Shown: positions 1 to 64,000, numbered from the stretch's first letter. The stretch: DNA of 64,000 nt from Candidatus Latescibacterota bacterium (GCA_965206595.1 OZ242214.1:64001-128000), one strand, 5' to 3'. Program-made: numbers and translations. Notes: generated by a model from the letters alone, not told the origin.

Positions 1-2786
1 TCGTGCAAGGCACCGTAATTCCCCACCCCCAGGTACGGCGTCCCCGTGCCCCGGCCGCCCAACAGCCCCAGCCCCCAGGCCGCCTCCGCCTCGAGACGGC
101 CCGCCGCGTTGGCGGCCAGCCCCGCCAGCGTCTCGCGGTCCATAAGCGCCTCCACGCCGCCAGAAGACGACGTCCCCCACGAGGGCATCAGCGACACCGA
201 CGGGCCCAGCTCCGAGGATGGCCGCGGGTCGAAGCGCAGCGAACCCGACAGCATGCAGTCCCGAAAGTCCGAAGCCTGGTGAGCCACCAGGCCGCGCACC
301 GTCACCTGCGCCGTCAGGCCCCGCGCCGCGTCGGCAAACGCCGAACCGGCCCCGACCTCCACCCCGAAACCCGTCTCCGCGTCGCCGCCGTCGTGGCGCA
401 GGCCCAGCTCCACCGTCGGCGTCAGCCACCCGCCTGCAAGCGCTACATCCAGGGAGCCCTCCAGACCCATACGCAGGCGGCTCACGTCGGCAACCGCCGG
501 CGCAAGCAGGCCCGACGGGCTCGACCCCGCATCGGAGGTCGTGCGCACGAACAGCGCATCCGACTCGATTGCCAGCGACGGACCGCCCGCGGGTTCACCG
601 GATACGAGGTCGGCCCTCACACCGGCCGCCGCCATCGCAAGGTCCATGCCGGTGCGGTACGACTCCCCGTCGTTCATCGTCAGCCTCAGGTCCCCCAGAC
701 CGTATCCGGCGGTGCCCCACAGCGACACCTCCTGGGTTGGCTTGTAGCCGACATAGGGATACAGGCCGGTCAGCGAGGAGGCCAGGTTGCCGTCGCCGCG
801 GCCGGGCGAACGCCAGCTGCCGTCCCCGCGGCTGTGCGACAGCGGCAGCCCCACCACCCAGGGCCCGACGGCGTAGTCGGCCCCGAACATCCCCGTCGTC
901 ACCCCGCCGTCGAGGGACAGGGCGTCGGCGCTCCCGCCTATACTGGAATACGCTCCGCGGCCCCAGAGAGTGCCATGGCCGCTACCCGTCTGCCGGCTCA
1001 AGGTGAAGGCGCTTCCCGTCACCAGGTCGCGCAGGGCCGGGGACTGCGGCCGCAACCGGGCTTCGGCCGCCTCGCCGAACCGTTCCGGGGGCGTCGCGAA
1101 ACCGCCCTGCGGGGCGACTTCACTTGCGCCGACGGACGCATACGCCGCTTCCTCCCCTGCTACTCCGAGAGCATTGCCCGCGAATGTCGCCTGCACCCCC
1201 GGCTGGCGCGGCGCCTCCAGGCGCGCCTGTACGCCGTCGAGCACACGCTGGGCGGCAGTGCGGCCGAAGCGCGCCAGCCAGGCTTGCTGCAACGGATCCG
1301 CGTTCTCGATCGTCCCCGTCGCCGTGTCGTCGGCAATACGCGCCCCCGAGGCGTTGCTCAAGGTCAGCGTCAGGGTCTCCTCCCCCTCGTCGTGGGCATC
1401 GTCGAGAACCGCTATTGAAACCGTCTTGCGCGTCTCGCCCGCAGCGAAGGTGAGCGTTCCGTTCGCGGCTGTGTAGTCCTGGCCTGCCTGTGCGGTGCCG
1501 TCCGCGGTCGCGTAATCCACCGTCACCGTCTCCGAGGCCGTCCGGTTCAGCATCACCGTGAATTCGAGCGTTGCGTCCGCCGCCTCCGTCGTCCGCGCGT
1601 CCGCAACCGACAGCGCCGCCGCCCTTCCGGCGACGCAGTGGACCGACCCGTCCTCCAGGACGGTGCAGTTGACCGACCCGTCCACCTTGTGGCCGGGGTC
1701 GTCGGCCACGCCGGGGTAATAGCGATCTGCGGGCAACAAGCCCAAACTGGCGACGAGCGTGGGCACCCACCCGACGAATCCGGTGTCCGGCCCGCCCTCG
1801 TCAACGCTGATGCCGTTTGCGTCGCCATCGTCCAATTGCACCTGATACCGGTAGATCAACTCAGTCGTGAAGGAGCCGGACAGGTAGGCTGCCTGGCCAG
1901 CCACATCGCCGACCTGAATGCCAATGGACGATTCGCCCTGCACGTACACGGGCGTGTTGAACGTCAGGGCGATATCGATGTTTTCACCTACCAGGTAGGT
2001 GTCTCCGCCTGAGGGCGTCGATACGATCTCCGTCCTGTAGGCGCGGTGGTAACTGGGACGCCCCTTGACCTCTATCTTGAGAATCAAGCGAGAGCCCCAT
2101 TTCCAATCGGGATCGCCCGCGGTCCGAAAGCCGCAATGATCGTGGATTTCCCATCCTTCCTCGGCCCCGGGGTCGTCTTCACCGCTGTAGGTCGAGACGA
2201 ACTGGGCCAGGTTGTCATTTGCGCAACCTGCCGTGCAATCAAGCAGGAAGTAGTACTCCGTGTCCGGCTCCAGATAGGTGTTCTCAGGTGCCCACCACTC
2301 ATTGGCCGCATAGTCGTTCAACTGGCCTCTGGTGAGCTTGGCGACGCGGGTGAAGCCGGATTCATCCCAGAGGTAGATGCCTGCGTCCAGCGTCATGTAC
2401 CGGCTCTCATGGGTGTCGTGCACATGCAGCACGATGCTCGTCAATTCATACCCCCCGAGATTGGGGCCGGTTCTGAATGCCTGATTCAGTCCGTCCTGAG
2501 ACGCATTCAGCACTAACGCCCGGTCTGAGGATTGGTCGGTATTCTTCGCCAGCGTTCTGATCGGCGGATCGTACTCTTGAGCCGGGGCAGTCGCCGCGAC
2601 GACAAGGACGGTGGCCGCCCCCAGAAGCACGGTGCCAGCCCGGCTCGAGCGGCCTCGCCGTTGCAATTGCCGAATCCATCGCCTGGTCCTGGGGCCGAAG
2701 CGGCCTGCCTGTCGGGGTTGCGTGGTTCCTCCCCCGGCATCGGTCTCCCCCTGTCTCTGCAGGTCGACACCTGATATCCTGCTCAT
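1..2786 (-). CDS. Large surface protein (Calx-beta domain, autotransporter-like C-terminal beta-barrel); paralog of 3642..8825; runs off the window edge
   Basis: ATG at 2786 in the same context as ATG 8825. The frame at the window edge (GGRGTGTPYLGVG) is the same frame and aligns with the C-terminus of the 1727-aa paralog. It is absent from the ORF track, consistent with no in-window stop. Confidence 0.85.
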   Translation of the reverse strand, partial: MSRISGVDLQRQGETDAGGGTTQPRQAGRFGPRTRRWIRQLQRRGRSSRAGTVLLGAATVLVVAATAPAQEYDPPIRTLAKNTDQSSDRALVLNASQDGLNQAFRTGPNLGGYELTSIVLHVHDTHESRYMTLDAGIYLWDESGFTRVAKLTRGQLNDYAANEWWAPENTYLEPDTEYYFLLDCTAGCANDNLAQFVSTYSGEDDPGAEEGWEIHDHCGFRTAGDPDWKWGSRLILKIEVKGRPSYHRAYRTEIVSTPSGGDTYLVGENIDIALTFNTPVYVQGESSIGIQVGDVAGQAAYLSGSFTTELIYRYQVQLDDGDANGISVDEGGPDTGFVGWVPTLVASLGLLPADRYYPGVADDPGHKVDGSVNCTVLEDGSVHCVAGRAAALSVADARTTEAADATLEFTVMLNRTASETVTVDYATADGTAQAGQDYTAANGTLTFAAGETRKTVSIAVLDDAHDEGEETLTLTLSNASGARIADDTATGTIENADPLQQAWLARFGRTAAQRVLDGVQARLEAPRQPGVQATFAGNALGVAGEEAAYASVGASEVAPQGGFATPPERFGEAAEARLRPQSPALRDLVTGSAFTLSRQTGSGHGTLWGRGAYSSIGGSADALSLDGGVTTGMFGADYAVGPWVVGLPLSHSRGDGSWRSPGRGDGNLASSLTGLYPYVGYKPTQEVSLWGTAGYGLGDLRLTMNDGESYRTGMDLAMAAAGVRADLVSGEPAGGPSLAIESDALFVRTTSDAGSSPSGLLAPAVADVSRLRMGLEGSLDVALAGGWLTPTVELGLRHDGGDAETGFGVEVGAGSAFADAARGLTAQVTVRGLVAHQASDFRDCMLSGSLRFDPRPSSELGPSVSLMPSWGTSSSGGVEALMDRETLAGLAANAAGRLEAEAAWGLGLLGGRGTGTPYLGVGNYGALH

Positions 2787-2846
2787 GTCGCCCTCCCTCT
2801 CGGTAGGTTTCGCCAGAACGGAAATCGCTCTCGCATCCCATGCTGT

Positions 2847-2862
2847 CGCACGTACCGTGCCA
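2847..2862 (-). promoter_or_regulatory. sigma54 (-24/-12) promoter
   Basis: Minus strand TGGCACGGTACGTGCG (GG-N10-GC), about 60 nt upstream of ATG 2786; IHF-like AATCAGGAGGTTA just upstream at ~2881-2893. Confidence 0.75.
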
Positions 2863-3160
2863 GGCGCCGGAGGAATCGCCTAACCTCCTGATTTCAAAGG
2901 ACGTTAGAGGATCAGCACGGGAAGAACGGGATGGTGCCGAATTGATGCAGAATACAACGGTTCGAAAGCCGCGGAGAATCGGAAAGAGGAGATAACCCTC
3001 TGACAACGAGTGGCTTATGCGTGGTCGGCAAGGATGGGCGTGTTCGTGGCGATTTGCCGCGTTGTGGTATTTTACCACACCCGCACCGGGACCGACGATG
3101 GGTCCGCCCTGGCCTCAGGTCCGGTCAGGTCTGGTCCGGTCGCCTCCGGCCCTGCGGTTC

Positions 3161-3240
3161 CCTTCTCCGGCAGCAGGTTGTACTTCTTCAAACTTCCTGC
3201 GCAGGGGCGTGCGATCGATGTCCAGCACCCGGGCGGCCCT
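3161..3240 (-). pseudogene. Duplicated remnant of the 3' end (Fis HTH) of the sigma54 regulator
   Basis: Closely similar to 9205-9283 (cggcagcaggttgtacttc...gtgcgatcgatgtccagcacc), with indels. Confidence 0.8.
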
Positions 3241-3399
3241 TTCCTGCTGTTGCCTGAAAGCCGCGTCATGTTCCTGGCGGGCGGAAATTGGCGCCCTTCC
3301 GCCCCCGGTGTGGCAAGAGGCCGAAGCCAGGCGGACCTGGAGGTCCCGCTACATCAGAGGGAGGACCGGATGGGAATCCTGACGGGAAGGGCCAGCGAC

Positions 3400-3625
3400 T
3401 GCATGAAGGTCGCCGTGGCGGCGGCTGGGCGCGGGACCTGGAAAAGGTCCGGATGCGGGGGTGCGCGGAATCGAGCCGCGCCACCGCCCGGCGATCGGGC
3501 GCCTGCTCGAAGGCATCGACCGCCAGGCGCTCCCCCGCCGACTCGCCGGGGTTCACGCACCCGCGCACCGGGAGGCGCTGCGGTTCGAGAGCCCCCTGCC
3601 CGAGGACATTGCCCCGACCCTGCAG
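3400..3625 (+). pseudogene. Remnant of an RluA/RluD pseudouridine synthase C-terminus
   Basis: Fragments in shifting frames read IDRQAL / GFTHPRTG / EALRFESPLPEDI, typical of the RluA family C-terminus. Confidence 0.5.
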
Positions 3626-3641
3626 GGGGCCTCCAAACCCT

Positions 3642-6600
3642 TCACCGCAGCGCCAGGCGCAGCATGACCCCGTGGTCCGGCGCCTCGTTGTCGCCGGTGC
3701 TCTCGCGGCGCGTCCCCTCGATGCCCAGCTTCAGCCCTTCCCGGTTGGGCAGCTCCAGCCGACAGCCCAGGCGCACCTCGCGCAAGGCCGCGCTATTCCC
3801 CAGCCCCAGGTAGGGGGTCCCCGTGGCCCGACCGCCCAACACCGGCAGCCCGTAGGCTGCCTCGGCCTCTAGACGACCGGCCGCTGCAGCCCTGCTGTCC
3901 GCGGCCAGACCCGCCAGGGTTTCGCGGGCCATCAGCGCCGCCATTCCGCCCGGCGACGGCGCACCCCAGGAGGGCATCAGCGACACCGACGGGCCCAGCT
4001 CCGAGGACGGCCGCGGGTCGAAGCGCAGCGATCCCGACAGCCTCCAGTCCCGGAAGTCCGCGGCCTCGTGCGCCACCAGGCCGCGCACCATCAACTGCGC
4101 CGTCAGGCCTCGCGCCGCATCGGCAAACACCGAACCGCCGCCGATCTCCACCCCGAAACCGGTCTCCGCGTCGCCGCCGTCATGGCGCAGACCCAGCTCG
4201 ACCATCGGCCTCAGTAATTCACCCCCGGCAAGCGCCAGATCCAGGGAGCCCTCCAGGCCCAGCCGCAGGCGGCTGACGTCCGCCACGGCCGACGCCAGCA
4301 GGCCCGACGGGCCCGAGGCCGCCTCCGAGGTCGTGCGCACGAACAGGGCATCCGACTCGATTGCCAGCGAAGGACCGCCCGTCGGCCCTCCCGATACGAG
4401 GTCGCCCCGCACCCCGGCCGCAGCCATCGTCAGGTCCATGTCGGTCCGGTACGACTCCCCGTCCTTCAGCGTCAGCATCAGGTCGCCCTGACCGTAGCCC
4501 GCCATTCCCCACAGGGACAGACGCTCGGTGATGGCGAAGCCGGCGTAGGGATAGAGACCGGTCAGCGAGGAAGCCATGCTGCCGTCGCCGCGGTCCGAGG
4601 AATGCCAGCTGCCGTCCCCGCGGCTGTGCGACAGCGGCAGCCCCACCACCCAGGGACCGATGGCGTAATCGGCCCCGAACATCCCCGTCGTCACTCCTCC
4701 GTCGAGCGACAGGCCGTCGGCGCTGCCGCCGAAGCTGGAATACGCCCCGCCGCCCCAGAGGGTGCCCTGGCCTTCACCCCTCTGCCGGCTCAAGGTGAAC
4801 GCGCTTCCCGTCACCAGGTCGCGCAGCGTTGGCGACTGTGGCCTCACCCGGGACTCGGCCACGCTGCCGCCGAGCCGGGCGGAGGGCGTCACGAAGCGGC
4901 CCTGCGCGGCGACCGCACCGGCGCCGCCGGACGGAAACGCCGCTTCCTCACCTGCTGCCCCGAGAGTTTGGCCAGCAAACCTTGCCTGCATCCCCGACTC
5001 GCGCGGCGCCTCAAGGCGCGCCTGAACCCCGTCGAGCACGCGCTGGGCCGCGGTGCGGCCGAAGCGCGCCAGCCAGGCCCGCTGCAGGGGATCGTCGTTC
5101 TCGATCGTCCCGGTCGCCGTGTCGTCGGCGATGTGCGCCCCCGAGGCGTTGCTCAGGGTCAGCGTCAGCGTCTCCTCCCCCTCGTCGTGGGCGTCGTCGA
5201 GCACCGCGACCGATACCGTCTTCTGCGTCTCGCCCGGCGCGAAGGTCAGCGTGCCCACCGCCGCAGTGTAGTCCCGGCCCGCCGCTGCGGTGCCGTCCGC
5301 GGTGGCGAAATCCACCGTCACCGTCTCCGAGGCCTCCCTGCTCAGGCTGACCACGAACCCGAGGGTGGCGTCCGCCTCCTCCGTCACCCGCGCGGCGGCA
5401 ACCGACAGCGTCGCCAGCGCGTCCGGGCCCCGCACCTTGTGTGCCGGCTGCAGGCCTGCGGCGGCGAATTCAAGAGCTGCCTCCTCCCCGGTCTCGACGC
5501 TTCGGATCGCACCGCCGTTCAGGCGGATCGCCCCCGAGCCGATCTCGATCCCGTCGTCGTCCCCATCGTCCCTCCCGACCGTGTAGCCGAAGATGAGGGT
5601 CTGCGTGCTGTCTCCGCCGGCGATGTCGGCCCTCACTGTGCGCGCCGCGCCGGGATTCCCCAGGTCGAACTCGAGAAACGGACTTCCCGTTACCTGTACC
5701 CGCCGGGTGAAGGTCACCTGGATCTCGATGCGTTCGTCGTGCCCGTAGGTGTCCCCCGACGCCGGCCGGGAAACCACTTCGGGGAACCCATGGATCCGGA
5801 GCGGGCCGACCGCCTCGTCGTCGATCTCGACAACCACCAGGTCGGGCAGTTCGGTTCGACCCTCGTCATCGCTGAACAGGGAGTGGTGGAAGCGGCGCTC
5901 GCCGTGGAGCACATCGTCGTCCTGCAACGCCTCCACCGTGACAGAAACGGGCGCCTGCCAGTGCTGGACGTCCGAGAAGGTCTCGTTCTCGTCCGACGAG
6001 AACACCCAGGACTGGTCCCCGACCGGGATCAGATCGACATCGCCGGGACCGGTTTCCCGTCCAATCAGGACCCAGGCCGCCGGGCGCTCGTCGAGCTTGA
6101 GCTGGTAGGTCGCCTGCTCTCCTTCGCGCACCGTCAGCCGGAAGTCGGTGAGCGGGTTGCCCTCGCCGTCGAGGAAGGCGACGCCCACTTCGTCGTTGTC
6201 GACAATGACGATCCGCGACTGGCATGGACCGTCGCACGCCGTCCCGTCCGGACTGCGCACCTGAACCAGGTCGCTGAGCGCAGGATCCCGCGCCAAGCGT
6301 ACGGTGAAGTCCTCTTCGGGTTCGTCCGACTCGTCGTCGATCAGCTCCACCTCGATGTTCTTGCGCGCAACCCACCGGTCGGCGGCGGCCGAGAACTCCT
6401 CCGGGGTGAATGTCACCGTTGCCGCAACGGGGAGGTAATCCTCATCGGAAGCCGCGGTTCCGCTTTCCATCGAAAGGATCACCTCATGGCTCCGATTCGG
6501 CGCCGGAAGCCCGGGCTGCGTCTCCATGATCACCTCGAAGCTCCCCTCCGCGCCGGTGCCCTCGTCAAGGCGGTACACGGCGCGGCCGAGCCGTGCGATG

Positions 6601-8825
6601 ATCGCGGGATCGGCCACCGCCATGCGCACGCTCGCGGCCGCCGGCGTCCCGATGCGGTAGCCGTCGCCGTCGATCACTGTAGCCGTGAGGGTGCCTCCCC
6701 GGGTCACGCCCCGGTTTTGCCGAGAGGGAGGGATGCGCAGCTCCGCGGCGGTCGCGTTGGCCGGGAATTCCACGCTCTGCGCGAGGTCGGCGGGATTCAG
6801 GAACGGCTGCTCCTGCGTCAGCCTGACGTTGACCGCAATGGCGTGATCCGACGCCTCCGCCAGCGTCAGGTTGAGGACCACATCGTCCAACCCTGCGATA
6901 CAGGCGTCCCTGCCCGCGCTGATCCAAATCGTCTGTCCCATATCCGCCCCGTCGTCGTCGACAATGGTCACCGTGGCGGATGCCCGACTTCCGGCGCGCA
7001 CCCCGGACGGCAAGGTCCAGAAGGAGAGTTCCAGGCTCTCGCCATCGTCGTCCTCACTGTCGTCGGTCGCGGTCACTGTCAAGCTCTTCGAGGTCTCCCC
7101 CCGCGCGAAGGCGAGGCCGGTTGCAGACAGGGTGTAGTCGTCGACGGACGCCCCGTCGCCAAGGGCAACGACAATCGGGATGATCACGGCGCGATCGGGC
7201 TCGGGGTCCAGCTCCACGGTCACCGTAGCCGAGGTCCCGTCCTCGGAGATGGTAAAGGCGCTCGCGTCGAATGAAGCAGCCACCGATCGATAGACCTTGT
7301 GGCCGGGGTCGTCAGTCAGGCCGGCAAAATCCCGGGATGTCACGAATACACCGCGATAGGGGCCCGCCACGGGAAGCGGTCCGCCGAAGCCGGAGTTCTC
7401 ACCGCCGGGGTCGACACTGATGCCGGTTGCATCCGAATCGGTATTCTGTACGCGATACCCGTACACCAGCCGGTTGGTGCCCGAGCCCGATGCGTAACCT
7501 GCCGCACGGTAGTTTGAGCCGTCGGCGGCGGCGCCGACCCGGATGCCGATGATGGAGCCGGACGACAGGATGTGCACTTCCGTGCTGAACGTCAGGGTGA
7601 CGTCGATGTCCTCACCCACCCCGTAGCCATCCCCGTGGGCGGGAATCGAGGTGATTTCCACATCCGTGACGTGAGACGATCCGTCCACCATATGGTGGTG
7701 GTCGTCAGCCAAGCCGGGGTAATAGCGATCGACCGGCAACAGGCCGAGACTGGCAGAGATCGTCGGCACCGGTCCGCCGAAACCCTTCTCCCGCCCTCCC
7801 CCATCGACGCTGATGCCGTTTGCGTCGACATCGACAATATCCACCCGGTAGCGGTACACCAGCCGGGTCGAGATGGAGCCGGACAGGTATTTCGCGGCGC
7901 GGTAGTTGGAGTCGTCGGCAGCGTCGCCGACGCGAATGCCGATGACCGAGCCGTCCGGTGGCACGTACACCGCGGTGTTGAACGTCAGGGCGATATCGAT
8001 GTTCTCGCCATACTGGTAGGTGTTCCCGTTGACCGGTGTCGATATGATCTCCGTCTGGTAAGCGCGGTAGGGACTTTCGCGCCCCTTGATCTGTATCCTC
8101 AGAACCTCGTTTGCATACCATTTCCACTTGATGGAACCGGCGCTCCGAAAGCCAAGACGATCGAGAACAGTCCATCCCTCTGCGGCCCCGGAGTCTTCCC
8201 CATTGCTGCCGGTCGTACCGAATTCGGCGACATTGCCGCCTTCGCAGCCGGCGACACAATCAAGAGCGATATAGTACTCCGTGTGCGGCTCCAGAAAGGT
8301 GTCCGCGGGAGCCTGCCACTCGTTGTGCTCACGCTCGTTCAGGTGACCTCGAGTGAGGGCAGCGACCTTGGTGAGACACTCCTCGCCGCGGTACAGGCCA
8401 GCCTCTATCGTCATGTCCCGACTATCATGAGTATTGCGCACATACAGCGAAATGCTGTGCAGTTCATACCCAGCTTGATTCGGGCCGGTTGTGAATCCCT
8501 GGTACAGCCCGTCCTGATGCGCGCTCAGAGGCACGATTCTGCCAGAAGATTGACCCGTATTCTGCACGAGCGTGGTAATGGGCGGGTCGTACTGTTGCGC
8601 GCGGGCAACTACGGCACCAACGAGCGCCGTGGCGGTGGCCAGAAGCACGGTGCCGGATCTGCGCACCCCGCCTCGCGGGCCGCTTTGCCCGTTGCCTTGC
8701 CGTTGTACTTGCCGCAGCCATCGCCTGACCCTTGGGCCGAAACGGCCTTCCGCCCGCGGTTGTGAAGTCCCTTCCCCGGCCTCTTCCCCTCGGTTCCGCA
8801 GGTCGACACCTGACATCCTTCTCAT
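3642..8825 (-). CDS. 1727-aa surface protein/adhesin: repeated beta-sandwich modules, several Calx-beta domains, autotransporter-like beta-barrel
   Basis: Signal-like hydrophobic stretch (VLLATATALVGAVVARA); Calx-beta motifs (TVDFATADGTA...DYTA..GTLTFAPGET.KTVSVAVLDD..DEGEETLTLTLSN); three TY..GE.I...TF modules; AWLARFGRT linker then an amphipathic beta-strand C-terminus. Confidence 0.85.
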   Translation of the reverse strand: MRRMSGVDLRNRGEEAGEGTSQPRAEGRFGPRVRRWLRQVQRQGNGQSGPRGGVRRSGTVLLATATALVGAVVARAQQYDPPITTLVQNTGQSSGRIVPLSAHQDGLYQGFTTGPNQAGYELHSISLYVRNTHDSRDMTIEAGLYRGEECLTKVAALTRGHLNEREHNEWQAPADTFLEPHTEYYIALDCVAGCEGGNVAEFGTTGSNGEDSGAAEGWTVLDRLGFRSAGSIKWKWYANEVLRIQIKGRESPYRAYQTEIISTPVNGNTYQYGENIDIALTFNTAVYVPPDGSVIGIRVGDAADDSNYRAAKYLSGSISTRLVYRYRVDIVDVDANGISVDGGGREKGFGGPVPTISASLGLLPVDRYYPGLADDHHHMVDGSSHVTDVEITSIPAHGDGYGVGEDIDVTLTFSTEVHILSSGSIIGIRVGAAADGSNYRAAGYASGSGTNRLVYGYRVQNTDSDATGISVDPGGENSGFGGPLPVAGPYRGVFVTSRDFAGLTDDPGHKVYRSVAASFDASAFTISEDGTSATVTVELDPEPDRAVIIPIVVALGDGASVDDYTLSATGLAFARGETSKSLTVTATDDSEDDDGESLELSFWTLPSGVRAGSRASATVTIVDDDGADMGQTIWISAGRDACIAGLDDVVLNLTLAEASDHAIAVNVRLTQEQPFLNPADLAQSVEFPANATAAELRIPPSRQNRGVTRGGTLTATVIDGDGYRIGTPAAASVRMAVADPAIIARLGRAVYRLDEGTGAEGSFEVIMETQPGLPAPNRSHEVILSMESGTAASDEDYLPVAATVTFTPEEFSAAADRWVARKNIEVELIDDESDEPEEDFTVRLARDPALSDLVQVRSPDGTACDGPCQSRIVIVDNDEVGVAFLDGEGNPLTDFRLTVREGEQATYQLKLDERPAAWVLIGRETGPGDVDLIPVGDQSWVFSSDENETFSDVQHWQAPVSVTVEALQDDDVLHGERRFHHSLFSDDEGRTELPDLVVVEIDDEAVGPLRIHGFPEVVSRPASGDTYGHDERIEIQVTFTRRVQVTGSPFLEFDLGNPGAARTVRADIAGGDSTQTLIFGYTVGRDDGDDDGIEIGSGAIRLNGGAIRSVETGEEAALEFAAAGLQPAHKVRGPDALATLSVAAARVTEEADATLGFVVSLSREASETVTVDFATADGTAAAGRDYTAAVGTLTFAPGETQKTVSVAVLDDAHDEGEETLTLTLSNASGAHIADDTATGTIENDDPLQRAWLARFGRTAAQRVLDGVQARLEAPRESGMQARFAGQTLGAAGEEAAFPSGGAGAVAAQGRFVTPSARLGGSVAESRVRPQSPTLRDLVTGSAFTLSRQRGEGQGTLWGGGAYSSFGGSADGLSLDGGVTTGMFGADYAIGPWVVGLPLSHSRGDGSWHSSDRGDGSMASSLTGLYPYAGFAITERLSLWGMAGYGQGDLMLTLKDGESYRTDMDLTMAAAGVRGDLVSGGPTGGPSLAIESDALFVRTTSEAASGPSGLLASAVADVSRLRLGLEGSLDLALAGGELLRPMVELGLRHDGGDAETGFGVEIGGGSVFADAARGLTAQLMVRGLVAHEAADFRDWRLSGSLRFDPRPSSELGPSVSLMPSWGAPSPGGMAALMARETLAGLAADSRAAAAGRLEAEAAYGLPVLGGRATGTPYLGLGNSAALREVRLGCRLELPNREGLKLGIEGTRRESTGDNEAPDHGVMLRLALR

Positions 8826-8885
8826 GTCGCCCTCCCTCTCTGCATGTTCCGCCAGAACGGAAATCGCTCTCGCATCCCATTCTTT

Positions 8886-8901
8886 GGCACATACCGTGCC
8901 A
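8886..8901 (-). promoter_or_regulatory. sigma54 (-24/-12) promoter
   Basis: Minus strand TGGCACGGTATGTGCC, about 60 nt upstream of ATG 8825; conserved with the copy at 2847-2862. Confidence 0.75.
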
Positions 8902-9203
8902 GGCGCAGGAGAAATCGCCTAACCTCCTTATTGCAAAAGAGGTTAGAGGATCAACACGGGAATACGGGAAGAAGCGGAATTGATGCAGAATACCACGGAT
9001 TGAAAGCCGCCCGAAGGCGGCAAGGAGGGGCCTAACCCTCTGAAATCGTGTTACTTATGCGTGGTTTTGGCGGGAATGGCCGATATGCGTGGTGATTTGC
9101 CGCGTTGTGGCATTTTACCACAAACCGCCTGATCGAAACCGGGAGGTTCCGGGCTGGCCTCAGGGCCGTTCTTGTTTGGCCAGGCAGCTGCGCGGCCGGC
9201 GGT

Positions 9204-11123
9204 TCACTTCCCCGGCAGCAGGTTGTACTTCCTCAACTTCCGGTGCAGGGTCGTGCGATCGATGTCCAGCACCTGGGCTGCCCGGGTAATGTTGCTCCGG
9301 GCTACCTCGAGGGCGCGGACGATTGCCCGGCGTTCCGCTTCCTGCATCGACAGGGGGGGTTGGTCAGGACCTCCGGGGCCGCTTGAAGACGGAGGCAGGG
9401 CGGAGAGTTGCTGCGGGAGGTTGTTCACCTGAAGCCGGTCCGCGGTCTCGAGCAACACGGCGCGTTCAATGGCGTTCCTCAGCTCACGCACGTTGCCCGG
9501 CCAGTCGTAGGCGAGCAGTCTCTGCAGCGCCGCAGGGGAGATCCCGCGAATGCTTTCCCCGGCGCGTTCGGCATGGTCTTTGAGGAATTGCGCCGCCAGC
9601 AGGGAAATGTCCTCGCGGTGTTCCCTCAGGGGCGGGATGGTGAGAGGAAAGGCAGCGAGGCGATAGTACAGATCGGCGCGGAACCCGCCCTCCTTTACCG
9701 CGCTTTCCAGGTCCCGGTTGGTAGCCGCAATGACGCGGATGTTCACGGGAATCGCCGATGTCCCCCCCACGCGCTGGATTTCCCGCTCTTCCAGGACACG
9801 CAGCAGCTTGGCCTGCAGGGCGATGGGCATGTCGCCGATCTCGTCGAGCAGGACGGTCCCGCCCTGGGCGCGCTCGAACTGCCCGATGCGCCGCGCCGAC
9901 GCTCCCGTGAAAGCCCCGCGTTCGTGTCCGAACAGCTCGCTTTCGATCAGCGTCTCGGGAATGGCGGCGCAGTTGACGGCGACGAACGGGCCTGTCTTTC
10001 TCGGGCCGTTGTAGTGAATCAGCCTGGCGACGAGCTCCTTGCCGGTGCCGCTTTCCCCTTGAACCAGCACCGTGATGTCGCTTTCGGCGGCCCGCTGCAT
10101 CAGCGCGTAGAGGTCCTGCATCCTCTTGCTTTTCCCCACCATGCCGTCGAAGCCGTACGTCGTTCCCAGCTCGGCGCGCAAGCGCAGGACCTCGGCTTTC
10201 ATCTGCTCGCTCTCGACCTCCCGGGAGACGTCGCGGTATATGACGACATGCCCCGTTGCGTCTTGCCGGCTATCGTTCACGGGCGCTGTCGAGCGAAAAA
10301 ACAGCCGGGGTTTCGAGACGCCGGCTGCGGTGACCTCCTCCTCCAGTTCGCCGCTGCTGCCGATAAACAGCCCCCCTTCCGATCCGGGCAGAACGGGCGG
10401 CCGCAGGCGCGCCGTGACGCGTGCCCTGAGATCGCCCGGCGCCATTCCCTTGAGCTCGCTTTCCGGGACGTCGAGGAGCTTCTCATACCCCTGGTTCGCC
10501 ACCAGGATGCGCCCACCCGCATCGAACATGCCGATGGCATCTCCCGTCGCGTCGAGCACCGCCTGAAGCCTCTGGTTGCTGGCTTCCAGTTGTCGATTGC
10601 TGGTTTCAAGTTCCCGGCGGTGCTGTGCCAGTTCCTGCTCGATGTTCCACTTCCCGGTAAGCGACAGCGTGATCTGCTGGATCTCCTCTCGCGAAAACGG
10701 CTTGCGGATATACAGCAGCTTGTGAACCAGCTCCATGTCGTCGACGATCTCGGGCAGCGTCTTGTCGGAGTACGCGGTCATGATGACGATTTCGATATCC
10801 TGCTCGAATTCCCGGATCCTGCGCACGGTTTCGATGCCGTCGGTACCCGGGGGCATCCTGACGTCGACGTAGGCCATCGCAAAGGGACGGTTCGATTCCC
10901 TGCCCGCCCTGACCATGTCGAAAGCTCCCTCCCCGCTGGTCGCATGGGAAAGCTCGAACTGCGGCAGCACGAGCTTGCCGGCCTCCGGGACAAACGCTGA
11001 CGCCAGATCATCCGTCGCCCTCCTGGTGGAGGCGGAAGCCAGCATCTCTTCGAAGTCGTTGTGGATTTCCTTCTGGTCGTCGACGACCAGCACGCGGTAG
11101 TTCCAGGAAGGGTTTGTTTTCAT
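9204..11123 (-). CDS. sigma54-dependent response regulator (REC-PAS-AAA-Fis HTH, NtrC family)
   Basis: VLVVDD / DVRMPPG / KPF receiver; [37 protein letters not shown]; C-terminal HTH. Start taken at MKTNPSW (11123), not the 900-aa ORF start. Confidence 0.92.
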
Positions 11124-11206
11124 GTAGCTGCCTTTGGTCGCCCGATCACGAGGGACGACTCTGAAATGGTGATTTCGAGGCTCGCAGAAACAGCGCGCAG
11201 GAGACG

Positions 11207-12496
11207 TCAGGCAGGGGTTGCCGGCGTGGTGTCCCGATCCTGACGGGCGGAATCGAGCCGCAGTGTGACGCGCATGGTGGCGCCTGTGCCATGGCCGCGG
11301 CTCAAGGGTTGGATATTTCCTCCGATGCTGGTGACGAAATTGGCCGCCGAGTGCAGGCCCAGCCCGCTCCCTTCCCGCTTCGTCGTATAACCTGCCCTGA
11401 AAATCGCCTGGAGGTTCTTGCGGTCGATGCCGATGCCGTTGTCCTCCACTTCGAGGACGAGCAAGTCCTGGCGGACGCTGGCTCTTATCTCGATGCGAGG
11501 CGGTCCTTCGAGGCCGCCCGACTGCTTCAGCTCGTCGATGGCTTCCATCGCATTCTTTAGCAGGTTGACGAGCATCTGGTTGAACTGGGTTTCCTGAATG
11601 CTGATCTCTTCCGGGGCGTTGCCGCAGTTCACAAGTGTGCGGATTCCCCGGCTGGAAAACGAGTTCTGCAGGATCCTCAGGCAGCCTGAGATGGCCTGAC
11701 CCAGGTTGACGTCCTTGCAGGTCATCCCCTTGCTGTCGAAACCCCGTTGCGCGCGGACGATGTCGACGATGTGGTCCGTCTGGCTGCCGACCCGTTCTAC
11801 CGTGCGGACCAATTGCTGGTTCTCCCTGGCGAAATCGTCGGCGAGAGCCAGGAGAAACGGCCGCACCTGCCGGCCTTGCGGGTCGTTGCGGACATAGTCG
11901 GCCCAATCCTGCGGATGCGCCCTGACTGCCTGCGACAGACCGGACAGGCGTTCGATCAGCGCGTTGTCCACCAGCTTTTCTTTAAGAGTTCCCATACCGA
12001 TGGCAACGCTGTTTATGGCGTTGCCGATGTTGTGCAGGATGGTGTCCATGACCTCGAGGCGGCCCTGGGCGAAAGCCTGGGCCAGGGCTTCTTCCGCCCG
12101 CACTCTCTCGGTCACGTCGCGGAAGACGATGACCCCGCCGCCAGCCGCATTGCCCGGCGAGGTGATGGGCCTGCCGCTGGCGCTTATATGGACGCCTTCC
12201 GGCTTGGCCTCGGTGCGGATGAACATCTCCATCTCATCGGTCGCCTCCCCGCGCAGGGCGCGCACCAGGGGCAGTTCCCCGGCGGGAATGGGGGTGACTG
12301 TGTCCGGATAGAAAATGCTGTACTCCTCGGTCCCTTGTTCGAGGACCGTATCCAGCCTGCCTCCGACGATCTGTTGCGCACTTTTGTTGAAAGTGAGGTT
12401 GCCATTCTCATCGGCGACTATCACCCCGTCGCTGATGCTGTCGAAAATGGCCTGCATGAGCCGGACCTGATGCTGCAGCTCGTCAACGGTTTTCAA
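11207..12496 (-). CDS. PAS-domain sensor histidine kinase
   Basis: PAS ([11 protein letters not shown]), H-box [11 protein letters not shown]-box [21 protein letters not shown]; TTG start. Confidence 0.9.
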
Positions 12497-12864
12497 TTCG
12501 ATCCCGACTCCCTTTGCTCAGAAACACCACGTTTCCCGATCACTTCGGCTTTGGACCCCATAGCGCCTTCCAGCGCTTGACGATGATCGGCCTCATGTCC
12601 GGGATGTGCTCCGGCCCGGGGCGTATCGTCCGACGATCGCGTGCATGGCCATGCGCTGTCCTCCCGCCCACATTCTACTGCAAGGCGAGGGTCCTGAAAA
12701 ACCTTGGTCTGCTGGTTGGCGACCTGGGTTTGGCCCGGTTCCAAGCCAACGGCTCATGCAGCCGGGCCATGCGGACGAGCCAGGGTCACGAGGCCAGGGG
12801 GCTGATTTTGCAGCCGGGTTCCCGAACATCAATAACAAGGAACAACAAAAACAAGGAACAACAA

Positions 12865-14766
12865 ATGACGAATGGCCTGTACGACGTGACCACAGAACGG
12901 GATGTAATGGTGGAGATGCGCGACGGGGTGCGGCTCGCGACCGACCTGTACTTCCCCGCCCGCGACGGGGAGCCGCTGCCCGGCACGCTCCCGGCGGTCT
13001 TTCACCGCACCCCCTACGACAAGAGCGGCGTCGAGCGCAATTGCGGGTACGGCTGTTTCTTCGCGCAGCGCGGGTACGTGGCGGTGTACCAGGACTGCCG
13101 GGGGACGTTCCAGTCCGAGGGGGACGTCAACTTCCTGCTGCCCGAGGCCGAGGACGGGTACGACGCCTTGCAGTGGATCGACCGGCAGCCGTGGAGCAAC
13201 GGCAAGGTGGGGTCGTGGGGGACCTCCTGGTCCGGCTGGACGCAGACGGCGATGGCGGCGTTGGGGCCGGCGAACCTCAAGGCCATGGTGGTCAACATGA
13301 GCGGCGCCGACGCGCACGAGTCTTCGGTGCGGCACGGAGGCGCGCTGGAGCTGCGGTTCCTGGCGTGGGCGTTCTGGCATTCGGCGGCCAACACGCAGCG
13401 CGCCCTGAAAGCCGACCCTGCGGTCGACGCCGCCCTGAACCTCGGCGCCCCGACCTTTGCCGACTGGCTGACGCGGATGCCGCTGCGCAAGGGGCAGACC
13501 CAGCTCAAACTGGTCCCGCCCTACGAGAAGTGGGCGCTGGACCTGCTGACCAGGGCCGACTACGACGAGTACTGGCGGCACCCGAGCTATGCACCGGCGC
13601 TGTTCTGGGACGACTTCCCGGACGTGCCGATTCTGCTCATCGGGGGCTGGTACGATTCCTACACCCGCTCGACCTGCAGGAACTACGAGGGCCTCGCGGC
13701 GCGCAAGCAGGGACCGGTGCGCATGCTCATGGGGCCGTGGACGCACGGGACGCAGACCCTGGAGCAGAGTTTTTCCGGGGACGTCGAGTTCGGGGAGGAT
13801 GCGGCGCTCGACGACTTCCGCGACCTGCATCTGCGCTACTTCGACCGGGCGCTCAAGGGAGCCGGCAACGGCGAGGCGAAGGCGCCGCCGGTGCGGATCT
13901 TCGCCATGGGCGGCGGCGGCGGTTATCGCACCGGCAACGGCCGGCTGTTCCACGGCGGCCGCTGGCGCGACGAAGCCGAGTGGCCCTTGGCGCGGACCCG
14001 CTACACCAGGTATTACCTCCACCGCGACGGCACCCTGTCGCCGGAAGAGCCTGTCAGGGACGGCGGCGACACGGTCTACCGCTTCGACCCCGCCAACCCG
14101 GTGCCCTCGATCGGCGGCAACGTCTCGTCGCTTTCCGGGATGGGCCCGCTGCCCCCGGGCGTGGGGGATTCCGCCAACGCGCCCTGGCAGGCGCGGGTGG
14201 AACAGCTGATGGTGCCGGGCGGGTTCGACCAGGTGGAGAGGCCGGAGTTTTACGGCTGCGCCCCGCCCTGTCTGCCGCTGGGCTCGCGGCCGGACGTGCT
14301 GGTCTTCGCCACCGAGCCGCTGGCCGGAGACATGGAGGTGACCGGGCCGATCGAGGTGAAGCTGTGGGTCTCGTCGTCGGCCCCGGACACGGACTTCACC
14401 GCCAAGCTGATCGACTGCTATCCGCCGAGCCGCTGGTACCCGCACGGGTACGCGCTCAACCTGACCGACAGCATCGCCCGCCTGCGCTACCGCAACGGGC
14501 GCGAAAAGGGGGAGCTGCTGGCGCCGGGCGAGGTCGCCGAGCTGACGATCACCCTGTATCCGACGAGCAACCTGTTCGCCGCCGGGCACCGGATCCGCCT
14601 CGACGTTTCCAGCTCGAACTTCCCCCGCTTCGACGTCAACCCCAACACCGGCGACCCCATCGGCCGGGAGCGGCGGCGGCAGGGGGCTGACAACAGGGTC
14701 CACCACAACGCGGCGCAACCGTCGCACGTGGTGCTGCCGGTCATTCCAGAAAGGAAAACCGCATAA
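12865..14766 (+). CDS. CocE/NonD family hydrolase (peptidase S15-like)
   Basis: MRDGVRLATDLY, RTPY, QDCRG..SEG, nucleophile motif GTSWSG, GGWYD, GPWTH, SSSNFPRFD. Confidence 0.92.
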   Translation: MTNGLYDVTTERDVMVEMRDGVRLATDLYFPARDGEPLPGTLPAVFHRTPYDKSGVERNCGYGCFFAQRGYVAVYQDCRGTFQSEGDVNFLLPEAEDGYDALQWIDRQPWSNGKVGSWGTSWSGWTQTAMAALGPANLKAMVVNMSGADAHESSVRHGGALELRFLAWAFWHSAANTQRALKADPAVDAALNLGAPTFADWLTRMPLRKGQTQLKLVPPYEKWALDLLTRADYDEYWRHPSYAPALFWDDFPDVPILLIGGWYDSYTRSTCRNYEGLAARKQGPVRMLMGPWTHGTQTLEQSFSGDVEFGEDAALDDFRDLHLRYFDRALKGAGNGEAKAPPVRIFAMGGGGGYRTGNGRLFHGGRWRDEAEWPLARTRYTRYYLHRDGTLSPEEPVRDGGDTVYRFDPANPVPSIGGNVSSLSGMGPLPPGVGDSANAPWQARVEQLMVPGGFDQVERPEFYGCAPPCLPLGSRPDVLVFATEPLAGDMEVTGPIEVKLWVSSSAPDTDFTAKLIDCYPPSRWYPHGYALNLTDSIARLRYRNGREKGELLAPGEVAELTITLYPTSNLFAAGHRIRLDVSSSNFPRFDVNPNTGDPIGRERRRQGADNRVHHNAAQPSHVVLPVIPERKTA

Positions 14767-14918
14767 TGGCTTGGCCGGCACGATCCGGTTGCGGTTCCAG
14801 ACACCCGCACCGTTATAGCGTGCCCAGTGCAGCGGAGGCGGTGGAACAAGAGCAGCCGGTTAGTCGGCAACTGTATTTCGTACCGTGGTGAAGCCTCAGG
14901 TAGCTGCCAGTGGAGGCC

Positions 14919-15689
14919 TCACACCACGATGTCGGTTCCACTGCCTGCTCCCTCGAGACAATTGTCGATCACGTACCGGTATTTCGAGTATCCGCGCTGG
15001 ACAAGGGAGAAACGCTTGATGAGGTCCAGCGCCCAGAAAGGCACCAGGGATTCGGTCTTGATCTCCATGACGACGGGGGACTCCGCCCACTGAGCGGTGA
15101 CCGCGTCGTCGTAGTAGCTCATCTCCTCATCATGGCTCGACAGGTCGTACGAACCGCGCATCAGCCGGTAGCGCATAGCGCGGTCGAACGTAATGCGTCC
15201 GTAGGCGTCCACGTCGCTGACGAAGGGCTGCCGGTGGTAGCGGAGATGGAGCACGGGCTCGGTGCCGTACAGATGATGGACGTCGACGAAGGACCGCGGC
15301 AGGGCATCGTACGTCGGCGAGGTGCGTTCGCTCCTGGCGATTTCGAGCACCCCGGGCCACTCCGTCATAGCGATTCGGTCGCGGACCTTCCAGACGGTGC
15401 GGTTGTGCCGGTACTTGACCTCGAGGGTGGCAGACTCGACGGCGCCGGTTCCGTAATAGCGGACCCTGGGTTTGAACCGCAGCAGCTCGCGCAGCCTGGT
15501 GTCGTGGTAGAAGCGCAACCCGGGAGTATCCATGTACACGCTGTTGACCGTGTAGGCTCCCTGCTCCCTGGGGACGTTGGCGTCGAGCGAAAACAGCGGC
15601 TTGATGAAATCGCGAATTTCCGCGGCCTGCGGCTCGGTCACGGTGTACTTCAACTCGTAGCGGTGGATCGCAGGCAGCTCAACTGCCAT
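14919..15689 (-). CDS. VTC / polyphosphate polymerase domain protein (CYTH-like)
   Basis: RYELKY, SVYMDT, RVRYY, LEVK, RITFD, MEIK, SKY motifs. Confidence 0.85.
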   Translation of the reverse strand: MAVELPAIHRYELKYTVTEPQAAEIRDFIKPLFSLDANVPREQGAYTVNSVYMDTPGLRFYHDTRLRELLRFKPRVRYYGTGAVESATLEVKYRHNRTVWKVRDRIAMTEWPGVLEIARSERTSPTYDALPRSFVDVHHLYGTEPVLHLRYHRQPFVSDVDAYGRITFDRAMRYRLMRGSYDLSSHDEEMSYYDDAVTAQWAESPVVMEIKTESLVPFWALDLIKRFSLVQRGYSKYRYVIDNCLEGAGSGTDIVV

Positions 15690-16992
15690 CGTGCCCCACC
15701 TCTTTCTGCAGAACCCCCGGATCCTCTATGCCCAGCTCGTAGTACAGGAAATAGAGGGCGTGCGCCAGTTCGCGTTGGCTCTCGGCGATTGCGACCCGCG
15801 CATCCATGATCGTGCGCTCGAGCTCGAGGATTTCGTCAGCCGGCACGGTAGGGTAGTCCCGTGTCTCGGCGATCACCAGCGACGATGCCTGGATGACGGC
15901 CTCGCCCTCCTGGAGGGTCAGGTCGCGGGCGAGCAGTGTCTCCGTGTAGTCGGAGAGCGTTTCGCGGACCTCCTCGGCGATGCGCTCGCGAACGGAAAGG
16001 ACCTCGAGCCCGCTTCCCGACACCGCAAGGAAAACGCCGGCCAGGTTGCCCGCATTGCGGTTGAAGAGGGGGAGCTCCAGGCCGAACCTCAGCTCATGCC
16101 AGTCACCTTCGGAACGCTCGAAGTGTCGGGAAACCTCCAGGAAAGACAACTGCGGCAGCCGCCGCCAGCTCTCGCGGTTTCGCCTTTCGAGGGCGAGTTG
16201 TCGCTGCTCCTCGGCCAACCGAAGCTCCGGGCGGTTGGCGTAGGCGAGGCCAAGGAGTCGCTCTTCATCCAAGGCGACTTCGGGAAGCGGCTCAGAAAGC
16301 ACCTGGATCTGCGTGGAGATACCCGTGAGTCGTCGCAACCTGCGCTCTTCCTCCCGCAGTGCGTGCAAGCTGCGAAGGTGACCCTGCCGCGCTTCGGCTA
16401 CGGCCGTTTTTGCTTTGACGAAGTAGACGATCGATCTCCGACCGAGGTCCATCATGGTCTCGATCTGGGAGATCCGCAGGTTCTCATTCTCAACCCGCAT
16501 GGCGGCGATGCGGGCCAGTTCGGCGTGCATGGCGATATCGGCGCAGGATCGGCGCACTCGCGAAGCCAGCCAATGCCGCTCCCGTACGGCCTCGACCTTG
16601 CGCTCCCACAAGGCTACCTGCTTCCGCTGCCGTCGCGCTCCCGCCTCTCCGGCGGAAGGAGGACGCCAGCGGATCCCTATCTCGAGTTCGTCGAACCGGG
16701 CGGTACCGGCCCGGGAGGCCAGGTTGCGGACGCGCACTTCCGGATTGTCGATCCAGTCGAGCGAGCGAATCCGGTGGGTGCGAACCTCGGTCTCTGTTTC
16801 GAGCGCACGGAGCCGCGGGTTGTTGTCCAAACCCACCGCCACCGTTGCTTCAATCGTCAGGGTCACCCCGTCCTTGTGGGCGGCGTTGTGACCGCCCGGG
16901 GCTTCGCCCGGGAGATCGGCGGAGGCTGCCGTCGAAGCGGGGATCGCAACGAAAGGGGCCAGCACCACGAGAAACCGGCCGCCTGCTCTCAT
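15679..16992 (-). CDS. TolC family outer membrane efflux protein
   Basis: Signal peptide after MRAGG; LDNNPRL, ANRPEL, LELPLFNRN motifs; coiled-coil helices. Confidence 0.8.
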   Translation of the reverse strand: MRAGGRFLVVLAPFVAIPASTAASADLPGEAPGGHNAAHKDGVTLTIEATVAVGLDNNPRLRALETETEVRTHRIRSLDWIDNPEVRVRNLASRAGTARFDELEIGIRWRPPSAGEAGARRQRKQVALWERKVEAVRERHWLASRVRRSCADIAMHAELARIAAMRVENENLRISQIETMMDLGRRSIVYFVKAKTAVAEARQGHLRSLHALREEERRLRRLTGISTQIQVLSEPLPEVALDEERLLGLAYANRPELRLAEEQRQLALERRNRESWRRLPQLSFLEVSRHFERSEGDWHELRFGLELPLFNRNAGNLAGVFLAVSGSGLEVLSVRERIAEEVRETLSDYTETLLARDLTLQEGEAVIQASSLVIAETRDYPTVPADEILELERTIMDARVAIAESQRELAHALYFLYYELGIEDPGVLQKEVGHDGS

Positions 16993-18061
16993 CGCCCCGG
17001 TCTCCCGATTTCCGGGCCGCTCTCTTCCGCAAGGGCGCCCCACGGTGCGGACGGGCGATCGGCAAGGCGTACGCGTACGGACTCGCCGGGCAGCAGGAGG
17101 TGGCCCGGCTCGAGGAGGACACGGGCTTTTCTCGCCCACAACATCTGCCCGCGCAGCCACAGTCTCTCAGGCATAGGTGAGTACCCCGGATGCACGAAGT
17201 CGATCCTCCCTCTGGCGTCGAACTCGCTCGACCGCCTCGACATCACTTCCACCTTCTGCCCGACATCGACCTGCAGGTCCTTCGTCTCCGGGACATACAC
17301 TTCAACCGCGGAGGCGTGGGCGCTCTCCACGGAAACAATGGGCACGAAGGCATCGACCGTACTTCCTTGCAAGGCCAGGATCTCGGAGACCGATCCCGCA
17401 CACGGCGACCTGACCGTCCGGTACTCGATGCGCTGATCGATCAGGGCGAGTGACTGCCGGACCTCGTGCAGGCGCTGCACCCGGTCCCCGAGAAGCGAAA
17501 TCATGATGCTGTCGCCATAGGCACTCGAACCGCCGGCGCCAAGGTTGAGCACATCGGGCCGAATGAGGGCCGACTGTTCGGCTACCGACTGCTCCAGGGC
17601 ATCGCGGCGGATGGTCATGCGGGTCAGATCGCGATCCTGTCCCAGGCCGGCTTTCTCCGCTGCCGCAAGGGCGTCGATTTCCCGGCCGAGGGCCTCGAGC
17701 TCGGCCTCCTCCGCCTTGACGGCGGCGTACTGCTCGGACACGCGCAGTCGCAAAAGGTCGTACTCGACGCTGTATCGACGCCGGTCTGCAGTTACTATCG
17801 ACTCCAGGGCGGCCAGCTCTTCTTCACGTAGTCGTTTTTCCGCCAACAGATCCGAGGCGTCCAGGCGAGCCAGGACCTGTCCGGAAACGACGCTTTCCCC
17901 CACGGCGGTACTCACCTCCTGGATGGCACCTCCCTCGCGAGCGCCCACCGACCGCACCGTCGATACCACCGTGCCGATCAGGTACGGGTCGGCACGCCAC
18001 TCCCGATAGCCGTAGGCCGCGGCAAGCACGCCCGCCACCCACAGGGCACGAAAAGAGTTCT
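16989..18061 (-). pseudogene. HlyD family periplasmic adaptor; start codon and upstream region removed by ISL3
   Basis: N-terminal TM helix, lipoyl-like half motifs (GESVVSGQVLARLD; TVRSPCAGSV) and helical hairpin; the frame runs directly into the IS end at 18062. Confidence 0.8.
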
Positions 18062-18067
18062 GGCTCG

Positions 18068-19371
18068 TCAGTAGAATTCGTGGGTGAATTGTGGCTCGGG
18101 TAAATCGCCGAGCTGATGGAATGAAGCGATTTGGAGTGCCTTGAAGGTGCGGCATCCGAATGCTTTTCTCCCTGTCAGATTCCATTTCAGGTTCAAGCCC
18201 TCGACCATGCCGTTGTTGAACTGCTTCCTGGCCCTGAACCAATTGAGGATGAGCTCTTGGTGACGCCGCAGCATTCCGGCGATGTCTTTCATCGGTTCGA
18301 TGTTGCTTCTCATCGTACGGAAACACCCGCGCTGGAGGAACTTCTCAGCCCACGCGGAGTAGGTGTAGTCCCAGAAGCGCTGGAAGTCCTCCTTGAGCAG
18401 GTAGGCTCTGACCGTCCGCAGGTTCATCTTCAATAGCTCCGACAGCTTCAAGCCTTGGGGGGGAGTCGCTGAGGTTCTCCTTGCGCTTCAGGAAGCACCA
18501 GCGGCTCTTGCTCAGGACCGGATCCTGGCCCTGTTCTTTGAGTCTGCGGGCCTCTTCGGCACGGACTTTGTCGAGGGCCTTGCTGAAGTGCTGCATGAGG
18601 TGAAAACGGTCGAGAATAGGTACCGCGGTGGGGAGCCGCTTGCTGATAACGTCGAGGTAGGCTTTCCAGATATCAGAGCAGATGACGGTAATCTGGTCGA
18701 GGAAACGGGTCGGCTCCTGCTCGCCGCCGGCTTCCTGCTTGCGCCGGTGCTCCTGCTCCCGTTCGGTAAAGCCGTCGTTCAAGGCCTTCTTCGTCCGCTT
18801 CTCGCCCATCCACAACAGGCGGCGGCGGTGGGGGTCGATCTGGTACAGCAACGTCAGATAATGAGGCCCCTTACGATACTGGATTTCATCCACGCCGAGG
18901 GCCGTGACCTGGTCGAGGCAGCGATGAGCGAGCCCATAGTCCACGACGTACTGGACGGAGTGGTAGACCTTGTCCCAACGGGTCCGGAAGGAACGCGCCA
19001 CCTCGATCCACGACAGTTTTTTGGCCCCCTGGGCCAGGAAGCAGCGGTAGAGGTCGGTCAGGTGGTGCTTGCCCGTGCTCCAGGGGACCTTCTCGACGAC
19101 CACCCGGCCGCAGGCTTTGCAGGCAACCCGGCGCATGCGATACACCAGAAAGACCGGAAACCCCCAGAGGGGAACAAACTCGAACAGCCGGGCCTCGGGG
19201 GCCGTGTCATAGGTGGGGGCCAAGTGACCGCAGCCGCTGCACGCGCCCCGGGAGTTTTTCCGTGGCCTGATCCTCACCATTATCCTTCCGTGCCGGTCAA
19301 AATGACTGCCCTCAAACACAAACCGCTTGAAGGTCGTGCACCGGTTTAGTACCGTGATCAGGCGCATCATT
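18068..19371 (-). pseudogene. ISL3 transposase, frameshifted at a C7 tract (~18457-18463)
   Basis: Zn-finger CSGC...CKAC, LGVDE, CSDIW, DRFH in one frame; EGLN C-terminus in another frame. Confidence 0.88.
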
Positions 19372-19407
19372 CCCTCCACAGGTAGTTGGGTTCCGTCTTG
19401 GTGGACT

Positions 19408-20796
19408 AGAGGTGGACCCCATTCTTTGGACAGCCGGACAGCAGGATTAGGTGGATTCATTGTGGTTAATTTGCTGCCCTGTCCTTCTTGTTCTGGAGTC
19501 CCCTGAGACCTCCTTTCCGACTCTGCAAGATCGCCGTTTTGCTGGGTGCAGGATCGTCCACCCGTCCTTGGCAAATTGTCCACACCGTCCCCCCTTCCCT
19601 GTTCATGCCGCCCTGCGCCGGGTGTATTCTTCCATAGGCGTCCGGTCGCCGGCCAGGCTGGAATGAGGCCGCTCTTCGTTGTACTAGCGAAGCCAAGCCG
19701 CGATCATCTGACGCGCCTGCCCGTCCATCCTGAAAGTCGTGCAGATAGACACACTCGTATTTTAGGGAGCGCCAGAGACGCTCGATGAAGACGTTGTCCA
19801 TCCATCGCCCCTTGCCGTCCATCGAGATCGCTACCCCGGCTTGCTCGAGGACCTCGGTGAACTCCCGACTCGTAAACTGGCTGCCCTGGTCGGTGTTGAA
19901 GATCTCCGGTCTGCCGTAGCGGGCCAGCGCCTCCCGCAAGGCCTCCCGGCAGAACGCACTGTCCTGGGTATTCGACAGCCGCCACGAAAGCACCGTGCGC
20001 GTCGCCCAGTCCATGATCGCCACCAGATAAAGAAAACCACGCTGCATCGGGATATAGGTCACGTCCGCGCACCACACCTGGTTCGGCCGCTCGATCCTGA
20101 GATGGCCGAGACGATACGGATAGATCCGATGGGACCCATCCGGCGACGACGTCTGCGGCTTGCGGTAGATGGCCGTCAGTCCCATCTGTCGCATCAATCG
20201 ACGCACGCGCTTGCGCCCGACCCCATGGCCTTGGCGCCGCAGCTGACGGGCCATCTGCCGGGACCCATACCAGGGCGTGGCCAGAAACTGTTCGTCGATG
20301 GTGCGCATCAACTGCCGGTTGAAGGAACTTTCCCCTCGACCCGCGTAGTACTAGGTGGATCGCGAGAGGGCAACCAAGGTGCACTGGCGCACGATAGGGA
20401 GCCGGGGATGATCCGCATCGATCATCGCTTCCCTTCGGTCGCGGCTCAACGGCCGAAGGCGCGAGACAAAAAATCGTTCTCGACGGTCAGCTGGCCGATC
20501 TTGGCGTGCAGCGCCTTGACCTCCGCCTCATGGTCGGCGGCGCGGGAAGAGGTCTTGCGGGCGAACGCCTCGGGCAGGCTCTCCCGGGCCTGCCGTTTCC
20601 ACTGCGCAATCACGTTGGGGTGCAGATGATGCTTGGCAGCGAGCTCGGCCATCGTCTGGTCGCCGACCAGGGCCTCCAAGGCGACTTTGGCCTTGAATTG
20701 GGCGGAGAAGCTACGTCGTTTTCCCATGTCTCCAGTCCTTCCGTAGAGGGGTTGGATCCACCTAACGTAACTGTCCGAATTCCGGGGGCCACCTCT
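19408..20796 (-). mobile_element. IS3-family element nested in ISL3; orfA 20446-20727, orfB degenerate
   Basis: IRs AGAGGTGGACCCC...GGACAG / AGAGGTGGCCCCC...GGACAG; ACT duplicated relative to the empty site in copy 2; orfB WCADVTY, NTDQGSQF, DNVFIERLWRSLKYE with in-frame TAG stops and a 3' frameshift. Confidence 0.9.
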
Positions 20797-20899
20797 ACTG
20801 TCCCAACATACCGGGGGATGATGCGCCTGGGCTACCTGGCCTCCTCTATTCCCATCGCCGCAGCCTCCCCTCCTCACCCACAGATTCTCCAGAGGAGCC

Positions 20900-21896
20900 T
20901 GGATTTCACATCAAGGGGATCCATACCTCGACAGATTTTGGGAAGACCCTCGCGCAACGGTCGTTGGATGCAATCTATTTTGCGCTCCCTCCCGGAGTCC
21001 ACAACGGCGAAATTATCCAAGCGGCGAATGCGGGGGTACACATTTTTGCCGAGAAGCCGATGAGCCTGTACCTGAACGAAGCCATTGATATGGAACGCGC
21101 AATACAGGAAAACGGCGTCATCTCCACGGCGGGATTCCAACAGCGCTACGACTCACGTTATGAAGCTGTCAAGGAATTCCTCGCGGATAAAAAGCCGGTG
21201 ATGAGCACCACTATAGGAAATGGTGCGCTTGAAGGCCATTCAATCAAGCATACCAAAACCGAATCGTTTGGCGGACCCGCCAATCGTGTCTGGACGGCAA
21301 ACTACGAGTGGTCCGGGGCATCCGTTGTGGAAGGCGGGATTCACCAAACAGACCTGATGCGGTATTGGTTCGGTGACATCTCATGGGTTGAGGCGAATTA
21401 TGTCCACCGTGATGCGTCGGACATCGTTGATGGAGGGGATAATCCGTATGCCTATAGCGTAAGGTACGACTTTGAGTGCGGCTGCATCGCCAATCTCATC
21501 CTTTCCCGTCTGCGCCAGACTTACTATAGCGACGGCTATGAGAGTATACTCTGGACGCACGGGCATCTGAAGTTTGAGGGAGATGACCCAGTTGCTTATT
21601 ACTACGATGGACCGTATCCGCCGACGCAAACACCGCCGCAGGAAGCAGTGCGCCATCCACTTCCGACAGCCCCTCCCGTAGACACGACAGAGCAGATCAG
21701 TCGCGCTTTTCTCGGCGCGATTGAGGCAGGCAACTCGGCCCAACTTCGAAGTACCTTCACGAGCAGCATGAACAGCCTTGCTGCGGTACTAGGCGCGAAT
21801 GCCTCCGATCAGCTCGAGGGCGAGCGTATATATCTCAAGGATTTTCTTGTTGATGAGAGATACAATCGGTTCCGCCAGAAGCCTGCTGACAGATAG
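20900..21896 (+). pseudogene. Gfo/Idh/MocA oxidoreductase lacking its N-terminal Rossmann segment
   Basis: HIFAEKP, GFQQRY, EGGIHQTDL motifs; the frame begins at the ISL3 end. Confidence 0.85.
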
Positions 21897-22007
21897 TTCC
21901 GTCTGCCAAAACAGTAGCGAAGCCAGCAGCTGCCCGCGTTGGAGGGCGGGTGGCATCTGGCCGCCTGCCATCACAAAGACGAGTTGGAACTGCACGGCGT
22001 GTAGCTC

Positions 22008-22315
22008 TTATCTCGCCGTGTAATACGGTTCCGCGTCGAATCCCGGATACCGCGTCGCCATCCCCGCGATAAATCCTTCCGTCCACAGCGGGTCGCCCGG
22101 CGGCGGGAAGCCCAGCAGTTCGCGCTGGCGCGGGGTGGCCTCAGCCATGAAACGATTCATGGCGGCACCCTGGGCACCGCTTTTATACGTGAAGGTGCGA
22201 CCGCCGTCCCAAGGGCGGTCCTTGCGAGTGAAGCCCACCCACATGACCGGGCGATGCCCCGCTGGCGCAGTGAAATCGGAGGCGGCGTGGCGGGTGAAGA
22301 CGCTGTAGAGACAGC
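22008..22315 (-). pseudogene. 3' fragment of a probable phytanoyl-CoA dioxygenase-family gene
   Basis: YSVFTRHAASDF...LLGFPPPGDPLWT...ATRYPGFD; no 5' half. Confidence 0.55.
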
Positions 22316-22328
22316 GCGCGCAGATCCT

Positions 22329-23483
22329 TCAACCTCGAAGCGACCCTTCCAGGTCCGCCAACGCCAGCGCCCGGATTCCCTCGGCCATGTCGAAGGTCCG
22401 GGTTCCCGCGTGGATCACGTCGAGCCGGTTCAGGCGCAGGTCCTCGCAGGCGATGTGCATGCTTCGGGTCAAGCGAGGTGCCGACGTGAGCTTCACCTCG
22501 AAGCCGAGCCGCTGGCCGCCCTGATGGACCAGGAGATCCAGCTCCGCCCCGGCGTGGGTTGCCCAGAAGTAGCAGTCCTCCGGAGCGGCGTCCGCGAGGC
22601 GGATCACCTGCTCGATCACGAAGCCTTCCCAGGATGCGCCCACCTTCGGATGGCCTTCCAGATCCCGCTGCGAGGGCAGGTTCAGCAGCGCGTGCAGCAG
22701 GCCGCTGTCCCTCAGGTAGACCCGCGGCGCCTTGACCTGCCGCTTGGAGATGTTCTCGTGCCAGGGCTGCAGTTGCCTCACCACCAGGGCCGACTCGAGA
22801 TGCTCGAGGTAGGATCGGACCGTGGTATCGGCCACGCCGAAGGAGCGGGCGAACTCGGACGCGTTCCACACCTGCCCGTGGTAGTGGGCGAGCATGGTCC
22901 AGAACCGGCGCATGGTGCGCGCGCTCACGTTGACGCCAAGCTGAGGCAGGTCGCGTTCGAGGAAGGTGCGGACGAACTCCCGGCGCCACTCGAAGCTCTG
23001 CCTCTCGCCGCGGGCCAGGTAGGAGCGCGGGAATCCGCCTCGCCGCCAGAGCCGATCGGGGGTCTCGCGGCCGGTCTCGTCGAGGGCGAACCCGCCCAGC
23101 TCGCGATAGGCGATGCGTCCCGCGAGGGTTTCCGACGACTGGTGAAGCAACTCGGGGGAGGCGCTTCCCAGAATCAGGAACCTGGCCGGCGTGCCCTCCC
23201 GGTCCGCAAGCACGCGCAGGGCACGGAAAAGCTGGGGGACGCGCTGGATCTCGTCGAGCACGACCAGACCCGGCAGCGGCCGCAGCGCCCGCAGCGGATC
23301 GGCCAGCCGCGCCAGATCGGCCTCGTCTTCGAGATCGAATCGCTCGACGGGCCCCTCCCAGGCTGACGCGATGAGTCCCGCCAGGGTGCTCTTGCCCACC
23401 TGGCGGGCGCCGATGATGGCGGCCACCGGATGGTCTCGCAGCAGTGCGAGCACTCTCTCCCGTTCCCGGTCACGGTTGTTCAC
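22329..23483 (-). CDS. AAA+ ATPase with DUF4143 and C-terminal PD-(D/E)xK-like domain
   Basis: Walker A GARQVGKST, Walker B VVLDEIQ, LGSAS, RGGFP, ELDLL...FEVK. Confidence 0.9.
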   Translation of the reverse strand: MNNRDRERERVLALLRDHPVAAIIGARQVGKSTLAGLIASAWEGPVERFDLEDEADLARLADPLRALRPLPGLVVLDEIQRVPQLFRALRVLADREGTPARFLILGSASPELLHQSSETLAGRIAYRELGGFALDETGRETPDRLWRRGGFPRSYLARGERQSFEWRREFVRTFLERDLPQLGVNVSARTMRRFWTMLAHYHGQVWNASEFARSFGVADTTVRSYLEHLESALVVRQLQPWHENISKRQVKAPRVYLRDSGLLHALLNLPSQRDLEGHPKVGASWEGFVIEQVIRLADAAPEDCYFWATHAGAELDLLVHQGGQRLGFEVKLTSAPRLTRSMHIACEDLRLNRLDVIHAGTRTFDMAEGIRALALADLEGSLRG

Positions 23484-23570
23484 ATCGAGAATTTATATTG
23501 AAATCTCTGTTTCTTCCACAGAATTTTCAAGGAACACGGACCGATAGCCGCCCTGACCGATCCCGCCTCG

Positions 23571-24023
23571 ATGGGCAATTCTCAGGAAGACCCTGCCACA
23601 CCCCCCGGTTATAAGGGCGTTGACAAAGTTCTAAATGACTTTGAGGGCATGAAGCGTTTCATCGAGGTACAGCGCAGTCCGTATCACGGCTGGAACTTCT
23701 GCGTCGGCTCCATCGCTGAAGGGCTCGAAGATCCGGCCGATGAAATCTACCCCATCATAGAATACTTTGGCAGCCGCAATACGATCTTCCTGGTTCACTA
23801 TCGCAACCTCCTCGGGGGGCGCTACAGCTTCCGCGAGGCTCTGCCCGATGAAGGAGATATGGACTTCCACCGGGTATTGAAGGCCCTCAAGGACACAGGC
23901 TACTGTTACGGCATTGATCCCGACCACGTCCCGCGCACCGACGACGATCCGAAGGGCTACTATCAGTCCTATGCTTACTGCTTCGGTTACATCAATGCCA
24001 TGATTCAGGCGGTCTACGGTTAA
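23571..24023 (+). pseudogene. Mannonate dehydratase (UxuA-like) C-terminal fragment
   Basis: DP..PPGY.GV, NFCVG, VHYRN, DEGDMD, PDHVP, FGYINAMIQ; N-terminal half absent. Confidence 0.75.
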
Positions 24024-24078
24024 TCCATATGCAGGTGGAAGAGGGCCGGCGCATCGCCCGTTCCTGGGGGGACTTGGT

Positions 24079-24324
24079 GTGACCCTGTCCGACCTTCGGC
24101 GGCGGCCGCCGGAACGCCGGGCGGACTTCGTCAGGGAGATCGCCGACGATGTGAGTCGGCGCATCCGCGAGGGACTGGTGTCCGAGGCCGAGGCGCGAGA
24201 GCTGGCAGCCAGCCTGCGCTTTCAGGCGGGGCTGCTGCTGCCGGGGCGCTTGGAGGCATTCGACCGCATCTACGGCTCCCGCTTCGAGCGACTGATCCGC
24301 CAGTTCCTGCGCGGCGAGAGCTGA
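24079..24324 (+). CDS. Small hypothetical protein
   Basis: 81-aa helical ORF with GC-typical codon use (FDRIYGSRFERLIRQF); followed on the minus strand by a PhyH-like start remnant (MTPEELYYYDVT, 24364). Confidence 0.45.
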   Translation: MTLSDLRRRPPERRADFVREIADDVSRRIREGLVSEAEARELAASLRFQAGLLLPGRLEAFDRIYGSRFERLIRQFLRGES

Positions 24325-24463
24325 TCGCCGTCACATCGTAGTAATACAGTTCTTCAGGGGTCACTGTAGTTCGAGTTAGCCGCCTGAGACTTCCTCCGCG
24401 ATGGGCTCCCGGCGCCGGTGAGCCGTAGGAAGAAGTGCGCCCTCAAAGTAGCTGGGAGCGGCT

Positions 24464-25315
24464 CTACTGCAGATCCTTGCCGGGAATTGTGCCCCAGGAG
24501 ACCGCTTCTGCCTCGCCCTCATAGACCGGCAGATACGGTTCCGTGATGTGTCGCGTTTGTTCGACCCAGTCAGCCCATTCAGACCTGCTGGCGATGTGAT
24601 CGCGGATCAATGCCTTGACTTCGCCGGGCATGTCGTCATAGGCCGGCCAATACCAGATAGTGAGCACTGTGCGGCGTTGGCCGCTCTGATTGGCACGGGC
24701 GGAATGCAGCAGACGCGAATCGCCGATGACGACATCGCCGGCGCGAACTGGTACATCGACCTCACCCTCGACCTGTTGAAAAGCGAGATGATCCCTATCG
24801 GTTGTGTTGATTACGGTGTCGTCGTCCCTTGGTCGCATATCGTGGAGCGGGTGACGTTTCAGGTGGGAGCCGGGGATCAAGCGTAGACAGCCGTTGTGTA
24901 TGTTCGTGTCGACCAGATAGTACATCAGGAAATACTGCTGCGGCTGGTTGGTGTAGCTGATGGGGTGTTCCCACAACACCCCGTCGTGGTGCCAGTATAA
25001 CGGTGGGCTGTGCGGAGGCTTGCTGATCACAAAGCCGCTCCAGAATTTGGGGGAATCAAATCCCAACTCGGCGAAAACCGCCATCGCGCCTGGATCGATG
25101 AGGAGTTCGGTGAAGGTTGGATGCGGGCAAGTCCAGTAGGGAATGAGGCAGCCCTGTGAGCGGTGCTGCTCAAAGTGCTCCTCGTCCTGTTGCGCGATCA
25201 TCCATTCGCTCATGGCGTTCAGCTTCGCTACCATCTCCGGTGCCAGCACATTCTCAAAGATGCAGAAGCCATCGCGCATGAGTTGATTGCGTTTCTCCTT
25301 GGCGACGATTGGCAT
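24464..25315 (-). CDS. Phytanoyl-CoA dioxygenase (PhyH) family protein
   Basis: DGFCIFENVL, WHHD (HxD), NGCLRLIPGSH, LLHSA, RR. Confidence 0.9.
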   Translation of the reverse strand: MPIVAKEKRNQLMRDGFCIFENVLAPEMVAKLNAMSEWMIAQQDEEHFEQHRSQGCLIPYWTCPHPTFTELLIDPGAMAVFAELGFDSPKFWSGFVISKPPHSPPLYWHHDGVLWEHPISYTNQPQQYFLMYYLVDTNIHNGCLRLIPGSHLKRHPLHDMRPRDDDTVINTTDRDHLAFQQVEGEVDVPVRAGDVVIGDSRLLHSARANQSGQRRTVLTIWYWPAYDDMPGEVKALIRDHIASRSEWADWVEQTRHITEPYLPVYEGEAEAVSWGTIPGKDLQ

Positions 25316-25370
25316 GGGGGGGCTCCTTCCGCGTCAGCAAGTTCTCACGCCCTCCCACCCGCCAAAATCG

Positions 25371-26834
25371 GGCTATATCCGGGTTTTTCAAAGGACATTT
25401 TATAGCATGTACAGAGAGAGATATTGAGTGATTCACACGGTACGGAATCGGGCCGGAATCTGCGCAGGGATATCGAGGTCTCCGACGCACAGGTAAATGA
25501 GGTCGGCAAAGGCATCCAGAGATTTAAATCCACTGGCTCGATTCTTGACCATGCGGATGATTCGATTGAGCCCTTCGGCGGCGGCGTTGGTCAGGTGCGT
25601 GTCGACGAAGGCCGTGATGCCGGCCGCATGCTTGCGCACCGTGTTGACGAACCTGCGCAGGGGCTCCAGGCGGCTGCGCAGGGCCGCCGTCGTCCACTTC
25701 TTGAGGAAGCGTTCGGCGGCCCAGCGCGCCTTGTAGCGCCAGAAGTGCTCGAACTCGTCCTTCAGGCGCCAGGCGCGGTAGATGCGGCGGTTGGCCTTCT
25801 CCAGGGTTTGGAGCGTGCGCCGGTCCTTTGGCGAGCGCCGGGCGGAGTGATGCAGCAGCACCCAGCGCAGGCCCTTGAGCAGCTTGCGGTCCTCGCCGCA
25901 GGCTTGCCGCCACTGTTCCTTGCGCACCTCGTCGACGGCTTCGTTGAGGGCCTTGACGACGTGGAATCGGTCCAGGACGAGCTGGGCGTTGGGGCCGTGC
26001 TGGCGGATGGCGCCGATGAAGGTCTCGCTCATATCGCAGCAGGCCCAGCGGATACGGGCCTTCCGGAAGGCGCTGAGATGGTCCCGGAAGAACGTATCGA
26101 TCGTTTCGCGGGCCTTGCCCTTGCCGATCCAGACGACACAGGAGCGCTCCAGGTCGTAGACCAGGGTGGCGTATTTATGGCCCTTGGCGTAGGAGATCTC
26201 GTCGATGCCGAGGGTCGTCAGCGCGCGGATGCGATGGCCTGTACGCCGGCGCTCGATGAGCCGGTGCACCTGGTCGGACAGGGTCGAAGGAGCCAGGCCC
26301 AGCAAGCGCGCGGCGGTGACCTGCGGCATCCACTGGCAGTAGGTCAGCAGCAGGTATTCGAAGCGGTAGCTGACCCGGGCCGAGGGCGCTGCCCAGGGCA
26401 CCTCCTCGACGTGCCGGCCGTGGGTCGGACAGCGGATCTCTCGAGGGCGGTGGTACAACCAGACGGTACGGCCGCAAATGCGGACGTCGCGCCAGCGGCG
26501 GGGCTCCATGACCTGTACGATCTTGCCCCGGCGCCCACACTCGGGACACCGGCACCCGTTCCTTTGGGGCTTCACCGCGACCACGACGGCCGCTTCCTCC
26601 CCGTGTCCTTCGAACCACACGCCCACAGCGCCAAACCCCTTGAACTTGAACAGCTTGGAGACGAACTTCATAGCGGTCATAGGTCGCCTTCCCTTCCCTT
26701 TCCTGGGGAGTGCTTGATGGGGATACACCAAGCATAGGGAACGACCTATGGCCTTGTCATGTACTCAGATGAACAGCAAGGGCTCAGGTACTTTCCGTAC
26801 TTACGTTTCGGCGTTGAAAAACCCGGATAGACCC
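25371..26834 (-). mobile_element. ISL3-family element (a second, different type)
   Basis: IRs GGCTATATCCGGGTTTTTCAA / GGGTCTATCCGGGTTTTTCAA; flanks do not form a target duplication. Confidence 0.88.
25433..26680 (-). CDS. ISL3 transposase, apparently intact
   Basis: CPECG...CPTHG, LGIDE, CCDMS, DRFHV, TNAAAEGLN. Confidence 0.9.
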   Translation of the reverse strand: MTAMKFVSKLFKFKGFGAVGVWFEGHGEEAAVVVAVKPQRNGCRCPECGRRGKIVQVMEPRRWRDVRICGRTVWLYHRPREIRCPTHGRHVEEVPWAAPSARVSYRFEYLLLTYCQWMPQVTAARLLGLAPSTLSDQVHRLIERRRTGHRIRALTTLGIDEISYAKGHKYATLVYDLERSCVVWIGKGKARETIDTFFRDHLSAFRKARIRWACCDMSETFIGAIRQHGPNAQLVLDRFHVVKALNEAVDEVRKEQWRQACGEDRKLLKGLRWVLLHHSARRSPKDRRTLQTLEKANRRIYRAWRLKDEFEHFWRYKARWAAERFLKKWTTAALRSRLEPLRRFVNTVRKHAAGITAFVDTHLTNAAAEGLNRIIRMVKNRASGFKSLDAFADLIYLCVGDLDIPAQIPARFRTV

Positions 26835-27460
26835 TTCTTTTTCAGGTTTTTCCTTACGATGGGGAGCAAGGTCTTGCCCTTCCTGTCGGGGGTCACCTCG
26901 GTGGCTACCCTGCCGGTTTCCCGGCAGCATACTACGACCCCGATACTCACGCCCTTCTGCCAGTTGCCGTCAAACTTCTTGTTGAGGTGCCTGTTTTTAT
27001 CCTTTCCCCCGAAAAAGGTTTCGTCTATTTCAACGGCGCTGCTGTTGAGGCTTTCCTGTTCTCCCCACCCTTCCCGGATGCGATGCAGCATGAACAATGC
27101 CGACGAATACGCAAGGCCGAGGTCGCGGGCAAGCTGCCTGGCGCTGATTCCCTTCGGGCGGGACAGGTGCAGGTGGATGCCGATGGCCCATATCTGCAAG
27201 GGGATCTTGGAGTGAGACATCACCGTTTTCGTGCGAACGCTGAATCGCTTTCGGCAGTCGCCGCACCAATACGGCTGGGGTTTGCGGTTAGGGCATTCCG
27301 TTATCATGCCGTAGCAGCCCCAATGCGGGCAGTGTATGTTGACGGGAAGGCCGTCTACCGTCTTCCCCCATCTGAGTTCTTCAAACCATTTTTCCGCTGT
27401 TTCATCATCTGGAAACATTCTGAATAATTCGATTAAGGATAAACTTTTACCATTCTTCAC
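26835..27460 (-). pseudogene. IS1595-family transposase, 3'-truncated by ISL3
   Basis: FPDDETAEKWFEELRW, Zn ribbon CPH.G...CGDCRKRFSV, GISARQLARDL, VEIDETFFGG. Confidence 0.88.
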
Positions 27461-28153
27461 TCCGATTACCTTCGGGCCGTGGAATACCGAACTTGAGACC
27501 AGCGGCCCTCATAAAATATTGTGATTCACGCTCCCATAGGATTCCTTTCGGTTAGTGGGATGGTGACTCTGTCGGTGTTCGCCGACAGAAGGGACTGAGG
27601 AAGCGGCAGCGGATGCTGAGGGCTTCCTCTTCGAATTACCATTATTGTACCTGGATTTTCTAAAAAAAAAATCGGCTTGCAGGAAATTTCCATAAAGCTC
27701 GTAACGGCGAGGGCGAACTTTAGTTTCTGGAAGCGGGAGAGGGGGTGTGGCAGGGGAGGCAAGGAGGTCGGCGGTGGATGCAGGAAGGCCTGATTCAAGG
27801 GGGGATGAGCATCCAGACGGTTCCTTCAGGAGCTGGAGCCGGGGTGTGGCTTTTGCGGGGTAGGTCCTGGGGGGAGGGGATTGCGGGGCTGCAAGCCCGG
27901 TGTCGCTGGAGGTCTCAGTCCGGATCGGCGTTACCTAAAAAGGATTCAGGAACTGCGGGTCGAGGTGGCGCTGAGGGATACGACCTGGTGCTTCGCCGAC
28001 GAGGGAATCTTCATCCCTTTGGAGAAACGTCTGCTATCAGCGCCGCTACATGAACGGCATGACCCAGCTGCGCGGCCTGAACAACTACCCCGAGCAGGAG
28101 GCGAGTATCAGGGAATTACCATCAACTGTGTACATCCATAGGACTATCGAAAC

Positions 28154-28951
28154 CTACCTGAACCTACCAGCGGCTTCCCGTAATTCAAAGATGTTATTCA
28201 TCTGTTCCGCGTTTGGTCTACGTCCGATCTTACCTAAGAAATCGCTCGCAACATCGGAATCGGTGATAGGCGTATCGCCACTGGGGTCGATTGCTGAGTC
28301 GATATACTGCACTGCCTTTGCGAGCTGCTTGGTATGGGCTATAAATGCTCCGGCCCTCGGTTCAATAACAACCTTGTTCCCTATCTGTGAGTCGAGCAAC
28401 CTTATGCTGATGTAGTTCAAAACTGAATGAATTTCGTCCAAGGCGTTCCCCACTTTTTCAATGCTTGCAGAAGCCAAGGGTTCAGGATTGGGTCCTATTA
28501 CTCGGGAAAGGTCAGTATGAGCGATGACTCTGTTTCTCCAGTCACGCGCAAATTCTCCAGATTCAATCGCAGTATTGACGCGACTACTCACTTCGCAATG
28601 CAATTCTGCATCTTCGCAAAGCTCCGGCAGCTTCAAGATGGTAAGATTGTCCTTTCCCTTGCCGCTACTAACAGGGTCGGTCAACTTGCTCACGAGCAGT
28701 ATTAGATTCTCCCAGAATACCCACTGAACATGCAAAAGAAATCCACCCATAATTGCTCTTAGAGGTTTGGCATCCTCAGCCCTGGTGAGTATCCGAAGCT
28801 CTCTGATTGTTATTGTTCCCCAACACCAGTTATTTACCAAGGCATGAAATATTGTCCCGAATTCTACCCCGAGCTTATCCTGGTACTCTTGCTTTACTTC
28901 AGACGAACTTCTTTGTCGCCTCTCTGTCATTTTCCATCTTCCTTTTGCCAT
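28154..28951 (-). CDS. Predicted HEPN (AbiU2-like) domain protein
   Basis: Helical protein with SKLTDP, NLTI and an Rx4-6H motif (RDWRNRVIAHTD); lower GC than the flanks. Confidence 0.65.
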   Translation of the reverse strand: MAKGRWKMTERRQRSSSEVKQEYQDKLGVEFGTIFHALVNNWCWGTITIRELRILTRAEDAKPLRAIMGGFLLHVQWVFWENLILLVSKLTDPVSSGKGKDNLTILKLPELCEDAELHCEVSSRVNTAIESGEFARDWRNRVIAHTDLSRVIGPNPEPLASASIEKVGNALDEIHSVLNYISIRLLDSQIGNKVVIEPRAGAFIAHTKQLAKAVQYIDSAIDPSGDTPITDSDVASDFLGKIGRRPNAEQMNNIFELREAAGRFR

Positions 28952-29173
28952 CTTCTGTTCTCATTGGGGAAGCATTCAAATCGTATCACTTCTGGTTTCC
29001 CCTGTTCCAGTTGCACTTCCTGTTTCATTTTCATGGCTTGTAGGGGGCGTATTTCTTCGCCGCGGTATTGCAGCCGACGAACAGAACCCCTGCGATGAGA
29101 AGATTCACTGCCTCTCTGTCATTCCTTCACCGGAACATCGACATCGACTTCGATCTTGGCGCGCGCCTTGACC

Positions 29174-29368
29174 TCATAGGGTGGACGCTCCAACGACTTC
29201 TTTCTCAAGGGTCACCGTCGTGGCCGTAGAATCCCCAATCGTAGTCACCGGCGATCCGGGCTCCTCGTCCCAAGGATCTTTGTCGTCGGGCGGATTGATC
29301 AGGTCCCAACCCGACAGAAGGATGGCCGTGGCGAAGATGGTGGCCTGGAGCAGCGTGAAGACAGTCAT
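29174..29368 (-). CDS. Small exported peptide / degenerate lipoprotein
   Basis: GAGG upstream; hydrophobic N-terminus ending LLSGW, where a lipobox Cys would sit. Confidence 0.35.
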   Translation of the reverse strand: MTVFTLLQATIFATAILLSGWDLINPPDDKDPWDEEPGSPVTTIGDSTATTVTLEKEVVGASTL

Positions 29369-29605
29369 AATACTCTTTCCTCAAGGGTTTCAAGCGAAAC
29401 TTCCAGCACAATCGCCACTGGAAGGATTCGATCTGGCGGTGCTGTTCTCAACGGCAAGGCGAGGATATCGGCATCCCCTTGAGCGGAACGGACCTCAATC
29501 AGAGGTCGCCAACAGGAACGGCATGAATCACGCTGCGCGAACTGAACAACTACCCCGAGCAGGGGGTGAGTGTCAGGGAATTACCATCACTGTACACTCT
29601 TGCAT

Positions 29606-30373
29606 TCAGTCCTCCTTCATTTTTCTCAGGTCAACAATTTGATCTACAGTCAATTCCTTTTCTATGGAATTGCAGATCTCAACCATGCGAGATTGAAATG
29701 GCGAAAGAGGGCCTTTCTTATCCTCTCTCCACCTCAAGTGAAGAAGATATCCCAAGCAATCTGGCAATACACCACCAGGTAAATTCTTGGCATAGAAAGA
29801 TACGTCCCCAATTTTGCTATGATCAATTGACATATCCCCAGGAGATAAAAATTCGCTCATCCATTGATTGCTCACCGTGTTTCTCTGGAAAATAAAATAT
29901 TGTAGGGGGGAATCGTCTCTTTCCATGAAGTAATGGAATAGATGATCAGATCTGGCAGAAGCCTTTAGTCCCATAAAGCACATGGGAATCAACCATTCTT
30001 TTTCAAAGTTGATGTAGCTCTGTTTGCGACAATTATGGAATAACTCCTCCGCCCTTTCGTTTCTCCGATATCCAATTCGGACAATAGGTATCTTCATTTC
30101 ATTAATTATTGACGCCAGCCCTTCCATGAATTTAAACTTCGTTTTATCAGGCTCGTCAGGGAATAACTCGCATGCGTGTACTTCGGGAAGGCTGGGAATA
30201 TGGTTACGAGGCGATGGGAATAAATCTCTGAGAAGAGAAAAGTATTTTTTCCTGAAAGGCACAATCTGAGTTGCCATGAGATATACGCCAGTCAGTGCAG
30301 TTACTTGGTTTTTCCTGGATTCGGTATGATCCGCATACTTTTCGTCAAGATAAACATGAACAGATTCAACCAT
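29606..30373 (-). CDS. DUF3800-like protein (predicted RNase H-fold)
   Basis: N-terminal VYLDE, EVHACEL, C-terminal LPDCLGYL; GGAGG RBS; AT-rich. Confidence 0.55.
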   Translation of the reverse strand: MVESVHVYLDEKYADHTESRKNQVTALTGVYLMATQIVPFRKKYFSLLRDLFPSPRNHIPSLPEVHACELFPDEPDKTKFKFMEGLASIINEMKIPIVRIGYRRNERAEELFHNCRKQSYINFEKEWLIPMCFMGLKASARSDHLFHYFMERDDSPLQYFIFQRNTVSNQWMSEFLSPGDMSIDHSKIGDVSFYAKNLPGGVLPDCLGYLLHLRWREDKKGPLSPFQSRMVEICNSIEKELTVDQIVDLRKMKED

Positions 30374-30450
30374 CTAGAGTAACCTCCAGGAGAAAAAATG
30401 GAACCTTACAGAGATTATCATCACTGTACAGATCATCCTTCTCCGGTTAT

Positions 30451-31344
30451 CTATCTGTAGTTCGGAATCTCCAACCTTCCCTCTTGCACCTTCACGAGAT
30501 ACTGGAAGAAGTTTTCTCGATCATACCCCCTCATAAACTTGCAAATCTTGCGTAGCTCACCAGGAATCTGGTCACGAGAAATTCCAGGATGAGGTGAGTT
30601 ACCAGGATGTAGAAATCGTATGGCATACTCGACATTCTCGGTTATCAGGCGACTGATTCCAGAGTATATGCTCTGAAAACGATCTTTTCTTCCCCCTTGG
30701 CCTTCCATAAGAGTGTTGGCCATTTCAAACATCTCTTCGTGCAGGGCACGACAGAGCCTTCTGGTGACATTCGGATACTCTACCTCATCCTTCAACCTAA
30801 TGAACTCATCTTCCAGGATGTATCTGATTCCTCTCGCTACTTCCAGCATCGCGCCAATGCTCACCTTCGGTTGTCTTGCACTGTCCTCGGGAAAGCCCTC
30901 AAGGAGGAAATACCTCCAAGTAGTATATCCACCCTGTCTTCCTCCATCTCCCCGAGCACCCACGTCAAGTTGATCGAGAAAAGGTTTCAACGTACGAAGA
31001 GGAATGTAGCTGTGCAGTTCAACGTACCCCTCGTACGTTCGATCCAGAGTTTCCTTGTGTTTTTCGCTCAGCTTTTCATACAGCCTGCTCAACCGATGTC
31101 CCCAACCGGATTTACCTGTATGGAACTGGATGAGTAGCTTCAGTCCCTGCTCTATGGCGGAATATGCCGACGGGACCCACACCCACCCCTGAATCCCTTC
31201 ATAGTCAGGTGCCATGTCAGGGGCTACCCCACCAGACTTATTGTACATTTTTGAGAGCGCGCTGATGGCCTCGGCAGTTCTCATGTACGCAGGTCTCAAA
31301 TGGTTGTCACTCGGCATTGCCGTTGCCTTCTCCCCTTCAGTCAT
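30451..31344 (-). CDS. Hypothetical protein with a HEPN-like helical core
   Basis: AIEQGLKLLI...GHRLSRLYEKL...YTTWRY pattern; AT-rich. Confidence 0.5.
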   Translation of the reverse strand: MTEGEKATAMPSDNHLRPAYMRTAEAISALSKMYNKSGGVAPDMAPDYEGIQGWVWVPSAYSAIEQGLKLLIQFHTGKSGWGHRLSRLYEKLSEKHKETLDRTYEGYVELHSYIPLRTLKPFLDQLDVGARGDGGRQGGYTTWRYFLLEGFPEDSARQPKVSIGAMLEVARGIRYILEDEFIRLKDEVEYPNVTRRLCRALHEEMFEMANTLMEGQGGRKDRFQSIYSGISRLITENVEYAIRFLHPGNSPHPGISRDQIPGELRKICKFMRGYDRENFFQYLVKVQEGRLEIPNYR

Positions 31345-31598
31345 TGGACAGTTCTCCCAATGTCCAGTACACAGTTTCCCCATCTTTCGGAAGCCGTAGA
31401 GCCTGTCGCGTACTGCTTGCCTGAGCAAGTAGAATCTGGAAGCAGTCCATGAGATCGTCAGGAACTCCTCGACAAAAAGCTGCGCGAGGCCGAGAACTAG
31501 AGAACGCCGAGCTGGACCGGGAAAGCGACCGGCTCAAGTGCCTGTATAATGCGACGGTAGAATACCGATCAAAAGCGCGATTTTTCCGATTATCTGGT

Positions 31599-33458
31599 CC
31601 CTTGTTATTCATGGAATTTTAGTGGAGAGGGCTGTACTGGGTGCCTCCCATGCTTAGATTTCAGAGGGAAACACAAGGCAGTATCGCCCTTTGAACCCAT
31701 CACACAGTAGGACACCCAATGGGTGAATTACCGTCACACACCGAGTCCGAGCAAGCCGGGCCGATTCAGCCGTCTTTCAACCGCTCCATCCACATCGAAG
31801 CCCGCCCCACCCACCTTGGCAGCGACACCGGTGCGCTGATGTTGCGTCAACTGCTCGAACACAGCCGGGTTCTGGATTGGGTCGACGCCCACTTCGAGGA
31901 TCTCCGTACCCAAGACCAGATCACGCACCCGCTGCCGGAGCTGCTGCGCACACAGATCGTGCTGCTGGCACAGGGCTGGACCCACGCCGCCGACGCCGAC
32001 GCGTTGCGCCAAGATCCGATCCTGCGTCTGGCGGTCAGCGATCGCAAAGGGCAGGCGCCGTTGCGCAGCGGCGACGAAGACCGGCCGCAGGGACTGGCCA
32101 GTCAGCCGACGCTGTCGCGCCTGCTCGAGCAAGCCTCGACTGCCTATAACCGCGAGGTGTTGGAGGAAGCCGTCCTGCGCAGCGCCCGGTCTCGTTGCCG
32201 GCTGCTGGAAGGACGGATGAAATACGAGGAGTTGGCCGTCGACATGGATGCCCTGCCGATGCCGGCGCACGGGCACCAGGCGGGGGTCGAATACAACGGC
32301 TACTTCCACGCCTCGGGGTACCATCCCCTGCTCCTCGGCTCGGCGCAGACGGGCGATTTCTTCGGTGCCGTGCTGCGGCCGGGCAACGTGCACGCCCATG
32401 AGGGTGCCTCAGAGGCTCTCGGCAAGCGCTTGGACTGGATTCAGTCGCATCTGGCCCGGCGCCTCATCCTGCGCTTCGACGCGGCCTCGGTGAGCGGGTC
32501 TTTCCTGAGTGAGCTGGAAGCGCGGGCCGACACCTCGTACGTGGCGCGCATCAAGAAGAATGCGCGCCTGGAGGAGCTGGCTCGTGCCTGGGTGGAAGGC
32601 TATCAGCAGGAGCTGGCGCAGCACCCGGAAGAGCTGCGGGAAGAGGGTTTTCGCTGTCGCGAGCTGCGCTATCAAGCCAGGTCCTGGGCGCAGCCCCGGC
32701 GGGTGGTGTTGGTCCTGGTCCCTTCCGAGACGGAAGAGCTGCCCATCGCCCGCCACTTCTTCCTGATCACCGACCAGAGTCCCCAGACGATGAGCGGCCG
32801 CGACCTGGTCGCCTTTTATCGTCAGCGCGGCCTTTTCGAGCGCATGCTCGGCGAGTTGAGCTCCACCCTCCAGCCTCAGCTCTCCTCTACCACCCGTCGC
32901 AAGCAACACTACCGGGGTCGAGAGCCGCGTCAGCGCACCCCGTCCCGGGATGCCTTCGCTGCCAACCAGGCGCTTCTGACCTTGAACCTGCTGGCCTACA
33001 ACCTGCTTCACCTGGGCCGCCAGGCCGCCGAACGCGCCGAGGCCCGACGCGGGCGGCCCCGCACATACGGACGCTCGACGACGGCCCTGAGCCTGGACAG
33101 TTTTCGACGGCGCTACCTGCGCCTGCCGTCCCGCGTCACCTTGCATGGGCGCAGGGTGGGCGTCATCCTGACCCAAGGGACGGCGGCTGCCTGGGATCGT
33201 CTGTGGAGATTTCTGGCCACGCTCAAACCGGTGGACGCGGCGATGGCGTAAGCGCAGGCCGGGTCGGTCGGGATGATGGGCTCGCAAAGGCAAGCGTCTT
33301 CGAGAAGGCGCGTACAATTTCAACAAGGTCGGTAGAGATAAGGAGACGGCTCTACCCAAAAAGCCGACTATAGAAGGGACGCAAGCCTCTGAGGCTAAGC
33401 AAAGGGGTCTCGGAAGCGCCTATGTCCGCTTATGCGCGGGTTGAATGAATAACAAAGG
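31599..33458 (+). mobile_element. IS1380-family element, copy 1
   Basis: IRs CCCTTGTTATTCAT / CCTTTGTTATTCAT; near-identical to 57995..59854; no target duplication here. Confidence 0.92.
31719..33251 (+). CDS. IS1380 transposase
   Basis: SDTGAL, LASQPTLSRL, VDMD, HGHQ...YNGY, LRPGN, RFDA, YRQRG..E. Confidence 0.92.
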   Translation: MGELPSHTESEQAGPIQPSFNRSIHIEARPTHLGSDTGALMLRQLLEHSRVLDWVDAHFEDLRTQDQITHPLPELLRTQIVLLAQGWTHAADADALRQDPILRLAVSDRKGQAPLRSGDEDRPQGLASQPTLSRLLEQASTAYNREVLEEAVLRSARSRCRLLEGRMKYEELAVDMDALPMPAHGHQAGVEYNGYFHASGYHPLLLGSAQTGDFFGAVLRPGNVHAHEGASEALGKRLDWIQSHLARRLILRFDAASVSGSFLSELEARADTSYVARIKKNARLEELARAWVEGYQQELAQHPEELREEGFRCRELRYQARSWAQPRRVVLVLVPSETEELPIARHFFLITDQSPQTMSGRDLVAFYRQRGLFERMLGELSSTLQPQLSSTTRRKQHYRGREPRQRTPSRDAFAANQALLTLNLLAYNLLHLGRQAAERAEARRGRPRTYGRSTTALSLDSFRRRYLRLPSRVTLHGRRVGVILTQGTAAAWDRLWRFLATLKPVDAAMA

Positions 33459-33847
33459 CTAAACTGTACTGCGAGCTCGGTCGAAGGACGGGCAAACGAT
33501 CCTCCGGGAGCTGCCGACCCTGGCGGTGCGCTGTCCGCCTTGACCGAGAGTCCAAAAAAGGTGCCTCATTTTTCCTATACTTTGGGTCCGGAAGGGGCGC
33601 CATTTCGGGCTGAGCCTCGGGTGTTTCACCCCCTGGTTCGATGTCTGGAGGCGGACGTACATAGCCGTGTGCATATGAAGGCAGCGATCTCACCAGCGCC
33701 ATCGAATGCTTGAGCAGGGATCGGCATGCCTGGTGTGGCGATTCCTGCAACCTGAAGAGCAATTGCCGGGAGGGTTTCGATGGTGTTGACAAATAAAAAT
33801 ACAGCATCCGGAGCATTAACGGATTCAGGGTCAACCTTAAAAATTTC

Positions 33848-35502
33848 GTAACCGTTCAGTTCCCTGGCAGATTGGGGCCGGGGGCGGAATGGTCGCAGGT
33901 TGGTATTAGCGAATGGGGGAGTGAGTTGAAGGCAGCAGCGAGGGCGCCGGCTGCTGAGACACGGCCGCGTCACAGGCCATCCTGAGATAGTCGAGGACGT
34001 TGCGCTGTTGCTGGCGCAGGGTATCGCGCACCGTGAGCAGGCGCTCTCCAAAACGGCTGCCTTCGGCACTGTGAGTGCCGAAGCTGGTGTGACGCCACAA
34101 CACGCCATGGCGAAGGGCTCGTTCGGCGTCGTTGTTGGTCGGCTCGACGCCGGGCCGGCGTGCGAAGGTCCACAGGGCCGGCCCGAGGTCGAGGAGATTT
34201 CCGCAGGTGGCCGCCGTCTTGGCGTCGGCGAACCGCTGCCCATAGCACAAATGAAAACGAAAGCGCAGACACAAATCGTCGATATAGTCCTGGAAGCGGG
34301 CGCGGGACAGGGTGCCGTCGCGGACTTGATGCCACCAGGTAAACAGCTGCTCGCTGCGGTCCAACAGGTGGTGACCGACGCGCTCGGCCTCTCCGCCCCG
34401 GGCCACGAACTCCTCGAAGGCGCGCCGCAGATGCGCCCAGCACACTTGCCGGCGTCGCAACGGCAGATGCCCGTAGGCCGAATAGCGATCGGAGCCGACC
34501 ACCGCCGTGTTATCCGCACCCAGCATCTCATCGACCCCGTCGCGTCCCCGGCTGGGGCGAATGGAGAATACGGTGACGCCCTCGGTCACCGCGGTCCACA
34601 ACCAGGCCTTGGCGCGGCCCTGGCGCCAGCCGGTCTCGTCGACGTTGACGAGGCCCTGTCGGCGAACGAAGGCGCGTGCCTCCTCGACCGCACCCGCCAG
34701 GGCCGCGGCCACTTCCTGTTCCAGCCGGCTGACGGTACCCAGCGACACCTCGAGGCCGAAGGCGTCGGACAACAGCGCCCGGATGTTGCGCTTGCTCAGC
34801 CGGTAGGCCCCGGCCAGCAGGCCGACCCAGGCCTGCACGCTGGGACCGAAGGTGTGCCGCGATACGCCCTCGGGCCAACCGGAGGTGTGCCGCGATACGC
34901 CCTCGGGCCAACCGGCTGCGGTCAGGCGGTCGCAGTGAGCGCAGCGCAGGGTGTGCAGCTGATACTCGATGACCTCGGCCCGCAGCGGCGGGAGGACGAC
35001 TTCCTGGTGACGCTGCGGATGAGGATCGTCTCCCGTCAACCGGTGCCCGCATCCGTGGCAATGGCTGGGCTTGACCGGGATCCGTTCGTCCACCTGCTCC
35101 ACCGATACCCACGAGCGGCCGGGTCCTTCGTGCCCGGGCTGTCCGCCCGGCGAGCGCCCCGAGGATCGGCGTCGGGAGGTGTCGGTGCGCGGCGAGGAGG
35201 AAGCGCCCGATTGCGACGAGGCGGCCCGGGCACCGCGGCGGGAGCGCCCTTTGCGGCGGGCCAATTCCCGCTCCAGCTCCCCGATGCGCGCCGTCTGTTG
35301 TTCCACGATCTGCTCAAGCTGGACAATGCGCTGGCGCAGGTCGCCTTCGGAAATCGTACTCTCAGGAGGTCTCTTCATGGGGTCGCCGTATCCAGGGAAA
35401 TCTGCAACACACAACCGATCCCGAAGATACCGACGAACCCGAAAACCCGCTTAGGTATTTCTTTATATGCTCAAACTACTGCAGGGGGGACTGAACGGTT
35501 AC
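33848..35502 (-). mobile_element. IS66-family element (single-ORF, ISBst12-like)
   Basis: IRs GTAACCGTTCAG at both ends. Confidence 0.9.
33906..35378 (-). CDS. IS66 transposase
   Basis: PGGQPGHEG, Zn finger, VDETGW, SDRYSAY, QVCWAHL, PTNNDAERALR; internal 11-aa duplication. Confidence 0.9.
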   Translation of the reverse strand: MKRPPESTISEGDLRQRIVQLEQIVEQQTARIGELERELARRKGRSRRGARAASSQSGASSSPRTDTSRRRSSGRSPGGQPGHEGPGRSWVSVEQVDERIPVKPSHCHGCGHRLTGDDPHPQRHQEVVLPPLRAEVIEYQLHTLRCAHCDRLTAAGWPEGVSRHTSGWPEGVSRHTFGPSVQAWVGLLAGAYRLSKRNIRALLSDAFGLEVSLGTVSRLEQEVAAALAGAVEEARAFVRRQGLVNVDETGWRQGRAKAWLWTAVTEGVTVFSIRPSRGRDGVDEMLGADNTAVVGSDRYSAYGHLPLRRRQVCWAHLRRAFEEFVARGGEAERVGHHLLDRSEQLFTWWHQVRDGTLSRARFQDYIDDLCLRFRFHLCYGQRFADAKTAATCGNLLDLGPALWTFARRPGVEPTNNDAERALRHGVLWRHTSFGTHSAEGSRFGERLLTVRDTLRQQQRNVLDYLRMACDAAVSQQPAPSLLPSTHSPIR

Positions 35503-36461
35503 TTCGCGAGGATGGAATCGGCCGTAGCCGTCCACACGAAAGGGTGTGCGTTGGCGTTCCATTTGCCGTGTAGCGTTCGATGCGCTCGATGAGCTCCGAC
35601 ACCTTGCGGAACGAATCGCGCCGAACCGCCTGGCGGGTAAGGATATTGAACCAGATCTCCACCTGATTGAGCCACGAAGCATAGGTGGGGGTGTAGTGAA
35701 CGTGAAATCGGGGACGCCGTGCCAGCCATCGCTTGACCTTGGCCTGCTTATGCGTGGCGTAGTTGTCGACGACGAGATGAATATCGAGGTCAGCGGGGAC
35801 GTGGGCCTCGATGTGGCGCAGGAACTGAAGGAACTCCTGGTGACGATGACGGGGCTTGCACTGGGTCATCACTTCCCCGGTGGCTACGTCCAAGGCGGCA
35901 AACAGGGTGGTGGTGCCATGGCGCTTGTAATCGTGCGTAATCCCTTCCACGTATCCCAGTCCCAGGGGCAGCATGGGCTGACTTCGTTCCAACGCCTGGA
36001 TCCGGCTCTTCTCGTCGACGCACAGCACCAGGGCGTGCTCGGGGGGATTCAGGTACAAGCCGACGATATCCCGTACTTTGTCGACAAAGAAAGGATCGGT
36101 GGAAAGCGTGAAGTGCTTGTGTCGATGGGGCTGCAAACCATATGCAAGCCCTGGAGCCCGTTTTCGAGAAAGCGCCGGCGCCACTTGCCGACCGTAGCAC
36201 GCGTCACACCCACGGCGGCGGCGACGGCTTCATTGGGCCCGCCTTCTGCGGCCAGCAGACTAATCTCGGCTCGCCGCACCAACCCGTGGGAAAGGCTCCG
36301 GGATTTGGCCATCGATTCCAATCGTTCCCGGTCCGACGGACTCAGCTCTAACGGCGGTAATGGACGCCCCGTAACCATAGGTCTCTCCTTTCAGAAAGGG
36401 GATAAGAGAAACCTACGGCACTTTCAATTGTTTGTACAGTTAATTACACGACAGGACACTA
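35503..36461 (-). mobile_element. IS630-family element remnant (internal deletion, frameshifts, cut by IS66)
   Basis: End TAGTGTCCTGTCGTGTAATTA; start MVTGRPL at 36378; CVDEKS, DYKRHGT, DNYATH, SWLNQVE. Confidence 0.88.
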
Positions 36462-36626
36462 GGTGAGCGTCACACGAGGGAGACGCTCATCCTCATGCCT
36501 CCCGACGTGGCAGGCCCCGTCGGCGCGGACAGGGCCAAGACGATGGTCATGCCGACCGGCCCCGAGACGGCGACCGTCGGAATCGACCAGTTCAAGTCCT
36601 AGCCACAGTCGTTGGGAGACGCCCGC

Positions 36627-37410
36627 ATGCAGGTACTAGACTACCACCGGTCCTACTTCATGTTCGAAATGGACTTCGAGGCATTCCCGCCGAAGACCGT
36701 CACCGACCGCAGGCAGAACCTCCACAATCGCGCGCGCATCAGGATCGACTGCCGGTGCACCGTCACAGATGAAGACGGCAGCCGCTACCACTTCTACCTG
36801 GGCGAGAGCTGCAAGACGGAGCGCGTCGGCGCCGACCGCGACCTAGGCATATTCACGCAGCCCAACGCCGACGTCCGTCCCGTCATGTCGGAGGAGGAGA
36901 CGCTGATCCTGAAGAGCTGGGAGCGCAACGACATGGGCGTCATGCTCACCCCGCCGAGCCTGGGGCCGCAGCCGGAGCGCCACGTCATCGCCACCCGCGA
37001 GGCATTCCACGGCCACCGGTTCATGCTCGCCTGCGCGGAGGGCGCCGTGCTGGACACCCCTTCGGCGGTCGTCGAGGCCGTCGACGCGGGCACGCCCCCT
37101 CGTGGCCCGCACCGCATTCACTTCGGGAGGGTACCGGGTCGAGCTGGAGCACCCGATCTTCACCATCAACGTCAGCGAGCGCTACGACTTCTTCCAGACC
37201 GACACCGGCCCCGTGCTCTACCCCGACCTGGAGAAGCCGTTCAGCGGCCTCGCCGACTCGCTCTACCTGGTGTACAGCGCCTTCAACGGGCCGGACTGGG
37301 TCGAGTTCATCGTCCAGCGGCGCACTCCCGTGGCGGAAGGCGTTACCGTCAGCCACTACTCCGAGTCCGTCACAATAGCCTCCACCAACACGATCATAGC
37401 CACTCCGTAG
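36627..37410 (+). pseudogene. Hypothetical protein, frameshifted at a C-run near 37097
   Basis: Two consecutive frames with coding-like composition (MQVLDYHRSY... then VARTAFTSGGYRVELEHP...). Confidence 0.65.
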
Positions 37411-37766
37411 CCGACCCACAGTCCTCGTCAGCGTTACACAAGACGCGACGAAGCCGGTGGCAGGCACTTCGCCTGAGGCCGCGGTTGCGGTGCTATAATC
37501 GTATCCAAACCCGCTACTCATCCAGGAGACGGAAATGGTCGCTACGACGACGCGAGCGCTCACTTTGACCCCTGAAACGCGCCCAAATCCTTTACAACGG
37601 TGCGCGGAGCAGGCCCGAACGATTCGGTGCGACGACAAGCGATTCGTACTGAATCGCCCCGAGTATACCCCTGGCGCAGCACTGTTTCATTTGCCCGAGC
37701 CTGGTCCTTCGCGGAATGACTTGTCGATTCGTGGGTGGTATGCTCCGAAAAAGCTGGAGGTGCGCC

Positions 37767-38565
37767 ATGGGCATCGAACAGACGGTTACGCGCGTCAGGG
37801 AAGACGGATGGGCAGTCGTCCCCGGCATCATGCCGAGTGACGAGGTGGCTGGACTCAGAGAGAGCGTACTTGCGACCATCGAGAAAGCCGAAATCGGCGT
37901 CCCCTGAATGGAAGCGCCGCGTCGCGGGCAGCTTCTTCACCATCAACCAGTCGCTGGCGCCGTACGTGAGCGACCGGCGGATAGTGGGCGTCGCCGAGGC
38001 GCTGTGGGGCAGGCACGTCAAGATCACCGTGTCAACGCCCGTTGTGAGGCATCCGGGCAGCAATCCCCAGGGATGGCACTCCGACTGGCCGTTCAACCAG
38101 AAACACGCCGCCATCATCGAGGCGCCGTACCCCGACACGCCTATGCTGCTGACGGTGATCTTCATGCTCTCGCCCTTCACGCAGGAAAATGGCGGGACGT
38201 GGCTGGTGCCGGGAAGCCATCGAATCCCGAACAACTGGACCCCGGTCTACGGAGAAGACAACCTGTCCGCCCATCCGAGCCGCATCCAGGCGACCGGTGA
38301 CCCGGGCAGCGTACTGATATTCGACAGCCGGATGTGGCACGCTGTGCCCACCAACGGGACGAATGAGGTGCGTGCCGGCCTCACGGTCCGGTATGCGCCG
38401 TGGTGGCTGAACGTCAACGTACTTGTTCCCGGCACACCCGAGCGCGAGGACATGGTCGACGACGAGGGCAAGCCCGAAAGGAACCTCGTCTTCCCTATGC
38501 CGCAGGACGTGTACGACTCGCTGCCCGAAGCCGCCAAGCCGCTGCTGCACCACTGGGTGAGATAG
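37767..38565 (+). pseudogene. PhyH family dioxygenase, frameshift near 37900
   Basis: GGAGG RBS; REDGWAVVPG N-terminus in one frame; WHSD, NGGTWLVPGSH, WHA in the next. Confidence 0.8.
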
Positions 38566-38820
38566 GAGGAGATATGACCGCAGGACGAACCGAATCGTTG
38601 CACATCACGCCGTCCCATCGCGCGCCGGTCGAGAGCCCCTGTTTCTGGTGCCTACGTTCCTCAGCCTGGCCATGGATCTGAGAGCCTGGATCGGCCGCGT
38701 CGGGAGGGCGATGTAGCGAACAGATGCGGCAGGAATTCCTTCGCAGCCTGCCCGTGGGATCGATGCGCCAAGTGGGCGATCGGAGGCGCCGACTCAGGCG
38801 ATATCGGGCTGCGGTTCAGC

Positions 38821-40088
38821 TCACCGATTGCGCTCCGCGCTCATGCCTCGCACCAGACTGAAGCCGAGCAGCAGCAGCACGACCGCGAAGGGCAGACCTG
38901 TGGTCACCACCGCCGTCTGCAATGCCAGCAGCCCCCCACCCATGAGCAGCACGGCGGCGACGACGCCCTCCATCGAAGCCCAGAACACCCTCTGGATCCG
39001 CGGCGGATCCAGAGGGCCGCCTGAGGTGATGATGTCTACGACGAGGGAGGCCGAATCCGAGGAGGTGACGAAGAAGGTGATGACGATGCACACCGCGAGC
39101 GTCACGGTGAGCGACGTCAGTGGATAGTGTTCGAGCAGCTGAAAGAGGGCAACCGCGACGTCTTCTTTCACAGCCGCGGCGATGCCGCCGGCGCCGAAGA
39201 GCTCGACGTGCAGTGCGGCATTCCCGAACACGGTCAGCCACACACAGGTGGCCAGGGTGGGTACGAGCAGGATGGCACCGACGAATTCGCGCACTGTGCG
39301 GCCGCGCGACACACGGGCGACAAAAATCCCGACAAAAGGAGACCAGGCGATCCACCAGGCCCAGTAGAAGAGGGTCCAGCCGTGCTGCCAGCCTGTTGCG
39401 GTAAGCCTCGGTCCAGAAGCTCAGCCGCGGCAGCTCCTGTATGTAGATGCCGAAGTTCTGCACGAGGGCATCGAGCAGGTAACGGGTGGGGCCGGCCGCC
39501 ATTACGAACAGCAGCAACAGACAGGCTATGATGACGTTGAGTTGACTCAGGCGCCGAATTCCCCGGTCGACGCCGAGGACCACGGAGATCGTCGCCATGG
39601 CCGTGATTCCGGCGATCAGACCCACCTGCACCGTCACGTTTTGCGGGATGTCGAAGAGGTAGGCGAACCCGGCGTTGACCTGTTGCGCACCCAGTCCCAG
39701 GGACATGGCCAGGCCGAAGATCGTCGCCAGCGTCGCCAGTATGTCGATCACGTCCCCGGCCAAACCGTGGATCCGCTGCCCCAAGAGCGGGTAGAAAGTG
39801 GCGCGCACCGTCAGCGGCAGGCCGTGATTGTAGGCGAAGTAGGCCAGGGCCAGCGCCATCAGACCGTAGAGTCCCCAGGCGTGAAATCCCCAGTGGAAGA
39901 AGGTGATGCCCATGGCCAGGCGGGCGGCCTCGGCGGTACGCGGCTCCCCCCACGGGGGGCTGCCGAAATGGTAGATAGGCTCGGCCACACTCCAGAACAT
40001 CAACCCTATGCCCATGCCGGCGCTGAACAGCATCGACAGCCAGCCCGGGCTTCGAGGGGTCTGCCAGCGAACCAGCGGTACCGCTCAT
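38821..40088 (-). pseudogene. BCCT (betaine/choline/carnitine) transporter with 5' internal deletion and frameshift near 39395
   Basis: MLFSAGMGIGLMFW, FHWGFHAW, WT.FYWAWW..WSPFVG.F.ARVSRGRT, FFVTSSDS. Confidence 0.88.
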
Positions 40089-40930
40089 GACCGGCTCAAC
40101 TTGCGAAACGCGAAAATTCCCCAGACGAGGTAGCCCCTTTCTCCGCCCTCGACCCATCGCGCCAGACCCGCGCTTCATGTTACTCAGGTAGTCTTCGCTG
40201 ATCTGATCGCGCAGCTCGGACTCGCGTGTTTCCGTTTCGTCCAACACCTCTCCATAATGGCGTACGAGATGATGCGTGAGGTCGGTGAAACCGGTTTCCT
40301 CGAGAGGGTATTCCGTCGCCGTTCCCCGGTAGTAATCGGGAGAGGCTAAGCTGGTCAGGTGAATCCGCGCAAGGAGCGGATCGAGGACGCCCGGCGGGCA
40401 ATCGTCCGCCTGCATGATGTCGGTGAAGGCGAAAACTCCACCCGGCTTGAGCACGCGAACCGCTTCACCGACTGCCCGGTCGCGTCGGTCGCTGTGCAAC
40501 AGAGCGTCCTGTGAGAACACCGCATGGAAGCTGTTGTCGTCCGCCGGCACCGACTCGAAGCTGCCGTCGACGATCTCAACCCGGTCTGACAGCCCCTGCT
40601 CGGCGTTGAGTCCACGCGCCCGGGCGTTCTCCACCTCACTCAGGTTCAGCCCTACGACCCGGCACCCGTACATCCCGGCTACATACCGGGCCGTGCCGCC
40701 ATACCCGGAGCCCATGTCCAGCACGCGTGCCCAGTCGCCCAGCGGCTCCAGAGTGCGCGCCAGGCGTGCCGTTGCCCGACGACCCGCCTCGGCGATGCTG
40801 TCCCCTTCGCGATGATACATGCCGATGTGGATGTCCTCGCCACCCATCGTACCTTGCCATTTCAGTCGCCAGACCTGGCGCGTGTAGAACCACGCGACGT
40901 TGTCCCGTTCATGCACGTCGGTGCGCTGTC
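40085..40930 (-). pseudogene. Sarcosine/dimethylglycine N-methyltransferase-like SAM methyltransferase; 5' end replaced, frameshift near 40168
   Basis: GGEDIHIGMY, VLDMGSGYGG, SQDALLH, FTDIMQADDCP.GVL.P.LARIHL. Confidence 0.8.
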
Positions 40931-41440
40931 TCCGCCCCGGGTGCATCAGGTGGTAGTTTAATGCCATTTCGTCGGAGATGATCCTCTCTTCATCCGGTTT
41001 CAAAACCGCCTCCTTCCTTCAATTTGCCCGTACCATTGTCCCGCATACAGGAATGATAGGGCCCTTATCCGATACTTTGTCAAGGCGCTCGGGGGCGGCG
41101 ATGAACGGGGGTTCGATGCCGAGCGGATGAGGTAGGCACCCGGATCAAAGGCGGCAGATCGAGCGGTGATCTCCTGCTCTCCAGGGGAACTCGATAACAG
41201 GAGGTACCTGATGCCCAATCAATTGACCGACAGCCACATCGATGAGCTGGAAGAACGCGGTTACGTGATCGTTCACAACTTTGTGGACGAAGAGCACACT
41301 TGCGCTTTAGCGGGGGAGATACCACTGACGGGGGCGGCGGCCCGAACCTGGGAATTCCCCGAAGCGGGATTCCCTTGTCCGGGAAGGAGAAACCTCCCTT
41401 CATTCTTCCCATCCGCAGCAGGCACCAGGGGAGAACACGG

Positions 41441-42262
41441 ATGACGAACGAACAGAAGTATCTCTTCGATCTGAACGGCTTTCTGGTAGTTCCGGGAGTC
41501 CTGACCGCGGAGGAGTGCCGCAGGATGCGCGAGTTCATCGTGACCCTCAGGAACGATCCGGAATCGCTGCCCGACCACGAGTACTACGCTTCAATCGATC
41601 CCGATCCGACAACCCTCCACCTGGTGACCGGTCCCAGCTCGGAGCTCCTGGACCATCCCGTACTCGTCGACATCCTCGCAGAGGTCGTCGCCGGGGACGA
41701 GGCGGAACGGTCCTCCACGGCCGATGCCTACCCATTCCGTTTCGAGAGCACTTGGTACACCATCAAGCCGGCGGGGGAGCGCGGCGTGCCCCCGCACGGC
41801 GCCCCGCGCGTCGGGCCGCTGTTCGCCTACCTCTGCCGGAATCAGCGCATCTACAGCGGCATGGTACGCGTCGTGTGGGAGCTCAATCCGGTCGGGCCGG
41901 AGGATGAGGGCACGACGTTCGCGCCTGGTTCCCACAAGGCGAACTTCCCCACTCCGGACCACCTGCTCGAGCACGGGTCGGCGATAATGAAGTCCTACGA
42001 TTGTCCGGAGGGATCGCTGGTGATCTTCACCGAAGCCATGACGCACGCCGGAGGCCTGTGGCACAACCCCGACACGCCGAGAATGGCGATCCTGAACTCC
42101 TACTGCCCGATCACGGCGCAGTTTCATCGTTTCGACATGCCTCACGAGTTGATCGAGAAGCTGCCCCCCAAATGCCGGACGCTCTTCCGTGGCGTGTGGG
42201 GCACACGACGCTTTGCACCAACCGTCAACGACTTCTACGGTCCGGACAACGCGGCGCTCTGA
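41441..42262 (+). CDS. PhyH family dioxygenase-like protein
   Basis: MTNEQKYLFDLNGFLVV, PGSHKANF, FTEAMTH; preceded by another PhyH 5' remnant at ~41211-41310. Confidence 0.82.
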   Translation: MTNEQKYLFDLNGFLVVPGVLTAEECRRMREFIVTLRNDPESLPDHEYYASIDPDPTTLHLVTGPSSELLDHPVLVDILAEVVAGDEAERSSTADAYPFRFESTWYTIKPAGERGVPPHGAPRVGPLFAYLCRNQRIYSGMVRVVWELNPVGPEDEGTTFAPGSHKANFPTPDHLLEHGSAIMKSYDCPEGSLVIFTEAMTHAGGLWHNPDTPRMAILNSYCPITAQFHRFDMPHELIEKLPPKCRTLFRGVWGTRRFAPTVNDFYGPDNAAL

Positions 42263-42465
42263 TCCAAGGGTTCGCCAGTCGTTATTCGGCCGCCACTGGC
42301 CGCAGGCAAGCTCCGTGTTCTTGACGAAGGCACACTCAGTTTCACACTCAATGCGCCGTGGTCCGACGGGATCGCGCATGGAGATATTCTGGAAGATGAT
42401 GATGAATATCTCCCGCTCCTTTTTTCATATCGAAGTGGCACCTCAGGTTAAAACAGGGGATACCC

Positions 42466-43356
42466 ATGGCACTGACTCAAGAACAGAAAACCCAATTTTT
42501 CCAGGACGGCTATATCGTCTTCAAAGAACTTCTCACCACGGACGAACTCGAGACCCTACACAACCACTACGCCGACCTCGCACTCGGTCGCGTCCCCGAC
42601 TTCCCGGAAGGCAATATCTCTCACTACACTCCGGATGCGGCTCAAGCCGCCGAGCCGCCCACGCCTCACGGGAGTCGACATGACCGGCGCGGCACCCAGG
42701 TCTATCCAAAAGGGGAAGCAACCGCGCCCGAAGTGCGCACGCCGGTTGCGAACCCGTTGGATACGATCAGCCATCTCACCCTGCCTTCGTACTACGATCC
42801 GGTCTTCAAAGCGTTTGTCGGGAGCCCCAGAATTGTCGACATCGTCGAATCCCTGATGGGGCCGGACATCAAGCTCTACTACGACCAGGTCTTTGCGAAA
42901 CCGCCTTACGCGAAAGCGAATCGCTACCATCAGGATTCCGTTTTCTGGGCATTCTTCGCGAGCAACTTCCAGGTCACGTGCCAGATTCTGCTCGACGATG
43001 CGACTGTCGAGAACGGCTGTGTGCGTTTTATCCCGGGCAGCCACAACTTCGGCCTCGTCAACTGGGACCATCTTCCCTACATGCTGACAGAGGACGTGCT
43101 CGCGCAAGAGGTCGCGGTTCCACTGAAAGCGGGTGATGCGACCTTTCACCATAGCCTGGCACTCCATTGCAGCGGCCCGAATACAACGCCGTACCGGCGG
43201 CGCGGTTGGTCGATTCACTACGTCTCCTCGGACACGCGTTACATCGGAACACCGGAAGAGACCGAACACCTCAAACAGCGCGGTTGTCTTATCGGACCCG
43301 AACCTGTCAACGGGTGGCCCCTGATCCGTGGGCTCGAGTTCCCGGGTTGTGTATAG
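42466..43356 (+). CDS. PhyH family dioxygenase
   Basis: FFQDGY, YHQD, NGCVRFIPGSH, LHCSGPN..RR. Confidence 0.9.
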   Translation: MALTQEQKTQFFQDGYIVFKELLTTDELETLHNHYADLALGRVPDFPEGNISHYTPDAAQAAEPPTPHGSRHDRRGTQVYPKGEATAPEVRTPVANPLDTISHLTLPSYYDPVFKAFVGSPRIVDIVESLMGPDIKLYYDQVFAKPPYAKANRYHQDSVFWAFFASNFQVTCQILLDDATVENGCVRFIPGSHNFGLVNWDHLPYMLTEDVLAQEVAVPLKAGDATFHHSLALHCSGPNTTPYRRRGWSIHYVSSDTRYIGTPEETEHLKQRGCLIGPEPVNGWPLIRGLEFPGCV

Positions 43357-43500
43357 TCAGATCACCGCGCCGCGCGCCGCCGTCCACAGGGGAACACCGG
43401 ATGTCTCCTTCGAAAGAATGGCGGTGGCAGGCACGTAAATAGCTCCCGGTCAATCGGCTGACAATCGCCTCAGCCGCGTTTCCCGGAAATGATGCGGTGA

Positions 43501-45426
43501 CTACATGTGGGACAGCACCCTGCCGTTCTCCACCGTCAGCGCGTAAACGACCGCCCACGCGCCGCCGGTCAGCACCTCTCCGAGGATCAGCCCGAGGAAG
43601 AACGGCTTGAGCGTCCGGAACAGCTTGCCGCCGCCGACGTGGAGGATGATCGCCTTGAGGATCCAGGCGATCATCGCCGAAAACCAGATGGAGCTGGTCA
43701 GCCAGCCGAAGGCGATGGTGAAGCCGATCGGGTGCAGGGGCCACCAGTACCAGCGGTGCTGTCCCCACATCAGCAGGAACTCGAAGGCTCCGCCGATCCC
43801 CTTGAACAGCCAGCCGCGCATGTTGGCCTCCGGCAAGGCGGTCGAAGTCGGGCCGATGTAGGGCCAGCCGTGGGCCCCGGCCCATTGCAGGAGGTTGAGG
43901 TTGATGGCGCCGTAGCTGTAGGAGAGCTCCAGGGTCGTGTAGAGGGACGCCAACAGGCTGGCGACCAGGGCGATCATCAGGCCCCAGAAGAGGCGCGTTT
44001 TCGAGCCCTTCACCGACTCGGCGAGCTTGAGGCCGTTGGAGGCGGCGACCATCGGCGAGGTGCGCGACTCCCCCTGCCAGATGAAGGTGTAGGTCAGCGC
44101 CACGAGGCCCTTGGTTCCCAGAATCGAGGTGCCGAACCCGGAGATGATGAAGTAGGCCGGCACGATCGGGCTGCGCGCCGTGGGAACCCCCGCGGTGGCG
44201 ACGACGCGCGCCACCAGGGCGAAGAAGATGACGCTGACGATGAGCAGGACGGGGACGTACACGGCCGGCACCCCGGAGCGCCACAGCCAGATGCCGACCG
44301 CGGTGAAGCTGGCGAGAAAGCCGACGGCGGCGGTGCGGTAGCGCAGCAGCTCCTCGCTGTCGTCGATCCCCTTGCGCGGGCTCCAGGCGGAGCGCGCCAC
44401 GTCCCGGAGGTGGGCGCGGGCGCTCCACAGGCCGAAGAGGATGAAGACGACCACCGCCCCGGTCTGCTGGTGCGTCAGGTCGGCGGCGGGAGGGTACGAC
44501 TCGTAGGCGCTCAGGCGCTCGGTGCTGGCGATGCCGAGGACGTTGAAGATCCCCTCCTGGATCTTGCAGAAGACGTAGAAGAACCAGACGCTGAAGGTGA
44601 GGTCGAGACTGGCGAGGTAGAAGAAGCCGATGTAGGCGAAAATGACCGACATCGGCAGGTGCACGGTGCCCCGGAACATCGGGAAGCTGGCGCTGAGGTT
44701 CGGGTCGGGCAGGAAGGGGAAGTGGAAGTTGAGCCCCTTCATGCTCAGGTAGAGGAAGGGCAGGGAGAACCCGACCCACATGATCGGGTTCCTGAACAGC
44801 GGCGCCACCTTCGACATGGCGCCCTCTTCGCCGGCGAGCATCCCCTGCGGCAGCTGCATCATCGGGTAGGCGAGGCGTTCGTGGGTCGACCACTGGCGGT
44901 GCAGGATGCCGCTCAGGCAGATCAGCATGAACCCCATCGCAACCACCAGCCCGAGCCACCAGGCCATCGGCTCGATCCACACTTCCCACGGAATCGGCGT
45001 CCCTTTGGGCAGACCCTCGTAGTATCCCTTGATGGCCTCGAGGTCCTGCGGCACCATCCACTGCGGGATGTAGTCGAAGAACAGCTCTTCGAAGCGGTTC
45101 TCGGGGGTGGCGTAGTAGAACGGGTAGACGATGGTCCCGATCAGGAAGAACATCAGCCCCCAGGTCGGCACCGTCACCGCCATCAGCAGCATGCAGTAGA
45201 TGAGGACGAGGTCGGCCTTCGACAGCGCCAGCCGGCGGCCAAGAAAGGCCACGACGATGTTGGCGAAGACGACGCAGGCGAAAAAGAGCAAGGCCCCGGG
45301 CGAGGAGGGGTTGAAGCCGATCCAGTGGTACTGGAAGACGGTGACGTACGGGGCGACGACCCCGATCGCCAGGCACAGGAGCGTGCCGATACCGAGTCCC
45401 TTCAGACTGAAGGCGGATTTGCTCAC
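43501..45426 (-). CDS. Polytopic membrane protein, DUF6785/DUF6784-like (putative transporter)
   Basis: Many TM segments; YYATPEN, RQW..HERL.YP, WWPLHPIG, PFFLGLILG motifs. Confidence 0.75.
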   Translation of the reverse strand: MSKSAFSLKGLGIGTLLCLAIGVVAPYVTVFQYHWIGFNPSSPGALLFFACVVFANIVVAFLGRRLALSKADLVLIYCMLLMAVTVPTWGLMFFLIGTIVYPFYYATPENRFEELFFDYIPQWMVPQDLEAIKGYYEGLPKGTPIPWEVWIEPMAWWLGLVVAMGFMLICLSGILHRQWSTHERLAYPMMQLPQGMLAGEEGAMSKVAPLFRNPIMWVGFSLPFLYLSMKGLNFHFPFLPDPNLSASFPMFRGTVHLPMSVIFAYIGFFYLASLDLTFSVWFFYVFCKIQEGIFNVLGIASTERLSAYESYPPAADLTHQQTGAVVVFILFGLWSARAHLRDVARSAWSPRKGIDDSEELLRYRTAAVGFLASFTAVGIWLWRSGVPAVYVPVLLIVSVIFFALVARVVATAGVPTARSPIVPAYFIISGFGTSILGTKGLVALTYTFIWQGESRTSPMVAASNGLKLAESVKGSKTRLFWGLMIALVASLLASLYTTLELSYSYGAINLNLLQWAGAHGWPYIGPTSTALPEANMRGWLFKGIGGAFEFLLMWGQHRWYWWPLHPIGFTIAFGWLTSSIWFSAMIAWILKAIILHVGGGKLFRTLKPFFLGLILGEVLTGGAWAVVYALTVENGRVLSHM

Positions 45427-45720
45427 GTCGTCGATTTTCGCCGGTTGACTGCGGATGGTGTGGCGGGCTTTTCGAGCATACGATAGTGGACCGTTCCGTT
45501 CAATCGTGCAATCGCGCCGCCCTGCTTGCTATGGGCGCGCAGGCTCCGGGCCAAAGCGGCCTGATGCACCTGCAGCGGCACATTCCGTGGAGGTCCCTAC
45601 GTGCCAATCTGGAGGTCCCTACGTGGAAGGCAGGCCATGGATTGAGGACGAAATTTGGCTTTGAACCTGTCCGTTGCCTTCTGAAGTCGATGTTGTTCGC
45701 AGCCGCGCCAGATAAGAATC

Positions 45721-45980
45721 TTACCGAAACCGTGCTTTAGCAAGCAAACCAGAGAGCTCGGACAGGTCTTCAAGAGTGAACAGTACCTCGTACTCCTCGA
45801 ACGTTTTCGCTGAAGTGACACCAGAAAGGACAGCAATAAAGGGAATGTTCGCGGATAGAGCCGCTTTGGCATCCACAGGACTATCTCCGACGTAAGCCGT
45901 CTCAGCCGCGGAATACCCCAGTTTGCTTACAGCTAACAACAAACCTGCAGGATCGGGTTTTTGGGCTGAAACATCTTTTC
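45721..45980 (-). pseudogene. HAD-family hydrolase C-terminal fragment
   Basis: KPDPAGL, YVGDSPVD motifs; 5' part missing. Confidence 0.7.
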
Positions 45981-46118
45981 GCCCTGCGTAATGTGAAACG
46001 AAACCGGTCTCAATCCTTCACCTCCAAGGTGAGTCCAAATCCTCCTCTACTATACTCTGGATTCCCCTCGGAAAGCAACCAAAAATCCGACTCTCGACTT
46101 AACGGATTCAGGAATGAC

Positions 46119-46205
46119 GCATAACGTTTCGCCGGTTTGCGAGCCGCGAAGCGGTTGCCGCAGGCCAAGGAGCGCAGCGAAGTAGTGCAAACCGTGCTGT
46201 TATTC
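46119..46205 (-). other. Integron attC site
   Basis: Minus strand GAATAAC-agcacggtttgc...gcaaaccggcgaaac-GTTATGC: R''/R' cores plus paired inner arms, 87 bp, 15 nt after the stop of 46221..46571. Confidence 0.75.
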
Positions 46206-46220
46206 GAAGCCGTCATACTT

Positions 46221-46571
46221 CTATGGGCCGCGCTTTAGGACATAGAGCGCCCATAGGCCCATCGTCAATACATAGAAGACGCCAATGGGGACACTTAAGA
46301 AGAACCACCATAGGAATGACCTTCCTTTCTTCGCGAGATCTCCGTAGACGCATCCACCTGCCACGATGGCTAGTCCCGCAATCCCCAACGGCCATGAATT
46401 GATTAAGACGAGATACATGAGAAGATGGGCGCCGACCATCATTTGGCCACATACCACGAGAACCTTTTTGCCTGCTACGACTCCAACGAAGGCCCCGGTT
46501 GCGCCGACCAGGCCAATCACGAGCATTGGGTATGCCAATCTCGAATAGATTTCATGGCCAGATTCAATCAC
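46221..46571 (-). CDS. Small membrane protein; integron gene cassette
   Basis: 116 aa, about 4 hydrophobic segments, GGAG RBS, bounded by two attC sites. Confidence 0.7.
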   Translation of the reverse strand: MIESGHEIYSRLAYPMLVIGLVGATGAFVGVVAGKKVLVVCGQMMVGAHLLMYLVLINSWPLGIAGLAIVAGGCVYGDLAKKGRSFLWWFFLSVPIGVFYVLTMGLWALYVLKRGP

Positions 46572-46611
46572 CGACTCCAGCCCTTCCTCTCAAAAAACTC
46601 TTTACGGTTTC

Positions 46612-46691
46612 GTATAACGTTCTCGGCACCCTCGAACTGCGAATTGGTTTGGCTAAGGGCAAAGCCCGAAGCCGGGGACACGGTGTTAGAC
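46612..46691 (-). other. Integron attC site
   Basis: Minus strand GTCTAAC...gagaac-GTTATAC, 80 bp, downstream of the hicA-like gene; inner pairing weaker than in the first site. Confidence 0.65.
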
Positions 46692-46728
46692 GAAGGAGCC
46701 TGTCATTTCAAGATCGATCAGGGGATAT

Positions 46729-46912
46729 CTACGCTCGAAGAAAGTCTTCTGCCGTTATCGCGCTTGCTTCAGAATGGCAGATAAGGTGCCCTCCGGCAAA
46801 TCCCCAGAGTGATTGGGAAAAGTCGTTCGATGTCGAGTAACAGGGTTCCACCAAATCTCGTGGCTGCCTCGTGCGTGTCGGTCAAACGTAAATCCCAACC
46901 GCCTTATTTTTT
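46729..46912 (-). pseudogene. hicA: HicA-family toxin, 5'-truncated by ISL3 and frameshifted
   Basis: LGF.FDR.ARGSHEIW...PNH.GDLPEGTL.AILKQA. Confidence 0.8.
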
Positions 46913-48358
46913 GGCTCCTCTGGAGAATCTGTGGGTGAGGAGGGGAGGCTGCGGCGATGGGAATAGAGGAGGCCAGGTAGCCCAGGCGCATCATCCCCCG
47001 GTATGTTGGGACAGTCCACCAAGACGGAACCCAACTACCTGTGGAGGGAATGATGCGCCTGATCACGGTACTAAACCGGTGCACGACCTTCAAGCGGTTT
47101 GTGTTTGAGGGCAGTCATTTTGACCGGCACGGAAGGATAATGGTGAGGATCAGGCCACGGAAAAACTCCCGGGGCGCGTGCAGCGGCTGCGGTCACTTGG
47201 CCCCCACCTATGACACGGCCCCCGAGGCCCGGCTGTTCGAGTTTGTTCCCCTCTGGGGGTTTCCGGTCTTTCTGGTGTATCGCATGCGCCGGGTTGCCTG
47301 CAAAGCCTGCGGCCGGGTGGTCGTCGAGAAGGTCCCCTGGAGCACGGGCAAGCACCACCTGACCGACCTCTACCGCTGCTTCCTGGCCCAGGGGGCCAAA
47401 AAACTGTCGTGGATCGAGGTGGCGCGTTCCTTCCGGACCCGTTGGGACAAGGTCTACCACTCCGTCCAGTACGTCGTGGACTATGGGCTCGCTCATCGCT
47501 GCCTCGACCAGGTCACGGCCCTCGGCGTGGATGAAATCCAGTATCGTAAGGGGCCTCATTATCTGACGTTGCTGTACCAGATCGACCCCCACCGCCGCCG
47601 CCTGTTGTGGATGGGCGAGAAGCGGACGAAGAAGGCCTTGAACGACGGCTTTACCGAACGGGAGCAGGAGCACCGGCGCAAGCAGGAAGCCGGCGGCGAG
47701 CAGGAGCCGACCCGTTTCCTCGACCAGATTACCGTCATCTGCTCTGATATCTGGAAAGCCTACCTCGACGTTATCAGCAAGCGGCTCCCCACCGCGGTAC
47801 CTATTCTCGACCGTTTTCACCTCATGCAGCACTTCAGCAAGGCCCTCGACAAAGTCCGTGCCGAAGAGGCCCGCAGACTCAAAGAACAGGGCCAGGATCC
47901 GGTCCTGAGCAAGAGCCGCTGGTGCTTCCTGAAGCGCAAGGAGAACCTCAGCGACTCCCCCCCAAGGCTTGAAGCTGTCGGAGCTATTGAAGATGAACCT
48001 GCGGACGGTCAGAGCCTACCTGCTCAAGGAGGACTTCCAGCGCTTCTGGGACTACACCTACTCCGCGTGGGCTGAGAAGTTCCTCCAGCGCGGGTGTTTC
48101 CGTACGATGAGAAGCAACATCGAACCGATGAAAGACATCGCCGGAATGCTGCGGCGTCACCAAGAGCTCATCCTCAATTGGTTCAGGGCCAGGAAGCAGT
48201 TCAACAACGGCATGGTCGAGGGCTTGAACCTGAAATGGAATCTGACAGGGAGAAAAGCATTCGGATGCCGCACCTTCAAGGCACTCCAAATCGCTTCATT
48301 CCATCAGCTCGGCGATTTACCCGAGCCACAATTCACCCACGAATTCTACTGACGAGCC
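46913..48358 (+). mobile_element. ISL3-family element, copy 2 (transposase 47050-48352, frameshift at C7 ~47957-47963)
   Basis: Same IRs and sequence as copy 1, in inverted orientation. Confidence 0.92.
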
Positions 48359-48529
48359 GAATTTATTGACATATCTCTGGATTTTCGCCTCTGCGAGATT
48401 GTCCTCAAAGGCGTCGATCAACGCTGCAATCTGGACAAGCCCTTCGCCCTGAAGTTGCCACAGGGCGTTCAAGTGCTGAAGTCCGCGTTGTCCGAGCCCG
48501 AGAATTGCAACGCGAATTGGTTGACTCAT
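48359..48529 (-). pseudogene. Gfo/Idh/MocA oxidoreductase N-terminal fragment
   Basis: IRVAILGLGQRGLQH Rossmann motif; ends at the IS terminus. Confidence 0.8.
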
Positions 48530-48536
48530 GAAACTT

Positions 48537-48701
48537 TCACCTTCGATTCGCCCTCCCCTCAATTTCGGCAACCCTTTCTATCAAGTCGGCGAACTGCTCT
48601 TCGTCGTCGAATAACATCCCATCGCTGAGCATCCTCGCGTAGTCGTCGGCCAGAGCCTCGTAAGCCAAGCCATGGGGCACCAACTGCAATCCACCCGTTA
48701 C
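48537..48701 (-). pseudogene. C-terminal fragment of an AbiEii/AbiGii-type nucleotidyltransferase toxin
   Basis: GGLQLVP..LA.EALADDYARML.DGMLF.....F..LIER..EIE. Confidence 0.6.
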
Positions 48702-50279
48702 GGGCGTCTTAAGTAATTGTCATAGCGCAATTCAGGTGGCGTATGTGTATATTTTACAGTAAGTTGCTTTCTTTTGCCGCATCCCCTGCGGCGCGCTCCC
48801 CTGATTTCAGAAAGAAGGGGAGCGATGAGTGCGATTCTCTCTCTGGAAGTTTTTCAGGAGCGGCAGAGTCAGGACCGCTTTCGAAGCCGGGCGCATGAAG
48901 CCTTGGACCAATGGCTGGATCGGGTGGAGGCGCAAATGAGCGCGCGCGGATCTTGTGCGCCGACGTTGATGGAGATCACCGCGGCGATGTCTCAAGAGCG
49001 CTCCGGGCTCCCCGCGGCCTTGGTGGAAGCCTTCGTCGAACGCCGCCACGGCCATTTCCTGGCCCAGGAAGAGGCGGCCTGCCCCAAGTGCAAAGGCCTG
49101 CTGCGAGCGCGCCCGTCTCGCTCGCGCACGCAGGAGACGCTGCTCGGGCCGGTGACCTTGGAGCGTCCCTATTTCTACTGCGTTGGCTGTCAGTACGGGT
49201 TCTATCCGCTGGACGAAGCTCTCGGTCTGTCGGCGCAGCGCAAGCAGTGGGACGTGCAGCAGGCCGGGGTCAAGCTGGGGCTGGAGATGCCCCACCGGCG
49301 CGCCGCCGAACTGTTGGACGAGCTCACCGACGCGTCGATGAGCGATTGTGTGATTCACGAGGTGCTGCAACAGACCGGGTCGTTGGACGTGCTGCAGGTG
49401 TGTCCGGACGCGGCCGACATCCAGGATCGCATTGCGCACGCCGCCGCCGGTCGCAAGTGGCGGCCCATCGTGGTGTTGGCCATCGACTAAGGCCGACGTG
49501 CCCCGTCGTCCCCAGACCGCCAAAGGCACCCGTCCCGGACGCAAGAAGAGCCGGTCTCGGCGAAGGCGTTGGCAGGGGGAATACCACGAAGCCAAGGGCT
49601 TTCGCTTCTACCTGATAGACGATGAGCGCATCGAGCAGCTGATCTCCTGGCACCAGATGGGCAACGAACAGGCCTTCGGCGCGGCCTTGCGCCAGGTCAA
49701 GGAGGCGGGGCTGATCCCGGAGGATCAGGTGCGCTTGTGTGCCATCGGAGATGGCGCTCCGTGGATCTGGAAGGGGGTGGAAGAGCTGTTCCCCGGCGCC
49801 CGTCAGATCCTCGACTACTCCCATTGCAGCCGCTACCTGCACGCGGTGGCCGAGGCCCAATACGGCGCCGATGCGGCGCGTGCTGCCCATTGGCTGGAAG
49901 CGACCTTGGCTTTGCCTGTTCTGCGGCGAGGGCACCGGCGTGGTCTGGGGGCTGCAGCGCATGCAGCCGCTCTCGGAAGAGGCCGGAGAGGCCATCGGCA
50001 CGGCCTTGACCTACCTGCAAAAGCGACTGCACCAAGTCGATTTCGGCAGCCATCGCAAGGGGGGATACCCGATCGGGTCGGGGGCGATCGAATCGGCGCA
50101 TCGCTTCATCGGCCATGTTCGTCTGAAACGGTCGGGCGCTTGGTGGTATAAGGAAAACAGCAACGCCATTCTGGCCCTGCGCTGCGCCTTGTACAATGGA
50201 ACGCTTGACCGGGTCTTTCAGCAGTACCGAGAAAACCTGAAAACAACCACCGAAACCGTAACAATCAGCTAAGACACCC
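48702..50279 (+). mobile_element. ISKra4/UPF0236-like element, transposase (48825-50272) disrupted
   Basis: IRs GGGCGTCTTA / GGGTGTCTTA; CPKC..RPYFYC, IGDGAPWIW, LDYSH, IGSGAIES, RLKRSGAWW; stop/frameshift at ~49490 and frameshift at ~49912. Confidence 0.85.
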
Positions 50280-50765
50280 GTCGAGGATTTCAACGATGCG
50301 CCGTTGTTCGGAAAGCGGTGGAAGAGGGATTTCTATTTCCTTGATGTCGTTGTCGGAAACGGCCGGGTAATTCGCGCCTCTGACGCGTTCTGACAACACA
50401 GCGACAAAATCACGTGTGATCGTGAGATAAAACAAGAAGCGAGGTTCTACAACGGCATTATTTGATCGCAGAACACAAAAGCCGGTTGAAGCGATATGGC
50501 CATTGAGGTGGGCCGGAACCATGGCGACGGCGTTGAGGTTCGGACGTACTGTCGACACCAGTATGTCGTCTTTCCGAATGACTTTCCGTGCACGGCTCGG
50601 AGCCTGGGCACCTGGCATGGTTTGGTGTTCGACGATTACCTTGTGAGTGCGGTCAATTCCGGAGATGTCGACGTACTGGAACTCGCCAGGAATTTCTCGG
50701 CGCGGATCGATTTGCTCGGTGGGTTCACACACATCAGCGATGGTTGCGGTGTTCCACCCCATCAT
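50280..50765 (-). pseudogene. hsdS: Type I RM specificity subunit, truncated after the first TRD by IS
   Basis: APSRARK...DILVSTVRPNL...STGF...GANYPAV...IPLPPLSEQRRIVEILD, then IS end. Confidence 0.9.
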
Positions 50766-51154
50766 TCGCCCTCCATCTCTTCCAACTTTCCCCGAACCTG
50801 TTCAAGCAAAGCCTCGACGAGCCCGAGCGCCGCTTTGCGATCGATCGGATCGGTACTCGAATCGACACCACCATACCGGAACTCGACGGCATACGGAGTG
50901 TACATGGCCAGCTTTCGGAAAGCCTTCATGTCGACAGCCCGCGCGGCGAGCTGATTCACCAACGCCTCGAGATTGTGGGTAAGCGGGTAGGTCTCGCCGA
51001 GCAATGCGAGCCAGGCCTTGAAGGATTTCTCCGCGGCCTGCTGCACGTGAAACCCATACGATTCATCCGGCACCCCGGCAGTCATGTTCCGGAGCGTGAG
51101 GACATCGCGTTCGGCCGCATCGAGCAGCATCCGGGCGCACTTAGGGTCGCTCAT
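50762..51154 (-). CDS. HEPN domain protein
   Basis: FHVQQAAEKSFKAWL, THNL, YAVEFRY. Confidence 0.88.
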   Translation of the reverse strand: MSDPKCARMLLDAAERDVLTLRNMTAGVPDESYGFHVQQAAEKSFKAWLALLGETYPLTHNLEALVNQLAARAVDMKAFRKLAMYTPYAVEFRYGGVDSSTDPIDRKAALGLVEALLEQVRGKLEEMEGE

Positions 51155-51476
51155 AGAGCACCTTGCCTTCCCGTAGCGCCCGGGCCAGAACGTGGTTGAG
51201 AGAGTCGCGCCAGTAATCGACCTCGTCGTGGGTATAGACCAGGACGTCGGCAGAAACCGGAAAGTCCGCCAGGACCTTGTAGAGTCTGACCATCTCTTTG
51301 TGCCGGCTCCGCTCCCGGCCGAACGGCTCGGCTTCCAAGACCACCAGATCGACGTCCGATTCCTCTCGCTCGTCGCCGCGGGCGCGGGAACCGAAGAGGA
51401 TCACCTGCTCGGGATCGACCTCGCCGACGATGGCCTGGACCATCTGGTCGATGAGGGTGTCGGTGATTCCGGTCAC
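51141..51476 (-). CDS. Minimal nucleotidyltransferase (MNT)
   Basis: ILFGSRARG...SDVDLVV, DVLV, REGKVLY. Confidence 0.9.
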   Translation of the reverse strand: MTGITDTLIDQMVQAIVGEVDPEQVILFGSRARGDEREESDVDLVVLEAEPFGRERSRHKEMVRLYKVLADFPVSADVLVYTHDEVDYWRDSLNHVLARALREGKVLYERP

Positions 51477-53119
51477 TGCTCCACCTCTTCGAGCAGTTTC
51501 TCCAGCCCCGCAGTTATTTCACGCTCGATCGCCAGCACCTCGCGGATCAGCTCCGCGGGATCCTCGTCCGGAACCGGCTCGGCAACCCGTGGCTTGTAGC
51601 GCGAGGCGGTGAGGTTGTAGTCGTTCTCCGCAATGGTTTCGAACGGCGCCCACCAGCAGCGGGGCTCCTCGCTGCCCGGGTCGAGCACGGCGCCGGCTTC
51701 CTCGCCGGGTGGTTTCTCGAAGCGGGATTCCTTGTAATCGTTCCAGGCCGCCAGCAGCCCGGGGATGTCGTTCTCCCCCGGCGTCTCCGGACGGCCGCCT
51801 CCCTGGATCTTGTCGGGGTCGTAGCCGTCGTTGCGGATCTCGTAGAACCACACCTGTCTCGTAGCCGTCCGGCCCTCTTCCGGCTCGGTCGCCGGGCGCC
51901 GGAAGACGAGCACGGAGGTTTTGACGCCGGCGTACGGTTTGAACACGCCGGCCGGCAGCGACACCACCGCTTGCAACTCGTATTCCCGCAGGAGCTTCTC
52001 GCGCAGTTCCTTGTGAGCTCTCGTCGAGCCGAAGAGCGCGCCCTCCGGTACCACCACGGCGCAACGTCCCCCCGGCGCCAGGGAGCGCAGCATCAGGGCA
52101 ATGAACAACAGCTCGCTCTTTCTCGATTTTGTTGGCAGATCCTGGCGAATCGAGTCCCTGGGGATCTGGCCGGCAAAAGGCGGGTTCGAGAGGATCACCG
52201 CGTAGCGCCGGTTCAGATCGTCCTCGGTGAGTCCGCTCATCTCGGAGAGGACGTTGGCGCGCTTGAGGCGGGCATGGCGGATCCCGTGGAGCACGAGGTT
52301 CATGACGGAGATCCGCATCATCTGGCGCGATACGTCGGTGCCGTAGATGGATGCCTCGAGCCGGCTCCAGTCGGGTATCCTCTCCCCCGGCCCCTTCCGG
52401 TAGGTCTGGAGATTGGGGATCTCCTCTTTCACCTCTTCGAGAGTTTGCCCCCGTTTCTCGAGCCAGTCCTCACCGTAGACCGGCACTTCCTGGGGCTCCT
52501 CGCTGTAGCGGGCAAGGATGTGGTCGACGACGTCGATGAGGAAACCGGCGGTGCCGCAGGCCGGGTCGTACATGGTGTCGCCCAAGTCCGGATCGGTCAT
52601 CTCGACCATGAAGGCGCGGATCTGTCGCGGGGTGCGGAACTGGCCGTTGAGCGCCGACTGTCCGAGATGGGTGAGCAGGTATTCGAAGATGTCGCCCTTG
52701 ATGTCGGGCCCGAGCTTGCGAAAGTCGATGGAGTCGAACATGTCGATCACCTGCTTGAGCACGTTCGGATCGACGATCTCGAGCACGGCGTCGCGAAAGT
52801 ACTCGGCCACCTGCGGGTCGTCCTTGACCAGCGACGCCATGTACGGGAAGACCTCGTCGCGCACGAAGTTGCGCAGATCCTCTCCGCTCTTGAAGCGCCA
52901 CTTGGACCAGCGGAAGCGCTCGGCCTGCGCGGGAAAGAGGAGAGCGCCGTTGCCGGCCCCGAGCCGGCCTTGGAGCTCGCGGGTGGTTTCCTCCTCGTCG
53001 AGGAGCTTCAGGTATATGAGGTAGGAGATCTGCTCGATATAGGTGACGGGATTGGTCACGCCACCGGCCCACAGGATGTCGGTGATCTGGTCGAGCTTGC
53101 GCCGCAGTGTCTGGTCCAT
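51473..53119 (-). CDS. hsdM: Type I RM N6-adenine methyltransferase
   Basis: GDIFEYLL, GQFRTPR, DPACGTAGFL (motif I), NPPF (motif IV), VFKPYAGVKT. Confidence 0.93.
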   Translation of the reverse strand: MDQTLRRKLDQITDILWAGGVTNPVTYIEQISYLIYLKLLDEEETTRELQGRLGAGNGALLFPAQAERFRWSKWRFKSGEDLRNFVRDEVFPYMASLVKDDPQVAEYFRDAVLEIVDPNVLKQVIDMFDSIDFRKLGPDIKGDIFEYLLTHLGQSALNGQFRTPRQIRAFMVEMTDPDLGDTMYDPACGTAGFLIDVVDHILARYSEEPQEVPVYGEDWLEKRGQTLEEVKEEIPNLQTYRKGPGERIPDWSRLEASIYGTDVSRQMMRISVMNLVLHGIRHARLKRANVLSEMSGLTEDDLNRRYAVILSNPPFAGQIPRDSIRQDLPTKSRKSELLFIALMLRSLAPGGRCAVVVPEGALFGSTRAHKELREKLLREYELQAVVSLPAGVFKPYAGVKTSVLVFRRPATEPEEGRTATRQVWFYEIRNDGYDPDKIQGGGRPETPGENDIPGLLAAWNDYKESRFEKPPGEEAGAVLDPGSEEPRCWWAPFETIAENDYNLTASRYKPRVAEPVPDEDPAELIREVLAIEREITAGLEKLLEEVEQ

Positions 53120-53129
53120 CCCGTTCCTT

Positions 53130-55850
53130 TCAGCTCGCAGTCCTGAAGACGTCTTCGTCCAGCTGCTCCACCACCTGCCTGAGACCATCCTCGCCGAACA
53201 ACTCGACTCCCCTGCCGGCGGCGTCGAGAATCGACAGCGGCGGCTCGAACAGGTCGTTCAGGCTTACTCGGCCCGTGGCGATGCCCCGATTCTTCAGCAG
53301 GCAGAGGTACTCCGCCTGCTGCGGGGTGAGGGCCCGCACTACGAGCCAGGCTCGGAAGGCCTCTTCGAGCTTCTCCTCTCGGCTCTTGATGCGCAGCCGC
53401 CCGAGCGCGGCGCGGATGAAATCGACGAAGTTGCCGCCTGGCTCGCGGTAGGCGCGGCGCAGGTTCTCCTGGTTGAAGTAGTGCTCGGGCTGGTTGAGGC
53501 GGCGGGCAAGCTCCTCCTCTTCGTCCGGCTCGAGATGCTCTTCGTCGCGCACTTTCTGAAGCAGCGGATCGTCGGCCGCCCGGGATCGGATCGTCTCCAT
53601 CCAGCGGGTTAGGTATTCCTCCTTGTCGACTCGTTCTCCCTCGGGGCCGACCTCGACGTAGGTGACTGCTTCCAGCCACTCGTCCTCCAGCCCGAGCTCG
53701 ACGAGATCCCGCGTCTCCGGCCCTGTCCTGGGGCCGCTCGGGGCATGTCCACCCGACGTTCCGGTGAACACGTCGGTATCGCTGTCGTTGAAGTACTGGT
53801 GATTCCTGAAGAAGTCGTAGATGACAAATTTCCGCTTGCGGATATGCGGCGCGGTGCGCGTGCCCCGGCCTCGCATCTGCTGGTAGAGAATGGGGCTTCG
53901 CACCCTCCGGCAGAGCACGAGGTGGAGGATCTCGCGGCAGTCGAAGCCGGTGTCGAGCATGCCGACGCTCACCGCGACCATGGGGAAGGTCTCGGTCTTG
54001 AACCGGCGAATCAGGGTGTCCGGATCGGCCACGTCGGAGGTGATGACCTCGGCATAGCGGCCCTTGTGTTCGGGGTGCAGCTCGTTCAGGTACTGCGCCA
54101 GTCTCGCCGCGTGGTGCTTGGTGATGGCGAAGACGATCCCCTTGCCCGGGCCCGGGTCCTGGCCGGGAGCCAGTTCCGAATAGGTCTCCCAGGCAAGCCG
54201 GTCGAACTCCTCCATCATAAGGCGGTTGGTCTCTTCGTTGGTCCAGGCGCGTTCGAACTCGACTGGGTCATAGTGTTCGTCGTCGAGTTCGGCCCCCTGG
54301 GCCAGGATCTCGGTGATGCCTCTGGCGAAGCGGTAGGGCACGAGGTATTCCTCGTTGAAGGCGTCCTTTATTGAATAGGAGACGTCCGGTTTGCCCGGCT
54401 CGCACTGGTAGAAGTCGTAGGTGTTGCGCTCGATGAAGCTTGCCGGCGTGGCCGTGAGTCCGATATGGAGGGCGTCGAATCGCGTGAGCGCTCCCTGCCA
54501 GGCGCCATAGATGGAGCGGTGGCATTCGTCGGCGATGACGATGTCGAAGTAGCCGGCGGTGTACTCGTCGACGCGGCCAATCATGGTCTGAAGCAGGGTA
54601 ACGGTGATCTGCTGCTCCTGGCGCGCCATGCCGGGCCGCAGCCAGTAGCTCGAATACGCACCCAGAATGTCCTGGATGGCTTCAAGAGCCTGCTTGGCGA
54701 GCTGGTCGCGGTCCGCCAGGAAGAGGATTCGCTCGGCCCAGCCGGCTTGCAGGAGTCGCTTCAGGTAGAGGCAGATGAGGTCGGTCTTGCCGGTACCGGT
54801 CGGCAGCTCGATCAGGAAGCGCCGCCTGCCGAGCTCCAGCGCGTGGTCGAGCGCCTGCATCGCCTCGGCCTGGTAGGGCCGCACCGTGCGCGTTTCCCCC
54901 TGGCGGATGTAGTGCTCCGGGATTTCGACCGTGGCGAGCGGCCTGCGCGTCTCCCGCGTCTCCACCATGCGCTCGAGATCACGCTGAGAGAAGAAGCCGG
55001 CGATGGGGCGGGCGTCGTCGTTCTGGTAGTCCCAGAAGTAGGTCAGCTCCCCGTTGGTGAGGAAGATGAAGGGTGCTTCGAGCGCCTTGGCGTAGGGCAG
55101 GGCCTGTTGCTTGGCGACATAGGGATTGATGGCGTTCCTCTTTGCCTCGATGACGGCCAGCGGGCGGCCGCGCTGGTCGTAGAGGACGTAGTCGGCGCGG
55201 CCGGTTGAAGCGTCATCCGCGGCTTCGAGCAGGCAGACGAACTCGCCGACGACGCGGAGGTCCCCTTCTGCGCCTGGGTCGAAGACGAGGTCCTCGTAAG
55301 CCGGATCCGGATTGAGCGGCTGCAGCCGGATTTCGCGATGGCTCCAGCTGTCCCCATCCGGTTCGGCTGCTTTCGTGCTGCTGTATTTCTTGACGGAGAA
55401 CTCGCCTCCGAGCGCCGGATCGGTGCAGCCGCGGTGCCAGACGAGGACGAGCTTTCCCTCCCTGGTCCCGCCGCGGTCCGTCCGAAACAGGCAGTAGGAA
55501 CCGTCGGGGATGGCCGGCTCCATAGAGTGCCCTTCGATGCGGGCAACGAAGTGGTCGCGGGTGAGCCGGACGCGGCCCGGCACCGCCATCCAGCCGATTT
55601 CGTCATGCTCGGTTCCGACGGTCTGGTCCGGGCTGAATTTTCCTGCCGCGGCAATCAGACCGTAGACCGGCGCGTGCGTTTCGAATGGCCTCGCTCCCAC
55701 GCGGTCGACGATTCGGGCGCGACTGGGGGCGGAAGCCGCCTGGACCTCGGTACCGACCATCGACTGGTCGTCCGCGTCCCAGCCGGACTGCGCCAGCAGT
55801 TCGTCGATAACTATGCGGGCGTCCGCCTCGTTTTCGCGCCGGTTCATCAT
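53130..55850 (-). CDS. hsdR: Type I restriction subunit with an inserted S24 peptidase domain
   Basis: NEADAR..ID..L, ADYVL, IEAK nuclease motifs; PTGTGKT, DECH, GLTATP, QMRGRGTR helicase motifs; GAGG RBS before ATG 55850. Confidence 0.9.
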   Translation of the reverse strand: MMNRRENEADARIVIDELLAQSGWDADDQSMVGTEVQAASAPSRARIVDRVGARPFETHAPVYGLIAAAGKFSPDQTVGTEHDEIGWMAVPGRVRLTRDHFVARIEGHSMEPAIPDGSYCLFRTDRGGTREGKLVLVWHRGCTDPALGGEFSVKKYSSTKAAEPDGDSWSHREIRLQPLNPDPAYEDLVFDPGAEGDLRVVGEFVCLLEAADDASTGRADYVLYDQRGRPLAVIEAKRNAINPYVAKQQALPYAKALEAPFIFLTNGELTYFWDYQNDDARPIAGFFSQRDLERMVETRETRRPLATVEIPEHYIRQGETRTVRPYQAEAMQALDHALELGRRRFLIELPTGTGKTDLICLYLKRLLQAGWAERILFLADRDQLAKQALEAIQDILGAYSSYWLRPGMARQEQQITVTLLQTMIGRVDEYTAGYFDIVIADECHRSIYGAWQGALTRFDALHIGLTATPASFIERNTYDFYQCEPGKPDVSYSIKDAFNEEYLVPYRFARGITEILAQGAELDDEHYDPVEFERAWTNEETNRLMMEEFDRLAWETYSELAPGQDPGPGKGIVFAITKHHAARLAQYLNELHPEHKGRYAEVITSDVADPDTLIRRFKTETFPMVAVSVGMLDTGFDCREILHLVLCRRVRSPILYQQMRGRGTRTAPHIRKRKFVIYDFFRNHQYFNDSDTDVFTGTSGGHAPSGPRTGPETRDLVELGLEDEWLEAVTYVEVGPEGERVDKEEYLTRWMETIRSRAADDPLLQKVRDEEHLEPDEEEELARRLNQPEHYFNQENLRRAYREPGGNFVDFIRAALGRLRIKSREEKLEEAFRAWLVVRALTPQQAEYLCLLKNRGIATGRVSLNDLFEPPLSILDAAGRGVELFGEDGLRQVVEQLDEDVFRTAS

Positions 55851-55878
55851 TTCCTCGTCCATGGAAAATTAGATGAAC

Positions 55879-55893
55879 GCAAAGCGCGTGCCA
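55879..55893 (-). promoter_or_regulatory. sigma54 promoter of the hsdR-hsdM-MNT-HEPN-hsdS operon
   Basis: Minus strand TGGCACGCGCTTTGC, full match to TGGCAC-N5-TTGC, immediately after the regulator stop and ~30 nt before hsdR. Confidence 0.88.
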
Positions 55894-57402
55894 TCATTCG
55901 CCCACCCCGTAGCGTTTCATCCAGTTGGTGAGGGTCTGGTAGCTGGGCAGGCCGACGAGGTCGGCCGCCCTGGTCTTGTTGCCCTGCCCCTCGTCCAGGG
56001 CCCTCTCCAGGTAGTGGCGGGCCACGGATGCCAGAATCCCGGGCAGGTCGAGACCGTCGCCGAGGGGCTTGCCAAGCACCGATGCCTTTCCGGTTTCGCC
56101 CGCGGGCAGGAGGGAGTCGCGAATGTCCTCCGTCCTCAGCGTGGCTTCCGGGGTCCAGATCGCCGCGCGTCCCAGGGTGTTCTGCAGCTCGCGGACATTC
56201 CCGGGCCACGGGTGCGCGAGAAGGAGGTTTCTCGCTCCGGAAGAAAGTTCCTTCTCCACGAATCCCGGCTGCCCCCGCCCCTCCCGGTTCACGAGGGCGA
56301 GAATGTGATCGATCAGGAGCGGGAGATCGTCGCGCCGGTCCCGTAACGGGGGCAGTGGCAGCACCGCCACCGCCAGGCGATGGAAGAGGTCCTCGCGAAA
56401 GGCGCCGGCCGCCACTTCGGACAGGAGAGAGCGGTTGGTGGCCGCGATCATTCGCACGTCCACCTTGCGGCTACGAGAAGTCCCGACCGGAAGCACCTCC
56501 CCCTCCTGGAGCGCGCGCAGCAGCTTCACCTGCGCGGGCTTGGGAAGCTCTCCCACCTCGTCGAGGAACAGGGAGCCCCCGGATGCCTCCACGAAATGGC
56601 CTTTGCGGTCCTTTGTAGCCCCCGTAAATGCTCCCTTTACGTGACCGAAGAGCTCGGATTCGACGATCTCCGGAGGAATGGCGCCGCAGTTGACGGCCAC
56701 GAAAGGCTTGTCGCGCCGCGGACTGGTGCGATGGATGGCGCGGGCGAGAAGCTCCTTGCCGGTACCTGTCTCCCCTTCGATCAGCACCGGGACGGAGCGC
56801 GGGGCGACGCGGCGCGCCCGCAGGATCACGCGCTGCATGGCCTGGCTCCGGTGCAGGATCTCCTCGAATTCCGGCGCCTCCGGGGAGAGACCGGCGCTGA
56901 GGCGCTCGAGCTCCTCGTCCGGGCGGCGCAGCAGATCCGGAAGGAAGTCTGCTGAAATATCGAAGGGGACGGACACCGTGCTGACGCCGTGCTGCTTCGA
57001 GGACTCGATCAGCTCCGCGGGAAAGCGCGTCTTCGCGAGGATGATCCATACCGCGGCCATGGCCGGCGTGCCCGGGCTCAGGTGAAAGGTGAGGGCCGTG
57101 TCCCTGGGGCCGCCGGCCAAGGCCGTCTCGCAGGCGCGGACCGCGGCGACGTAGATCTCGCCGAATTGGGTGGGACCGGTGAGCTCCTCGTGGAGCAGGT
57201 GAAGGGTGGTGCCTTCGCAGCGCTGCTCGAGCCACTGCCGGTAGGGGCGAACGGCGCCGGCCTCGTGGTCGAAGAGCAGGTAGGCGTCATCGAACTCGCG
57301 GGCCATCAGCGCCTGGGCAACCGGCCCGGTTCCGACTGTCGGCTCCTCTTCGGGAGCGTCCAGGTCCGTGTTGCCTATCCAGGTGATGAGAGTCTTTAAC
57401 AC
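55894..57402 (-). CDS. sigma54 enhancer-binding protein with an RtcR/CARF-like N-terminal domain
   Basis: N-terminal TWIGNTD ... [10 protein letters not shown]; [36 protein letters not shown]; C-terminal HTH; no receiver domain. Confidence 0.88.
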
Positions 57403-57414
57403 GACTCCTGATTA

Positions 57415-57646
57415 TACAAGAAATATTGTAAATACACAAATAATTTTATGTAAAGACGAGGGCCCGTTTTCAGGATCTGAACATCTCTTGCCCCGAAAAT
57501 CTCTCCAAGATGAATTGCACATAACCATTTAATTAACAAGCACTTGTCTGATATTTCCATGAAAAATTGAGGCAAGGGGGAGACTGGAAAAATCTACGCT
57601 ACCCAATCTCCACATCAGGGGAGTTTCCTGCAGGCACGAAATGCGC
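57415..57646. promoter_or_regulatory. Divergent AT-rich control region: palindrome, IHF-like site, candidate rightward sigma54 promoter
   Basis: TACAA-N6-TTGTA at 57415-57430; TAACAAGCACTTG at ~57533-57545; AGGCACGAAATGCGC (GG-N10-GC) at 57632-57646 on +. Confidence 0.5.
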
Positions 57647-57994
57647 TGGGGATTTGGAAATCCGGGTCCCCTGGCAAGGGCGTAATCGATCCCCCGAAAA
57701 AAAACTATAACGGATGTCCGCGCTCAGGACCCTGCCCGGCACTAGTTACCAAACTGGTACTAGTTTAACCAACAAGGACTGACATTATGACTACGGGTAC
57801 ACACGCCATAACTACGGATACACACGCCGTCCCCAGTGAGAAGATTGCAACGCTACAAGAGGCTCGATCTGCCATCGAGAACCTCCGCAATGAGGACTAC
57901 ACCAAGCTCATGCTCATCGCCCGCTACTTTGCGGTAACCAGACTGAATGGCACCGTTGTCGAGCCGGACGATCTCTTGCACGAAGCAATTTTAA

Positions 57995-59854
57995 CCCTTG
58001 TTATTCATGGAATTTTAGTGGAGAGGGCTGTACTGGGTGCCTCCCATGCTTAGATTTCAGAGGGAAACACAAGGCAGTATCGCCCTTTGAACCCATCACA
58101 CAGTAGGACACCCAATGGGTGAATTACCGTCACACACCGAGTCCGAGCAAGCCGGGCCGATTCAGCCGTCTTTCAACCGCTCCATCCACATCGAAGCCCG
58201 CCCCACCCACCTTGGCAGCGACACCGGTGCGCTGATGTTGCGTCAACTGCTCGAACACAGCCGGGTTCTGGATTGGGTCGACGCCCACTTCGAGGATCTC
58301 CGTACCCAAGACCAGATCACGCACCCGCTGCCGGAGCTGCTGCGCACACAGATCGTGCTGCTGGCACAGGGCTGGACCCACGCCGCCGACGCCGACGCGT
58401 TGCGCCAAGATCCGATCCTGCGTCTGGCGGTCAGCGATCGCAAAGGGCAGGCGCCGTTGCGCAGCGGCGACGAAGACCGGCCGCAGGGACTGGCCAGTCA
58501 GCCGACGCTGTCGCGCCTGCTCGAGCAAGCCTCGACTGCCTATAACCGCGAGGTGTTGGAGGAAGCCGTCCTGCGCAGCGCCCGGTCTCGTTGCCGGCTG
58601 CTGGAAGGACGGATGAAATACGAGGAGTTGGCCGTCGACATGGATGCCCTGCCGATGCCGGCGCACGGGCACCAGGCGGGGGTCGAATACAACGGCTACT
58701 TCCACGCCTCGGGGTACCATCCCCTGCTCCTCGGCTCGGCGCAGACGGGCGATTTCTTCGGTGCCGTGCTGCGGCCGGGCAACGTGCACGCCCATGAGGG
58801 CGCCTCAGAGGCTCTCGGCAAGCGCTTGGACTGGATTCAGTCGCATCTGGCCCGGCGCCTCATCCTGCGCTTCGACGCGGCCTCGGTGAGCGGGTCTTTC
58901 CTGAGTGAGCTGGAAGCGCGGGCCGACACCTCGTACGTGGCGCGCATCAAGAAGAATGCGCGCCTGGAGGAGCTGGCTCGTGCCTGGGTGGAAGGCTATC
59001 AGCAGGAGCTGGCGCAGCACCCGGAAGAGCTGCGGGAAGAGGGTTTTCGCTGTCGCGAGCTGCGCTATCAAGCCAGGTCCTGGGCGCAGCCCCGGCGGGT
59101 GGTGTTGGTCCTGGTCCCTTCCGAGACGGAAGAGCTGCCCATCGCCCGCCACTTCTTCCTGATCACCGACCAGAGTCCCCAGACGATGAGCGGCCGCGAC
59201 CTGGTCGCCTTTTATCGTCAGCGCGGCCTTTTCGAGCGCATGCTCGGCGAGTTGAGCTCCACCCTCCAGCCTCAGCTCTCCTCTACCACCCGTCGCAAGC
59301 AACACTACCGGGGTCGAGAGCCGCGTCAGCGCACCCCGTCCCGGGATGCCTTCGCTGCCAACCAGGCGCTTCTGACCTTGAACCTGCTGGCCTACAACCT
59401 GCTTCACCTGGGCCGCCAGGCCGCCGAACGCGCCGAGGCCCGACGCGGGCGGCCCCGCACATACGGACGCTCGACGACGGCCCTGAGCCTGGACAGTTTT
59501 CGACGGCGCTACCTGCGCCTGCCGTCCCGCGTCACCTTGCATGGGCGCAGGGTGGGCGTCATCCTGACCCAAGGGACGGCGGCTGCCTGGGATCGTCTGT
59601 GGAGATTTCTGGCCACGCTCAAACCGGTGGACGCGGCGATGGCGTAAGCGCAGGCCGGGTCGGTCGGGATGATGGGCTCGCAAAGGCAAGCGTCTTCGAG
59701 AAGGCGCGTACAATTTCAACAAGGTCGGTAGAGATAAGGAGACGGCTCTACCCAAAAAGCCGACTATAGAAGGGACGCAAGCCTCTGAGGCTAAGCAAAG
59801 GGGTCTCGGAAGCGCCTATGTCCGCTTATGCGCGGGTTGAATGAATAACAAAGG
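57995..59854 (+). mobile_element. IS1380-family element, copy 2, with 5-bp target duplication TTTAA
   Basis: TTTAA at 57990-57994 and 59855-59859; same IRs as copy 1. Confidence 0.95.
58115..59647 (+). CDS. IS1380 transposase
   Basis: Translation identical to 31719..33251. Confidence 0.92.
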   Translation: MGELPSHTESEQAGPIQPSFNRSIHIEARPTHLGSDTGALMLRQLLEHSRVLDWVDAHFEDLRTQDQITHPLPELLRTQIVLLAQGWTHAADADALRQDPILRLAVSDRKGQAPLRSGDEDRPQGLASQPTLSRLLEQASTAYNREVLEEAVLRSARSRCRLLEGRMKYEELAVDMDALPMPAHGHQAGVEYNGYFHASGYHPLLLGSAQTGDFFGAVLRPGNVHAHEGASEALGKRLDWIQSHLARRLILRFDAASVSGSFLSELEARADTSYVARIKKNARLEELARAWVEGYQQELAQHPEELREEGFRCRELRYQARSWAQPRRVVLVLVPSETEELPIARHFFLITDQSPQTMSGRDLVAFYRQRGLFERMLGELSSTLQPQLSSTTRRKQHYRGREPRQRTPSRDAFAANQALLTLNLLAYNLLHLGRQAAERAEARRGRPRTYGRSTTALSLDSFRRRYLRLPSRVTLHGRRVGVILTQGTAAAWDRLWRFLATLKPVDAAMA

Positions 59855-60234
59855 TTTAAAGACCCTCGATGGCCGCCGGCGTTGGAACCAGCAAGTTAGC
59901 ATCGTCAAACACCTTGACCGGGTCATGGAAAGTGACTCTGGCCATGAGGCCGAAAAACAGGCTGCTCGGGGCTTCAGTCAGCTACCCGAGGAAAACCTCG
60001 AGTCTGTCGACCAACAACCAAGTCCCGAAGCGCACCTTCTGGTCCACGACGAGCTTGAAAACTTGCTTGACCTTTTCGCCGGAGACGAGATCGCTCTCGA
60101 TCTCCTCCATCTGAAGGGCGACGACCTTTCCGCGTCCGAGATTCAACGCGCGCTCGGCATAGAAAAGAGGGAGTATGATACCGTGAGCAAGCGGATTCGT
60201 CGCCGCCTCGCCAAGCACTTAGCCAAGGAAGCAA

Positions 60235-60780
60235 ATGACCGGAGATCCCCACGGAAAGGACCTGACCAAGATGAACCGAGCACTGCGTGACATCCTCTTG
60301 GAGGCGTCTGAAGACGAACTCCGAGAAGCGTTCGCCGATACAGGCGAGGACCTCGACTCCCTTGCAGCCCGTGGAAAGGAAGCCGCCCAACGCGCCCTCT
60401 CCGAGACACGCGACGGCGCTGGGGTCGAAGACTTGCACCGGGGTCTGAGTGCGCTCCTTCAGATGCTGCGTCGACGTGAACAACTCTCCATTGACGTTCT
60501 CGCACAGAACGCCCACGTGGATGCATCTGAACTGCGCTGCATCGAACACGACCCGGCGTTTGACCCCAACCCCCGCACAATTTTCCAGCTTGAGCAGTAT
60601 TTCAAGCTCCCGGAGAGAAGCCTTGTCGTTCTCACTGGCGCGGTTCAGGTCGACGATGACGTTCGAGAGGAGGCGGTGCGCTTCGCTGCGAGTTCTGAAC
60701 ATATCTCAGATCTCACGAGAGCTCAGCGCAAGCAACTCAACCTATTCGTGAAGTTCCTGAGAAAACACACCGACCGATGA
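60235..60780 (+). CDS. XRE-family HTH protein with an N-terminal helical extension
   Basis: LQMLRRREQLSIDVLAQNAHVDASELRCIE...P.PRTI. Confidence 0.78.
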   Translation: MTGDPHGKDLTKMNRALRDILLEASEDELREAFADTGEDLDSLAARGKEAAQRALSETRDGAGVEDLHRGLSALLQMLRRREQLSIDVLAQNAHVDASELRCIEHDPAFDPNPRTIFQLEQYFKLPERSLVVLTGAVQVDDDVREEAVRFAASSEHISDLTRAQRKQLNLFVKFLRKHTDR

Positions 60781-61754
60781 AAAATCATCCAATAGACCCG
60801 TTCGCGGCGGAAGATATTAAGGATCAGGTGGATAAGGTGCTACGTGGTCTGGATAACCCCGAACCACCGCTAGACCTAGGCGATGTGCGTGAACTTCTCA
60901 AACTTGACCTCCAGTTCTACAGCACTAGGAATACTGGAGCACTCCGCGAGTTCGTGAGCAGGGTTAAGGTAGGGGGAAAGCAGATCGCGATGAGGCCAAC
61001 CCTCATCCTCGACGTGGTCAGCCAAGCAGGTTTGAAGGCCCTTTGGATTCCTGATAGGAGCCGCATCCTTATCAACGAAGAGCTTCATAAACTAAAAAGG
61101 CGGCACGCGGTAGGCCACGAAATTACGCACAGTATCATGCCCCACCATCGTCTGTTCTTGTTTGGCGACGACCGTGAGACGTTGCGTACTTCGTGTCACG
61201 AGAAGCTCGAGTCAGAGGCCAACTTTGGCTCTGGGCAGCTCCTTTTTCTTAGGGAGCGATTTGTTGAAGAAGCGAACGACTTACCGCCAACCCTCAACAC
61301 GGTTCAAAAACTAGCCAAGAGGTTCGGCAACACTATAACCATGACTTTGTGGCGACTCGTTGAGGAAGCTCACGCAGGCAAACCTGTCTTTGGTGTGATC
61401 TCCCCACACCCGAAGCGTCTTTGCGACGACTTCGACCCGACGACGCCATGTCGTTACTTCATCGAGTCTCCGGCATTCCGCGAGCGTTTCGGTATTGTCA
61501 CTGAAGTAGCTGCCTTCGAAGCCATACAGGAGTACGTATCATGGGCGCGCCGAGGCCCGCTGGGGGAGAGCTACGGTGATTTCGTTGGCTGTGATGGAGA
61601 ATCGCATCGTTTCCACATGGAGACGTTTTTCAACGGTTACGAGGCGCTTACGATCGGTACTCACCGTGGTCTCGTGCCCGCGCAGGTGGCTGTTCCGGCA
61701 GACTATCCTCATCCAATGTCCGCGGAGCCATCACACACCGGCATAGGTAAGTAG
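60777..61754 (+). CDS. ImmA/IrrE family zinc metallopeptidase
   Basis: RILIN, RH.VGHEITH (HExxH), ESEANFG; ATGA overlap with the HTH gene. Confidence 0.85.
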   Translation: MKNHPIDPFAAEDIKDQVDKVLRGLDNPEPPLDLGDVRELLKLDLQFYSTRNTGALREFVSRVKVGGKQIAMRPTLILDVVSQAGLKALWIPDRSRILINEELHKLKRRHAVGHEITHSIMPHHRLFLFGDDRETLRTSCHEKLESEANFGSGQLLFLRERFVEEANDLPPTLNTVQKLAKRFGNTITMTLWRLVEEAHAGKPVFGVISPHPKRLCDDFDPTTPCRYFIESPAFRERFGIVTEVAAFEAIQEYVSWARRGPLGESYGDFVGCDGESHRFHMETFFNGYEALTIGTHRGLVPAQVAVPADYPHPMSAEPSHTGIGK

Positions 61755-61829
61755 TAGCACCAGTGGCCCACCTTCTGAACGAGGGGGCCACCTTCACAAT
61801 CCCCGTTAGACCAAAGAGGAGATCAATCG

Positions 61830-62162
61830 ATGGGAACCAATGTTTCCGGAACTACCGAGCGCGAAGAACTCGACATCGAGGCTTTCGCCAAAGAACAACC
61901 CGATCTCGAGAAACCACCCGCTGGCGTCTACATCATCCGCATCGACCGAGAGCGGAAGCGTGTGCATGAGCCGGAGCTTCCCGGGATCAAGATTCTTGCG
62001 CTGGTGGGCAAGACGCCAGACACCCACAAGCTCTTCCAGAAGTTCCATGGCGGCGAAACCAAGGAAGTCAAGGAGGAAGAGGTTGTGAGCTTCCTCAAGG
62101 AGGGCATCGAACGATTTCAGACCATCCCGAAGGACACCACTGAAGGGATTTTTGGTGGTTGA
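61830..62162 (+). CDS. Bacterial ubiquitin-like (multi-ubiquitin domain) protein
   Basis: YIIRID...ILALVGK...VSF...GIERFQTIPKDTTEG plus IFGG tail; GAGGAG RBS. Confidence 0.82.
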   Translation: MGTNVSGTTEREELDIEAFAKEQPDLEKPPAGVYIIRIDRERKRVHEPELPGIKILALVGKTPDTHKLFQKFHGGETKEVKEEEVVSFLKEGIERFQTIPKDTTEGIFGG

Positions 62163-62565
62163 CGACCGGCGTCAGTTCCAGTTACCCGATTTCGATCTTG
62201 AGTTTCTCGACCGCCGCGGCCGGCCGTGGGAGGCGGTGGTCGAGAACGGCATGCATTGGGTAGTTCTCCACGACCATCCGGTTTCCAAGGGCTACAACCA
62301 CACGAGCGTGAGCGCCGCACTTCAGTTGCCGCAGAGTTATCCTGACACTCAAATCGACATGGTGTACTTCTACCCGCATCTGGCACCGACCAACGGAAAG
62401 CTCCCCCGCCGACTTTCGTCCCATAAATTCGACGGAAAGATCTGGCAACGGTGGTCACGGCACCGCACAAATGCCAACGTGTGGCGCCGCGGTTACGACT
62501 GTATCGAGACACACCTCTTGCTTGTCAACGAGTGGCTTGAACGCGAACTCAGATGTGCCGCTTGA
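62152..62565 (+). CDS. Prokaryotic E2/UBC-like protein
   Basis: LP..D.EFL, WE.V, GYN, YPDTQIDMVYFYP.L, WQRWSRH, THL. Confidence 0.85.
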   Translation: MVVDDRRQFQLPDFDLEFLDRRGRPWEAVVENGMHWVVLHDHPVSKGYNHTSVSAALQLPQSYPDTQIDMVYFYPHLAPTNGKLPRRLSSHKFDGKIWQRWSRHRTNANVWRRGYDCIETHLLLVNEWLERELRCAA

Positions 62566-63950
62566 GTGATATCCGACTCCGTCTGACGGGTCAGCAACAC
62601 GCCGATTTGCGCCAACATCTGTTTCCAGGTGACGGGAAAGAGGCGGTGGCGGTTGCTCTTTGTGGCCGAACGGCATCACTTGGGTCGGAAATCCTGCTCG
62701 TTCACAAGCTAGACCTCGTGCCCCACGAGGCGTGTAAGCGCCGCCGAGACCGAATCAACTGGCCCCCGACGCACGTTGAACGGTTTTTCCGCGAGGCTTC
62801 CGCTAACGACTTGGCCATCGTAAAGGTACACAGCCACCCCGACGGCTTCGGTGGTTTCTCGAGTACCGACGATGATTCAGACAGAAAGCTATTCGAGTCG
62901 GTCTATGGTTGGGTCGATGGGGACCGCCCGCATGCAAGCGCCATTATGCTGCCGGATGGTCAGATACGAGCTCGCGCAGTGTCAGCCGGAGGAGCGTTCG
63001 CAACGGTGCGCCACGTTCAAGTTGTAGGTAACGATGTTCTCTTCTGGCCCGACCAACCGGAGTTGGCAGTCCCTGCGTTCGCCGAACGCCACGCCCAGTT
63101 ATTCGGACTTGGCACAACTGCGTTACTTGGCAGCCTCCGGATCGCTGTGGTGGGATGCTCTGGAACGGGCAGCCCGGTCATCGAGCAGCTCGTTCGCCTT
63201 GGGGTGGGGGAACTCGTGCTCGTGGATCCCGACCACGTTGAAGAACGGAATCTCAACCGAATCCTGGGGGCTACAGTAGAGGACGCAAGCCAAGAACGGC
63301 TCAAGGTGGACGTGATAAAGCGCCACATCGACCGGATTGGGCTCGGTACGCAGGTTTATAAGTTCGCTTCCGCTCTGCAGGACCAGGCAGCCATGAGAGC
63401 TGTCGCGGCTTCCGACCTCGTTATTGGGTGCATGGATGGCTTTTCGGGCCGCCACATGCTTGCACGGCTCATTCGCTACTACCTTCTCCCTTACATCGAT
63501 GCCGGCGTGAAGCTCGAAGCCCTTGAAGATGGAACCATCAACCAAGTCGCTGGGAGTGTTCACTACCTCCAACCGACAGGTCTCGACTTTATCGACCGCG
63601 GTGTGTTTACCCTCGAAGACCTCGAGGCTGAGGACCTGTTTCGAACGAATCCCGAAGAATACCGTGAACGACACGCCCGAGGCTATGTTCGTGGGGTTCA
63701 GGTTGACCGCCCTGCAGTCATCAGTGTGAACATGTACTTCGCAAGCCTTGCCGTGAACGAGGTCCTCGCCCGGCTACATCCCTTCCGCATGGACGACAAC
63801 GAGGAATTTGGGACCACCCGCATGAGTCTCAGTCATTTCCAGCTTGAAAACGAAGGTGACGGGCTTGCTCCTCCCCGTATGCTCGCTTCGGTTGGCCGTG
63901 GCGACATCGACCCTCCCCTCGGAATGCCGAGTTTGGGATCACGCCCATGA
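62553..63950 (+). CDS. JAB peptidase - ThiF/E1 fusion
   Basis: HLFPGDGKE...KVHSHP...FS.TDD (JAB); VVGCSGTGS, DPDHVEERNLNR, GCMD, PAVISVN (E1). Confidence 0.9.
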   Translation: MCRLSDIRLRLTGQQHADLRQHLFPGDGKEAVAVALCGRTASLGSEILLVHKLDLVPHEACKRRRDRINWPPTHVERFFREASANDLAIVKVHSHPDGFGGFSSTDDDSDRKLFESVYGWVDGDRPHASAIMLPDGQIRARAVSAGGAFATVRHVQVVGNDVLFWPDQPELAVPAFAERHAQLFGLGTTALLGSLRIAVVGCSGTGSPVIEQLVRLGVGELVLVDPDHVEERNLNRILGATVEDASQERLKVDVIKRHIDRIGLGTQVYKFASALQDQAAMRAVAASDLVIGCMDGFSGRHMLARLIRYYLLPYIDAGVKLEALEDGTINQVAGSVHYLQPTGLDFIDRGVFTLEDLEAEDLFRTNPEEYRERHARGYVRGVQVDRPAVISVNMYFASLAVNEVLARLHPFRMDDNEEFGTTRMSLSHFQLENEGDGLAPPRMLASVGRGDIDPPLGMPSLGSRP

Positions 63951-64000
63951 ACGTGCTGAAGCAAGTCTGGTCTTGGCTTCGGTGGCCTTTTTCTCCAACC
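63947..64000 (+). CDS. Start of the next coupled gene (partial; DUF6527-like expected from operon context only)
   Basis: ATGA overlap with the E1 stop; only 18 codons visible. Confidence 0.35.
   Translation, partial: MNVLKQVWSWLRWPFSPT

Follow-up and report, generated by a model that had tools for sequence, protein, structure and literature searches.

The window analysed here is a 64,000-nucleotide stretch of a Candidatus Latescibacterota bacterium genome (GCA_965206595.1 OZ242214.1:64001-128000). It contains, on the minus strand, a type I restriction-modification operon with both hsdM and hsdS, in which the restriction subunit gene, hsdR (53130..55862; identified by ORF, translation, Pfam and PADLOC), encodes a 910 amino acid residue protein with a nested Peptidase_S24 domain. 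The true start of hsdR may be Met5 or Met6, with GAGGA just before. Directly downstream is an intact hsdM (51473..53119, minus strand; Pfam HsdM_N and N6_Mtase), the probable start of which is an inner Met (MDQTLRRKL); this arrangement is conserved in related loci. Between hsdM and hsdS lies a gene pair recognised by Pfam, for a nucleotidyltransferase (MNT) and a HEPN protein (50762..51476, minus strand; MNT 51141-51476, HEPN 50762-51154), and the pair is also present in loci L001, L002, L009, L010, L011 and L027. The hsdS gene (50265..50765, minus strand; Pfam Methylase_S) encodes 166 residues with one target-recognition domain. It has been shortened by an insertion sequence, transposase-like frames being found at 48774-50272, and the L001 counterpart is 402 residues long. 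As hsdS is truncated in this genome, this copy of the system may not restrict at all.

Directly upstream of hsdR is a gene for an RtcR-like protein with a CARF domain, an AAA+ sigma-54 activator domain and a helix-turn-helix (HTH) (55894..57402, minus strand; Pfam Sigma54_activat and HTH_8), which PADLOC assigns to RtcR_PspF2--CARF_AAA_HTH (E 6.2e-195). A motif match identified a sigma-54 -24/-12 promoter-like site, TGGCACGCGCTTTGCG (55878..55893, minus strand), whose first base comes right after the activator stop codon and whose last base is 15 nt before the hsdR ATG. Both features recur in the 31 loci that carry the S24 insert and have enough flanking sequence: the activator gene adjoins hsdR in 19, and the same sigma-54 motif occurs no more than 250 nt upstream of hsdR in 18, always with the activator gene. 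The genome also encodes a LexA with a VAA-G site, two recA and two clpX genes. All 36 of the insert-bearing loci come from metagenome-assembled genomes.

Besides Peptidase_S24, the Pfam domains of HsdR are HSDR_N/HSDR_N_2 (residues 204/219-283), ResIII, SWI2_SNF2, Helicase_C and EcoEI_R_C, so that the PD-(D/E)xK nuclease motifs, the SF2 translocase and the EcoEI_R_C tail are all present. PADLOC matches the protein to REase_I (E 8.5e-89). The NCBIfam equivalog model for EcoAI/FtnUII (NF046051) gives 255.5 bits over residues 218-697 only, against a cut-off of 550 bits, and by sequence the product is an EcoAI/type IB-related HsdR, a relative and not an equivalog. The nuclease domain is in two pieces. 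The N-terminal helix (residues about 10-30, NEADARIVIDELLAQSGW, with Glu12; 55773..55835, minus strand) was located with AlphaFold and alignment; the model has a helix at 12-25 followed by a short strand at 36-38, and the helix is common to relatives with and without the insert. The remaining PD-(D/E)xK core (residues 217-300; 54963..55214, minus strand) is supported by HSDR_N, HSDR_N_2, codon checks and AlphaFold, with strands at 225-228 and 234-240 and a helix at 247-261. Its core residues, verified by codon, are Asp224 (ADYVL), Glu239-x-Lys241 (IEAK) and Q253-x3-Y257, the last of which we take to be the QxxxY motif.

The S24 insert, of the LexA/lambda-CI type, separates these two pieces and lies between helix 1/strand 1 and the strands that carry D224...E239-x-K241. 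Pfam PF00717, alignment and AlphaFold place it at residues about 46-216 (55215..55727, minus strand), including the cleavage-site strand and loop. The PF00717 match (29.8 bits, E 5.4e-7) covers residues 66-208 and profile positions 2-115 of 116, above the curated Pfam cut-off of 23.3 bits, and PF00717 is annotated for 114 of the best 120 relatives. The original prediction, made from the DNA sequence, had placed an S24 domain inside the nuclease domain of HsdR at 55225-55680, which corresponds to residues about 61-213, and both the domain and its nesting are borne out by the profile match, the fold described below and the agreement of the model with the alignment to insert-less relatives. The strings on which that prediction was built are all present in the translation: NEADAR (residue 11), IDELL, GW, PVYGLIAAAG (AAAG at 71-74), FVARIEGHSMEP (GHSMEP at 111-116), PDG, FSVKKY (SVKKY at 156-160), IRLQPLNP, RVVGEF, ADYVL (223) and IEAK (238).

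The alignment with homologues lacking the domain, proposed at the outset as a check, has a clear outcome. Close HsdR relatives of 742-775 residues lack exactly the S24 piece, and in these the helix 'E(A/T)DARI.IDD.L...GW.P.DKS.V.TEV' is followed by a short variable linker and then 'GRADYVL'. Among genome contigs, the insert is found in 36 loci and is absent from 43 close relatives. The S24 piece is thus a true insertion, far beyond chance. An N-terminal fusion was considered and rejected because helix 1 and strand 1, which precede the insert, belong to the nuclease fold. Apparent partial S24 remnants in L040, L042 and L051 were also discarded, as the tblastn extensions proved to be spurious alignments of helix 1. 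A tree made with the insert left out has 29 insert-bearing rows, of which 28 group in a single clade (SH-aLRT 97); one insert-less row, L038, is nested within this clade and looks like a loss of the insert. The S24 insert, absent from close relatives and apparently lost in L038, is accessory and not a core part of HsdR.

The residues required of an S24 peptidase can be assigned by codon and conservation. The predicted scissile bond is Ala73-Gly74 (LIAAA-GKF; 55641..55646, minus strand, with A73 at 55644-55646 and G74 at 55641-55643), and the predicted catalytic residues are Ser113 (GHSMEP; 55524..55526, minus strand) and Lys158 (FSVKKY; 55389..55391, minus strand). The Ala-Gly, Ser and Lys named in the original prediction are all found in the window copy and are kept in 36/36 insert-bearing loci. 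Across 300 aligned relatives (120 HsdR-family members, 100 other 50%-cluster representatives and 80 long fusion proteins), Ser113 and Lys158 are kept in every one. Gly74 is found in 120/120 HsdR-family members and Ala73 in 115/120, P1 being Gly in 5/120, and in the wider clade P1-P1' is mostly A-G, with C-G in 9/100 of the representatives and 19/80 of the long fusions, P1' being mostly G. Cys-Gly is the cleavage pair of UmuD. Phe76 and Trp91 are invariant residues of the clade's own. The insert therefore has the marks of the S24 family, namely the profile match, the G-x-S-M and V-K-R/K-hydrophobic dyad motifs, the scissile pair and the LexA-like beta fold, and the conservation of dyad and scissile pair points to selection on catalysis, with cleavage predicted.

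This pattern bears on a reading in which cleavage has been lost and the S24 domain is a module for structure, for dimerisation or for binding RecA filaments, by which HsdR nuclease domains are positioned or paired. LexA and CI have C-terminal domains that dimerise and type I enzymes cleave once two motors have met, both of which would suit such a module, and the cleavage loop of the HsdR model (72-80) has a pLDDT under 50. A dyad invariant in 300/300 relatives and a scissile pair that is nearly always A-G or C-G, both known to be cleavable, are not what would be expected of a non-catalytic scaffold, and we regard this reading as very improbable. A complex prediction for two copies of the insert (residues 46-216) scored 0.00, a value obtained without controls and with no bearing on dimerisation.

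The AlphaFold model has a pLDDT of 85-95 across most of the insert. The top Foldseek matches are 2hnf and 2ho0, a hyper-cleavable lambda repressor fragment, with the cleavage-site region included, along with LexA and the RecA-bound forms of LexA, CI and UmuD; the Foldseek probability is 1.00 for lambda CI and LexA. With VIA-align, the insert superposes on LexA with Z 11-12.8 and rmsd 2.4-3.3 Å over 110-130 residues, the best match having Z 12.8 and rmsd 2.4 Å over 120 residues, so the structure prediction proposed as a further check agrees with the assignment. The superposition spans model residues 55/63..214 on LexA 72/75..198 and includes the cleavage-site strand, on which model residues 63-70 superpose. 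UmuD is matched with Z 9.5-9.6. The nuclease-fold matches, by comparison, begin at model residues 27-35 and straddle the insert: the HsdR fragment 3h1t (Z 7.3, 28..291), BpuSI (27..289) and BsaXI (29..289). A phmmer search of PDB chains with the insert alone returned no S24 protein, the chance matches having E 0.1 or worse, while a clade profile reached LexA chains weakly (E 0.005-0.008), and it was therefore the fold search that was needed to establish the relationship to LexA.

The insert shares with LexA, lambda CI and the HTH-S24 repressors (MEROPS S24) the fold, the Ser-Lys dyad, the upstream Ala-Gly and the ...AA-COOH end that cleavage leaves. HTH-S24 repressors regulate transcription through their HTH, whereas the HsdR module has none and would regulate the enzyme itself; moreover, the clade to which it belongs is distinct in sequence, and its modules are nested in a nuclease or appended to restriction and defence enzymes. 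Another likeness is to UmuD, also an S24 protein without an HTH, which controls a DNA-transaction protein by RecA*-mediated self-cleavage and whose Cys-Gly pair occurs in part of the clade. UmuD differs in being small and free-standing and in being activated by the loss of 24 residues, while in the 910-residue helicase-nuclease HsdR the cut would split a catalytic domain.

From these features we infer that the insert is a cis-acting off-switch of restriction, probably triggered by RecA*, a proposal that we rate at about an even chance. The Ser113/Lys158 dyad would cut Ala73-Gly74 in response to a signal of DNA damage, which, as in the case of LexA, CI and UmuD, would most probably be RecA-ssDNA filaments. 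The cut would break the backbone of the nuclease domain and leave an N-terminal fragment whose end, ...LIAAA-COOH, is similar to a LexA-like C-terminal degron. Helix 1 could therefore be extracted by ClpXP or a comparable protease, and nuclease activity would be destroyed. Restriction would thereby be alleviated when the chromosome is damaged, has unmodified sites following repair, or becomes a target of the enzyme, the last case amounting to negative feedback. As the predicted cut would free helix 1 and strand 1 and leave the S24 body on the core, the expected product is a broken nuclease and not one relieved of a blocking domain.

Such a switch would have a parallel in the restriction alleviation of Escherichia coli. 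Passages of PMC12707154 and PMC4231737 describe alleviation of type IA and IB enzymes after DNA damage as proteolytic and ClpXP-dependent; like the proposed switch, the silencing of EcoKI and EcoAI HsdR is post-translational and occurs when the host chromosome is at risk. The original prediction had named ClpXP acting in trans as the normal route for alleviation in EcoKI/EcoAI, in agreement with what passages of the 2025 review (PMC12707154) say of type IA/IB. According to PMC4231737, ClpXP acts in E. coli in trans on translocating HsdR, whereas in the present case the initial step of proteolysis would be built into the enzyme and coupled to the S24 signal. A passage of PMC4231737, from 2014, states that the HsdR degron had still not been identified and asks why other classes of restriction-modification system show no alleviation. 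LexA and proteins like it have C-degrons that depend on ClpXP and lie directly beside the autocleavage site, as stated in part of PMC5742171.

Two observations on the fragments and on UmuD stand against an off-switch. The S24 body and a large 74-910 fragment would remain after the predicted cut, and since PMC4231737, in the part concerned, reports that nuclease-dead EcoKI remains toxic when the strain is clpX-, it may not suffice to inactivate the nuclease. UmuD shows, in addition, that S24 cleavage can activate a protein.

The latter leads to the converse reading, in which the nested S24 domain keeps the nuclease zymogen-like and a cut triggered by RecA* or by infection licenses the enzyme by letting helix 1 dock, switching cutting on, much as UmuD is converted to active UmuD'. 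The activation of UmuD by S24 cleavage and the UmuD-type Cys-Gly in the two clade samples (9/100 and 19/80) fit this reading, as does the position of hsdR behind an inducible sigma-54 promoter-like site, which would suit a system held off until an alarm. In the C-terminal fusions described below, the predicted cut would free the enzyme from the S24 body and could relieve inhibition. In HsdR, however, the S24 body stays covalently on the nuclease core and only helix 1 and strand 1 would be released, and the insert-less relatives, together with the nested loss in L038, show that the enzyme does not need such a step. More cutting after damage would also be hard to reconcile with partners that are classical methylation-protected systems, HaeIII-like and type III enzymes among them. 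We consider activation by cleavage unlikely.

The off-switch may also respond to something other than RecA*, with the same switch-off outcome; candidates are translocation that has stalled or lasts long, a protein of a phage, pH and other stresses. A BLAST search with the insert against the genome's own LexA gave no match, and without detectable similarity to LexA a RecA*-binding surface is not arguable from sequence; Phe76 and Trp91, invariant and peculiar to the clade, could likewise reflect a different trigger. LexA-like proteins that cleave without RecA exist, the example in the relevant part of PMC7101444 being IrvR, and this too counts against the off-switch as formulated with RecA*. Alleviation of EcoKI, in a passage of PMC4231737, acts on individual translocating complexes and not through a general SOS state. 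The closest folds are nevertheless those of RecA*-responsive proteins, RecA-bound forms included, and the module is 40-52% identical across unrelated enzymes and phyla, which suggests that its partner in the cell is itself highly conserved, as RecA is. Self-cleavage with a trigger other than RecA* thus seems quite unlikely, and RecA* is retained as the probable signal in the proposed off-switch.

The S24 clade is not confined to this HsdR. Domains 40-52% identical to the insert form the C-terminal tail of many other enzymes, including type ISP, type III Res, HaeIII-like, NotI-like, McrC, HsdS, DUF2075 and YprA/DruE-like helicase-nucleases. Fusions were counted among the 100 cluster representatives for type ISP (9/100), DUF2075/SLFN-g3 helicases (9/100), ResIII (6) and HNH (3), and more rarely for HindI-like HsdR C-termini (2), AlwI (1) and HsdS (1). 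Further partners are McrC, an MmeI-like methyltransferase, a DruE-like helicase of 1878 residues, type III Res with RE_endonuc, HaeIII, NotI and HIT-PLD-helicase, and relatives of the insert include DEAD+MZB+S24 proteins of 1557-1996 residues. The partners all act on DNA. In the C-terminal fusions the tail is placed such that the predicted cut would leave ...AA(A/C)-COOH on the enzyme. The same genome encodes, at L084 5318-8860, a second, unrelated HsdR (1180 residues) with a C-terminal S24 domain that is 43% identical to the insert (E 1e-40).

The occurrence of one S24 clade on many DNA-targeting enzymes makes it look like a portable module. It also strengthens the original suggestion of a DNA-damage switch that would inactivate or license restriction, with which all the observations agree. 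A broader proposal follows the same lines as the off-switch in HsdR: a single LexA-like module would be a self-contained alleviation switch for DNA-cutting immunity in general, RecA filaments that form on damaged host DNA, also where the enzyme itself did the damage, inducing its self-excision from type I, ISP, II, III and IV enzymes and helicase-nuclease effectors, with the nuclease of HsdR being split and an ...AA(A/C)-COOH degron being offered to ClpXP. We advance this generalisation tentatively, at somewhat short of an even chance.

Restriction endangers its own host whenever unmodified sites are left after repair, after recombination or when the system becomes established in a new cell, and the only well-studied remedy is the degradation in trans of EcoKI and EcoAI HsdR by ClpXP. 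If the broader proposal is correct, it would provide a general way, simple in genetic terms, of linking innate immunity to the SOS signal, covering HsdR, type ISP, II, III and IV enzymes and helicases of the DruE/YprA and DUF2075 types, and a common cis-encoded answer to post-damage autoimmunity in restriction systems beyond the type I enzymes of E. coli. It would also matter for the annotation of S24-bearing proteins, which at present go by no other names than 'DEAD/DEAH box helicase' and 'type I restriction enzyme R subunit', and a possible use would be in engineered damage-responsive protein switches. A literature search covering main texts outside subscription journals found nothing that describes S24 domains in HsdR or any other restriction enzyme; some text matches to 'S24' proved to be table numbers and signal peptidases. 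The main texts of PMC12707154, PMC12458937 and PMC4012209 mention neither S24 nor LexA, and that of PMC12458937 does not contain 'peptidase' either.

Some minor observations concern the distribution of the module. One insert-bearing locus, L014, is labelled archaeal, and this label and the Gly at P1 in 5/120 HsdR-family members count against the off-switch; to our knowledge, a RecA/LexA system is not expected in archaea. The L014 contig is 5.5 kb long, and the first ~300 residues of its protein differ by one residue from those of the bacterial L013. No relatives of the insert were found in the phage collection. The plasmid collection yielded one, on a Halomonas chromid, where the S24 part is not in the frame of the DUF2075 gene.

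The hsdR gene (window 53130-55862, minus strand; open reading frame and translation) encodes a protein of 910 residues in which Pfam recognises Peptidase_S24 (residues 66-208), HSDR_N and HSDR_N_2 (204/219-283), ResIII, SWI2_SNF2 and DEAD (326-531), Helicase_C (572-669) and EcoEI_R_C (748-903). The S24 match scores 29.8 bits and exceeds the cut-off of 23.3, in agreement with the original prediction of such a domain in HsdR, and the peptide strings quoted there are all found in the translation. PADLOC assigns the protein to REase_I, and its top NCBIfam model is the EcoAI/FtnUII HsdR equivalog (255.5 bits, under the cut-off of 550). The key positions, with codons verified, are Glu12, Ala73|Gly74, Ser113, Lys158, Asp224 and Glu239-x-Lys241.

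Relatives were sought in a single genome of each species, and 80 of the 117 obtained were retained. The whole 300-residue query was matched by 36 loci (L001-L036), while about 150-170 residues were absent from 43, whose HsdR proteins are 742-775 residues long. In the alignment, the insert-less proteins run from the helix E(A/T)DARI.IDD.L...GW.P.DKS.V.TEV through a short variable linker to GRADYVL, which places the insert at about residues 46-216. An AlphaFold model of HsdR residues 1-320, based on a 53-row alignment, has a mean pLDDT of 75.2 and a pTM of 0.57; pLDDT is 85-95 over most of the S24 part and below 50 in the scissile-bond loop (72-80). In VIA-align, LexA chains superpose on model residues 55/63 to 214 (Z 11-12.8) and restriction-nuclease folds match both sides of the insert, including the Vibrio HsdR fragment 3h1t (28-291, Z 7.3), BpuSI (27-289), BsaXI (29-289) and Cas4; Z values near 5-7 for the nuclease fold are modest on the scale of VIA-align itself and agree with the sequence evidence. 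Helix 1 lies outside the Pfam HSDR_N matches, also in the insert-less relatives, so that the evidence for nesting comes from the alignment and the model. Judged from these two, the S24 domain has genuinely been inserted into the nuclease domain of HsdR, as had been proposed.

The Ala-Gly site, the SMEP serine and the SVK lysine, all predicted for the window copy, are present there and kept in 36/36 insert-bearing loci. Conservation was also counted by local alignment to residues 56-216. Ser113 and Lys158 are kept together in 120/120 listed HsdR-family relatives (P1 Ala in 115 and Gly in 5; P1' Gly in 120), in 100/100 other representatives of 50% clusters (P1 Ala 91, Cys 9; P1' Gly 91, Thr 7, Ser 2) and in 80/80 long fusion proteins (P1 Ala 61, Cys 19; P1' Gly 78, Asn 2). 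LexA and CI are cut at Ala-Gly and UmuD at Cys-Gly. The top Foldseek match is a hyper-cleavable lambda repressor fragment containing the cleavage-site region, followed by LexA and by RecA-filament complexes of LexA, CI and UmuD. On residues and predicted fold, the S24 domain looks catalytically competent; beside these counts, a reading in which it is a non-cleaving scaffold appears very improbable.

Sequence and model together indicate that HsdR carries a complete, conserved LexA-like self-cleavage module in the loop between α1-β1 and the catalytic strands. We give an even chance to this module being a cis-acting off-switch. RecA-ssDNA filaments, the trigger suggested by every close structural relative, would induce cleavage of the Ala73-Gly74 bond; the nuclease would be inactivated because helix 1 and strand 1 would be released with the S24 body still joined to the core; and the new ...LIAAA-COOH end may work as a degron, as shown for the new C-terminal end of LexA-like proteins (PMC5742171, citing Neher 2003 and Niu 2010). 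A second reading, in which cleavage licenses restriction, we consider unlikely, and a trigger of the S24 domain other than RecA likewise seems improbable. The off-switch would amount to a cis-encoded form of restriction alleviation, whereas alleviation in the types IA and IB of E. coli needs ClpXP in trans (PMC12707154; PMC4231737). Full-text searches of the literature outside subscription journals and supplementary files turned up no account of a restriction enzyme bearing an S24 domain.

The result that shifts the weight of the HsdR finding is that other enzymes carry the same S24 clade. The first 300 residues, searched against the full library, gave 2966 matches at E ≤ 1e-3. Many of the 150 listed are otherwise dissimilar proteins whose C-terminus aligns with the insert alone (query about 45-213), at 40-52% identity. 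One hundred of the 150 were aligned, leaving out fragments, HsdR-family members, rows covering the nuclease part only and P0229, a protein scanned separately; Ser and Lys are conserved in every row. Pfam finds S24 in 100/100 of these, together with SLFN-g3/DUF2075 helicase (9), Type_ISP_C (9), ResIII (6), HTH_31 (6), HTH_3 (5), Eco57I methylase (5), HNH_4 (3), N6_Mtase (3), T1RH-like_C, another HsdR family (2), RE_AlwI (1) and Methylase_S (1); the remaining rows are mostly short, perhaps partial, and without a second domain. Individual scans added McrC, an MmeI-like methyltransferase, a methyltransferase+HNH protein and a DEAD+MZB+REase protein of 1878 residues (DruE by PADLOC). With the S24 domain of one such protein, P0137, as query, proteins of 374-2000 residues gave 80 matches at E ≤ 1e-10. 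Their partners, counted from the listed Pfam strings with family names checked, are DUF2075 (24), ResIII or SF2 helicase only (about 20), MZB/YprA-like (7), HSDR_N (7), type III Res with RE_endonuc (7), Zn_ribbon_Top1 (4), S24 only (4), HIT-containing helicases (3), Type ISP (2), NotI-like (1) and HaeIII-like (1), with an HTH partner in none of the 80. By sequence, then, the module recurs on DNA-targeting defence enzymes.

S24 lies at or near the C-terminus in nearly all of the P0137-search fusions, and predicted cleavage would thus leave ...AA(A/C)-COOH on the enzyme. In four proteins (P0284, P0285, P0291 and P0298) a topoisomerase-type C4 zinc ribbon follows S24 at the extreme C-terminus, so that cleavage would free the two together. 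That annotation pipelines see the domains is clear from names assigned automatically at JGI, for example 'DUF2075 family protein/phage repressor protein C with HTH and peptidase S24 domain'. The sole plasmid-collection match to the insert, from the cultured strain Halomonas sp. PA16-9 (NZ_CP040452.1; locus L089, 5998-8468), consists of a 686-residue DUF2075-type helicase reading frame overlapped at its downstream end by a 159-residue S24 of the clade in a different frame; the arrangement reflects a frameshifted fusion or else an error in the sequence.

The window's own genome (7.05 Mb, single contig) has three S24 matches: a canonical LexA of 209 residues with a VAA|G site, the window HsdR and a second HsdR of 1180 residues from a different family (SWI2_SNF2 and T1R_D3-like). 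The last (L084 5318-8860, about G000:C1:3281317-3284859, minus strand), in an operon hsdM-x-hsdS-x-Abi_C-hsdR, ends in about 170 residues of the same clade, 43% identical to the insert (71/167, E 1e-40); between the insert and the host LexA there is no BLAST match at E ≤ 10. The genome encodes RecA and ClpX, each in two copies, and sigma-54.

Of 8000 candidates scored in a word-indexed search, 1792 proteins reached E ≤ 1e-3; the top 120 share 72-98% identity across the first 300 residues, and PF00717 is listed for 114 of them. The 36 insert-bearing loci, all from metagenome-assembled genomes, carry labels from at least 12 phyla. A tree of HsdR minus helix 1 and minus the insert was built from 64 of 70 reading frames of at least 700 residues (69 loci and the window copy), L005, L007, L030, L046, L069 and L077 having been missed by the motif pattern. 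It unites 28/29 insert-bearing rows with the insert-less L038 in one clade (SH-aLRT 97); L035 falls just outside, its position not settled. The insert state changes at least three times (at least two forced by well-supported branches) versus a mean of 21 in shuffles. L038 (8001-10283, Acidobacteria) has a proline-rich linker at the place of S24, which, with its nested position, points to secondary loss. The pattern is consistent with a single gain, loss of the insert in L038 and extensive horizontal transfer. In L037 (2793-3251), a 5'-truncated remnant, the last ~45 S24 residues alone survive in a broken gene.

Apart from the S24 finding proper, an RtcR-like CARF-AAA+-HTH sigma-54 activator gene lies upstream of hsdR, with a -24/-12 promoter-like site directed at hsdR immediately after it (window 55878-57402, minus strand). 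The gene is a full-length match to the PADLOC RtcR_PspF2 model (E 6.2e-195), and the sigma-54 site, TGGCACGCGCTTTGCG, occupies the interval from its stop codon to the hsdR start. In 31 insert-bearing loci the upstream flank reaches 1500 nt or more; the activator gene adjoins hsdR in 19 of them and the motif is found in 18, always with the gene (motif alone in 0/31); L011 has the gene without the motif. Insert-less loci have the gene in 11/39 and the motif, by strict pattern, in 5/39. The RtcR-like family has been linked to restriction-modification systems (Makarova 2014, PMC4012209). Activator and S24 domain together would give hsdR two separate layers of control.

On the minus strand, hsdR is followed 3' by hsdM, an MNT nucleotidyltransferase/HEPN pair (50762-51476), also found in L001, L002, L009, L010, L011 and L027, and hsdS. 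The last encodes 166 residues with one recognition domain (402 residues in L001), having been shortened by an insertion sequence; with the adjoining frameshifted transposase-like element, a weak UPF0236 match, it spans 48774-50765. The system may be inactive or of altered specificity, and because hsdS is truncated this genome's HsdR copy may be idle. An IS4-type DDE transposase lies at 58115-59647. The plus-strand surroundings (60235-63950) look like a defence island, with an XRE-like gene, an IrrE/M78 peptidase gene (60777-61754), Multiubiquitin (61830-62162), a prokaryotic E2 (62152-62565) and a JAB+ThiF/E1 fusion (62553-63950).
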